Of a stretch of DNA of 64,000 bases, positions 1 through 64,000 are shown piece by piece. The stretch is taken from contig JAYWIR010000028.1 in the NCBI GenBank assembly GCA_036172245.1, positions 1-64,000 of the forward strand. Reading direction: 5' to 3'. The DNA is from Raillietiella orientalis (Eukaryota). Position numbers and translations under genes: made by a program. Every line of letters starts with the position of its first letter. Position 1 is the first letter of the stretch. A model generated the notes under the pieces. It had not been told where the DNA came from, did not search any database, and was given only the letters and a program-made list of their open reading frames with translations.

Positions 1-58
1 CGGTAAACTTGCTTCGCGGCTCAAAGTATTGTGCGCTTGACAATTTAATCAGTTAATT

Positions 59-1960
59 GTGCTCGTGTGTGCCCGGAGAGGGGAAGTTTCCAGACGAAAC
101 TACAAAAGAAGCGGCGAGGAGATCGCGGCAAAAGACCTGCAGTGGTCCCGTGCAGCAAGACCAGCTGCCAGGATGCAAACACCTGGAGGAGTGGAGAGAC
201 CGTCGTCCCCCATGGAAGCCATGGAGGTAACGTGCGGCAACGGCGAGGCGGTGGCAGGCATGCCGAGGATCGCGCCCGCGGCGGGCTTTGCTGCGCCGGC
301 AGCGGCGATGCCAAAGCTCCTGCCCGCGGAGGCGACGGTGGAGGTCGTGCCCGCGGTGGCGACGCCAACGATCGTGCCCGCGGCGAAGAAGGTCGCGCCT
401 GCGGCGGCGATGCCGAGGGTGCCGCCGCCGGCAGCAACGGTGGCAACGTCGAAAACTGCGCCCGCGGCGGTGGCGTCCCAGGCGGGATCCGCGGGCGTCC
501 ACGCGGTACAGGGCGTGACGCCATCGTGTTTGTCCGCGGCGGCGCAGCCTTATTCGTATGCGTCGGTGGCGGCTGGACAAGCGAGTGTCCACCCACCAAC
601 AAAATTCGGGAAGCCGCTATGCGGCAAAGTCCAAAAGGTGGATCGGCCAATCGTGGAATTAGGGCCGAATGTGAAGCCCATCATTTTCGAAACAGGGCTG
701 ATCAAATTTAATAATATCAATGAGGTGTATCTGTCCCTCAATAAAACGGATATCAATTTTGATCGCATACAGGCGATCATACCGGCAAATAACGGGTTCA
801 CAGTCTTCACAGACTGTGAACATATTAGAGAGCGATTGATCCAGAAGGGGATCAATATTCAAGGAAGGATGGTTTGTAGAATTGACGAAATGCCATACAC
901 AACCGTCTTTCTCAACGGCATCTCCATCCTCACACCGCAACTAACAATGTGGAACTTTTTGGAGCAGTATAGGGAAGTTCTGGACCTTGAACTGCAGAAC
1001 TTCACTGGAAATATATTTTCTGGCGACATGATCGCCAAAATGAAGTTGAAAGAGGGAGCTGTGATCCCTGGATTAGCCATTCTTGACGAACAATCCCAGG
1101 GAGTGAACATGCGTTACCGGCAACATCCGATATTCTGCACCGGGTGCAAGCAGTTCGGCCACAGGGCGGGCACTTGCCTAACATGCCGTTGCTTCCGCTT
1201 CTGCAAAGAAGAACATCAAGTCCGAAACTGCCCGCAACCGGAGGTGTGCACCTTATGCAAGAAGCACGCACATCCTAAATAGAGCTGTCCGGAATTCGCC
1301 AATTGCAGAAGGATTTGAGTACTCCCTCCCGTGAGAGAGAGAAACATCAAGGAGGCCGAATAGCCTCAGAAGTTGGCAGGAAGGCCAAAGAAGGTGAAGG
1401 AAGCCGACCAGGTATCGACGGACGGCTTCATTGAGGTAGGAAAGAAAGGAAAGAAGAGGATGCTCGTCAAGGAGCAAGAAACCACTCTTATCCTGGAAGG
1501 TGAAGAGCAAGAAGGCGAGAAGATGGAGGTAGCGCAGAAAGGCACGGAAGAAGAAACAGTCGAAGCCACTCCGGTGTCGCAGGAGGCCCTGCAATCTACG
1601 GAGGAGTTGGCATCACTGGCTAATGAAGTCCTAGAGGTGCAGAGCGGTCCCCAGCAAGAGAAAATCTTGCAAAAGATCTGCAATGCACAGGAGAAGGTCA
1701 ACCAGGTTGTAAAGGTCAGCGAGCGCGAGAAGCTAGAAGAACAGCTTCTCGACGTAAAAGCGAACTTCTGCGCGAAGGTCGAGATAGAGACGCTATCTCG
1801 AAAACTGATCGCGCGGGCCGAACACTCGACAAGGGGGGCGCAAGTAACCGACCTCACCAGAACAGAGAGTGACGCCGGCAGCGAGAAGCACGCTGCTTCT
1901 TCATTCTCTGGAAGAGCACGTTCTCTCAGACAGAAGAAGCTCAAGAAGGCCAAGAAATAG
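59..1960 (+). pseudogene. R1 ORF1 (gag-like nucleic-acid-binding protein) with in-frame stops
   Basis: Knuckles CTGCKQFGHRAGTC, CRCFRFCKEEHQVRNC and CTLCKKHAHPK*SC. ORF-track pieces 59-1282 and 1373-1960 share a frame, with stops at 1280, 1316 and 1361. First in-frame ATG at 173. Confidence 0.85.
250..480 (+). repeat. Degenerate GC-rich tandem repeat (~21-27 bp units) encoding an Ala/Pro-rich stretch of R1 ORF1
   Basis: Recurring gtcgtgcccgcggcg / gcggcgatgccgagg units; protein PAAAMPK..PAVATPT..PAAAMPR. Confidence 0.6.
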
Positions 1961-1973
1961 GTCTTCCCTTTTT

Positions 1974-4900
1974 ATGGCCTCTTCCCTATCGACCGCCAGG
2001 AGGCTGAACATCGCCTCCTGGAATGTAAACGGTGTGGTCGACCAGGGAAAAAGAAAAAGGATTGTGCGGACCTTTGCACAAGACATAGTGTGCCTGCAGG
2101 AGACCCACAAGATGGGTCTCGAGATTAGTCAAAAGATGGAACGGCGATTCAACGGGCAGATGTTCGTCAGCGAGGGAGAACGGAACACGCAGGGTGTGGC
2201 GGTCCTAATCAAGAACAACTTGGCCCCCACTATTCTGGAAGTGTTCTGCCCCAACCCGGACGAATCATCGGCGTGCGACTGGCCTGGTCCGCTACTGTTC
2301 ACCTCATCCTGGTGAACGTGTACGGGCCGCACAGGATAAAACATCGTTGTGCGGAGGCGCTGCATGCAGCACTCCGTGAAAAGGTCGCCCCCAAGGACGT
2401 CGTGATTGTTGCTGGCGATCTCAACATATTGGATGAGATCACTCATTCCCAAGACGCCAGAGGAAGGACGGCGTATCGGCGGCTATCCGAAGAGTTCGGA
2501 CTGGTGTGGCGAACTGCAAGTCACAAGCCGATCGATCCCGTCCTCCACGGCACCGAACTAGGGAATCGCATTCAGGGTTTTCGAGACACATTGACCAATC
2601 TGTCCGATCTCCCGTTGGTGCGGTTTTACCTAAGAACGGAGAATCCTCGGCGGAGGCAAGGCACCAAGGCGGCGCTCATCAGCATGCCCTCCTGGTTCCA
2701 GACACATCCTGGACATCCGGAGGTCCTGGAGACGATTGTGAAGACCACAAAAATCAGAAGAGTCGCCGACTGGAACAGCTTCTAACACAGGATGCACCTG
2801 TTTGCAAATATGCAATTCGGGGTTGAGCGCTCGAGGCAGGAGGCGTACCGGGAGCTGAACATCCAAGATAGCTCACTCTCAAAGTACTACGATCAGTACG
2901 AGAGTCGGTACGTCTTCAAGAACATAAAAGGGGAAGTCGGCGTGCTGGAGAAGAGAAATCTGGCAACAGATATCTTCTGCATCCAGTACGACGGTCAAAA
3001 GCGACAGTCGTCTGGGGACATCGTGGATGCCTTTCAAAGGCATTACACGAAACACTTTAGGCGACAACATCTCTGTCGCTCTAGTCAACAAGCCTTTCTG
3101 AACTACCTCGAGAAGAGGACCGACGATCTCCAGCGGAACAGACTGGAGGAGGAATTCTCCGAAGACGAGGTGAAGACTGCGTTTGGTCAAATACGCAAGG
3201 ACGTGGCAGCGGGCCCTGACAACGTACCCATCACTCACTATCAGCGGTACTTGCATGCCTACTTGCGTTTGTTCCACCAGTTGACCCTCTGCATCCGAGA
3301 AGAAGGAAGACTCCCGGAATCCTTCTACGAGAGAAGGATGAGATTGCTGCCAAAAGGAGGCGACCTTGCCCAGATAGCTCAATGGAGGCCAATCTCAATC
3401 CTGAAATCCGATGCCAAGTGGTTGGCGAAGATCTGGTCCAACCGCTTAGGCAGGGTCATGTCGAAGCTCATCTCTCCGGTCCAAAAGTGTGCAGTCCCTG
3501 GACGTCACACGTCGGACAATGTCAAGTGTGCCCAGGCCACCGTCGGACTCAGCCGATAAGTCGGCGAGAACCTGGCGCTGGTGTTCACTGACATGGAGAA
3601 GGCTTTCGACTCCATCGTCCATGGGATGCTACTGAAGGTTCTGGGGAAGCTAGGCCTTCCGGAACACTTCAGCAACTTCGTGAGGGTGGTACTCCAGAAC
3701 CAGTACTGCCGAATCAAAATCAACGGCCAGGAGACGGCAGCAATCCGGATGGAACGGGGAGTCCGGCAGGGCGATTCGCTAAGTCCGATGCTGTTCGTCA
3801 TCTACATGGAGGCGTTGTCGTCCTTTATCGAGAAGAGCGGACGACTGCAAGGCATAACCATCGATGGCCAGCGTCTTACCCATCTGGCATACGCTAATGA
3901 TCTACTCTTCTTTATCAAGGGAGAGAAAAATCAACGAGCGTTTCTGGATGTGGTAGACCTGATGGATCGAGGCCTGGGTCTGAAGATCAACGCCCAGAAA
4001 AGCCAGCTCTTGCCCGTTGGAATCCTCGATCTCTCCGCTCTAGAGGGCAGAGGATTTTGAACAGTGGACAAAGCCAAGTACCTGGGTGTCTACATTGGCG
4101 ACGACTTTGCATCGAAGCTATTGTGGACCGAGATCCTAGGGAAAACGGCCAAGGAAGCAGCCAAGTACACCAGAAGGGACCTTGGGATGAAGCGAAAGGC
4201 CAACATATGGAACGGAGTACTCCTTCCAAAAGTGCTCTTCGGGGCAGCTTCCGCGAGGATGAACAAGGACACCACGAGGGAGCTCGACAAACTCCAGAGA
4301 AAAACACTGTGGGGCCACTATCGCCCAAGAGTCCGATTAAAACCCCTGTGTCGTCCCAGGGAAGAAGGCGGTTCCGGGATGAAATCGCTTGCACACTCCA
4401 TTGAAATCATGGATACGCGACACATCCTGGACATTGCCACTCACTGGGATGACTGGCCGTATGCGGCGCACAGGGCCTACGCGTTGTTGTTGAACAACTC
4501 GAAAGGCCTGATGACTGCACTGCTAGGTCGAGCAGGCGTATGGAAAAAAATCGACCCAACCTGGACGAGGAAGCAACGGCTGGTGCGAAAGCACAAAATC
4601 AAGATCGTGCCGAGAAGTAGGGAACTCTGGCAGGACGAGTCTATCCTGGTGATCCCTTGGATGCTCCCTGTCCCGCCGGACACGAGAAGCTGGATCCACC
4701 AGCGGTCCAGAGTTACCCTTCAACGAATCCAGGAGTGGATACGAGGAGGGTACCTACTTCACACTCGTATACTTAGGTATATAGAGATGATGTTAGGAAT
4801 GTTAACCCACATGACTCGCGAAGTGTGGTTCAACCACAACGACTTTGCGTGGTCCAGGGTAACCAAAACCAACCTCCGAAGACTAATTGAAGAAGTACAC

Positions 4901-5488
4901 AGTGATATTAATGCCCTCCAGGAAGCCGCCGATCGCTACGGTAGTGACCGGATCATCCTGTTAGCGATTGGCACGACGCTCTGGAGGAGTGACCTTCCGC
5001 CGGGCACCCAGGATGACCTCCTGATGTTTTATCATGGAGGAATCCAGAGTGGGTTCCGATTGCAGCACTACACCGGAAGAAGGGAAGATCGAGACTGCAC
5101 AGCATGTGGAGACATCGACACGAGACTTCACGTCCTGACTTGTCCCACATTGCTGCATGACTGGCTGATCCTGAAAAGGATCATCGGACTCACCACCATG
5201 TCCGTAATGGAGATCCTCGCCGGGATGTTTCAGGGCGATGGTAATATTCCCTGTTACAATCCCATGGTGAGGACGACCATCGCCCTCTTCATCACCGCCA
5301 TACTTGTGCGGTGGTGGAAAATGAGGAAATCCAGAAGAGCCGCACCACCGATGGAGATCCTACAAGGGCTCCTGAAGAGGGAAATCGGCATTGGAAACTG
5401 TGGGAAAATCCAAGCCTGGACGTACCGATTCATCCTGAAGAGGATAGAAGACGATGCCTGGGACCAAACAGCAGGAAACCCACCATGA
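1974..5488 (+). pseudogene. R1 ORF2 (APE endonuclease - reverse transcriptase - CCHC finger), disrupted
   Basis: Motifs IASWNVNG, CLQETH, AGDLN, WRPISILKSDAK, DMEKAFDSI, GVRQGDSLSPMLF, YAND (YADD mutated), KYLG and CTACGDIDTRLHVLTC. One frameshift near 2250-2270 and stops at 2783, 3557 and 4058. Confidence 0.93.
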
Positions 5489-5616
5489 GTGCAGAACTTG
5501 TGAGAACCCTAGGACTTCATAGTGGTAAAAAAATGTGCTAATGGTATGTATGAGATTGTAGTGTGAATGTTTTTATAGAAAAATTTTAGAAAAATAAATT
5601 TACCCCACCCCTCGTG

Positions 5617-6965
5617 GGACTTGCGGAAAACTGGCTCGTTGGAGAGGATGCAGCTTGTTGCGGCGTGTTTTCGAGCAACGCACTGCTGCTTTCACCGGCT
5701 TTTCTCGCCGGACCTTCAGCCGCCTTTGTGAGGTCTCCTACAGAAGCCCCCGAAATTGACAGAGGGCACAAGGGAACGGTTACCGCGAAATTTTTATTCG
5801 CATGTCCTCCTTTCGAGCGTTCGCACGGTGCGACTGGTTTCACTGACCCAATTATGCGAGCAGAATTTCCGCGTTCATCTGCGGGGTGAGCGACGGTACG
5901 CGCGGAGCCCTCTAGTCCTCTTTTAATACGCTTCCCTGTCGCGCGATTTCCCTTTTGGGGTTTTGAAGCTGAAGTAGCCGACTTTGAAATCGCGTTCGCG
6001 CCTTTTTTACTTTCGGCCTTTCTCGAGCCTCCCAATTTTTTTGAGGATGCTGTTTTCTCCTGTGCGTACTATTTGGCACGCCGGAGTCTAGCAGCTTCCT
6101 TTTTTTTCTTAATGTCCGGGCACTTCCTTATTTCGTCCCCGGACTCCTTACAATAGCGGCACTTTGGGGAAGGGCATTCTTTACCCCGATGCCCTTCTTT
6201 GCCGCATTGCTCGCACGCGCGAGTTTTGCCAACGAACCATAGGTGAACAACCGTGCCGTTGACCTGTAGCGTGGCAGGCAGCGTGCGGCGGTTAGGAACG
6301 GTGACCCTAACCGCAACAACTCCTGTGTGGACGGAGAGGAATTTTTTGTTAATATTCCCCTTCCTCCACACCGCATGAACGGTGGCGAAATTCGCCAACA
6401 CGTCCATCAACTGTCTGTCGTTGATCTCCGGCTCGACGTCCGAGAGAACAACGACAAAAGACTCGTCCATCGCGGAAGGAAAAACTTTTTTCCGGCAAAT
6501 AGACAAAGGAGTGCGGAGGAGCCTCTGCACAAGTGCAGCCTGCTTGCATCGGACCTTCACATTGCTCAATGCTGGAACAGGCATGAGTGCTATGAGGTCC
6601 TCCTCTCGCACTCCCACACGGAAAAGTTGGTCCGCGAACTCTTCTCCAGCCTTGCCTACCCCACTTACATTGTAGCGGAGAGCAGGTTTGTAGCCATGGG
6701 CTGCATATGCCTGAATCTCCGCCTGGTCGGGAAGGCATCCTTGTACGGCTGCAGATGCAGCCACGTCCGCGAAGCTCCTGGCCGGTGGCACGGTGCTCTC
6801 AGAGGTTGTCGTCATCGCTCCAGCTGCGGAAAGTTCCTGAACTACAGGCTCGAGGCCTTCCACGTTGCGTTATTCACTGCTCTTCCTTAGAAATACGCAG
6901 TGAGACGCACAAACACAACCAAACAGCGAATCAACGCAAGGACACGAATCACGTCCGTCTGTCAT
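5617..6965 (-). mobile_element. Non-LTR fragment R2: 5' UTR plus ORF1, cut by the R1 3' end
   Basis: ORF 6863-6069 has CEQCGKEGHRGKEC and CRYCKESGDEIRKC and continues in frame to ~5620. GT-rich 5' UTR with GGACGTG. Confidence 0.85.
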
Positions 6966-7625
6966 GAAGGCGAACGTTAAAATCGCCTGCAACCAGATGG
7001 GCACTCCGCACGCCTGCTTCGGTCAGCCAGTCGCGCCGTAGGGCAAGGAAAAACTCTTTCCTCGCCCTCCTGTTCATCAGGTCCGCGCCGCTCGGTGCGT
7101 ACACGTTCGTGACGATCAGGTCGATCGAGTCGTACCACCTGAGTCAGCTGGCCGACACGACCGTGATCGTCGGACCGCACGCCCCTCGCCGCGGCTTCGA
7201 CGGTGGTCCCAAGAAGTAGGCAATACCTCAACTCTTGGGTGTCCCACCCCTATACCACAGCTGCCCTCTGGAGATCCCTTCTATCTCCTTTGATCGTTCT
7301 GCAGAGACCACATGGTCCTCCTGCGGCAGCGCAAGGTCGAAGAATCCTAAAACGGCGGCCATGTCTCGTCTCCTGCCGGCGTCTGTCATCACGTTTACTT
7401 TCCAAACAGCGATGCGCAGACGACGGCGGGAGGAGATTCCCGGAATTACTGCTGGGAAGTTAAAGGTGTGGGGGTGCCCGCCTCTTGCGAGGCGGGCGGG
7501 ATGTTCATGGGGGTTCCGGCCTCCTCAGGTACCTGGGGCACCTCTTCGGCCTCCACCCCTCCATCCCCTCCGTGTCCGAAAGTGGGAGTCTCTGGGACGA
7601 CGGGTCCTAGGATTTTTCCACGCTC
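6966..7625 (-). mobile_element. Non-LTR fragment R3: ORF1 tail plus N-terminal half of the endonuclease
   Basis: Minus-strand translation IPGISSRRRLRIAVWKVN...DLALPQEDH...AHLVAGDFNVRL, frameshifted. Confidence 0.8.
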
Positions 7626-7629
7626 ATTT

Positions 7630-9336
7630 CCGATGGCCGGACTGGATCCGGTTGGTGATCTCCACGGGCAGTTGCTTGAAGTACCTGGGAGTTTCGTTGG
7701 GGAACTTCTGCGCTGCAGAAGCCTGTTGCGACCGTCTCGAAATGGTGGAGTTGGCGATCGTCCCGTTCCGGAACGGCAGGTTTTACTTGCAGGAGCGGGC
7801 CGCGGTGTGGAACGCGTTCGCGGGCCCCCTCCTTCTCCCCTTACTTTTTGTTTGCTTCTCCCCTCCCATCATACAGAGACGGACCAAAGCCCTCTTGAGG
7901 ACTGCCCTTTAGGGCGCAGCGAGGTCGTGAGTCCGATTGAAAGACTTGTGCGCTCCACGCAGGAATGATGCTTTGGGCCTCCTGACGATGGAGCGCATGC
8001 TACTCCATATTGCAATTCGGAAGCTAGACCTTGCGGCTAGCTTATGGATGACATCATAGTGCGTACAGACACGGCTCCTCGCCAGAAGAGCGACCGGCTG
8101 CGACGGATTGTCCTCGATCCTCGTGGAGTACGAGCGCAGCCTCAACCACAGCTGTGGCTTTCATCTGCGCCAGATGGTCGTCCTGATGAGGGAGAATGCC
8201 TGGATCTCCTGCCGCCCCGCGAACTGCACTGCCTGGCTTCAGGAGTCAGTTTACGCGTGGGCCAAGATCAATGGCACGAGCGAAGCGGAGTACAACTGTC
8301 TCCGTCGAGGACCGAACGCTCGACAGCCCCTGAAGGAGATAATCAACAACCCGCGTAAACTGCTGTGGGCTTCTTTGACTGTCCTTACTCCAAAACATCG
8401 GAAACGGCAACGAACGAGCATTGTGGGAAGTGTCCTGCCTCATCCGAGGCAGGAGAAAACCATTGAAGGCGTGGACGACTCGGGAGTTATCGGACGCTGC
8501 AACCCCGACCGTCATGTCTGAAGGAATTGTGCGCTGGGGCGAGCTACTCGGCATACCTTCAAAGGAGGTGAAGTGGCCCCCAGCGTGCTGGGATTCTTGC
8601 ACCCTCTCCCTGAAATGGCAAGAGACGGCGCTGCTGGTGTTGCATTGGGGACTCCTATGCAAAGCACGCCTCTTTCATTGGACTTTCGAAATTGTGGATG
8701 CGAATTGTGCAGTGTGTGGGAACGAGAGATCTTCCTCCACCTCATCATTGAGTGTGTCGCCCTTCAGCCCATGTGGGATCGACTGTCGACGATTTTGAAC
8801 ATTTCCGGGGGCAGCCCGAAAGACATTTTCCGTCGCCTCTTCATGCAGGACGCTCTGCCAGCAGCTGCGTGTGTAGCAGTCCTCTGCTGCATACGCGGGA
8901 TCCTGGCAAAATGGGCTGCGTCCTACAGACGTCATAACAGCCGAAACGCCATCCAATGGGCGGCCCTAAACATTCAGAAGGCTTCCCGATGGTCCCGGCT
9001 AAGTTCATTACGTCCGGCACTTCTCCGCATCCTGAACAGGATGCAGAGTACCTCTCGGAGCGACCAGTGATCCCATCCCAGCCCTCTCCTCCCAAAAAAC
9101 ATTGCCCCCCCCCTTGGTTTTGATTTTTCTTTTTTCTGTTTTTGTTTGTAGCTTTCCCTCCCCCTTTGCATCCGGGCAGGATCTCTGCAACCTGTGAACT
9201 GGCAGCGGCAAGTGTGTCTAGCCAGGCGAAACCACGTGTTCTGCTTAAAGACTCTTAAAATAATTTCAAAGACTTTATTATGAAATTTTTATTACATAAA
9301 AATTTGAATAATAAATGCCCCGGCAAATCCGGGTGA
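7630..9336 (+). mobile_element. 5'-truncated non-LTR element R4 (RT thumb to 3' end)
   Basis: CLKYLGVSLG, LLVLHWGLLCKARLFHW, CAVCG..HLIIEC; stop at 9070; pyrimidine-rich UTR; ends AATAAATGCCCCGGCAAATCCGGGTGA. Confidence 0.88.
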
Positions 9337-9354
9337 TATATATTTATATATATA

Positions 9355-10399
9355 TACAACTGCCTACGTCGAGGACCGTACGCTCGACAGCCGCTGCAAA
9401 AAATTATCAACACTCCCTGGAAGTTTCTGTGGGCTTCTTTTACCCCTCTTGCCCCCGTTCTGTCCTCCCTGAAAAACATTAGGAGCAGCAGCGAGCGGGC
9501 ATCGTGGGAAGTGTCCTGCTTCATCCGAGACAGGAGAAAACCTTTAAAGGCGTGGACGACTCGGGAGCTAACGGACGCTGCCACCCTGATCTCCCGCCTC
9601 AAGGACTTGCGCGCTAGAGAGAGCTGCTCGGAATACCTCCAAAGGAGGTGAAGTGACCCTCAGCGTGTTGGGATTGCGGCACACTTCCGTTAAAGTGGTA
9701 GGAGACGGCGCTGCTATTTCTGCCCTGGTAACTGCTGAGCAGAGCACGCCTGTCTCACTGGACACTGGGGAATGTGGTTGCCCGCTGTGTCGAGTGCGGT
9801 GAAAGGGAAACCTTCCCGCATCTCACCCTCGAGTGTGTCGCCCTGATTGGACTCTGGAGTCAAATCGCCCCAATCCTCCATCTTCCAGTAGGCGACCCTA
9901 AGGAAATTTTCCGTCGCCTCTTTCTGCGTGACTGCCTGCGCCTCGCAGCGTCTCTAGCAGTCCTCTGCTGCGTGCGCGGAATCGTGCAAAGGTCGCACGC
10001 CAGAAAAAGAGGCCCAAGATGCAGGGACGCCATCCACTGGACGACGATCTCTTTGGAGACGGCGACAAGGTGGCGTCTACCTATTAATATAAAAGCAGAA
10101 CTTGGCTGCATCCTGAACAGGATGCAGAGTCCCAACCCAGGCGCCCAGTGATCCCTTCTCTGCCCCTTACTCCCCCATATAACGGTTTCCCTCCCAATTA
10201 TTTCTCTTTTTGTTTCTTTTTGTTTCAGTTTCCCATTCCCCTGGGCCTCGGGAGAGGACCTTGCCGGTCCAGGCACCAGCTGCCGACACGTCTGCTAGCG
10301 TGGGAGAACCAAGTGTTTTCCCACAACAAACTGTTTAATGACTTTATTAACTAATTTGATATTAATTAGATTAATAAATGCCCCGGCATATCCGGGTGA
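9355..10399 (+). mobile_element. 5'-truncated non-LTR element R5, tandem relative of R4
   Basis: Aligns to R4 from ~8291 (tacaactg..cgtcgaggaccg); CVECGERETFPHLTLEC; ends AATAAATGCCCCGGCATATCCGGGTGA; preceded by a TA-rich tract at 9337-9356. Confidence 0.88.
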
Positions 10400-11812
10400 C
10401 AAACGTCGGCCGCGCCCGAGCACTCCAGGCCCTGGTCGTCGAGCAGACAAGCCGCTCCTGACTGCCAGACCTGGCGCTCGGCCTTGGCCTTGTACTCCGC
10501 AAGGTACCGGACGTCCGGGCATCGGGAGAATTGGCGGGCCTGCAGAAACTCTCTGCTGTTGGACACACCTTTTCCGAAGCCACGGGAAAGCAGGCGCAAG
10601 GGGAACCGGCTGCAGAACTCGCGGACCGATCTTTTCAGATCGTCCCAGTCCACGAGCTCTCGAACGGCCAAGGTCCGGAGATGCTGGCGGAGGTGCTCCG
10701 CAGCCACCGCATTTCTCAGCCAGTCGGCCGGCAACCTCCAGACGTGCGTCGGAGGGCCCTTGGCAGGCGGGAGTAGCTCAAACTCCAGCCTGTAGTGGTC
10801 GGAAAGCTCGGCCGGCACGGGACCTCTTCGACCCACCCGACAATGCAGGTGATCGTCGAGGAACACATGGTCCGGCAAAGCACGCATTCCGGGATCGTCG
10901 GCCAGCAAATTCGAGGCGTGCACCGACGCGCACACCTCGTTCACCAGCCGTTTCTCCCGGCGACCGTGAGACTCCTCCGATAGCGCGTGGACGTTGAAGT
11001 CCCCGGCTACGAGGTGAGCCACGTCGGGGCCGGAGTTGCTGAGCCAGCGGTCGCGCAGTCTCTCGAAAAACTCCAGTTTCTCGGTGTGACGCGCGGAGCC
11101 GCTCGGCGCGTACACGTTCGTGACGACAAGGTTGATCGATTCGGACCACTTGAGTACAAGTTGGCCCACACGACCTTCCTCGTCGAAACAAACGCTCCGC
11201 ACCGCTCCCGCCACCCTGCCCCGGACAAGGAATGCGACTCCGCAGGTATTCTGGGATCCTGACCTCCAATGGAGCGTCCCGCCTGCGCGAACTTGCAGAT
11301 CGGCCGCTTGCTGCTCGGAGAGTGCGTGAATCTCCTGCAGCAGGGCCAGATCGAAGTCGCGCAAGACGTTGGCAACCAATCGCCTCTTCTCGTTGTCCTG
11401 CAGCCCGTTGACGTTCCAACAGGCCACTCGGGCGCGACGGAAAGAAGCGAGACCGCGCATTGCTGCTACGGACATGGAGGTGCGTTCCTCACCCCGTCCG
11501 GCGAGGCATCCGCAGGGAGCACGGCGGATAGGGTGCGCAAGCGCTTCCTGTCCCCGCCGCGCCGCTCGCGGCTGGCTCGGTGGAGTCGAGGACCATTGCC
11601 TCGGGCTCCGAGGAGCATCGGGAACCGTTCTCGGCATCAGGCTCTTGCCTGGAAAGTTTCGGCTTGCGCGCAGCCCTGGCCTTGACCGGGGCTTGGCGAG
11701 CCTTTGCGCTGCCTTCGGACTCCACCTCGGAGTCCGAATTGCGCGCGCGCGGCGGAAGTTTCGCCTGCCTCTTTTTTTGCTGGCAGCTCGGAGCTTGTTC
11801 CCGGATAGTTTT
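10400..11812 (-). mobile_element. Non-LTR fragment R6: ORF1 tail, complete APE endonuclease and part of the linker
   Basis: Open frame with VACWNVNGL, LLQEIH, NVYAP, AGDFN, DHVF and LSDH; homologous to 25680-26731. Confidence 0.9.
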
Positions 11813-11813
11813 T

Positions 11814-11840
11814 AATAAACGCCCCGGCGCACCTGGGTGA
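11814..11840 (+). mobile_element. Isolated 27-nt retroelement 3' terminus
   Basis: AATAAACGCCCCGGCGCACCTGGGTGA matches the termini at 9310, 10373 and 22946 (minus). Confidence 0.75.
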
Positions 11841-12878
11841 TAAACAACCGACCAACCGCGATCTTCTCGATCTCCTGGACGTCTGCCGCGGAGATCACGT
11901 GGATCTCCTGCAACAGGGCCAGGTCGAACTCCCGCAGGGTGGCGGCCGTGTCCCGTCTGTTGCCGTCGTCGCGCAGCCCGCTGACGTTCCAACAGGCGGC
12001 GCGAATCCGACGGCGACTGGCGAGCTTAGGTGTTAATCCTGGGAAGATGGCGATGCGGCGTCCGCCACCTGCTGGTGCGGGACGCTAGGTGGAGGAGGAG
12101 GGTCAGGTGCTGAAGGCACCTGCTCCCCCTCCTCCATGGGTAACGGCGCGTCGAGCGGGTCACCCGCAGGTGGGGTCGCGCCTACCTGTAGGCCCCCCTC
12201 CATGGGGGCGGGTTGTTCAGGGTCGGCGACTGCAGGGAGGACTTCACCCCCCTGTTCACCCTCCTCCATGGGGGTGGCCAGCTCGACGGCTTCCGAACGT
12301 GGGAATTCCTCCTCCGGGGTTCCCACGCTGGAGACGGCTTCCGTCTCCTTCTCCTCGCTGGTGCAGGGGAGGCGCCTCCTGGGCTTCTGGGACTTGCGTC
12401 CCGACTTCCTGGGAGGTGCCTCCAAGGAGGAGGATGTACTTCCGGCCCCCATGTCGCACTCACCTGCGGGGGCCTTCTTAGCCGTAGCCGGCCTTCGCAC
12501 GGCCTTGCGTGAGGGGTTCTCACGCTCGACCAGCGTGGCCGCGAGCTCCTCCGCCGCCTTTGCGAACGCGGCGTCCTCGGTGTCGACCGGCGCGTCGCGC
12601 GGCTCACCCTCTGTTTGCACAGAGGGTTCGCCGTCGCGAACCTCGGGCGCGGCGGAAACGGCGGAGGGAGGCTCGTCGCCCCGGGTGGCAGCCTCGGGAA
12701 CGACGATGCGTTCCTGTGCCACCGTGCACTCGCGGAGAGTTTTCGATCGCGGACCGGGTTTTTTCGGCTTCGCGCTCTTCTTTTTCTCAGCTTTCTCTGG
12801 TTCCTCGTTAGAAACCTTCCGCTCTTTGCGGGCCTTTACAAGCTGCCAGCCCTCCTCCCCCTCGACCACTTGGGAGGG
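11841..12878 (-). mobile_element. Non-LTR fragment R7: acidic ORF1 C-terminus plus start of the endonuclease
   Basis: GWQLVKARK and AFAKAAEELAATL match ORF1 of the 22918-28482 element, followed by RIRAACWNVSGL...LLQEIHVISA. Confidence 0.85.
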
Positions 12879-13870
12879 TTATTCCTTTCCTATTTATAAA
12901 CTCTACATTGCGTGGTACAAGGCCCCACCACGGCCATGGACACCGGACCTGCCGGGACACCGGGACGCAGCCTGGCGTGGCTCTCCTCGGCAGTGAAAGG
13001 GGATGGGGGAAAAAACAAAAAGAAAAATAAAAAAATAAGGAAAACAAAAAGAAGTTGGAGGGCAGGGAAGGGATCACTGGTCATAGGAGGAGGGCCCATT
13101 TTTCGAATAAAACTCTCTAGGTCCTTTTGCATTTGTCCCAGATGGGGCCATCCTTTAGCTGTCCGCATGAAGCGTTGGGCGAATGGGATGACATCCCTCG
13201 CGTTTGGATCCACTCCTTTGTCGCGGGTATCTCTCCAGGCCACCACGATGCCTCGGATTCAGCAGAGTGCTGCCACGGCTGTAGCTGGCTGAAGGGCGTC
13301 TAGCACGAAGAGGAGCCGAAGAACGTCTCTCGGTACTGCCCGTAGGGAGCCCGAGGGTCGTCCCGAACCGTTCCCAAAGGGGTCGGAGGGCAGCACAATC
13401 CACAAGGTGGGGGAGCGATTCCCGCTCCCCGCACCTGTCACACGCATTATCCACAGCTTCCCTTGTCCAGTGGAAGCGGCGTGCGTTGCAGGGTAGACCC
13501 CAGTGCAACAGAAGCAACGCCGACCCTTGCCACCTAAGGGGCAGGATCCTAGATTCTCTTAACACCGGGGACCACTTCAGCTCATCCCTGGGGATGGCGA
13601 GCAGCTCGCCTCATCTCAACAGTCCTCGCGGCTGGACGCTCGGGGTCGTGGCGTCGGCCTGTTCTCCTGTTGTGCAGCCGCTCATCAACTTCTCCCGTCC
13701 CTCGATGCAGCAGGAGACTTGCCACCTTGGCGTCCGGCTGCTGTGAAGTGCCCTATTCAGGAAGAACAGCGATGTAGCAAGGCAGGTCGTCTCTGCCCAC
13801 GCACTCCTAGCGGGACTCTCTAGGAGTTTCCGTAGCGTGCAGCGGGCGTAGAAGCTGCGTCGGAGACTTC
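12879..13870 (-). mobile_element. Non-LTR fragment R8: ORF2 C-terminus and 3' UTR, broken at AATAA
   Basis: LLLLHWGLPCNARRFHWT, CDRCGERESLPHL; close relative of 23164-23950. Confidence 0.85.
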
Positions 13871-13874
13871 TTAA

Positions 13875-14615
13875 CGAACCAGATATCAACAAGCTAATCG
13901 TTGACTTCCAGTTTGTGGGAAGATCGATGTTATCGCGGAGAGTTACTCGCACGGCCATGCGCCCACTAAATGCGCCTCTTGGGCTTACGCCACATCGCGT
14001 AAATCTCCGCGTATTTGTTCAGTTCTGTGCTGATAAATTCTTCGTCCATCCGCACAGTTGTACCAGTTAGGTGGATCACTACTGAGTGATCCACCGTGTG
14101 CGGTAGGAGATTACGTCCATCGAAAGGCACGGGTGTGCAGAGCAGTTTATGCGTGAGCCCTGCATCTCTGCAGATGAGCTCCGCAAAGTGCCCTCCGCTG
14201 CGCACCGAAAGGCACGTGATCCCCTCATCGGAAATGCCCATCTTTTGAATGGCATTTCCGTATTTGCGAGTTGTGATTGCAGCATACAAGTTGCATACCT
14301 TATAAAGCGAGGGTGGATTGTAGCCCTCCTTGATGTAGGCTAAGAGTTCGGCGGCCACGTCGGGAGACGCCGATGCCGCAACCTTGTTGCAAGCCCACGC
14401 CGGAACGGCAAGGGCCCATTTGGTGATGGGGCATGCAACCACATCCACGGGATGGATAGACGTGGGTCTCACGTCTCCTGTCGCAGGTTTTGCGACGTCT
14501 TCCGGCATTTCTGCCTTCCAACGGCCGCCTTCCAACACACACTAACTACCACTTGGCTTCGCTTCCAGGAGCTCCCCAAAAACGCGTGCGACCACCAGGC
14601 CGCCCTAATGAAGCG
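13875..14615 (-). mobile_element. Non-LTR fragment R9: 5' UTR plus N-terminal ORF1
   Basis: EGYNPPSLYKV, SVRSGGHFAELIC and SVVIHLTG match ORF1 at 27532-28200. Confidence 0.8.
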
Positions 14616-14790
14616 TCCTGCCTTATGAAGGCATTCACACCACATCTCGGCAGCGCAGAGGTCGCCTAGCGGAACGCCAAGGTACTTGAGCGAAGAAGTT
14701 CTAGCGGATATGGGGCCTCCCTTACCACCACAGGGTGATTCAGAGGATGGTCCCCTCGTCCCTCCGCTGCACACTTTACGTAGGGGTTCA
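14616..14790 (-). mobile_element. Stub of element R10 (RT thumb), interrupted by R9
   Basis: SSLKYLGVPLGD; the uninterrupted version is at 56830-58658. Confidence 0.75.
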
Positions 14791-14879
14791 AACGAAAGGC
14801 AGGGTGCGGAAAAGCGGGGACATGCACGTGTTCCATGCCGCAGCCTCTTCCCGCAAGAGTAAATTCCAGCAAAAGAAAA

Positions 14880-16500
14880 TGTTCCCGCTCGATCAAATCA
14901 GACTTTGCTTATGGCAAGAAGATGCAGTGGGAACTTTTTCTTTCACTCGATTGCCGCTTGCCAGATTGTGTCCTTTTCCCAACCAGGATGTAACGTGAGC
15001 AATTGATTCAAACTCTTTCAGGGATGTCCCTCTGGAATTCACGTTCACTAAGTGACTTGCTGTCTCTGTAAGGATGGATTTTTCTTTAATACCAAGAATC
15101 TTCCTCATTGTGCTGATACCTCTATCAGCTTCAGCCGAGTTATCAGCAATACCATTCAAAAGGCTTTTGGCCCTAAGAGATACACCATTGGGAATCCTTT
15201 TGCATGAGATATCTCTGCTACTCTCATCTTTATCAATCTGATCAACTGCTTCAGTCGATGTTCTTCCTCAGTCCACAGTGCTGCGCGAACATCACCCGGC
15301 CAGGTCTCAGCACTTGGCAAACGAGAAGAATCCAAAAGTGCATTGCATTTTCTATTTTCATCCTCGAACGGCGTGAGGACTTTCACAACTTTCAATGAAC
15401 TATCGGAAACTTCGCCTCCCGAAAATGCAGGCGATCTTTTTTCTTGTTTAAACCTTCAATGGAATGTTGTGCCTTTAGGCTTCTACAATCTCGCCTGCTT
15501 CTTCTTCATGATTTCCTCCATCAGATTTTTAATCTTCGATTCCATCTATTGTTCGGCGGATTAATCTGTCAGCTGTAATAACCAAAACATCTTCCTGCAA
15601 CGCAGTGAAATTTTCTCTAGAATGTCACTTGGCAAGACTCAATCTCTTGAAAAGCTCCCGTCTCCGAAATGTGAGATCATTCCCACTTCGGCATTTTGAT
15701 CAAAGTGCACAGAGAAAGCCCCAAATTCTTTCCAAGCTCCTTTTGCGGCCCTTACACCACAGGCTGCCCGATGAGTCGCAAATATTCTTCCGACCATCAG
15801 CACTTCAATTCCGAGTTCCTGGGAAATTAAATCCTCTCCGATTTTCCTTCGACGTGTGATAATAAGCCCTCAATTCACGGAGAAAACATCGCGAGAGGAG
15901 GAACTTCTTTTGCAACTCTTCAGTGCATCTATGGACGATGCAACCGCAAGCGATGAGCTCAAGTCTCCCTGCGTTACCGTTCCAGGCAGAAGAATTGTCC
16001 TAAATCTCATAGGCAACCCTGACCACGACCCGGAAGAGACCGAGCGAGGCCTCTGCCGGAAAGGCTGTTCCAGAAATTGATAGAATGTGCTTGCCAACTG
16101 CAGTGTAGGGAATGGAACGAGAAATTCAGGATGATTGCAGGCGGACAAGCAAACCAACAGCAAAAGCAGCATCCCGGTTCCTACCTCGAGGTCTGCAGAG
16201 TATCCGATTGCAGAATGTGCTTGTTCGTCAAGACTCTTTCTGCATCAGCAGATCTAAGGAATCTCTCATCGAATTTTTCGAAAATTCCTGCGGAATATAG
16301 CAAATATCGAAACGTCGTTCCTCATTTGTGTAAGCCTCACTACTGGACACCGCAAGAAGCATCATCTCGGGAATTTCGACTGCTCATCAGGAACAAGAAA
16401 TATGTTTCTCTTAGCAAACGCAATGGAACATCCCTACGCATCCTCATCCTTTGTTCCCCACATGCGAGGAGCACATTTCCTCACCCATCTTAGGAAAACG
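14880..16500 (-). pseudogene. Decayed hAT-superfamily transposase (KIAA1586/ZNF862-like)
   Basis: Fragments ELGIEVLMVGRIFATHRAACGVRAAKGAWKEFGAFSVHF and SAEADRGISTMRKI...TSLKEFESIAHVTSWL resemble, from recall, the TRW region and the SAxxERGFS dimerization motif. Many stops and frameshifts; no TIRs recognised. Confidence 0.65.
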
Positions 16501-18639
16501 GGTGGCGCCGTGGGCTTCACACCGTTCAACCAAAATGAATTCGCTGTTTCCACAGTAAAGACTTCTATCGGAAAGGTGCAGACGGCGGCTGCAACTTAAA
16601 GGACAGATTCAGTAACACGGAGATGAAAATTGCCTCGTGAAACAGACTGTCTCTTTTGCCCCCAGGAGCATCCGTGTGACGTGACGGGAGCACTGTTCGA
16701 GGTCATAAATGCCTTCGTAACGCGTTACGGAGGTGCATCTTTGCAGCTCCGCTGCAAATAGTTTGCATTTCCCTACCGAAGAATCCTTCGCTGCGCAGTG
16801 CACATTCCCCCTCGTCAACACAAACTTCCAACTTTGCTTCATGAGCCCATGTTTCTCGGGATAATCTTCTGGAATATCAAAGATGTTGCTCTGGCATCGG
16901 GTAAACCGACGCAAATGTCATTCTCCACTCTTCCAGCGAGTGAAATATTCCCTAGAAACACGGAAAGAAGCGATTCCGAATAACGCATACTATGCCTATT
17001 AGCATATTTGTGGCACAACGTCAGAGCACTTGGGATAAGTTTTGAACCAATACCTCGGATTGGATAAAAGTCTAGTTTTGGGGATTCTACGAGTTACTAA
17101 TGGGGATATGCTAATGTCCGTAGAAGAACGCCCTTTGGTATATCCCTACCAGCCATATCCATCCAATCCACTCGATCGAGTGGGGTTATGGTTTACTAAA
17201 AGTCAACAAAATGCTGAGAAGCAGTGGCAGAATCATCAATGTACCTGTGGCAACGATGAAGTGACATCCTGCCTTCTGCTCCGCATGCTGCTTGGGAGTT
17301 TGGACTCAGCATTCAAATTGCGCGTTGCACTGGGACGGTGATCGACATTGCAAGTTGCATTTCGCTCTCCGGAAGCAGATGACTGGTCTTCCGTTTCCAT
17401 GTTTCAGATGGACCCTTAGAGCTTGCATTAGTAAATTTGAAGACACAGAGCCCCTCGAATCTTCACATGAAAGGAAAAGAATAGAGAGGACAAGAAGATG
17501 GAAGATACTTTGCCCTTCATCCGTTTCTCTCGCTCGTTCATCTTCGACGTAATCAATCAACTTTCGAATAGTCAAAGGGTACTGTGGAGTAACCACTGCG
17601 ACCGTCGTTGCTGGCCGCAAATGGGTCAACGGTAGCAGGCCGTCAGCGTGGTTGTTCTGCGATTTTCCTGCTCTGCTTCGACCTCGGCATTCCCTGAGGG
17701 GCAACCCGTGACACACATCCTTCCAAACCTCCCCTGACGATGCTTCCAAACATGAAGGAGACCTTTTTTTCACACTGTAAAGTTGCGCTCTGTGGTGCAG
17801 CACTCCAAACGGACAGATAACAAGACGAATCATAAATGCACGGGTAAAGAAAAGCCGAATGCAATGCGCCGAACGATCAGTTCTGGTGAGAGAAAAGAAG
17901 GCAGATGGACATTGCCTTCGCTCGCCCAAGTCTCATTACTTCCAACGTCTTCTGCTACCGGAGACCTTCCCTCTCAGGCACCGTCAGCCACTGGACAGAG
18001 CGGATTCGCATGAGGTGATGATGAAACGGCGACATTCCTTTCCTGAGAGGTCAACCTGTACCGTTCACCGCCGAGGAGGCGTCTTCACATTGCGTCCTAG
18101 GGCGGATCCCTCCGTTCTCCAAAGCACGCCGGAGCAACATTGGACCAGAAAGGGCGCTCTGGTGACATGCTGATGCATTCGTCCACGTCGACGATGGAAG
18201 AAATGAAACGATAGCATTGTATGTTTGAGGAAGCATTTTAATTCCAAGAGTAAATAAGTACTTTTATTTCTGTTTCGATTCAAAGTGTAAGGATTTAATT
18301 CCTCTCCAACAACGTCAGAGGTCCATTTTTCATCTTTTCAGGAAGCGATGGAACGAGTAGGACAGGCATGGGGCGAAGCGAATCCGTCGCGCTTCGCGTG
18401 GGGCCCGGACATACGCAGGAATTGGGCGGCGTAGAGCCCACACAATATGGCATGGGAACGGTGCACTTGCGCGTAGTGGGCATTGCAGGGAGAAACCAAA
18501 CTTTTATTGCTATTACTTTATTCGAACACCTTTCAGGAATTGCGTGCCGTGTACTGCCAGGATTTTCATCTGCATTTTTGTTGAGACGCTTTCTTTCGAA
18601 GAACACGAAAGATGCCACCGCACTTTCGAAATCGCCTTC

Positions 18640-19500
18640 ATCATGGTATCCCTAGAAACGCGCCATAAAGAGAAACGTAAATAAAAGTGGCAAAATTTTT
18701 GCAGGAGCTGTTAGAAGAGGACCAGTCCGTGTATGCCACCAAAAAAGATTTGAAGCACCATCCAGTCCCTGGATCCCGGAGACCGTGCGAGCATGAGCCC
18801 AGAACAACGAAGCGATCCCGGAGATGCAGCAGCGACAACCGCACTTCTTCTACAGCATCCGATGGCAGCAAGCACTCGTGGTTTGAAAGATGCTTCCCAG
18901 CCACGAGGCTGCCTTTCCGCAGGGAGCACATGGGCAGAATCGAGCTGCACAAATGGGAGGTCAGAAGCGGAATCGCTCTTCGGAAGAAGGAACTAGGTGT
19001 TTGGACCACGAGCCAGTTCACGGACGTTGCGACCCCATGGCCTTTAAAGAAAAAAATATCATTGCGCTAAGGTGAAATGCGGGGAATCCTACAGGAAGTC
19101 CGCGAGAGTTCCCCAGCGCTGAACAACAACCGTTCCTTCCCCCTGAATTAGAACGAGACGGCCATTTTGGCATTACATTAGGGTCTCTCCTGAAACGCCC
19201 GCCTCTACCACGAAACCCTGAGGTCTGTGCACCCCGAATTTTGCTGTTCGGATAAGATGATCCCACATCCCGCACTTGTTTGTAGACCGTGTTGCCCCCC
19301 GGCTTCTGCGGCTGCGTTACTGAAGGGCCATGGGTGCACCAACCGACATCCCAGGGATGTAGAGGACGCCCTGAAGCGGACAGTGATCCTTTCTCTAATA
19401 CTCCCAAGGCTTCGCATATACGCTATTTTCAAATCTTGTTTGCCACTGTTTCCACTGCTGCCGAGGCGGAACTCACCCGTCTGCGCACCCTTTTAGTCTG
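18640..19500 (+). mobile_element. Degenerate non-LTR ORF2 C-terminus (R11); inverted copy at ~50330-51200
   Basis: WEVRSGIALRKKELGVWTTSQFTDVATP matches WEVSCLIRGRRKPLKAWTTRELSDAATP of R4; also LALH*GLS*NARLYH. Confidence 0.7.
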
Positions 19501-20543
19501 CAGGTTCCGAACATTTTCGGCTGTTGGAGGGCCTCTAAGTTTCTGCTGCAATACACCCTACCGGGTGTTGGCCCACGAGCACCTCCTTCAGCCCGTGATC
19601 GCACCCATGATCTTGAATGCAAATAAGTGCGTTGCTGACAGTTGCGCTTTTGGAGAATTTTCGTGCACTCACTGTTTGGTGATTTGTTCAGATGTGCGCA
19701 AAACATAGGAAAACATCCCAAACAGCAGCCACCGCCATGACCTTGAATCGCTTGGGAGAGTTTTCCCGAAAGTCTCTCTCCAATCTCTGAATTCCACGTC
19801 CGAAGTGAAAAATTGCACCAGTATTTAAATAACCACACCCAGTGTTTGCGTTGATGCTGTGCTGTGGCTTCCGCAAGTGACCCTTTGCGCAATCCCTGCG
19901 CTGTTTGCATATCCTTCAGTCTCGGGGCAACGGACGGTGGTCGCAACTTTTTCATCCTTACTTCCTCCATTTTGTATTTTTTCCCTTTGTGTGTTCTTCG
20001 AAACTTGTTCCCAGACCGAAATCACGTGTGCCACGTCGTGCGTCAATGCATGCCTGACAACCAGTCGACGTGGTTTCGCCCCCTGCCTGGTTGTACCTTG
20101 CACTTCTGGCAGGACTGCGTTTCCCCATCCCGCCGTTGGCGCTCGATTCCGTGGATGGCGCATCCCCCACGGCCGTGAATGCCGGTCGAAGCAGCCGAGA
20201 AGCGCCGAATGGCACTACTTCCGGCCCTTGAGTAGAATCTTTCAACCCTTTTTCTTTCGATATTTGCGTGCGTGATGCTTCTGCGAGGACGTTTGGTCCG
20301 CTGGCATTTTCCCGATCACAATTCGGGCGGATGGCACTTCCAACCGTCCGTTGAGCAGAGTTTCTGAATCGACGAATTCATCGCAGATTCCAAGAAACTG
20401 ATGAGAGTTCGCATTTTGAGAATTCCATTTGTTTCATTTGAAAGTCGTTTTTTTTTTTTTTTTCATTTTAAAAATTTCTTAACCTTTCATCCACTTTTCT
20501 TTCTTGTCACGAATTTCCAGGTAGTTCTAATAGAGGGGACAAA

Positions 20544-20730
20544 ATGGCGTACCTCCAGGCAATTTCTCCTCTTCTGATTGTGTTTGTTTCTATCATTTCG
20601 GAATTTTCATGCTATCACAGAGGTAACCGTCGCACTTTCATCGGTGATCCAAAGACAGCTTCGCAGGATGACCGATCTAACGAAATCAGAGAACAAGAAG
20701 CACAGTACAAAAGTGACGGACCATATCCAG
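20544..20730 (+). CDS. Kunitz gene copy 1, first coding exon (signal peptide plus spacer)
   Basis: MAYLQAISPLLIVFVSIISEFSC hydrophobic leader; upstream pyrimidine tract and TTTCCAG acceptor ending at 20520; donor CAG|GTAACT after 187 nt (phase 1). An alternative phase-1 donor follows 20622. Confidence 0.7.
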
Positions 20731-22902
20731 GTAACTGTTAAGCTCCTTTCCTCGTAAAATCTTGCCACGATGAAATAAACGTGCGAATTCGCAACTAATG
20801 TGCCCTGTAAGCGCGACCCTCATAAGGCTGGATGACTTTGACCTCTGCACCTTGATAGTATCTCCTCCCTTCTTTCAACCCTCGGTCAGAATATCTTCCA
20901 TCCACCTAACGTTCGAAAAGAGTTGATGCTGCTGTAGCCATGGAAACAACTGCGAGGAGAGCTGGCAGCGTACTCGGCTCAGAGACATTTGAGCGACCAG
21001 TTTCCCTTCAATTCTTCCTTGTCCTCCGGCAACACGGCCAGGAAGATTTGCGCTGGGAGGCATTACGATGCTGCTTTCACTCCAACGGGATTCCTTCCTG
21101 TCATTTCCACGAGTTCCTGAATGAACACCACAACGGTTCCACTCGCATTCACGTGTTCAGTGTTGGAAAGCGCGATGACCGCAGCATGGAGGCAGTACGA
21201 ACAAACGGCTCCTCCTTCGTTTGGTGTTTCTGAAAGCGGTGCCAGTCTGCTCCTCCCATGTGCGTGTGCTTCTTGTGTGACCGGTTCTCTGCCGCCGTCC
21301 ACGCGTTCCCAGGAGCTCCTTTCCGCAGAAGGGAACGTTCAGTCAAACATCACGGAATGCTGCTGCGAATGTTTTCCTCTTTTGCTCTTGTTGCAAGCGA
21401 GCCCATCAAAAGGCATTCGGACTTGTTTTCATCGAGCGTGCCACGTGGCTCTCGTCCTCGTGCTCAACCACGAAACAGATCAGCAACTATACTTGCACCA
21501 CGCTAGACATCTCAAGGCGTGAATCTCACAGACGGAGATTCGGGAGTGTTGGATTCAATCCAGTCACACACAGAGATGCATTTTTGATGCATCTCCTGTT
21601 TGACCCTTCGACGGCGAGAGCAGGACGCACTCGTGCGGATATGAGCACTCGAGGATCGGGAAATTCACATGAGGTTGTTGTCTTCGGTATCGTTCTCTCC
21701 AGCGGCGAAATTCGCTTTACAAAACGAAATTGAGTGGGCGGAGAAAAGTCCGCGTCCTCTTCGAACCCGGCTCCATCCAGCGTCCGAAGAAATTTCTCTA
21801 CGCAGCATCCAAGCACAGGAAGTGAGGTCAAGGAACCCCCTTGCCTTATCTCGCCGCGCCATCCTTACGGCTGCGCTTTGGTTGACCCGGGGACATCGGA
21901 TGCTCCAAATCCCAATGCAGCCCCATCCCATCGAGTGCACGATCGCAGCGACATGCTCACGGCACCAGCATGCGTGGGCGGCCTGCTGCGCGCCTCGCAC
22001 TCGCCGCCCCTTTCCGGCTGCTGGTTCCTTTCGGGCAAATTCCTGAATCTTCCTGAACTTCGAGAAGGAGACGGTGACGGGTCCCGTGATCCGTTTCCTG
22101 GCCCGTAGGCGATCGCGGGGCTTGCGGAAGGGTCCGGCGAGTTTCGCGTCAAAGTGATGAGCGCTGTGCAACGAAGCCCTTGGCAGGAGCACCGTGCATT
22201 CTCGGCTTGTCGAACGGTGCCCCGGACGGCAGCGAAGTTCTTCGCCGACAGCCACACGCACCATTTGCCCTACCGAAACGGCTACCTGGAGGGGCAACAA
22301 CGGGCACGCGTTTTACCCCCGCCTCTCTATTTTAAGTTCTGACCGAGGTTCGTCCTTTCCCGAGTGCCCGGAGGCCTCGCAAGGGAAAGAGGCACAACCA
22401 TCCCCATAGCAAACTGTGATTCTATGGAGTGAGGAGGTCCAAACCCGAACACCCATCCGGCTCCGAACCAACGCTGCCGATGCGAGTGGCCTCTTCCAAC
22501 GCCCATTTCGATTCTGCGGAGAACCATGATCTGATTTATCGCCCGCTGGAACGGCACTTCCAATGACGAGTCTGCAGCCGCCTTGAGCTCAGACTTATGG
22601 CACTTCGTCCCCCATCCCCGATGCGGATCTCAGCTCGCGTGCGCATCGATCAGCGAAAAATCTCGCTTCCTTCCCAATTTCTTTCGGAAGAGGTCTTCCA
22701 AAAATGCAGGATGGTGGATGCCAGGATTCGAAGGAAACATCAGCATCCAGACCGTCTTTCCAGAGCAGCCTCTAAGGCTAGATGGTCTTGGTGTTCTTTC
22801 TCGCCATCACCACCACTTCCGCAGGGCGTCCTTGAACAAGCGTCGTCTACAACAACGCTGCAGTTCTCCTAATGATCGCGGTCCTCGCTGACCACAGTGC
22901 CC

Positions 22903-22917
22903 GCGTGCCACCTTCGT
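22903..22917 (+). repeat. Target-site duplication, left copy (GCGTGCCACCTTCGT)
   Basis: Identical 15-mer at 28483-28497; single copy at the empty sites ~60276-60290 and ~46909-46923 (reverse). Confidence 0.95.
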
Positions 22918-23163
22918 TGCTCACTGGTTGCGCCGGGGCATTTATTCTTTCGAATAAAATTAGCGTTGGTGGCTGACCTGGTGGTCCAAATACGCACTGG
23001 TACACAAAATTAAGCCTGCCGGTACACCGGTTCGTATTCCGGTACTGTCCACCACGACAGCAGAGGGGCCAAGGGCAAAACAAGAAATTAAAGAAAAAAA
23101 AAGAAATATATAAAATCAAGATCTGGGGGGCACGGGAAGGGATCACAGTCTGATGTGGGGCCG

Positions 23164-26100
23164 TTACATCCTTTGCAGGATGCCGGCAAGCTGTTTTTGG
23201 ATGGTTGAATCCAGATGGGTCCATCCTGTCGCCGCCCGAATAAATTCGGCTGCGCTCTGGACGGCACCCTTATCGAGAGGTCCTCCCGTTGCTTTGCTCC
23301 ATGCAGCGACGATCCCGCGAAAGCAGCACAAAGCTGCTAACGCGGCCGAGGGCCGAAGGGCGTCGCAAACGAAGAGGGATCTGATTGCGTCTCTGGGGTT
23401 GCCACAGGGGTTACCGATTGCCGCGGCAAAACGGTTCCAAAGGGGCCGAAGAGCCACACAATCCAAAAGGAGGTGAGTGAGGGACTCCCGTTCTCCACAC
23501 CTCGCACAATTAGGGCTCACCGCTCCCCAGGTCCAATGGTGTCGGCGGGCGTTGCAGGGGAGTCCCCAATGCAACATCAATAGCGCCGACTCCTGCCATT
23601 TTAAGGGGAGGGTGCAGGTGTTCATCAGCACCGGGCGCCACTTTAATTGTTCCCGCGGAACATTAAGCAGTTCGCCCCAGCGCAAAAGTCCAATAGGGGT
23701 GGTAGTCCGGGCGGCGGTATCGCAGAGAATTCCCGTTTTCCATTCCCCGTTCTTTTTCTCCGTACCGGAGATTTTGATGTAAACATCCCATTTCGCAGCA
23801 GTGTTGCCGTTTGAATGCTCCGCGAGCGGAAACAGCATTGCAGCAAGGGGGATTTTTCTTGCCCACGCTGGTTTTTGGGGGTTCTCCAGGACCTCCCGGA
23901 GCGTTAGGCGGTCATTACGGGCGAAAAATTGTCTCTGCCCTTCTTGGGTGCGTTGCTGTTTGCTTCTTGCCCACGTCTGAATTGTTTCCTGCAGCCATGC
24001 AGGTCCGTTAACGGGGCGACAGCAGAGGCATCCTGCGTTCTTCCTCATCAGGTCAGCCACTCTCCGTAGCTACAACCCGCAGTGACCGACTTGGCGGCGC
24101 CGACGGAGCGCAAGGAAGGATGACAGTCCCACCTTGCCTGTAGCCTGCACGACGAGGAGACGTGCGGGCTCGAACCAACTGCTATTCCAATATTTCGCCA
24201 CTAGGGCGAGTAACCGAAACTGGAGCTAGAGCTCCAGCCGCTCTAGCGTCAGGAGGCCGAGACTGCCGTCCCGACGCAGAGCGCTCAAGTCCTCAAGCCG
24301 GACTCAGGCCCTCCCATTACCCCACATGGCAATCCTTAGGAGGTCCTTCGTCTGCTTTTAAGTTTCTGTGGTGAGGGGACAAACAAAAAGCAGGGAACGG
24401 AGGAGGGGCGCCGCGAATGCGTTCCACACCGCAGCCCGTTACGGCAGTAAAAACCTTCGGCCTTGGAACGGGCCGATCGCCGTCTCTACCTTTTGAAGGC
24501 AGCTGGACCACGCATCCGAAGGGAGATAATCACCCATCGGTACACCGAGGTACTTGAAGTACCGTACCGTGGGGATCCGCAAACAGACCCAGTCCGGCTG
24601 CCCTGCCCACGCCGCACCGATTGGCATGACGGACGACTTCGCCCTGTTCACCTCAAGCCCGGTTCCCCGACGTAGCAGGTCGAAGAACTCCTCGACCGCC
24701 GCAGCCGGGGTGGACATAGGGAGCAGCAGCAGTAGGTCGTCCGCATATGCTGACACCGCGGGCGTACCGGGATAGTCGCGCGGCAGGTGCGCTAGAGTTT
24801 CCCTGTACGCTCTCAGTACCAACTCGAAGTAGGTACTGAAGAGCAAGGGACTCAGGCTGTCTCCCTGTCGTATGCCGCGTCGCATTGGTACGCCGTGCAC
24901 GGTGTGTCCACTGAAAAAGATCTGGATGAGCGCGTCGCGCCAGCAGGATCGCAGGTAGGTCAGCAAAGAGACCGGGAAGCCCAAGCGTTCCAGGAGCTCC
25001 AGGAGGAGCCTCTGGTCGACACAGTCGAATGCTTTATGCAAATCGACTGCGACTGCGAGGGCTCCCTCCCCCCCCTCAACCATCCCGTTTCCTAGCGGCG
25101 GACATTCCGGAAGTCCGGTTGCCCATCCTGACCCTTTCCTGTTGGAGCGCGAAAAAGGTGCAGGCGAGGAACAGGTTAGTATCCATGCTCCGTTCGGGAA
25201 CAGCATATGTCTGCTCCGGGCTAATGAAGCTTTCCGCTGACCGCCCCAGGCGTTCAGCCCACAATTTCGCCAGCAACTTGGGGTCCGCGTTGATCACGGT
25301 AATCGGCCGCCAGTTGCTCATGTTCCGAAGGTCTCCTCCCTTAGGGAGGAGACGCACCTTTGCCGAACGAAACAAGGCGAGGACGTCGCCCGTTTCGCGG
25401 ATCAGCAAGGTGAGTTTCTTCACCAGAGGAATGAGCTCTGCCGCGAAACATTAAAAAAATTCCGCTGGCAGGCCGTCCTCCCCTTGAGCCTTCCGCCTCT
25501 TGAGCTTTCCGATGGCCGAGATGATCTCGCCCATCGTGAAAGGCTCGTCGAGGATCTTTCTATCTTCCTCCCCGATCGCCGGAGCGCCTTCCGGAAGAAG
25601 GAGTCGCGAGACATCCCGTTCCGGTGGAGCGCGCGCGTACAGGGAGGAGTAGAATTTTTTTAATAAGCCTTTTACCTGGGCGGGGGCCGAGTGCTCCGAA
25701 CCCTGGTCGTCCAGTAAGCTGGCCGACCCGGATTGCCACGCCTGCCTCTCGACTTCCGCACGGTATTCGGCTAGCCTGCGTACGTCTGGTGTTCGCGCGT
25801 AACATCGAGATAGTAAATACCATCTCTGGTTACGCACGCTTTCACCAAACCCGGCAGACAGGAGGTTCATAGGGAACTCGTCGCAAAACTCCCGGACCGA
25901 GCGCTTGAAGCGGTCCCAGTCCTGAAGCGTCTGCAAGCTGAAACATCGTATGAATCCGCAGAGATGCTCCGCGGCTTCCGGAAGTTTCAGCCAGTCCCCC
26001 GGTAAGCGCCACGCAGATGACGGCGGACCCCTATCGCGTGGGCGCACCTCGAGTACGATCCGGTCATGGTCCGACAGTTCCGACGGTAACTTGCCGCGCC

Positions 26101-26731
26101 TGCCCACGCGTGAGCATAGGTGCTGGTCAAGAAACACGTGATCTATGCTGTCGGCCATTTCCGGATCTCCGGCGAACAAGTTGCGCGTGTGCATCTCTGC
26201 GCCCAGCTCGTTCACGCGGTCCCGAAGTGTGTCGGACGCACCTGACAGCAGGCGCAGGTTAAAGTCACCTGCGATTAGGTGCGCTTTGCGCACTTCCGCT
26301 TCGTCCAGATATTCGCGCCTCAGGGTAAGGAAGAAATCTCTCCTTGCCTTTGCCCTTAGCGCGTCGCTGCCGCTTGGGGCGTACACGTTGGTAATGACCA
26401 GATCGATGGAGTCGGACCACCTGATGGTCAACTGCATGACGCGACCGGCACTATCGAACCGTACGCCCTTTGCCACAGCCTCGACAGCTGGATGAAGCAG
26501 GAACGCAACACCGCAAGATTTAACGGTGCCGCAACGCCACAGCAGCCGTCCACCCGAGATACGCTCGATTTCTGTTGCTTGATCTGCGGAAATCACGTGG
26601 ATCTCTTGCAGCAGCACCAGGTCGAACGATGCCAGGGTGGAGGCCACGTCTCGTCTCTTGCCGTCGTCGCTTAGCCCGTTGACGTTCCAACAGGCAATTC
26701 GCAGACGGCGGCAAGAGGCGATTCCTGGCAT
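23164..26731 (-). pseudogene. ORF2 (APE-RT-CCHC) of the full-length element, disrupted
   Basis: Motifs IACWNVNGL, AGDFN, IDHVF, LSDH, WRPITVINADPK, DLHKAFDCV, GIRQGDSLSPLLF, AYADD, KYLG and CARCGERESLTHLLLDC. In-frame stop at 25451; frameshifts near 25080 and 24060-24450. Confidence 0.93.
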
Positions 26732-28370
26732 TAAGGCTGGGAACGTGGCAATGCAGCACCTGTCAACGGACAGGTGGGAGGGACGAGTAAGGAGACCGCG
26801 GCCATCTCAGGCACTTGAAGCACCTGTGGCACAGACTCTCCCCTTTCCCTCCCTCCGGGGTCGCAGCGTGGGGTTACCTCGCGAGGAGTGTCCCCGGAGT
26901 TCCCCACTTTGATCGCACGCTCGCTTCCCTCGATTACCTCTCCCTTTTCCACGGACGGGATAATTTTGCGGGTAGCCTTCTTCGTTCTACTGTCCTTCAA
27001 GCGGGTGGCCGCGATGCCGCAGGCTGTGTTTTCCGCCTCTGCGTCAGAGTTCGGAATCTCCAAGTTCTTGATCGAGGTCGGACGCCTTAAGGCCTTTTTC
27101 GAGGATTTAAGGGGACGCTGCAAGGACGCAGCGAGCTCCTCCGCCGCTCGCTCAAAGGCGACGTCGTCGAGCATGCGTTCGACGACGGACGCCACCGCCG
27201 GGTCGATATCCTCCGGCATTAATTTGCCGGAGGGCTAAAAGTCGGCAGCGACGAGTGCAATTTTGCCGCTCTGTTCGACCGCAGGAATGCGCTTGATGAC
27301 GACAGAGCAGCGTTTGATCTTTTCGCGGCGCGGCAAATTCTCGCTGCGTTTCGCGACATTTTTTTTTGGTTCCTTGAGGCTTTTCTGCCTCTTGGATTTT
27401 ACTACCTGCCATCCAGGTTCCTGGCCGTTCTCCTCGACCTTGTCCGAGTTTTCCAAGATCTCGGAGCTGACCTTCACCTGGGGCACGATAGTTGTTTTTC
27501 TAGCGGCGGCTCTCTCTCGGGTTGCCTGAACTCATCGTTTTCTCGCCGCGCGCTTCTTCGCATTCCGTGAAGACGCGACGCGGACTTCATTTTGCGGGCA
27601 CACTGGAAGAGTGTTCCCTGGCTGCTTGCATTGCTTGCACTGCAAGTGGGGGCACCTTTTTTTCAGGTGACCTGAAGTGCTGCAATGCCCGCAGAAATGC
27701 GGCTTACCGACATACCAGATGTCAACGGGTTCGCCGTTGACCTCCAGCTTGTTTGGTAGGGAGCAACCCTCGCGGACCGTGATGCGCGCGAAAGCCATAT
27801 CGCAATTCAGCAGATCGTACTCCCAAAACGGAGTCGGCTTTTTCCACAACGCGTGGACGGTTCCAAATTTAATTAATTCCTTTCGGACAGCCTCTTTGGC
27901 CATCCGGAAGGGGATTCCGAGGAGGTGGATCACGATAGATCCATCCTCCGTGATGGGGAGGAGCCGACGATTCCCTAAAGGAACAGGTGTACGGAGCAGA
28001 CGCTGGGCAAGACTTGCTTCTTTGCAAATCACATCAACGTACTGTCCACCACTCCTGATGGTCATCGCCAAGAGCTCCTCCTGGGGTACTTTGAGGGAGT
28101 GCATCGCTTTCGAGAAAGCGCGTGCACTCTCAAAGGAGTAGAGGTTGCCTACCTTGTAGAGTAGAGGGAGATTGTACCCCTTCTCCAGGTAGGCTTTTAA
28201 CTAAGCCGCAGCTGCTTCTGTTGGCGCCGCAGCCACGGAACTCCAGCTTCTCCCTAGCGGATGAGTCACTTCTGTGGGGGCGGTTGCCCCCACATCCATT
28301 GATTCAGGAGGCGACATAGACGTCTCCCCCTCCTTAACATTGGTGGTGGTCCCAGGCATTGCTGCCTAGC
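26731..28370 (-). pseudogene. ORF1 of the full-length element, frameshifted
   Basis: CGHCSTSGHLKKRC and CKQCKQPGNTLPVC; split into ORF-track pieces 28104-27532, 27486-27235 and 27219-26731. Confidence 0.85.
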
Positions 28371-28450
28371 CACCAGCGAATCCACTGGAACACCAAGAAA
28401 AAAAAAACAAAAAAATAAAACTACAAACGCTCACGAGCGAAACAAAAACC

Positions 28451-28482
28451 CGTCCGCTCTCGCTCGTGGACTGGGACGATTT
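28451..28482 (-). promoter_or_regulatory. Putative internal Pol II promoter with DPE
   Basis: GGACG lies at +28 to +32 counted from the TSD-defined first base (28482), the canonical DPE position. Confidence 0.6.
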
Positions 28483-28497
28483 GCGTGCCACCTTCGT
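28483..28497 (+). repeat. Target-site duplication, right copy
   Basis: GCGTGCCACCTTCGT, identical to 22903-22917. Confidence 0.95.
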
Positions 28498-30625
28498 GGA
28501 CCCCCGTCCTGTGACTTTCTGCTCGCGACGTCCGCTTCCCGCTACCGAACCTCCCGTTTCCCCCCCCGTCGCCAGTCTCGGAAAGGGCGCGCGTGACTCC
28601 CAACGGGTGAGGCGTGTGATCCAACGCCACGCGAGGTAAGGAGGCATTCTTAGCCTAGCGAAAAGGGCGGCTTCTCGAAAGACCTCACCACTCGCGTTGC
28701 CTAAGGCATGGTTCAAGGCTAGAAGGAGAGACGCCGCCGCACGTGCCGCTCCGCGCAGGGTTGCCTCCCTACGTTGCCATCTGTTCTTCCAACGGCTCCC
28801 ATGGTACGCTATTGCGATCCGAGGTTGATGGCGGAAGGTCGAAGATTCCCGGAGGTGAAGAGTGGGCGATGCTTCGGTGTAGTCGACATCGCTCCCACTG
28901 CCGCACCATGGCATCGCCGCTTATTCGGGAAGAGAACGTCTGAGCTTTCAACGGAATCCCGAGAGAAACGCCATGCTCTCCCTCCTCCTTCCATCGATTG
29001 CCCCTTGTTTTGTCCGCCGAAGGGGGCTCTTCTTGCTTGCGGGAGAGGAAGCCGCAACGAAGCGGACTTTCTAACGGTCTTCTCCCACCAATCGGCGTTT
29101 CCTCCTTGCCTCTTTCGCACCGCGTGCGCGTCCACGGAACGACTCTCCATGCGAGACTCCCTACGTGGAGCAGAAGGTGGAGCGTAAGATTTTCCGCTCG
29201 GGCGCCGGAAACTACACGAGGGAGAAACTGCTCAACAGGAGAGCATCCGTCCATCCGTCTTGACTTGCGTGGATCCACGTCTCCTAGGCAGCTGTGTTCG
29301 GTAAAAAGGTGGACAGCCGGCGCTTCCCTGGAAAGGTCGCTTCCGCGTGCCCAGCTGACGTATCCCGGGAAGATTTCCCATACAGAGCAGCATCGGTCTG
29401 GATCGCAGGGTCTGTGACAGTTCTCGAGACAGAAGCGGATCGTCGAACTTCCAGGCAGCGTGGCTCGTCTGGAGGGGGAAGGTCACCCGATCCCATGACT
29501 GCGCGTGCAAGGCCAGGAAGCTGCCAAGGGGATGGAGGAGGAGAAACAGCCTCATCTCCCTGGAATGAACCCGTAAGCGAGGAACACAGGTTTACAAGCA
29601 AAGTTGCGGGGCTGGCCTTCCGTTCCGGAGGTGGTGTACGTTGTCTGCGAAACCGCCCGTACGCTTTCGCTGTGTTTGGCATCTCCGTAGGAGTGTCAAG
29701 AGAAAAGGGGCAAAGGGGTCATGCACTGAATGCGTCTACCGCGGAACCCGGCTTCGGGCATCCTTCGGGGATTCTACCTGGTTTCCAATTTTCGAGCGCA
29801 TCACGTAAGTGCAAGGAATGCTGGAAGACAGTACTCTCCTCGACGCGTAGGCCAGTGCCTCCAACTCCTCGTTTTTACGTCCCTTCTCCTCGGTATATCC
29901 CATCCCTCTCTCTCACTTTGCAGAGGAGTGCGTGTTCACTCCCTGGGACGCTCTCAGATCCAGACAGTGAGCACCAGGTGAGGCGACTCTTCCATCTCTA
30001 CCGCCATTCCCCAAGCAGAAATAGCCAGCAGCTGTTCCTCAGGAAGGTTCGCGAAATAAACCTCATGCAGTTCTGCTCTTCCTTCTCACCCTCTCCTCTC
30101 CGTCAAGACCGGGCAAAAGGGGAGCACGTGGAAGATGAAAAGTGTGCCTGGGGTTCAACGCTGCTCGCTTGGCAGCATCCTCTGCGCTCGACAAAATCCG
30201 CGTTTCTTTCCATCTTCCGTTCCAACTTTTTCACTGCTCATCCTTCACCCAGGTCAGCAAACGCGTAGGCAGGAAGGGAGGAAAATCCGTTCATCCCAAG
30301 ACCTTCACGCTCCTCCCCCTCAGGATATGACCCTTCCGAGTTGCAAGCGCTGCCACCCGGCGCTTCCTCGGTCCCCTTGCAAGTGATGGCAGTCCGACTT
30401 CCTCCTCAAGCACCTGCTTCCTGGTCCGGGGACTAGCTGGAAGCAGTGGATAGGAACAGGATGGGATAGGAAGAGTAGCGCAGAAGAAATCGATCATCTC
30501 CCCATTTCCCCTTCCTTCCTGCAACCGTCCTTATCCACCTCCCCCCATCTCTCCGCTTAGCGCTATCGAATGGTTGAGCTGAATGAGAGAACTGCAACTT
30601 CACATTTGCTTCATTTTCTGCTCAG

Positions 30626-30810
30626 TTCCAGCGCGGTGCAACGAACCGATGGTGGTTGGAAAATGCAGAGGAAGTTTTCCAAGGTGGTACTACGACCCTG
30701 AATCAAAAAGCTGCAAACATTTCGTATATGGTGGATGTGATGGAAATAACAACAACTTTTCGAGCCATATTCTATGCACGCTGACCTGCGTGGTACCAAA
30801 GGACTTTTGA
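30626..30810 (+). CDS. Kunitz gene copy 1, terminal exon: Kunitz/BPTI domain (P1 Arg)
   Basis: CNEPMVVGKCRGSFPRWYYDPESKSCKHFVYGGCDGNNNNFSSHILCTLTC has six Cys and the FxYGGCxGNxNNF signature; acceptor ttttctgctcAG, phase 1; downstream AATAAA motifs near 30994 and 31059. Confidence 0.92.
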
Positions 30811-31149
30811 AATTACGATGTAACGCTTTATTTTCTTTCGAAAGAATAATATACAATCGGTACGGTGCAATGCAGATTTACCAACAGTTTTTCTTTTCTC
30901 CTTTGCGCACTAAGATCCAGAAGGTCCAAAAAAGACATTAGAAAAATTCCCACCATTGCAACATCTTACCAGAACGTTAGAACACGTTTCATCAATAAAC
31001 CATCTATCACTCTTTCTGTTCTTCAAGAGGATTTTCCAAGGGCATTTTATTCCTAGAGAATAAAAAATTGGCGTTTGAGTGGGAACCTTCCCCTCAAAAG
31101 ACAATAAGTTTTTATAACAATTTCTGTTGATTGCCCTTTTTTCTGTTGT

Positions 31150-32220
31150 TTGAGCTCATCGCTTGCGGTTGCATCGTCCATAGATGCACTGAAGAGTTGC
31201 AAAAGAAGTTCCTCCTCTCGCGATGTTTTCTCCGTGAATTGAGGGCTTATTATCACACGTCGAAGGAAAATCGGAGAGGATTTAATTTCCCAGGAACTCG
31301 GAATTGAAGTGCTGATGGTCGGAAGAATATTTGCGACTCATCGGGCAGCCTGTGGTGTAAGGGCTGCAAAAGGAGCTTGGAAAGAATTTGGGGCTTTCTC
31401 TGTGCACTTTGATCAAAATGCCGAAGTGGGAATGATCTCACATTTCGGAGACGGGAGCTTTTCAAGAGATTGAGTCTTGCCAAGTGACATTCTAGAGAAA
31501 ATTTCACTGCGTTGCAGGAAGATGTTTTGGTTATTACAGCTGACAGATTAATCCGCCGAACAATAGATGGAATCGAAGATTGAAAATCTGATGGAGGAAA
31601 TCATGAAGAAGAAGCAGGCGAGATTGTAGAAGCCTAAAGGCACAACATTCCATTGAAGGTTTAAACAAGAAAAAAGATCGCCTGCATTTTCGGGAGGCGA
31701 AGTTTCCGATAGTTCATTGAAAGTTGTGAAAGTCCTCACGCCGTTCGAGGATGAAAATAGAAAATGCAATGCACTTTTGGATTCTTCTCGTTTGCCAAGT
31801 GCTGAGACCTGGCCGGGTGATGTTCGCGCAGCACTGTGGACTGAGGAAGAACATCGACTGAAGCAGTTGATCAGATTGATAAAGATGAGAGTAGCAGAGA
31901 TATCTCATGCAAAAGGATTCCCAATGGTGTATCTCTTAGGGCCAAAAGCCTTTTGAATGGTATTGCTGATAACTCGGCTGAAGCTGATAGAGGTATCAGC
32001 ACAATGAGGAAGATTCTTGGTATTAAAGAAAAATCCATCCTTACAGAGACAGCAAGTCACTTAGTGAACGTGAATTCCAGAGGGACATCCCTGAAAGAGT
32101 TTGAATCAATTGCTCACGTTACATCCTGGTTGGGAAAAGGACACAATCTGGCAAGCGGCAATCGGGTGAAAGAAAAAGTTCCCACTGCATCTTCTTGCCA
32201 TAAGCAAAGTCTGATTTGAT
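31150..32220 (+). pseudogene. hAT transposase fossil, inverted duplicate of 14890-15962
   Basis: Near-identical reverse complement with the same ORF-track fragments. Confidence 0.65.
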
Positions 32221-32329
32221 CGAGCGGGAACATTTTCTTTTGCTGGAATTTACTCTTGCGGGAAGAGGCTGCGGCGTGGAACACGTGCATGTCCCCGCTT
32301 TTCGGCACCCTGCCTTTCGTTTGAACCCC

Positions 32330-33180
32330 TACGTAAAGTGTGCAGCGGAGGGACGAGGGGACCATCCTCTGAATCACCCTGTGGTGCTAAGGGAGGCCCC
32401 ATATCCGCTAGAACTTCTTCGCTCAAGTACCTTCGCGTTCCGCTAGGCGACCTCGGCGCTGCCGAGGCGTGGTCGGACTGCCTTCATGAGGCAGAGTTGG
32501 CCGTCAGCCCGTTCATTAACGGCAAGTTTACCTTGCCGGAACGGGTGGCTATTTGGAACACCTTGGTGGCCTCCCTTTTCCGACCCCTGTTTTTTTCCTT
32601 TTTTCTGTCTTTCGCCCCCCTACGCGGCGAAAGAGCGGGCAAAATACCTGCTAGGAACGCTCTCTGGTGTTTGGGGCGATCCAGGGTCCGCCTAAAAGAC
32701 TTGTCGTCTCCACGTCGGGATGCCGGACTTGGCATCCTGACGATGGAGCGGATAGGACTGCAAGTGCAGTTCCGGATGCTGGCACTGTGAGCAGAGCTTT
32801 GGACATGCCCCCTGTGTGCCCCTGAGCGCATTCTCTTACAGAGGTGTGCTGGCAGTGAAGGACTTCTTTCCATGGTGCCTTCCAGGCGCCACAGAAAACA
32901 GGGGTTTTGGCTATCCTTTGAGAGCACTCGCATCATTGCTGGAAGCCAATTTGTGGGTTTCCTGCCGCCCAACGAACTTCAGCTCTTAATGGCAGGAATC
33001 TGTTGATTCCTGGGCTGCATTTCTGGAAATGAGTCTTGGTGATCTTTGCCCACTGCGCCAATTCCAACCTTGGTCACTCCAAGATGTGATACAGGACGAT
33101 GTGAAGATTTCCTTCCTAGCCGCCACGTCCCTCGTCCAGGCGATTTTTGCGCTCACGGCTAGAGAAGACAGTAGCCAGCC
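32330..33180 (+). mobile_element. R10 copy, 3'-truncated
   Basis: SSLKYLRVPLGD...ERVAIWNTLV; matches 56830-57678. Confidence 0.8.
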
Positions 33181-34329
33181 GGCTACTGTTTTCTCTGGAT
33201 ACGTGTGTCAACGGCGGCGTTTGCGCGGTGCCGAGGCCTTTGCCGCGGGCGGGAAACGGCACGAAACTTCGGTGCCCTCGGCCCCTGTCGCTCTTCCAGC
33301 ACACGTGCTGTGCAAAGAAATCCAGCTGAGGATGGCTTCCGACTCCGGAAATTTCCTATTAGTTTCCCGAAAAATGACTGCGAGCGACTCAGCATCCAGT
33401 ACAGGAATCCGGTCTTGGAAACTTTGGCGATTCTCAGCAAACTTTGTGTGCAGTGTTGAAGAAGAAATGAAGAAATGAAACACCCACGTGGAGAAAGAGT
33501 GAAACGGAAGCACGGACAGTAGATGATGAGGTGTCATCTGTTTCGGAAGGAATACACGAATCCATACAGGAAACGGAAGCTGATGCAGAACATTTCACTG
33601 CGACAGAGCACGCGCTCGGAGGATAACCTCCCATCTTTCCATCGCTCTGTAGGACTTTTGCACGTCCTCGGGCAGAACGGAAGATAAACGGGAAATCGAA
33701 TCCTTCTAAGATAGTGAGCTCTCTAATGTACACCTTGTAAGCCGTGCAGGAATCCTCGTGCTGCTTGTTGGGTGGGACGTTCGATTGCTTTCTCGGGAGC
33801 AGATATCCAAATTTTCAGATGTTGACAGGAGCGTAAGAGAAGAGGCCCTGGATGAAGATGTGGTCCGACAGGCTTCAGAAGTTGATTTTTACATACATCC
33901 CGGAATGATCTTTTTTCCGGTGTCCCTTCGACTTGTTGCGGAAGCAGTCCTCCATGCACCTGCCAGTGTCTCAGTCCGGGTGCAGAACGCACGAACCAAA
34001 TTCTTCGGATGGACATTCCGCATCGGTAAAACCTCAGCATAAAGCGTGGCTTTCGTGTCTGAGCCACTCCGAGAAGTCGTATAGCGATGATCCCATCGAT
34101 CCACATATTTGTCAGGGGTCATTTTTCACCTTATCCTCCTGCCGCGCGTGGGGTCGGTGGCAGACGAATCTCCGCCTTTAGATACGCTGTTCACGAAAGG
34201 CACCAACCTCCAAGCGAGTGTGGAGAAAGCGCCCTTGCCTGGAGGGCGAGGCCTCTCGACACCAGTGCTTCCTTTTCGAACTGACCGAATGGAGAAGGAT
34301 TTTCGGCGGCGAGGCTCGTCGTGGGTTCC

Positions 34330-35700
34330 GGGAAATGCGTGTTTGTTTGTTCTCTTTCGGTTCGTATTCTGCTGCTCCCTTCGGGCGACCATGCCGCAGT
34401 GTCTTCACGCTAGCGTCACCCTGCTGCGACTGGCAATGGAGGGCTTCTGCAAAGAAGCAGCTTGTTTCCACGCTGCCCCTTGTTAATTCATCAGTGATGC
34501 GGCTTCTCCAAATGGGGTCTTCGTTTCCTCCGCCGCATCGGTTCTCGAGCTGCAGCAAGTTCTCATTGCAGAGGGCACCTTCGCACACATGGCTGCTGAG
34601 CAGGTTCAGCAGTGGGGAGAGCGAAATGGCAGCGGAAGTGCGTGAGGAGCACTTGCGGAAACCCTGGTGCAGTGCACACGCACCGAGCTCCACAGATGGA
34701 TAGCAGGAAAAGGAGTCATCCTCGTCCGTGGATCGTTCAGCGCACTTTACGCGCTGCAGGAAACAGCAAAGGACACTTCGTCTGCCCTGAGAACACGCAT
34801 TGCCAGGGCGCACGTGCAAATGGATCCCGTGCGAGGTTTCCCAACATTTGCGGAAGCGCAACCAGCGCACAGTTCGTTTCTCAGCCCATTTTCTTCCGCC
34901 GTCAACGCAACAGCTCAATGGACCTGCAAAGACCAGGGAGGTTGCTGTGGGTATTCCATGTGGCATTCACGGTAGCTTCCCAATACCGTGCACCTCTGAA
35001 ACACGTGCTCCCTTTCTCTCTATCACTGCCGGAGCTATCTTTCCACCTTGCTTCCTGTCCTCCAATTCCCCAATGGCCATCTGCTCACCGTGCTCACTCC
35101 CGAGGCATCATGGTAACGCTCGCACTTCACACAATGCAAAGCTCCGTTCACGTCCTTCGTTCCCGCGGCGCAAAGATCACCCCTGCGACCCTGCAGAGGA
35201 CATCCCATTCGGCCTGCTGACGACTGCCACCTAGTTTTGGCCGTTCTTTTGGTAACCTTCGGGTAAGCTCGGAAAGGAACGAGGGAAGGGGGCAGTTAGG
35301 AGCCAGGGAAGAGTTTGGTCAGAGAACATTTGCAGGCTACTCCACGTGTTCGCTTGCCAATGACGAACGGTGAGCGTGGAACACGAAGAGAGGAGTTCTA
35401 GGCACTTTTAGATTCCTTTTTCTTCCGGCGAAAACCATGCTAACCGACACGAGCATAGCAGCACGAGTTGTCAGCAGCATTTTGGTTTTCTTTGCAATCG
35501 ACATTTGTACGAACGTCAACGGAAGCAGATGACCCCGGAAGTCACATTTGTGCTCCGAGGAGGAAACTTCTGACGGCGGACGATGATACGGTGCGATCGA
35601 GAGGTGGAAGTTTGTGGCTCGCTCATCTGACAGCGATTCTTCCAGCTCTATGAAAGCAAGAAGATTTCGAAAGCATCCGGGAGCGCTCACGGCAGCAGGA
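34330..35700 (+). mobile_element. Probable heavily decayed non-LTR 5' UTR and ORF1
   Basis: GT-rich UTR-like tract near 34335 and TFAHMAA resembling SFADVAA of R2 ORF1; weak evidence. Confidence 0.35.
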
Positions 35701-36513
35701 GAGGAGCTCCAACAGACGACGCTGAGATAAATGCCCTCGGCTGGTGTTTCCTTTCTCGTCCTCCGGCGAAAGGAAGATAGAAGATACCTTGCAAAGCTGT
35801 CGATCGATCAGCTTTCTCTAGGAAAGATGAGCACCCGTTGGCACGGATGAGAGGCAGCTCGCAAGCGTAGAGGACAGCGTTGCAGACGTGGTCCAAACAA
35901 CCCCAGGCATCCGCATATCTGAGTGAAATCTTAGAGATGGAATCCTTTCAGGAAGAAATTGGCGGGAAGAACTTTTTCCGGTGAAAATCGCTCTGTCTTC
36001 GAGACTGAGGAAATGAGTTGCTTAGAGCGAGAGTCTTCCGGTGTCCAACAAGTCCACCGACATCGCCGAGCGACGCAGAAAGCACGTCCGAGAAAGCACC
36101 GTCGATCGAAACCCCCGATGACGTAATCAAAAAGGATCGTAATATATAATTCTGTGTGTGCTCATTCTGCATGAAGTAATATACAAATTGTATTTGATAT
36201 ACACGGTGATTTCTATTTATGAGGATCCCTAGTATGAACATTCCTATGGCTGGAACCTGCATCGTTATGAGATTTATCGACAGACCCTTAAGTAATGCAT
36301 TTTATGAATAATTTTTGGAGCACATTCCTGATGGATATGTTGAAGATTATAGAAAATAGATAAATGTGCTCATGCTTTCAAACCCATCAATATTTGCAGA
36401 TCATGTGAACGCATATATAGGAATATAAATATGTGAATATAAATACGCAGGCATGTATTTCCCATGCCGTCACTGCGCGGAGCCACTCCGACACGCGCGC
36501 GCCTTCTCTCCCC

Positions 36514-36932
36514 TCTTCTGCCCGCTGCTTTGACTCTCTTGTGCCTACAGCAGGTTCACCAGTGTCCATGTACCTGCAGTCACTACATTTCTAATCCACT
36601 AGTGAGAAATAGGCTTGCAATCGCCACATGAAAGTCATTACAGCTATTCTATCAGGAATGGCAAGCAGAACCATGCCCGACGGTTCCATCACCTTGGGAA
36701 TTCCTAACGATTCAGCAGCTTTCGACGCATTTTTGCGTTTCCTCTTTGTATCATGAGGATGCAAGTTTGCAAAATCACAAATTCAAATGTACGTGAAATT
36801 ATGCTGTGAAGTGTTCAAGCAGAGCCATGATTTACTGAAGCATACGTAATATCGAAAAGACACTCTTTCTCACATTAGACCAGTTCCAAAGCGATGGACA
36901 ATGGCAGAAAGACTCACACCCGGGAGTAGTTG
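36514..36932. repeat. Diverged inverted copy of 42943-43358
   Basis: Reverse complement aligns (MDTGEPAVGTRESKQRAEE vs MGTGDPAVGTGESKQRAED). Confidence 0.85.
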
Positions 36933-38739
36933 TTTTGGCTTGAAAACGGGATCGCGGGAAATACGTTTGTATTGATTTGTGTGAATCCAGATGGTTTTTA
37001 ACTCTTCAAAAATGGGATCTGTACGGAGCGCTCTGTCTGAAGTCGAAGAGGAGGGCGAACTGCAGTGGACCTTTTGCGCGGTCGGAAACCGAGAACGGAA
37101 GATCTCGAAGAACGCGGCTTTCCTGAGCGGTCTGTTGCCCTACGCGATTCCGAACAGCGTGAAGCACAACGCGATCACGGGACAGTGGACCCGAACCTGA
37201 CGGACTTTCTGGAGGTCACTTCCAAAGTTATCGACATGCTTCCTGCTTACCAGGCCTTCGTTGTGGGGAGGGCTTTGCATCTTCACGATCCCTTCATGGT
37301 GACGATTGCGACCTGCGTGGAGTCGCTGATCGAGTACTCGCGCAACAGGAACCGCGTGCTTTCCCTAGAGAGATGGAAACCACGGCCTCTGGATGTGGAG
37401 CACTTTCTTCTCTATTTCAACAGGGTCTACAGATACATGTAGTTAAAGAAAGATGAAAAGAGTTCATTCGGATCCACTTGCTTCCCGAATGGAAACGGAC
37501 GGAAGGCGCACTTTCAGCTACTAGCGGTCGCCCAGGAGCTCAACAGAGGATTCCCACTATGCTGCTCTGGAACTAACAGACATGGCCTTAAAGAGGATGA
37601 ATATCACGTCATCATGCAGACGCTCATGATGATGCTGAAGAAAATCTTCCACAAGAGAAGAAGCCTGGACATGGAGTGGCGGAATTCCATACAGATTTGC
37701 CACAGAAAGCTGCTGAGGCACGTGGAGGAGCAGCGTACGTGTCCATGTGTCCACGTAGGCCAAGTAGATCAAAGACCCTATTGGTGAGAGGAAGCGCTAA
37801 GCAGAGACGGATTCGAGCTTCTAATGGATTCCGGAGATTATGAATAAACTGCATGGCAGGACCAAAATCCGTTTCGTCGTCTTTGATTTCTCCTGAAGAC
37901 GTCTTGCCGCTCGAGTACGACGGATCCGTGCTGCAGGGCACGAGGTAGGAAGCCAGCCGGTTGCTGAAAGCGGATGCCGCATGCAGTTGCCAAGTGGTGA
38001 CCTCGCATCGTTCGTTGTCCATGATTTCTCAAGCGAGACGAAGAGTAGTAAACCATGGAAGGAACCATGAACAAAAACGGAACACTAGTGATTTGGCTGC
38101 AACAGCTGCCAGTTTTCTGTCCTCCACAGCAGTTGCCCATGCGTTTCCGCCCACCGCAAAACACGTGGAGAGGATCTCTGGAAGAGGCGCCGATGCTCCC
38201 TAAGGAGATCATGTGTCCTCTAGTGCTGGAGGAGAACTGTTGACTGGGAAACGAGCAAGACGGGGCACCGACCGATAGAAGGGCCGAGCGAGCGGTCTAT
38301 ACATGGAAAGAAGTGTGACTGACAAGGGCGTTCCAGATTCATAGTAAACTCTCCGGTTGGTTAAAGGAGCGGATCCCCCCATTGCGAAGGGGACCCCTGC
38401 AAGTCGCCGCTTCTCCAGGGAATGCAAGGAAGCAAGCGAGAGCGATCCCCCTGTGTGAAGCTGCAGCGCCCCTTCTGAATTTCGGAAGAGTCCCTTTGGG
38501 TACTCTTCTGAGGAGCAAAAACCGAAGCGGTTCCCTTGCAGCATCCCTCCGCAGAAGAAATTCCTGATACGGATGCTTTCCTGGTTCCCTTCACATAATA
38601 AAACCTGGGGCGCGTCCCCTTGGGGGTCCCTCCGGGTATAAGGAGAAAGGAGATTCCCTTTAGGGTTCGCCTTCGAAGTCAACCAGGGAGGGACACCGCC
38701 GCCAACTGGGACCACTAGCCCCATACGATGTTCACAGAG

Positions 38740-39862
38740 TCGACTCACTGCTGCTGAACAACTCGAGAAGCCTGATGACTGCGTCGCAAGGCCGAGCAGG
38801 GGGATGGTTGTCCATCGAGACGACCCGGAAAAGAAAACACCAAATTAAAATCGTGGCTAGGAGCAAGGAACTCTGGGAAGACGAATCCATGCTGGTAATT
38901 CCCCGGATGCTCCCGGACCATAGAGACACGAGGGGCTGGATTCACCACCGGCCCAGAGTCACCTTGCAATGGATACAGCAATGGAAACGGGGTGGTTTCT
39001 TCCACGCTTCCTAGGTACTTCGATACATCGACATGGTTGGAAGATTTCCACAGGGGACCCGCCAAGTGTGGGAGAACCACAACAACTACGCCTGGTCCAT
39101 GATGAACAGGAAAAGTGCTCGCCATCTTCTAGCCGAAGCCGACAAGGACACCAGTGCCCTCCAAGAAGACGCCGCCAAACGCTATGGGAGCGACACTAAA
39201 CTTGCAAGCGATCGTAACCACTCTCTGGAGAGTGAACTATCACCGGACTCCCGGGATAAGTTGCTGATGTCCTGTCATGAAGCAATCCTGACCCGATCGA
39301 GGATGAAGCACCTCACAGGAAAACCAGAAGACGACAACTGCAAAGCATGTGGAGATATGGATGCAAGATTTCATGTCCTGACCTGCACCACAATACATTA
39401 CGACTGGCAGACTCTGAAAAGAGTGATAGGGCTGCAGAACAACTCGAAGATGGAAGTTCTGTTTAGGATGCTCCATGGAAACGGAAACGTCCCATGCTGC
39501 AATTCCATGGCTGGGATGACCGTTGCCCTGTTCATCAGCGCCTCATCTTCCACCTCATAAGTTGGTGAAAGATGAGGGCCTCCAGAGAAAACGTATCTTC
39601 CATGAAAGTCCTGAAAGGGATTATCCAAGAGGAGACCGGCATAACGACCTGAGGAAGAGTGCCAGGCTGGAAGAGCCGATACATCCTGGAAACGATTCAG
39701 GATCACATCCAGTAGCACCCAACGTCCAGCCCATCTTAGTGCAGAAGCTCAGTGCTGTGAAGTGAACTTCATAGGGAAAACAAAAAAGTGTTGCATTTGG
39801 AATTGAATGATTGACACTGAATTATGAATCAAACGAAAATAAATTTACCCCACCCTTGGTGA
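38740..39862 (+). mobile_element. 5'-truncated, decayed R1-family element
   Basis: KHQIKIVARSKELWEDESMLVIP and CKACGDMDARFHVLTC match R1; ends AATAAATTTACCCCACCCTTGGTGA. Confidence 0.9.
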
Positions 39863-40445
39863 TATCGGGGGAATCAAAATGTGTGACCATTATGCAACTT
39901 TTCCTCTAGGGGTAATGCAAAATTTTTGTAAGGGAGTGATTTTGAAAGGAAGAGTTGTGATTGATGATGTAATGGAAGAATGGAACAATTTGAGAATGAT
40001 ACTGATAATGTGCGCAATTTCCATATCTTCTTCCCTATCAGATTCCATCAGTTTCACACATAAAATGCAGGTCATCTTCCGAAAATGCGTGTATTTTGCT
40101 TTATTTTGCATTTTGCATTTTCTTTATTTAGTTGCATATAGCATCTATGTTTTGTGGAAAGGTTACCAGAGTGTGCATTTCGTTAATGTGGCTTGTAGAT
40201 TTAGAAGTTGATTGGATGGTGTGGTGTGGCAATCCCATGTTGCTTTTGAACAAGTTCCAGCAGTTTCTGTTTGCATGTTTCAACTTTTAGGATGCATGTT
40301 CCCCCCATTGAATGTGGGTCTCCTTTTGTGTAACGTACGATATATTTTGCATAAAATATTGGTACATAAGGTGTTGCTGTATGAATTGTTGTTTGCATGT
40401 TGCAATTGTGAAAGTTTGTCTTTGAGAAACCGTTTTGTGTTTCAG

Positions 40446-40521
40446 TCTATTGTTTCATGACGAAGATGAAGATCTCACACAGAAGGACTCTTTGCAATCT
40501 GAGAATGTTTCCGAAACCAAG
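40446..40521 (+). CDS. Candidate internal exon of an unidentified host gene or pseudogene
   Basis: tgtttcAG acceptor, LLFHDEDEDLTQKDSLQSENVSETK, AAG|GTTAG donor, within AT-rich intron-like DNA. Confidence 0.35.
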
Positions 40522-43105
40522 GTTAGCATTCTCTTATGGAAAGCAAATCGATTTGCTATAACAAGAACAGTGGTCTCATTCCAACATGATATAAGTATTC
40601 AGAACTGTAGAAGGATAATGGATTTTTCTAACATTTGCGAGTGGTGTGTATTCTGTCCGAAATTGCAGCCCGTGCAAGGATAGAGGCTGAAATTAGTCTG
40701 GCACTTGATATTCGAGAATTTGATTTCTGATGCACAATGCTTCTAATTTGAGGAGAACGTCAAGTTGAGATTTTCCTAGTTATTCCCCAATGATTCATTC
40801 GTTCGGTTTCCCCCCACAAATCAGTTGACTGCTTATTTTTCGTAGTGCTTCAGCATGTCCCGCTTTCTGCTCCTTAAGTGAATAAATGACAATCCTTGTG
40901 CCTGTTGTTTGTTGGTAGATTGGTGTTGCAGTGCATGTTGATACGTGGGATGCTTGATTTTAAAAGGTTGTTTATGCTATTTCTTATATCCGTCATGCAC
41001 ACTGTCTAGAATTTCAGAGTTTCCCATTGGTGATGCTAAAGAGATCACATGTTTGTTTAGAATTCTGGATATTTCTTGCAGTTTTTCAATCTGAAAGAAA
41101 AGCTGGGAAATGGGAGCATCATCAAATGCTGCTTTAGGGTGAAAATGCAGCAGGTTTAATAGGAGAAGGAAAATTTACACGTTCATGAGAAACTCTTGTT
41201 CAAGTTTAAAAGAAATTGCCTGAATTTGCTTGCCAGCATGAAAAGCAAAACAGCTATCGGAATGAATAATGGGCAGCATACTGAAGTTATGAGGAAAGTT
41301 GAAGAAGGTGTAAACATGGATGATTTGGGTTTTTGAAATTTTTGATTCCTGCGATCCAATATTTTGTATTTGAAAGAACCATTTGCACGTGATTTCATGT
41401 AAAGTGAAGAGTGCAGTCACAGCAGAAATCTTAATTCCAGGAATGAATTGTAAATTCCTAACAGCAGAAGTTTGTAATTTTTAGTTTTTTTTTTTTTTTT
41501 TCCACTGTGTGCCTCCAAGATCTGTGTAGCAAAAGTAGTTTCTCCATGTCTTCTCGTTTCGAGTTGGCTGCTTTCCGAATGTCTTTGTAGCTTACACACA
41601 CGTTTTAGATGAAGTAATCCAAATTTTCACTTGCATGGTTTTGTTGGGTGTGCCTCAGCATACTTAAATTGATTGAAACCACTCGTTGTTCCTTTTGACT
41701 GAAGTTGGTCTTCACATTGCCTTAATGTTTGACATGGTTTCCCATTTATCTGTGTGATAATTCATGTACTTGAACTGACATCAGGCGACTTTTGAATGCA
41801 TCTTAGTTGTTATTTCGTTTCTTGAATACTTTAAACTCACTACCATTCCATCCTTATAAACAGAATGGTTTGAACTTTGTGTAATAAACTGCACTTTCTA
41901 TACAGTTTTGTGCTTAGCTGTGCGTTGCTGTTCTGCATGTTTCATTATGGAGGGTTATTTTTGCACTTTCAAGGTGAATATGAATCATGAGTCTCTTTGT
42001 TTCAGCATAGAATTCTTACAATCATGTTGTGCATGTGTTCATTCTCAGAAAATAGGAAGTGATTTTCTTGCATCAGACAGTTTTTAACAAGGCACGGTTG
42101 TTTGAGATCACCAATGACATGGCTCCCATGTTGAAACATGCTTGCTTATGTTTCCTTATATTGGCTGCTTAAGGATAAACCAGAACTACACTCTGTATGC
42201 TTGTGATGGTCAATTACTTCATCAGAAAAACAGTTGGTTTGAATGCTGTGGAAACTTTGCGAAATATGATATCAATCTTGCAGCAATCCTTGATGATCCA
42301 TCACGGAGTATGCATTCTGAATTCATATGCATATATCTAATCACTCAGCATTCATCCGGATACTCATAGCAACTTGAAATTTGGAGTATTTGTGTTTGAA
42401 TTTGGAAAAAAAGAAACGAATACATGGCACGTAAGTCAGGTGTCTGGAGAATCTCTGGATTTTGCCATGTTTAAAGGAAAAGACTGCTTCTTTTCCTGGA
42501 ATAGTTTTATCATATGCGCTTCCTTTTTTTTTTCTTTTTGTTTTTACCATTTTGTTCAGCGGTTCCGTGTTTGATTGCTGAATGTAGCACAAGCATCTGC
42601 TGATGTGCTTCACATGCATACGCTCAGATAGCATAGCTGTGACTATTGCTCTTCGTTGTAGACTGCATGCATTTCGTTCATGGCCTCTCTAGAGTGGTAC
42701 TCCTGGATGCCGTTTTGAGTGAAATATGCCAGCATGCAGGCAGTGCAAATCAAAAATGAAGTTAAAAGTTGGAAGTCGGCAGCTGCGTTTCTTGTAGTGC
42801 GCATAGATAGCGAATGATTGTTTTACCTGAAAAATATGCAAGCTTGTATTTGTTTAGAATCAACATAACACATCAAGTGAAGATTTGATGACTTGGTGCC
42901 AAGAAATAACAAACCAATATTCTGGGATTAAAGTGACAAATATGACTACTTCCTGGAGAAACGGTATGGCTTTTTGTGCCATTCTCCATCACTTTCGACC
43001 TGATCTGATGTGAGTAGGAGTGTCTTTTCGATATTACGAATGCTTCAGTAAATCACGGCTCTGCTTGAACACTTTACAGCTTTATTTCATGTATATTTGC
43101 TTTAG

Positions 43106-43656
43106 TGATTTTGCAAACTTGCATCCTCATGATACAAAGAGGAAACGCAAAAATGCGTCGAAAGCTGCTGAATCATTAGGAATTCCCAAGGTGATGGAAG
43201 CATTGGACATGGTTCTGCTTGCAATTCCTGATAGATTAGCTGTAATGACGATTGCAAGCCTATTTTGCACTAGTGGATTAGAAATGTAGTGACTGCAGGT
43301 ACATGGGCACTGGTGATCCTGCTGTAGGCACAGGAGAGTCAAAGCAGCGAGCAGAAGATTCACCTTTCAGATTGACAAACCTTAAGGAAAATGCTGAAGT
43401 TCCTACTGAAGATGCTGGTTCATCTTCAAAGGAGGAAACAAGTGCTCCCAAAGGAATGTCGAAGAATCTGAAGAAGTTTCCTTTCAGAGCTAAAGATGAA
43501 ATCGACATGATGAAATTTAATTTCGAAAAACCACCATTAAGTTTTGAGAGTACTGATGCTGCGCAGCTGGCAGTTTCTGGAAAAAAGAGCTTAGGTACTT
43601 CCAACGAATTGATTCATACTTTGTTAACAGGGTCCACTCGAGAGGTTTCCGACAAG
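43106..43656 (+). CDS. Two candidate exons (43106-43190 and 43299-43656) of an unidentified low-complexity protein
   Basis: AG/GT boundaries and open hydrophilic frames; the phases (2 in, 0 out) do not join directly. Confidence 0.3.
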
Positions 43657-44592
43657 GTGAAATTGAGGGTACTTTTTACTTTCTGATGTGCGTTGGGTTG
43701 TTTTTCTCCACACTCACATATGCTGTTAAGGCACAACTGTTTCACAGTGTGACACTTTGTTACTTTGGCCTCAGTTACATCAGTTATACTGGGTCATCAC
43801 AAATGCAATTTGTTGTTTCCCGTGCATTATGATTTCTGTTTGACTTGGTGTTCAGTATGGTGTAGGAATGGGAAACGGCTGTCAGATTTCAAATTGTCTG
43901 CTGAGCTGCAAACCAATTTTTCGTGACTTTTGGTTGCTCTGGAAAATGTGGGATGCATGCAAAGCGTCGCCCACAACTGCTATTGCAGGTGGAATTCAAG
44001 CCAACATTGTCCAATTCGATTTACCTGTAGGTAGTCGCAAATGGGTTTCGATGCTGATCAGGGGAAGTGAAGAGGTTAATTCAACACGAGGCAACAACTT
44101 AATGATATTGGGATTGCTTGCAAACGAGATGGAATATTTTGCATGGCAAATGTCTTGAATGTATTGATATAAGCATTTGTTCGTTGCCATCAGTAGTGTG
44201 ACAAAAGTATCTGCCACAAGCTCTAATGTTCCCTCAAAAGATGAGTATTGCCTATTTCATGTGTTAGGGCAATCAACAGAAATTGTTATAAAAACTTATT
44301 GTCTTTTGAGGGGAAGGTTCCCACTCCAACGCCAATTTTTTATTCTCTAGGAATAAAATGCCCTTGGAAAATCCTCTTGAAGAACAGAAAGAGTGATAGA
44401 TGGTTTATTGATGAAACGTGTTCTAACGTTCTGGTAAGATGTTGCAATGGTGGAAATGTTTCTAATGTCTTTTTTGGACCTTCTGGATCTTAGTGCGCAA
44501 AGGAGAAAAGAAAAACTGTTGGTAAATCTGCATTGCACCGTACCGATTGTATATTATTCTTTCGAAAGAAAATAAAGCGTTACATCGTAATT

Positions 44593-44777
44593 TCAAAAGT
44601 CACTTCTTCCCAAACAGGTCAGCTGGCATAAACTTTGGTTGTAAAAGTTGTTGCCATTTCCACGACATCCACCAAATACGAATTTTTCGCATCTTTCTGA
44701 TGTGGAGTTATAGTGCCACCTTGGAAAACTTCCTCTGCATTTTCCAACCACCATCGGTTCCTTGCACCGCTCTGGAA
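44593..44777 (-). CDS. Kunitz gene copy 2, terminal exon: Kunitz/BPTI domain
   Basis: CKEPMVVGKCRGSFPRWHYNSTSERCEKFVFGGCRGNGNNFYNQSLCQLTC; same phase-1 acceptor. Confidence 0.92.
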
Positions 44778-47700
44778 CTGAGCAGAAAATGAAGCAAATG
44801 TGAAGTTGCAGTTCTCCCATTCATCTCAACCATTCGATAGCGCTAAGGGGAGAGGGGGGTGGGTGGGTGGATAAGGACGGTTGCAGGAAAGAAGGGGAAA
44901 GGGAGAGATGATCGATTTCTTCTGCGCTACTCTTCCTATCCCATCCTGTTCCTATCCACTGCTTCCAGCTAGTCCCCGGACCAGGAAGCAGGTGCTTGAG
45001 GAGGAAGTCGGACTGCCATCACTTGCAAGGGGACCGAGGAAGCGCCGGGTGGCAGCGCTTGCAACTCGGAAGGGTCATATCCTGAGGGGGAGGAGCGTGA
45101 AGGTCTTGGGATGAACGGATTTTCCTCCCTTCCTGCCTACGCGTTTGCTGACCTGGGTGAAGGATGAGCAGTGAAAAAGTTGGAACGGAAGATGGAAAGA
45201 AACGCGGATTTTGTTGAGCGCAGAGGATGCTGCCAAGCGAGCAGCGTTGAACCCCAGGCACACTTTTCATCTTCCACGTGCTCCCCTTCTGCCCGGTCTT
45301 GACGGAGAGGAGAGGGTTAGAAGGAAGAGCAGAACTGCATGAGGTTTATTTCGCGAACCTTCCTGAGGAACAGCTGCTGGCTATTTCTGCTTGGGGAATG
45401 GCGGTAGAGATGGAAGAGTCGCCTCACCTGGTGCTCACTGTCTGGATCTGAGAGCGTCCCAGGGAGTGAACACGCACTCCTCTGCAAAGTGAGAGAGAGG
45501 GATGGGATATACCGAGGAGAAGGGACGTAAAAACGAGGAGTTGGAGGCACTGGCCTACGCGTCGAGGAGAGTACTGTCTTCCAGCATTCCTTGCACTTAC
45601 GTGATGCGTTCGAAAATTGGAAACCATGTAGAATTCCCGAAGGATGCCCGAAGCCGGGTTCCGCGGTAGACGCATTCAGTGCATGACCCCTTTGCCCCTT
45701 TTCTCTTGACACTCCTACGGAGATGCCAAACACAGCGAAAGCGTACGGGCGGTTTCGCAGACAACGTACACCACCTCCGGAACGGAAGGCCAGCCCCGCA
45801 ACTTTGCTTGTAAACCTGTGTTCCTCGCTTACGGGTTCATTCCAGGGAGATGAGGCTGTTTCTCCTCCTCCATCCCCTTGGCAGCTTCCTGGCCTTGCAC
45901 GCGCAGTCATGGGATCGGGTGACCTTCCCCCTCCAGACGAGCCACGCTGCCTGGAAGTTCGACGATCCGCTTCTGTCTCGAGAACTGTCACAGACCCTGC
46001 GATCCAGACCGATGCTGCTCTGTATGGGAAATCTTCCCGGGATACGTCAGCTGGGCACGCGGAAGCGACCTTTCCAGGGAAGCGCCGGCTGTCCACCTTT
46101 TTACCGAACACAGCTGCCTAGGAGACGTGGATCCACGCAAGTCAAGACGGATGGACGGATGCTCTCCTGTTGAGCAGTTTCTCCCTCGTGTAGTTTCCGG
46201 CGCCCGAGCGGAAAATCTTACGCTCCACCTTCTGCTCCACGTAGGGAGTCTCGCATGGAGAGTCGTTCCGTGGACGCGCACGCGGTGCGAAAGAGGCAAG
46301 GAGGAAACGCCGATTGGTGGGAGAAGACCGTTAGAAAGTCCGCTTCGTTGCGGCTTCCTCTCCCGCAAGCAAGAAGAGCCCCCTTCGGCGGACAAAACAA
46401 GGGGCAATCGATGGAAGGAGGAGGGAGAGCATGGCGTTTCTCTCGGGATTCCGTTGAAAGCTCAGACGTTCTCTTCCCGAATAAGCGGCGATGCCATGGT
46501 GCGGCAGTGGGAGCGATGTCGACTACACCGAAGCATCGCCCACTCTTCACCTCCGGGAATCTTCGACCTTCCGCCATCAACCTCGGATCGCAATAGCGTA
46601 CCATGGGAGCCGTTGGAAGAACAGATGGCAACGTAGGGAGGCAACCCTGCGCGGAGCGGCACGTGCGGCGGCGTCTCTCCTTCTAGCCTTGAACCATGCC
46701 TTAGGCAACGCGAGTGGTGAGGTCTTTCGAGAAGCCGCCCTTTTCGCTAGGCTAAGAATGCCTCCTTACCTCGCGTGGCGTTGGATCACACGCCTCACCC
46801 GTTGGGAGTCACGCGCGCCCTTTCCGAGACTGGCGACGGGGGGGGAAACGGGAGGTTCGGTAGCGGGAAGCGGACGTCGCGAGCAGAAAGTCACAGGACG
46901 GGGGTCCACGAAGGTGGCACGCGGGCACTGTGGTGAGCGAGGACCGCGATCATTAGGAGAACTGCAGCGTTGTTGTAGACGACGCTTGTTCAAGGACGCC
47001 CTGCGGAAGTGGTGGTGATGGCGAGAAAGAACACCAAGACCATCTAGCCTTAGAGGCTGCTCTGGAAAGACGGTCTGGATGCTGATGTTTCCTTCGAATC
47101 CTGGCATCCACCATCCTGCATTTTTGGAAGACCTCTTCCGAAAGAAATTGGGAAGGGAAGCGAGATTTTCTGGCTGATCGATGCGCACGAGCTGAGATCC
47201 CGCATCGGGGATGGGGGACGAGTGCCATAAGTCTGAGCTCAAGGCGGCTGCAGACTCGTCATTGGAAGTGCCGTTCCAGCGGGCGATAAATCAGATCATG
47301 GTTCTCCGCAGAATCGAAATGGGCGTTGGAAGAGGCCACTCGCATCGGCAGCGTTGGTTCGGAGCCGGATGGGTGTTCGGGTTTGGACCTCCTCACTCCA
47401 TAGAATCACAGTTTGCTATGGGGATGGTTGTGCCTCTTTCCCTTGCGAGGCCTCCGGGCACTCGGAAAAGGACGAACCTCGGTCAGAACTTAAAATAGAG
47501 AGGCGGGGGTAAAACACGTGCCCGTTGTTGCCCCTCCAGGTAGCCGTTTCGGAAGGGCAAATGGTGCGTGTGGCTGTCGGCGAAGAACTTCGCTGCCGTC
47601 CGGGGCACCGTTCGACAAGCCGAGAATGCACGGTGCTCCTGCCAAGGGCTTCGTTGCACAGCGCTCATCACTTTGACGCGAAACTCGCCGGACCCTTCCG

Positions 47701-49094
47701 CAAGCCCCGCGATCGCCTACGGGCCAGGAAACGAATCACGGGACCCGTCACCGTCTCCTCCTCGAAGTTCAGGAAGATTCAGGAATTTGCCCGAAAGGAA
47801 CCAGCAGCCGGAAAGGGGCGGCGAGTGCGAGGCGCGCAGCAGGCCGCCCACGCATGCTGGTGCCGTGAGCATGTCGCTGCGATCGTGCACTCGATGGGAT
47901 GGGGCTGCATTGGGATTTGGAGCATCCGATGTCCCCGGGTCAACCAAAGCGCAGCCGTAAGGATGGCGCGGCGAGATGAGGCAAGGGGGTTCCTTGACCT
48001 CACTTCCTGTGCTTGGATGCTGCGTAGAGAAATTTCTTCGGACGCTGGATGGAGCCGGGTTCGAAGAGGACGCGGACTTTTCTCCGCCCACTCAATTTCG
48101 TTTTGTAAAGCGAATTTCGCCGCTGGAGAGAACGATACCGAAGACAACAACCTCATGTGAATTTCCCGATCCTCGAGTGCTCATATCCGCACGAGTGCGT
48201 CCTGCTCTCGCCGTCGAAGGGTCAAACAGGAGATGCATCAAAAATGCATCTCTGTGTGTGACTGGATTGAATCCAACACTCCCGAATCTCCGTCTGTGAG
48301 ATTCACGCCTTGAGATGTCTAGCGTGGTGCAAGTATAGTTGCTGATCTGTTTCGTGGTTGAGCACCAGGACGAGAGCCACGTGGCACGCTCGATGAAAAC
48401 AAGTCCGAATGCCTTTTGATGGGCTCGCTTGCAACAAGAGCAAAAGAGGAAAACATTCGCAGCAGCATTCCGTGATGTTTGACTGAACGTTCCCTTCTGC
48501 GGAAAGGAGCTCCTGGGAACGCGTGGACGGCGGCAGAGAACCGGTCACACAAGAAGCACACGCACATGGGAGGAGCAGACTGGCACCGCTTTCAGAAACA
48601 CCAAACGAAGGAGGAGCCGTTTGTTCGTACTGCCTCCATGCTGCGGTCATCGCGCTTTCCAACACTGAACACGTGAATGCGAGTGGAACCGTTGTGGTGT
48701 TCATTCAGGAACTCGTGGAAATGACAGGAAGGAATCCCGTTGGAGTGAAAGCAGCATCGTAATGCCTCCCAGCGCAAATCTTCCTGGCCGTGTTGCCGGA
48801 GGACAAGGAAGAATTGAAGGGAAACTGGTCGCTCAAATGTCTCTGAGCCGAGTACGCTGCCAGCTCTCCTCGCAGTTGTTTCCATGGCTACAGCAGCATC
48901 AACTCTTTTCGAACGTTAGGTGGATGGAAGATATTCTGACCGAGGGTTGAAAGAAGGGAGGAGATACTATCAAGGTGCAGAGGTCAAAGTCATCCAGCCT
49001 TATGAGGGTCGCGCTTACAGGGCATATTAGTTGCGAATTCGCACGTTTATTTCATCGTGGCAAGATTTTACGAGGAAAGGAGCTTAACAGTTAC

Positions 49095-49281
49095 CTGGAT
49101 ATGGTCCGTCACTTTTGTACTGTGCTTCTTGTTCTCTGATTTCGTTAGATCGGTCATCCTGCGAAGTTGTCTTTGGATCACCGATGAAAGTGCGACGGTT
49201 ACCTCTGTGATAGCATGAAAATTCCGAAATGATAGAAACAAACACAATCAGAAGAGGAGAAATTGCCTGGAGGTACGCCAT
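49095..49281 (-). CDS. Kunitz gene copy 2, first coding exon (signal peptide plus spacer)
   Basis: One residue differs from 20544-20730 (A39T); phase-1 donor; 4,317-bp intron to 44777. Confidence 0.7.
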
Positions 49282-52200
49282 TTTGTCCCCTCTATTAGAA
49301 CTACCTGGAAATTCGTGACAAGAAAGAAAAGTGGATGAAAGGTTAAGAAATTTTTAAAATGAAAAAAAAAAAAAAAACGACTTTCAAATGAAACAAATGG
49401 AATTCTCAAAATTCGAACTCTCATCAGTTTCTTGGAATCTGCGATGAATTCGTCGATTCAGAAACTCTGCTCAACGGACGGTTGGAAGTGCCATCCGCCC
49501 GAATTGTGATCGGGAAAATGCCAGCGGACCAAACGTCCTCGCAGAAGCATCACGCACGCAAATATCGAAAGAAAAAGGGTTGAAAGATTCTACTCAAGGG
49601 CCGGAAGTTGTGCCATTCGGCGCTTCTCGGCTGCTTCGACCGGCATTCACGGCCGTGGGGGATGCGCCATCCACGGAATCGAGCGCCAACGGCGGGATGG
49701 GGAAACGCAGTCCTGCCAGAAGTGCAAGGTACAACCAGGCAGGGGGCGAAACCACGTCGACTGGTTGTCAGGCATGCATTGACGCACGACGTGGCACACG
49801 TGATTTCGGTCTGGGAACAAGTTTCGAAGAACACACAAAGGGAAAAAATACAAAATGGAGGAAGTAAGGATGAAAAAGTTGCGACCACCGTCCGTTGCCC
49901 CGAGACTGAAGGATATGCAAACAGCGCAGGGATTGCGCAAAGGGTCACTTGCGGAAGCCACAGCACAGCATCAACGCAAACACTGGGTGTGGTTATTTAA
50001 ATACTGGTGCAATTTTTCACTTCGGACGTGGAATTCAGAGATTGGAGAGAGACTTTCGGGAAAACTCTCCCAAGCGATTCAAGGTCATGGCGGTGGCTGC
50101 TGTTTGGGATGTTTTCCTATGTTTTGCGCACATCTGAACAAATCACCAAACAGTGAGTGCACGAAAATTCTCCAAAAGCGCAACTGTCAGCAACGCACTT
50201 ATTTGCATTCAAGATCATGGGTGCGATCACGGGCTGAAGGAGGTGCTCGTGGGCCAACACCCGGTAGGGTGTATTGCAGCAGAAACTTAGAGGCCCTCCA
50301 ACAGCCGAAAATGTTCGGAACCTGCAGACTAAAAGGGTGCGCAGACGGGTGAGTTCCGCCTCGGCAGCAGTGGAAACAGTGGCAAACAAGATTTGAAAAT
50401 AGCGTATATGCGAAGCCTTGGGAGTATTAGAGAAAGGATCACTGTCCGCTTCAGGGCGTCCTCTACATCCCTGGGATGTCGGTTGGTGCACCCATGGCCC
50501 TTCAGTAACGCAGCCGCAGAAGCCGGGGGGCAACACGGTCTACAAACAAGTGCGGGATGTGGGATCATCTTATCCGAACAGCAAAATTCGGGGTGCACAG
50601 ACCTCAGGGTTTCGTGGTAGAGGCGGGCGTTTCAGGAGAGACCCTAATGTAATGCCAAAATGACCGTCTCGTTCTAATTCAGGGGGAAGGAACGGTTGTT
50701 GTTCAGCGCTGGGGAACTCTCGCGGACTTCCTGTAGGATTCCCCGCATTTCACCTTAGCGCAATGATATTTTTTTCTTTAAAGGCCATGGGGTCGCAACG
50801 TCCGTGAACTGGCTCGTGGTCCAAACACCTAGTTCCTTCTTCCGAAGAGCGATTCCGCTTCTGACCTCCCATTTGTGCAGCTCGATTCTGCCCACGTGTT
50901 CCCTTGGGAAGGGCATCCTCGTGGCTGGGAAGCATCTTTCAAACCACGAGAGCGTGCAGCCATCGGTTGCTGTAGAAGAAGTGCAGTTGTTGCTGCTGCA
51001 TCTCCGGGATCGCTTTGTTGTTCGCGATCCATGTTTGAACGCTCTTCCGCAACCAATCACTACCCTTCGCTTCCTTCCGCGAGCGAGTGGACGAACGGTC
51101 CGGCTGCCGTCTCCGGTTCCGGAGCAACGGGCGGAGACGAATCCCCTTTTTAATTCCCACCACAGATACGCATCCACCGGTGCAACGAGATCGGCGGAGT
51201 TTCCGGGGGACCTCAATGCCTCTGGTAGCATGCCGTTTGCTTGTCGTGGTCCCTGCGGTCAGCTGGACAAGTGTATGAGAGGGAGGGAGGGCAAGGGAAC
51301 GCGAAGGCACGCGCTCGCACTTTCTCCCGTTCCCACTGCCCTCCTCAGAAGAATCCGCGGTTCCGCTGCCCCGTAGTGTGAAGATTCATCTTCGTTACTT
51401 CTCGAGGGGATGCGCATGAATATGCTGTAATAAGGGAATGAGCGCACTCCCTTATTACCCTAGTCGGGATGAGTTCATGGAAAGGGTCCACATGAGGCAG
51501 GGGAAGACGTTAGTCGGTATATCTTCATCTCGGGTCGCTTTCTACGTCGACATTTCTTCCATGGCAGCGGAACGTGGTGCACTCGAAGCATACAAAGGAT
51601 GCGGGTGACCGATTACCTGCTACTATGGGAACGCGATCGTGCAAGCCGCTCGGAATCCACGATCGCTGGTTCCGTAACCCGATGTCGCAGATGGGACCAG
51701 AGAGCACTCTGTCGATTCTTCACGGCAATGTCCTTGACGTGCGTCTCGAGAGGGACGTTGTCCAGAAATTGCTGATTCAGGTGGTCCCCTGCTTCAAACC
51801 AAAAAATAAAAGGAGAGTAATTCCCTCCTTTCGCTCGACAGACTGTTGCTCTCCGAACGCCGCTCCGCCGAGCTGCCCCATATGGATCTCTTCAGATGGA
51901 AGAACCACGTTGGATAAGGCAAACAGAGAAGTACAGGTGCTCTTGCTGCTGCTCCTGCAGACCCTTGTGCTCACATGTTTCGTCCATCTGTCTCTCCCGC
52001 CCACACTGCAATGCTGAAGCGCAACGATGAGCTAGGGACCGTGAAACACGTGTCCTCCGCTCAAGCTTCTCCGCAGCGGCGCATCCAGGGGTTGCGTAAT
52101 CACTGATTTCGCGCTGACACTTGCCCCCTCTTGGAAGCTTGTCTTCAAACTTTTCCGCGAGAGTAGCCCGAGCGGAAGCGACGCTTCGTTCGTTCCGATC

Positions 52201-54420
52201 TCCCCAGCTGCAGAAGCATCTCCGCGGGAGGAGCTCTGAAAAAAAGGCGGACGAAAAGTCAGGGCCAGGAACACACTCGCGGCCCATTCCAGGGAGCTGT
52301 TTTCCTCCTTCCGACCGGTTCTCTTCTTTCTTCACCTCTCCTCCCTCCAGGTGGCTTGCGTACCCAAGAATTGGTCGACCACTGCGTGGGACGGGTGGAG
52401 TTCCTTGCACCGCGGCCTTCGGAAACGGCTTCCAGGTACGTTCCAGGATGTACCAAGACAAGGAAGCGGCAGCAGCTCACGACTGTCACCTGGAGCTCAC
52501 GCAAGAGAAGATATGTGCGAGCGATTACTCCTCCTATCCGATGTTCGCGGAAAAGTTTTCAGGTGAGTGCTGCCCTTGGCTCAGGAACAATAGGCAGCTA
52601 CCAAGTTGTGCTGGCGGCGCTAGCGACGACTTCAAAGGTTTCTGAGGTCGCCGCTGTCCCGAGTGCGGGGTGGGTGCTCTCGGCAGCGGAAGGTGGTAGT
52701 AGAAAACGAGCTGGCGTGAACCCTCACCTCTCTTTCGTGCCATTTTGGACCGACTGTCACCCGATGGTTGGCGCGAGCGACTGCGCTGCTTCTAGAGCCG
52801 AGGGAGCTGCTGACGAGCGAGCATTCCCTGAGCTCCGATCGGGAAACTTTCCATGCCGAGGATTTCCACACTTTCGAACCCGGAAGTGCCCTCGAGGGCA
52901 TGTGGAGCGAAGCACCAAAGACACAGGTTGCACCAGGGAGAGAGAAGGCAGTCCTTCCCCTCTCCCCTTCCCCCGTGTTGTCGTCTTTTCTCGCTGCTGC
53001 CCTTTGGTGTTTCCCAGGCAGCGGTTCCCTGAAAACGACCAAAGCCAAAGCTGCCGCAACTGCCGCCATTTACGCGTCCGTCTTAAGGGAAGCGCGTCAG
53101 CCCCAAACTAGTGAAAGACGCTTTCTTCCATCGTTACCACCGTCTCCTCCAGGTATGGAAGCACTGAGGCGACTTCGTGTCCCTAGCTTTCTCTACGAGA
53201 CCTCTTCTCTTTCTTCTTCTGGTTTCTGCTCGGGACGACGCGACTTCCCTCCACGAGAGGAAGGGCGGACCGACTCCGGAGGAGTCTGCGGCTGCTCAGA
53301 CTCGCTTCCTCTGCTGGACCTCTGGACCATTTCGCCTACCTCCAGTAGGCTACAGTGTAAGAGGCAGATGACTTTTGCTAGACAACCTTCTTTCGACCTC
53401 TCTTTGCTGGGAAATCCAGGAAGGCAGCCCAGGCATATCCACCCCATCTAACTCTTCTTTTCGTCGCTACGACCGTGGCCTTTGCCCTCTCGGATCCCGA
53501 ACGAAGGCTGCCTCCCTTCGCGGATTCAGATCGAGGAATGGGGTACGGGACGGGAAGGCAGAAGCAATGGGAAGCCTGGGGCCAAGTTCGTCTTTTCGAG
53601 ACGCCCTGTGGCAGTTGTTGCATTCACGTTAGCCACTACTGCCAGTTGCATCCGAGAGAAAAACGCGCCACACACCGCCCTTGCACTACATAGCCCACCC
53701 GACTCGAGGACATCCGAAAATACTTCCGCTCGAGACCGAGCTGCTGAGGCAACTCTGCCAGACCACCGCCATTCTCAAAGCATCAGACGCCACCAGGTTT
53801 GCCTCATGGAGAGGCGCGAAAAAAACCACACGCAGTTCTCTCTTTCCTTCTCTTCCTCCTCTTTTCCCTCCTCTCCGCTCGTCTCTGCCGCCGAGGTTCC
53901 AGCCCAGCACCAAGACGAGCACCTTGAGGATGAAAGCTGTGCATGGGGTTCACCGCTGCCCGGATCCCCTCATAGCCTGCTTCCCACGCAATCTGCTCTT
54001 CCCTCCATCTCCCGTCCCCTTTTCCTCACTGCTCACCCCTCACCCAAAGCAGCAAGCGCGTAGGCAGGAGGGGAGGAAAATCCGTTCATCCCAAGACCTT
54101 CACGCTCCTCCCCCTCAGGGTATGACCCTTCCGAGTTGCAAGCGCTGCCACCCGGCGCTTCCTCAGTCCCCTTGCAAGTGATGGCAGTCCGTCTTCCTCC
54201 TCAAGCACTTGCTTCCTGGTCCGGGGACTAGCTGGAAGCAGTGGATAGGAACAGGATGGGATAGCAAGAGTAGCGCAGAAGAAATCGATCATCTCCCCAT
54301 TTCCCCTTCCTTCCTGCAACCGTCCTTATCCACCTCCCCCCATCTCTCCGCTTAGCGCTATCGAATGGTTGAGCTGAATGAGAGAACTGCAACTTCACAT
54401 TTGCTTCATTTTCTGCTCAG

Positions 54421-54605
54421 TTCCAGCGCGGTGCAACGAACCGATGGTGGTTGGAAAATGCAGAGGAAGTTTTCCAAGGTGGCACTATAACTCCACATCA
54501 GAAAGATGCGAAAAATTCGTATTTGGTGGATGTCGTGGAAATGGCAACAACTTTTACAACCAAAGTTTATGCCAGCTGACCTGTTTGGGAAGAAGTGACT
54601 TTTGA
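54421..54605 (+). CDS. Kunitz copy 3 terminal exon (mosaic of copies 1 and 2); no dedicated leader exon found
   Basis: CNEPMVVGKCRGSFPRWHYNSTSERCEKFVFGGCRGNGNNFYNQSLCQLTC; intact acceptor ending at 54420. Confidence 0.85.
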
Positions 54606-55385
54606 AATTACGATGTAACGCTTTATTTTCTTTCGAAAGAATAATATACAATCGGTACGGTGCAATGCAGATTTACCAACAGTTTTTCTTTTCTCCTTTG
54701 CGCACTAAGATCCAGAAGGTCCAAAAAAGACATTAGAAACATTTCCACCATTGCAACATCTTACCAGAACGTTAGAACACGTTTCATCAATAAACCATCT
54801 ATCACTCTTTCTGTTCTTCAAGAGGATTTTCCAAGGGCATTTTATTCCTAGAGAATAAAAAATTGGCGTTGGAGTGGGAACCTTCCCCTCAAAAGACAAT
54901 AAGTTTTTATAACAATTTCTGTTGATTGCCCTTAACACATGAAATAGGCAATACTCATCTTTTGAGGGAACATTAGAGCTTGTGGCAGATACTTTTGTCA
55001 CACTACTGATGGCAACGAACAAATGCTTATATCAATACATTCGAGACATTTGCCATGCAAAATATTCCATCTCGTTTGCAAGCAATGCCAATATCATTAA
55101 GTTGTTGCCTCGTGTTGAATTAACCTCTTCACTTCCCCTGATCAGCATCGAAACCCATTTGCGACTGCCTACAGGTAAATCGAATTGGACAATGTTGGCT
55201 TGAATTCCACCTGCAATAGCAGTTGTGGGCGACGCTTTGCATGCATCCCACATTTTCCAGAGCAACCAAAAGTCACGAAAAATTGGTTTGCAGCTCAGCA
55301 GACAATTTGAAATCTGACAGCCGTTTCCCATTCCTACACCATACTGAACACCGAGTCCAACAGAAATCATCTTCCACGCGAAACC

Positions 55386-56720
55386 AGCACATTCTGCAAT
55401 CGGATACTCTGCAGACCTCGAGGTAGGAACCGGGATGCTGCTTTTGCTGTTGGTTTGCTTGCCCGCCTGCAATCATCCTGAATTTCTCGTTCCATTCCCT
55501 ACACTGCAGTTGGCAAGCACATTCTATCAATTTCTGGAACAGCCTTTCCGACAGAGGCCTCGCTCGGTCTCTTCCGGGTCGTGGTCAGGGTTGCCTATGA
55601 GATTTAGGACAATTCTTCTGCCTGGAACGGTAACGCAGGGAGACTTGAGCTCATCGCTTGCGGTTGCATCGTCCATAGATGCACTGAAGAGTTGCAAAAG
55701 AAGTTCCTCCTCTCGCGATGTTTTCTCCGTGAATTGAGGGCTTATTATCACACGTCGAAGGAAAATCGGAGAGGATTTAATTTCCCAGGAACTCGGAATT
55801 GAAGTGCTGATGGTCGGAAGAATATTTGCGACTCATCGGGCAGCCTGTGGTGTAAGGGCCGCAAAAGGAGCTTGGAAAGAATTTGGGGCTTTCTCTGTGC
55901 ACTTTGATCAAAATGCCGAAGTGGGAATGATCTCACATTTCGGAGACGGGAGCTTTTCAAGAGATTGAGTCTTGCCAAGTGACATTCTAGAGGAAATTTC
56001 ACTGCGTTTCAGGAAGGAGATGTTTTGGTTATTACAGCTGACAGATTTATCCGCCGAACAATAGATGGAATCGAAGATTGAAAATCTGATGGAGGAAATC
56101 ATGAAGAAGAAGCAGGCGAGATTGTAGAAGCCTAAAGGCACAACATTCCATTGAAGGTTTAAACAAGAAAAAAGATCGCCTGCATTTTCGGGAGGCGAAG
56201 TTTCCGATAGTTCATTGAAAGTTGTGAAAGTCCTCACGCCGTTCGAGGATGAAAATAGAAAATGCAATGCACTTTTGGATTCTTCTCGTTTGCCAAGTGC
56301 TGAGACCTGGCCGGGTGATGTTCGCGCAGCACTGTGGACTGAGGAAGAACATCGACTGAAGCAGTTGATCAGATTGATAAAGATGAAAGTAGCAGAGATA
56401 TCTCATGCAAAAGGATTCCCAATGGTGTATCTCTTAGGGCCAAAAGCCTTTTGAATGGTATTGCTGATAACTCGGCTGAAGCTGATAGAGGTATCAGCAC
56501 AATGAGGAAGATTCTTGGTATTAAAGAAAAATCCATCCTTACAGAGACATCAAGTCACTTAGTAAACGTGAATTTCACAGGGACATCCCTGAAAGAGTTT
56601 GAATCAATTGCTCACGTTACATCCTGGTTGGGAAAAGGACACAATCTGGCAAGCGGCAATCGGGTGAAAGAAAAAGTTCCCACTGCATCTTCTTGCCATA
56701 AGCAAAGTCTGATTTGGTCG
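55386..56720 (+). pseudogene. hAT transposase fossil, inverted duplicate of 14890-16221
   Basis: Near-identical reverse complement. Confidence 0.65.
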
Positions 56721-56829
56721 AGCGGGAACATTTTCTTTTGCTGGAATTTACTCTTGCGGGAGGAGGCTGCGGCGTGGAACACGTGCATGTCCCCCCTTTT
56801 CCGCACCCTGCCTTTCGTTTGAACCCCTA

Positions 56830-58658
56830 CGCAAAGTGTGCAGCGGAGGGACGAGGGGACCATCCTTTGAATCACCCTGTGTTGCTAAGGGAGGCCCCAT
56901 ATCCGCTAGAACTTCTTCGCTGAAGTACCTTGGCGTTCCGCTAGGCGACCTCGGCGCTGCCGAGGCGTGGTCGGACTGCCTTCATGAGGCAGAGTTGGCC
57001 GTCAGCCCGTTCATTAACGGCAAGTTTACCTTGCCGGAACGGGCGGCTATTTGGAACACCTTGGTGGCCTCCCTTTTCCGACCCCTGTTTTTTTCCTTTT
57101 TTCTGTCTTTCGCCCCCCTACGCGGCGAAAGAGCGGGCAAAATACCTGCTAGGAACGCTCTCTGGTGTTTGGGGCGATCCAGGGTCCGCCTGAAAAACTT
57201 GTCGTCTCCACGTCGGGATGCCGATCTTGGCATCCTGACGATGGAGCGCATAGGACTGCAAGTGCAGTTCCGGATGCTGGCACTGTGAGCAGAGCTTTGG
57301 ACATGCCCCCTGTGTGCCCCTGAGCGCATTCTCCTACAGAGGTGTGCCGGCAGTGAAGGACTTCTTTCCATGGTGCCTTCCAGGCGCCACAGAAAACAGG
57401 GGTTTTGGCTGTCCTTTGAGAGCACTCGCATCATTGCTGGAAGCCAATTCGTGGATTTCCTGCCGCCCAACGAACTACAGTTCTTAATGGCAGGAATCTG
57501 TTGATTCCTGGGCTGCATTTCTGGAAATGAGCCTTGGTGATCTTTGCCCACTGCGCCAATTCCAACCTTGGTCACTCCAAGATGTGATGCAGGACGAGGT
57601 GAAGTTTTCCTTCCTAGCCGCCACGTCCCTCGTCCAGGCGCTGTCTGCCCTCGCGGCTGGAAAAGACAGTAGCCAACCTGCGAGGTGGGAGTTCTCCTAC
57701 ACCATCGCAGTAAGAACGAAACTCCTCGGCGAATGGGGCACGAGCGAGCTGGCGGATGCCGCCACTCCTCGAGCTACAGCAAAGGGACTCCTTCGGTGGG
57801 GAGAAGCTCTTATTGTTGCCCCCGAGGAACAGATAGTCCCTCCCTGCTGTTTGGATGGTTCGGTATTTCCTCTCGCATGCAAGAAAGACTAGTTGCTCTT
57901 CTTGCACTGGGGCTTGCGTTACAAGGAGCGGCGGCACCGAGTTTCCGGTGGGGTGGCTTCTCCCTACTGTGGCCGTTGCGGGGTGACGGAGTCGTTCCCC
58001 TACCTTGTTTTGGACTGCGGTGCCCTCCAGGAACTCTGGCGGAGGTTGGGAGCAGCACTCCTGTCACCGGGGGTCACCACCCGAGAAGTGTTGCGACGGT
58101 TCTTCCAACCGCAAGGACTTTCCAGGACTGCAATGATTTCGACCGTTGGTTGCATGCGCGCGATCGTCACGGTACGAGACGTTCTGGAGAACACAGGGCA
58201 GAGATGATGTGTCATCAGGAAGGCAGCCGACTTAATCAGTGTGGAAGCTGAGTGGAGCCACTTGACGGAAAACGCGACGGAGGAGCTCACCGTCATCCAT
58301 CGCCGTGTTACCTACGGTTTACAGCGACGAACCCAGTGATCCACCTCCATTCCCCTTCAACTCCATTTTTGTTCTCGCCACCCTCTTCCCTTTCGCTCCT
58401 TAGTGCTCTTGGTGCTTTCTCTCTTTGTCTTTTCCGGCGACTGCGGGGCGTCACCAAATATCCCTGGACCTTTCCTCCCTTTTAGTCTGTTCTTTTTGTT
58501 TTTTGTAGTCCCCTTCTCCCCCATTCGTTCGAGGCCTTCCGTTTTCCTGGCCTGCGTGCCAGCAATGGATCTCCGTTGCTGGTTTTCTGTAGTCGTCGGC
58601 TGGAAACAACTGTTTCCAGCTGCTTCATGTAAATAAACGTCCCGGCTTGACCGGGTAA
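56830..58658 (+). mobile_element. 5'-truncated non-LTR element R10 with intact 3' end
   Basis: KYLGVPLGD, LFLHWGLRYKERRH and CGRCGVTESFPYLVLDC; ends AATAAACGTCCCGGCTTGACCGGGTAA. Confidence 0.88.
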
Positions 58659-58910
58659 GAAACTTCTGCCCTGCGCGTCTCCACGGACTCCTCGGCAACC
58701 TGATGCTGGAGCGCCTGCAGCGGACATTTTCCCTAGTGGCGAAGCTGTGGGACACGGACTGTCGCCAGCCGCGCCGTACCTGGTCAAGCGAGCCACCGGC
58801 AACGGGGTTTGACGTCCTTCTCGGTCCGGCGGGGCTCCAGCGGCGTGTCCGCGCTTAACACAACAGGTGAATAACCATGCACTCAGCACGCTTGCCATCT
58901 CAAAGCGTCC

Positions 58911-60795
58911 ATCTCACAGACGCAGATTCGGGAGTGTTGGATTCACACCAGTCACACAGAGTTGCATTTTTGATGCATCTCCTGTTTGACCCTTCGACGA
59001 CGAGAGCAGGACGCACTCGTGCGGATATGAGCACTCGAGGATCGGGAAATTCACATGAGGTTGTTGTCTTCGGTATCGTTCTCTCCAGCGGCGAAATTCG
59101 CTTTACAAAACGAAATTGAGTGGGCGGAGAAAAGTCCGCGTCCTCTTCGAACCCGGCTCCATCCAGCGTCCGAAGAAATTTCTCTACGCAGCATCCAAGC
59201 ACAGGAAGTGAGGTCAAGGAACCCCCTTGCCTCATCTCGCCGCGCCATCCTTACGGCTGCGCTTTGGTTGACCCGGGGACATCGGATGCTCCAAATCCCA
59301 ATGCAGCCCCATCCCATCGAGTGCACGATCGCAGCGACATGCTCACGGCACCAGCATGCGTGGGCGGCCTGCTGCGCGCCTCGCACTCGCCGCCCCTTTC
59401 CGGCTGCTGGTTCCTTTCGGGCAAATTCCTGAATCTTCCTGAACTTCGAGAAGGAGACGGTGACGGGTCCCGTGATTCGTTTCCTGGCCCGTAGGCGATC
59501 GCGGGGCTTGCGGAAGGGTCCGGCGAGTTTCGCGTCAAAGTGATGAGCGCTGTGCAACGAAGCCCTTGGCAGGAGCACCGTGCATTCTCGGCTTGTCGAA
59601 CGGTGCCCCGGACGGCAGCGAAGTTCTTCGCCGACAGCCACACGCACCATTTGCCCTTCCGAAACGGCAACAACGGGCACGCGTTTTACCCCCGCCTCTC
59701 TATTTTAAGTTCTGACCGAGGTTCGTCCTTTTCCGAGTGCCCGGAGGCCTCGCAAGGGAAAGAGGCACAACCATCCCCATAGCAAACTGTGATTCTATGG
59801 AGTGAGGAGGTCCAAACCCGAACACCCATCCGGCTCCGAACCAACGCTGCCGATGCGAGTGGCCTCTTCCAACGCCCATTTCGATTCTGCGGAGAACCAT
59901 GATCTGATTTATCGCCCGCTGGAACGGCACTTCCAATGACGAGTCTGCAGCCGCCTTGAGCTCAGACTTATGGCACTTCGTCCCCCATCCCCGATGCGGA
60001 TCTCAGCTCGCGTGCGCATCGATCAGCGAAAAATCTCGCTTCCTTCCCAATTTCTTTCGGAAGAGGTCTTCCAAAAATGCAGGATGGTGGATGCCAGGAT
60101 TCGAAGGAAACATCAGCATCCAGACCGTCTTTCCAGAGCAGCCTCTAAGGCTAGATGGTCTTGGTGTTCTTTCTCGCCATCACCACCACTTCCGCAGGGC
60201 GTCCTTGAACAAGCGTCGTCTACAACAACGCTGCAGTTCTCCTAATGATCGCGGTCCTCGCTGACCACAGTGCCCGCGTGCCACCTTCGTGGACCCCCGT
60301 CCTGTGACTTTCTGCTCGCGACGTCCGCTTCCCGCTACCGAACCTCCCGTTTCCCCCCCCGTCGCCAGTCTCGGAAAGGGCGCGCGTGACTCCCAACGGG
60401 TGAGGCGTGTGATCCAACGCCACGCGAGGTAAGGAGGCATTCTTAGCCTAGCGAAAAGGGCGGCTTCTCGAAAGACCTCACCACTCGCGTTGCCTAAGGC
60501 ATGGTTCAAGGCTAGAAGGAGAGACGCCGCCGCACGTGCCGCTCCGCGCAGGGTTGCCTCCCTACGTTGCCATCTGTTCTTCCAACGGCTCCCATGGTAC
60601 GCTATTGCGATCCGAGGTTGATGGCGGAAGGTCGAAGATTCCCGGAGGTGAAGAGTGGGCGATGCTTCGGTGTAGTCGACATCGCTCCCACTGCCGCACC
60701 ATGGCATCGCCGCTTATTCGGGAAGAGAACGTCTGAGCTTTCAACGGAATCCCGAGGGAAACGCCATGCTCTCCCTCCTCCCTCTATCGATTGTC
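58911..60795. repeat. Direct duplicate of Kunitz intron sequence (21523-22917 plus 28498-29000) with empty insertion site
   Basis: Near-identical sequence, continuous across GCGTGCCACCTTCGT. Confidence 0.93.
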
Positions 60796-63700
60796 TCCGT
60801 GGTTCTGACCGCCGAAGGGGTTCTGGTTCCTTGCGGAAGAGTTCGGCGCAAGGAAGCGCTCTTTCTTGCGATCTTCTCCCTCCCACCGGCGTTGCACTTG
60901 TATCTTGGCAGCGTCTTCTCGCTTCAAGGGTAATCCGAGAGAGGTTTCGCGGTTCGTCGGCGGAGACGTCATGCTGTCTTGGTGCTTCCAGTAAATTCTC
61001 GAGACTGGGTTTTCTTCCTGAAATGCAGTAGCATCAATCTCCCGAGTGGTCGCTCCCTGGATGCCTTCCGGTGCATTTCGTGGCTGCAAGAGAGCAGGTT
61101 CGAACATCGTCGCAGGAAAGAAATGAAAAAGCGCTATTTTCTCGCGTGGGATGGAATTTCATTTCGCGGAGAATAGAGATTGCCTACGACTCCGTGAGTG
61201 ATGAGGTCATTTCCAAGGTGCGCAGGCATGCCACGCGAGGTTGAGCTCCTTAAGCACACGGATCGACTGTGGCACTGCACAGCATCCTGGTCCACGCGTG
61301 TCTTTTTACGGCTTCGAGAGGAAGCTGGAGAGATTCCCAGAACTCGAATGCGCCACCCGACGACTGCAATCGAATTGGAGGGAGCATGCGAAGGAAACTT
61401 ACCATGTTTGGAACGGAGGCGACTCCTCCCAGGCTGGAATTCGATAGCAGTTGTAAGACGGAGTACCATTTATCTTTCCGATGTCTTCAGTTTCTTCTGC
61501 TGCGAGTTCCAGAGAGTTTTTATGCAAGTCAATCGGTTGCCCAGTGATCTTTTCTGCTGAGGAAGCAAGGAGACGCTCCCGTTCTTCCCAGTTTGTTGGT
61601 CCGTGCACTGGTAACCGTGGACGCCTTGGGGTTGGTGCAAACGTTCTGCACACTTCAGATTTCCTTCTCAGCTCTCTTCTCGAGGCGAACTCGTTAGGAA
61701 AGGACCACAGTTGCCGTGCTGGAAAAAGCACTGCAGGAATCTGTAAAATTGGAAAAACAAAGAAAAAGTGCTTTGTTTTGAAAACACATTGATTTATTCG
61801 CAGGTTGGTAAGATGTATCGAAATCAACTTGGCGATGTCTGCAACACTGAGAACAAAGTCGCGTCCAAAGTTGCGACTGATGTCAGTTATGCGTGGGGAG
61901 ATGTGGGACGTGGAAATCGTCGCGCTCCTACGAGTTCACCCAAGGATCGCCGAAGACATGGACTTTCCTCATAGATTTTCACTTTGTCCCTAGTTGGACC
62001 CATTGCTGCAAGTTTTCGATCATTGCTTGCGCCAGTTACTCATTCGATTAATTTTGCAGTGGCTTCCTTGATGAAAAAGTCGACATCCTTTGCCGTGGTC
62101 TGTGTTTCTCCTTTTTTTGAAAAAAGAATAAGTAGATGAGGGTTTCTCTAAATGAAAGAGTTCTTGTAAAATGGAATGCTCATCACGGTCAACGTAGAGG
62201 GGACGGAGTTTTGCAAAGGAGGAAATGAACGACTTGCCATGCATTCAACCCAATGCATTTTTCAGGTTCATTAATAGCTGTTTCATCTTCAACCCATGTG
62301 GCAGCATAAATTCAAGGTTCTGAAAGTAAAAAGGGTTTCTAATCAGAGAAAGTGAACACTCTACGCGTTGATGTCAATTAATTCTCGGTGTGCGTTTGAC
62401 TCTATGGAAACACTATTGGTATGTCATTTATCTCTGCTATTATATACATCTCTTTATAGATACACATGCTTACATAGAGTACTAGAAAAAAACGGTCTCC
62501 ATAATAAAGCGTGCAGATAAGACACTTGCTAATATTTCCATAAATAAAATCTTTCCTTGTTTCCATATTCCTAAAAGAGCACTAATAACACCATAATATT
62601 TATCGGCCTGCATGACCTCTCTTTCCATACGTGCTTGCTTTCTGAGTCGCATGCGAAAATGCCTTCCAGGCATTCTTCCGTGTGAAGAAGCGGTTATTTC
62701 TTGAAACTCATGCCTAACGAGTCAAAACTCATCCTGCAGAGTTTATATGCTTTGAACACCCTACGCTCGTCGTGTTCGGTATGATCCCACTGCCTACATA
62801 AAATATGAATTGAGTAGAAACTTCATGTTCTTGTGGAATATTCTTGTCGCTTCCATTGAAATGGGGTAAGTCTGCAGCCAACGACACTCTGTCCGCTGCC
62901 CATATTGATGGCTTTTGACTTCATCAATCTCACAAGTGTAAGTTTCCTCACAGTTTCTTCAAGTGCAGCCCTTCACTTTAGTCAGCATTATTTGAAATCT
63001 CTCTGTGAATGGCTTCAGTCGTAGATAGACCTCTGGTCAACCGAAATAAAAGCCATACTTTTGAAGGCGCAAAGTGTTTGTAATGAGCAGCTTGAGATAT
63101 CAAATGATGAAAAAGAGGGTTTGGTGTGATGGAGAATTGGTAAAAATTCTCAATAAGAATTGGAAGTAAAGAAGTAGCATGAGACTTTCCGGACAAACTG
63201 GAATCGATGGTTGCGAAAACCATTGTGCAAAAATGATCAAGAGACAAAGGAGTAGCATGTTGTTTCTCTAAAGGAAAGCAGATTGCCAGGAGATTTACGC
63301 GCTAACGTGCTTAGTGAAGGCTTCTTCACCAATTCCTTCGACTTTTTCAAAAAGTTTTTCGAGTACATGTATGTTGTGTTTTGATCGAAGAATAACTATT
63401 GCTCAAATGTTGACTTTTCCACACGCAGGACGGATCCCTTGGTCCGGTTCTTAATTATCAACTGAAATTGATTTTTGGGTTTCTCAAAATTAACAAACTT
63501 GCGATGTCTTCTCCATATAAACTGGAGCAATTTAGAAACTCATCAAAAAGAATGGAGTGCGCAGAGCAAATGCACAATTTCTTAAGCGTCTCACGTGTTT
63601 TAAATTAATGGGATCCCAAAAATTGCCAAATTGAAATTTGCTTTTTTTTTTATTTTTCATACTCAGGTTTCTACAGGGAATAGCTATATATCACACTCTA

Positions 63701-63804
63701 TTCTGAGGATGGACTACGTATTTCTCCGAAGATTTTAAGGATTGAATTGGAAAAGTGTAACGTTTGAATATACGTATGGAAACCCTAATAGCAAAATGGA
63801 AAAA

Positions 63805-63806
<2 letters not shown>

Positions 63807-63841
<35 letters not shown>
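63807..63841 (+). repeat. Poly(A) tract (35 nt)
   Basis: Read directly from the sequence. Confidence 0.9.
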
Positions 63842-63843
<2 letters not shown>

Positions 63844-64000
63844 AACAGATTCCTCTACAAATGATTTCTTTGCGTGCATCGTGGGAAAAATCCAGGTTTT
63901 TCGATTTATCAAAAAATTCGTACGTCAGATGTAAGGTACTAGCATCTTCCAGGCATACTCTAAAGTGCCATGAATCATAGCAAGAGATCCAATATGGCTG

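Follow-up and report, generated by a model that had tools for sequence, protein, structure and literature searches.

Mammalian L1 is the textbook case of relaxed template choice guided by poly(A). If an element with L1-like proteins leaves copies that carry no poly(A) tail, by what means would it find the end of its template? The question is raised by a near full-length non-LTR retrotransposon in the stretch of DNA analysed here (64 kb; hereafter the window). An earlier reading of the letters, the sequence-only reading, had proposed that L1/Tx1-like elements in this stretch end in a conserved AATAAA-hairpin-GTGA terminus instead of poly(A), and that the lineage recognises a structured 3' end and primes at or near the cleavage site, more as stringent LINEs do. 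The matter is of some consequence, as template choice decides what a LINE mobilises, itself only or SINEs and cellular mRNAs too. According to published accounts, human L1 starts its cDNA within the poly(A) tail, where a T-rich nick is annealed (PMC3649969), and human ORF2p needs ∼20 A's, an upstream stem-loop helping to define the start and ∼15 A's lying single-stranded between this anchoring stem-loop and the active site (PMC10830416). Stringent LINEs are described as being recognised through 3' stem-loops (PMC4176376, PMC3747384), and most LINEs are said to have tail-less ends with 3' hairpins (PMC4176376). Papers that define L1 count the poly(A) tail as part of the element (PMC5203782). 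Which of the two modes of recognition, strict or relaxed, came first in the L1 group is presented as still debated (PMC3747384).

We first give the features that fix the boundaries of the element, with coordinates in the window and the target-site duplication abbreviated to TSD.

22918-28482, minus strand: near full-length non-LTR retrotransposon, 5565 bp, with APE and RT (the bounded copy)
22918-22946, minus strand: 3' terminus of the bounded copy, AATAAA + TGCCCCGGCGCAACCAGTGA + GCA, lying against the TSD
22903-22917, minus strand: 3' copy of the 15-bp TSD, ACGAAGGTGGCACGC in the sense of the element
28483-28497, minus strand: 5' copy of the 15-bp TSD, ACGAAGGTGGCACGC
46908-46922, plus strand: pre-insertion (empty) site in an uninterrupted second host-repeat copy
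60276-60290, minus strand: another empty site, in the third host-repeat copy, which is partial

Read on the minus strand, the 29 bases of 22918-22946 are AATAAATGCCCCGGCGCAACCAGTGAGCA. The repeat table, self-BLAST and direct reading all showed the host repeat to be split at 22917/28483 and unbroken at 46908-46922 and 60276-60290. The TSD is exact (15/15) and ACGAAGGTGGCACGC occurs a single time at each of the two empty sites. Since the bases flanking the TSD differ between filled and empty sites on both sides, the insertion comprises exactly 22918-28482 and the terminal motif is element sequence. The sequence-only reading had likewise assigned the motif to the element and not to the target, an assignment borne out by the exact TSD, the two empty sites, five differing flanks and empty Rfam and tRNA scans. 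The host repeat is ∼6.7 kb long and present in three copies of 97-99% identity (18802-22917 plus 28483-31137; 44266-51023, reverse; 58884-60893), the last two of which run unbroken across the insertion point. It has an old L1-like C-terminal fragment near one end (18924-19400), and Pfam gave no match for its scanned ORFs of at least 110 aa.

The bounded copy ends in ...GTGAGCA, that is, with one A before the TSD, which agrees at this single TSD-bounded copy (n=1) with the absence of poly(A) proposed earlier. In the L1 superfamily TSDs arise from staggered nicks and vary in length; here, for one insertion, the TSD is 15 bp and is matched by two empty sites. The nick on the primed strand of the bounded copy reads 5'-CCTTCGT/G. 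As this is not T-rich, annealing to a poly(A) tract was unavailable for the bounded copy.

The proteins of the bounded element look L1-type by domain architecture and best solved match, as judged from their translations. ORF1 carries a CX2CX4HX4C knuckle, and ORF2 is ordered as APE endonuclease, RT and a candidate C-terminal Cys-His motif. The endonuclease matches Pfam Exo_endo_phos (E 6.3e-14 in the bounded copy, 7.1e-17 in the copy at 10366-11811) and the RT of the bounded copy matches RVT_1 (E 6.1e-17). At the ORF2 C-terminus zf-RVT scored 23.6 bits, under the 27.5 cut-off (E 8.3e-5); CX2CX7HX4C is readable in the translation there, among the nearest RT relatives, the 30 longest include 20 that match zf-RVT at E≤1e-3, and a solved-structure search with the C-terminal 301 aa of ORF2 gave no match. 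The best solved match of the endonuclease is human L1 ORF2p (8uw3, E 1.3e-15), with a second stretch in the linker region. R1-clade endonucleases, of which R1Bm and TRAS1 have solved structures, are absent among the 15 solved-structure matches of the bounded element's endonuclease. The RT matches R2Bm (2e-13) and human L1 ORF2p (1e-11) about equally, so that the RT alone does not separate the clades. The label 'L1/Tx1' given by the sequence-only reading thus holds for domain architecture and best solved match, and at that level only.

Compared with P0011, an uninterrupted 619-aa entry of the protein library that is 77% identical to it, the bounded copy is decayed, with six in-frame stops and one frameshift. 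Reassigned stop codons were considered and rejected in favour of decay, because all three stop codons occur among the in-frame stops (opposite E, T, R, Q, E and Q of P0011) and P0011 itself is uninterrupted. Over 23878-25717 the bounded copy has many nonsense codons and few frameshifts, and the ORF2 frame of the second family described below (1364-5488) has five internal stops (TAG, TAG, TAA, TAA, TGA) and zero frameshifts over 4.1 kb. Near-identical repeats around the bounded copy differ by 1.4% (167 of 11817 aligned bases), a divergence that may be taken as a rough upper bound on its age and that predicts fewer than one substitution within its final 29 nt. The bounded copy, with its six stops and frameshift, was perhaps mobilised in trans, or its true age may exceed that indicated by its flanks.

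Further 3' ends in the window belong either to the family of the bounded copy (family A) or to a second family.

7637-9336, plus strand: 5'-truncated copy with the end of the RT, the C-terminal region and the 3' UTR
9310-9336, plus strand: terminus of the 7637-9336 copy, AATAAATGCCCCGGCAAATCCGGGTGA, then a (TA)n stretch
9355-10399, plus strand: 5'-truncated copy, terminus 10373-10399, AATAAATGCCCCGGCATATCCGGGTGA
11814-11840, plus strand: terminus of a short 3' fragment, AATAAACGCCCCGGCGCACCTGGGTGA
55384-58658, plus strand: copy of a diverged subfamily, terminus 58632-58658, AATAAACGTCCCGGCTTGACCGGGTAA
5593-5619, plus strand: second-family terminus, AATAAATTTACCCCACCCCTCGTGGGA, CCCAC/GTGGG stem; element about 41-5619
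39838-39862, plus strand: second-family terminus, AATAAATTTACCCCACCCTTGGTGA, CACC/GGTG stem; 5'-truncated copy 38691-39862

A tblastn search with the element's own ORFs found many fragments of the same superfamily on both strands of the window. The 15-mer AATAAATGCCCCGGC is present three times exactly, once with one mismatch and once with two (9310, 10373, 22932 on the minus strand, 11814 and 58632), whereas shuffles at ≤3 mismatches gave a mean of 1.56 matches and reached five in 3 of 100 cases. A covariance model built from the five family-A ends detected no sixth in the 64 kb on both strands with filters off. The related ends that the sequence-only reading had listed at 9310, 10373, 11814 and 58632 were recovered by the 15-mer and the covariance model alike, and those of the second family at 5593 and 39838 are as it described them. 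The C-terminal region of the 55384-58658 copy is 32% identical to that of the bounded copy, and the second family shares 32-48% identity with family A over aligned RT segments.

AATAAA lies 19-23 nt before the end in 7/7 ends (five of family A, two of the second family), and the conserved motif as a whole takes up 25-30 bases. The A runs at or across these ends measure 2, 1, 3, 3, 3, 1 and 1, so the longest is three, the limit of about three A's per end had been put correctly, and the 3' poly(A) tail characteristic of the L1 superfamily is missing from all seven. The TSD proves the position of one of the seven; the other six were placed by loss of similarity, with a precision of ∼2 nt, and a TSD search at these six gave no convincing 8-mer match. 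We mapped the junctions of two nested copies using homologous copies as stand-in empty sites; for the flank of the second-family end at 5619 no such homologous copy turned up. The terminus at 10399 is followed by CA(A) and then by antisense APE-linker sequence of an older copy, and that at 11840 by 1-3 bases and then by antisense APE sequence of another older copy. The mapped junctions read GTGA + CA(A) before (A)ACGTCGG in one nested copy, GTGA + T or TAA before (AA)ACAACCG in the second, and GTGA + GCA before ACGAAGG in the bounded copy. A few extra bases, 0-2 of them A, therefore separate GTGA from the target at the three mapped junctions, and the nested junctions, 1-3 bases past GTGA, are consistent with the GCA of the bounded copy. 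The phrase 'instead of poly(A)' accordingly stands as regards the missing tail, but the contrast is less sharp than the phrase implies: two junctions include 1-3 further bases, 0-2 of them A's, and the exactly three extra bases of the bounded copy (GCA, one A) may be the first bases of a tail.

These junctions bear on the idea that the copies are ordinary poly(A)-tailed L1 insertions whose tails have since disappeared through erosion, rearrangement or later insertions that landed exactly at the tail. Such losses could be pictured in a region as heavily nested as this one, where 4/5 family-A ends have no identifiable TSD. However, the last base of the bounded copy stands directly against an intact 15-bp TSD, which the two empty sites argue is not a coincidence of the host repeat, and 7/7 ends stop within a few bases of the same motif, unlike what independent losses would produce. 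We regard tail loss as nearly refuted.

All copies were drawn from one repeat-dense 64-kb window. As they are related, their recurrence says little, and the informative part is the pattern of conservation. Four family-A copies were compared in pairs, and identity over the last 27 nt is 70-96% in 6/6 pairs; in the same six pairs the next 73 nt upstream are 56-65% identical and the remaining UTR 55-66%, and the coding part of the four copies is 56-71% identical. The last 27 nt are thus more alike than the upstream 3' UTR, so constraint acts on the terminus. AATAAA, G and CCCGGC are invariant in 5/5 family-A ends; the loop is variable, and the 3' arm varies in the bounded copy. In the second family the terminal block is nearly identical (77% mean column identity overall in the alignment) and the AT-rich stretch just upstream of it is poorly conserved. 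The two families have the layout in common but not the stem sequence (CCCGG/CCGGG versus CCCAC/GTGGG). The comparison supports the view that, within the 3' region, conservation peaks at the terminus in two deeply diverged families, and a 3' terminal sequence kept across diverged subfamilies is a trait of stringent-type LINEs.

The family-A 3' UTRs all open with the stop context CCAGTGATCC, followed by a 40-60-nt pyrimidine tract, a GC-rich part, an AT-rich part and AATAAA; the stretches in question are 23060-23130, 9100-9160, 10160-10230, 13010-13080 (reverse) and 58360-58480. Degenerate ends of two older copies, at 12860-12900 (reverse) and 19615-19650, read ATAAATAGG...AATAACCCTCCC... and AAATAAGTGCG..., and sit at the expected distance from the stop codons of those copies.

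A five-bp CCCGG/CCGGG stem is present in 4/5 family-A ends, in keeping with the earlier description of a stem in most ends that is weak in the full-length copy. The four folds range from −8.1 to −9.9 kcal/mol and are equalled by 21-28 of 200 shuffles; the second-family folds are −7.8 (7 of 200 shuffles as good) and −3.7 kcal/mol (11 of 200). The bounded copy reaches −2.5 kcal/mol, and 161 of 200 shuffles fold as well. In RNAalifold runs on the last ∼190 nt of four UTRs, the terminal hairpin was the only consensus structure, with a covariation term of +0.5. Over the five ends the named stem has 92% paired cells, which shuffles equal, and 0/5 stem pairs are altered on both sides, a count from five family-A sequences that has low power. 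The compensatory substitutions associated with stringent-type LINEs were therefore not seen in this small sample. The hairpin is plausible as a structure and well placed, but the proposal that a structured 3' end is recognised drew no clear support: the check for stem covariation returned 0/5 pairs and a term of +0.5 (again from five sequences, at low power), the single folds are not clearly ahead of those of shuffles, and the one copy proven by a TSD is almost stemless. With less than one change expected in the last 29 nt at 1.4% divergence, the weak stem was probably already present when the bounded copy inserted. Decay of CpG (CCGG to CCAG) was considered as the cause of the weak stem and dropped for lack of particular support, because CpG observed/expected is ∼1 and CpG transitions make up only 18 of the 167 substitutions between the near-identical repeats.

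Taken from the DNA copies, the following model has in our judgement an even chance of being right: these are L1-type elements whose own poly(A) signal sets the 3' boundary and whose conserved terminal block is read by the element's protein. Where two old families both keep an invariant AATAAA at the canonical distance from the end, the simplest reading is that it serves as a poly(A) signal. If so, AAUAAA would cause the transcript to be cut 19-23 nt further on, at ...GUGA(N)(N)A, and the end of the RNA would become the end of the DNA copy. The priming at or near the cleavage site that the sequence-only reading proposed is likewise deduced from DNA copies. In target-primed reverse transcription the cDNA would begin at the RNA end or within the first 1-2 A's of any tail, and annealing of nicked DNA inside a long poly(A) tract, as in mammalian L1, would not be used. 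The predicted cDNA start lies 3-6 nt past the hairpin and the nick is not T-rich, so the enzyme must find the template end by other means. The terminal 25-27 nt (AAUAAA, C-rich arm, variable loop, G-rich arm and GUGA) would be the part of the template read for the start; the element's protein would bind this block, the hairpin perhaps mattering rather than its primary sequence, and the lineage would be a 'stringent' LINE in the sense that a protein reads its terminal block.

We put forward only tentatively, as something we rather doubt, that two old L1-superfamily families abandoned poly(A)-dependent priming altogether and that the hairpin between poly(A) signal and cleavage site anchors ORF2p. 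The ORF2p anchor would then sit 3-6 nt from the cDNA start, versus ∼15 nt of single-stranded poly(A) for human ORF2p, and the enzyme would copy from the last templated base at non-T-rich nicks. Such a lineage, if real, would be a natural counterpart to mammalian L1 and would bear on the origin or loss of the surface with which ORF2p binds poly(A).

The main rival to stringent recognition holds that the block is a 3'-end-formation signal only, consisting of AAUAAA and its cleavage-site context. The block would be retained because at any site of insertion the element has to supply its own transcript end, and the reverse transcriptase would not specifically recognise it. The RNA would have a very short tail or none, or the enzyme would start at the physical 3' end of any RNA, and in the absence of template selection processed pseudogenes and copies with mixed ends are predicted. 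The absence of covariation in the stem is what this explanation leads one to expect, as are a bounded copy with no good stem and the fact that AATAAA, with the end at the usual 19-23 nt, is the sole piece invariant in 7/7 ends. It does not account for conservation beyond AATAAA, since a cleavage site alone needs neither the G and CCCGGC that are invariant in 5/5 ends nor the terminal GTGA. We consider end formation alone to be unlikely, if a serious contender.

Alternatively, the transcript may read through into the flank, or its end may be made by hairpin processing resembling that of histone mRNA, with cDNA synthesis initiating internally at a position fixed by the 3' UTR. Initiation at such a position is known from the rDNA-specific R1/R2-type elements, whose precise, tail-less 3' junctions with a few extra bases are set by the 3' UTR. 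In having a tail-less, precise 3' junction with a few extra bases the present elements resemble them; R1/R2-type elements differ in being site-specific, and the endonuclease matches listed above include none of the R1 clade. An end 3-6 nt past the hairpin and 1-3 variable bases after GTGA would follow naturally from internal initiation, but the invariant AATAAA that both diverged families carry at the canonical distance is most simply explained as a poly(A) signal in use, and the flanks have no sequence in common that could pair with read-through RNA. These points make read-through or processing distinctly improbable.

Could the terminal bases instead be copied from, or pair with, a fixed target, as in a target-specific element of Tx1 or R1 type? 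Tx1-clade elements are reported often to prefer other transposons as targets (PMC4494074), two of the three mapped targets are members of the element's own family in antisense orientation, and NAAAC follows GTGA in three flanks. Against this, the five family-A flanks differ and share nothing beyond a possible (A)AC, the host repeat is occupied in 1/3 copies, and Rfam at gathering thresholds and ARAGORN found no RNA family or tRNA at the sites or elsewhere in the window, so that the motif, as had been asked of it, matches no host multicopy target gene in these scans. We think target specificity very improbable. A common target in the C-terminal coding region of the element, suggested by CGAGGACCG after two ends, was also considered and was dropped because BLAST at the DNA and protein levels revealed no homology. 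At 10373-11811 and 11814-12054, twice running, a plus-strand 3' terminus adjoins a minus-strand 5' part (antisense endonuclease) of the same family; these pairs may reflect random nesting among densely clustered copies, a preference for this target or the duplication of one composite.

Returning to the proposed L1-type element with its own poly(A) signal and a terminal block read by protein, we compared it with known systems. Mammalian L1, a relaxed system, has in common with the present elements ORF1 and an ORF2 with APE, RT and, as a candidate here, the Cys motif, the best solved endonuclease and linker match, variable-length TSDs, 5' truncation and AATAAA near the 3' end; it starts in the poly(A) tail at T-rich nicks, whereas the present elements have 0-2 A's and the nick CCTTCGT/G. 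The stringent L2-clade LINEs UnaL2 and ZfL2-1/-2 are described as having a 3' stem-loop read by the ORF2 protein independently of poly(A) (PMC4176376, PMC3747384). Their 3' ends carry short tandem repeats (such as TGTAA) that serve in slippage, whereas the present elements have no terminal repeat, and they belong to a different clade with experimentally proven recognition, whereas the present elements are known from DNA copies alone. The Tx1 clade (Tx1L, Keno, Kibi, Koshi and Tx1-Mar) is portrayed as L1-related, with RRM/CCHC-type ORF1 variants and elements that often sit in other transposons (PMC4494074, PMC5203782); it is defined by RT phylogeny and strong target preference, whereas no common target was seen here.

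The closest parallel lies in the L1-clade LINEs of monocots reported by Ohshima, which, like the present elements, are L1-type with a conserved 3' end containing a hairpin (PMC3747384). In that account a conserved hairpin in the last ∼45 nt was taken as stringent-type recognition within the L1 clade, compensatory changes were reported and poly(A) repeats were kept at the end (PMC3747384); the present elements differ in showing no compensatory change, in having a 5-bp stem between AATAAA and the end, and in having no tail. Strict recognition inside the L1 clade has thus already been proposed for a monocot lineage, as set out in PMC3747384. A tail-less 3' end is unusual for L1-type elements and usual for many other LINE groups, and does not amount to a new principle. 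Our literature search found no L1-like element without poly(A), although it missed the Tx1L descriptions and Repbase, so that absence is unproven. A tail-less L1-type lineage with a precise end and a conserved block would be a second, independent case of strict recognition in the L1 group. Strict recognition further predicts few processed pseudogenes in the host and short non-autonomous elements with the same 27-nt tail, and the covariance model found no further copy of the ends in the window. In addition, the 27-nt block would be a compact element for binding or retrotransposition assays.

Searches of other collections for the terminus or its proteins gave the following. A degenerate motif scan of metagenome contigs returned seven loci, all of one unrelated sequence with no upstream similarity, which amounts to a single hit, about the number that a hand estimate gave for chance; the same kind of scan gave 0 matches in viral contigs, and a protein-based locus search with the C-terminal 301 aa found none in genome and viral contigs. 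The DNA sequencing run X1 has a word share of 0.10, and over 8800-28700, 317 of its 499 records are <90% alike, mostly distant relatives. A 284-base contig of X1 spans 10364-10633 and with it the point at which the 10399 terminus meets the antisense endonuclease fragment, with 36 and 234 letters on the two sides and 39 of 270 letters being other ones. As this contig bridges the junction, the nested junction also exists, in diverged form, in a relative or a paralogous copy.

The neighbourhood has further features of its own. Three copies with 98-99% identity, at 14618-16225 (reverse), 31150-33183 and 55382-57681, hold the 5' and central portion of the subfamily whose end lies at 58658; the copy at 31150 has a 263-nt 5' truncation and is joined to the host repeat by 12 T-rich filler bases (31138-31149). 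A pure A35 run lies at 63807-63841. The stretches 40001-44000 and 62001-64000 are AT-rich, with 37-40% GC versus 55-61% in the retroelements, and CpG observed/expected is 0.5 in 40001-44000, the stretch measured, versus ∼1 in the elements.
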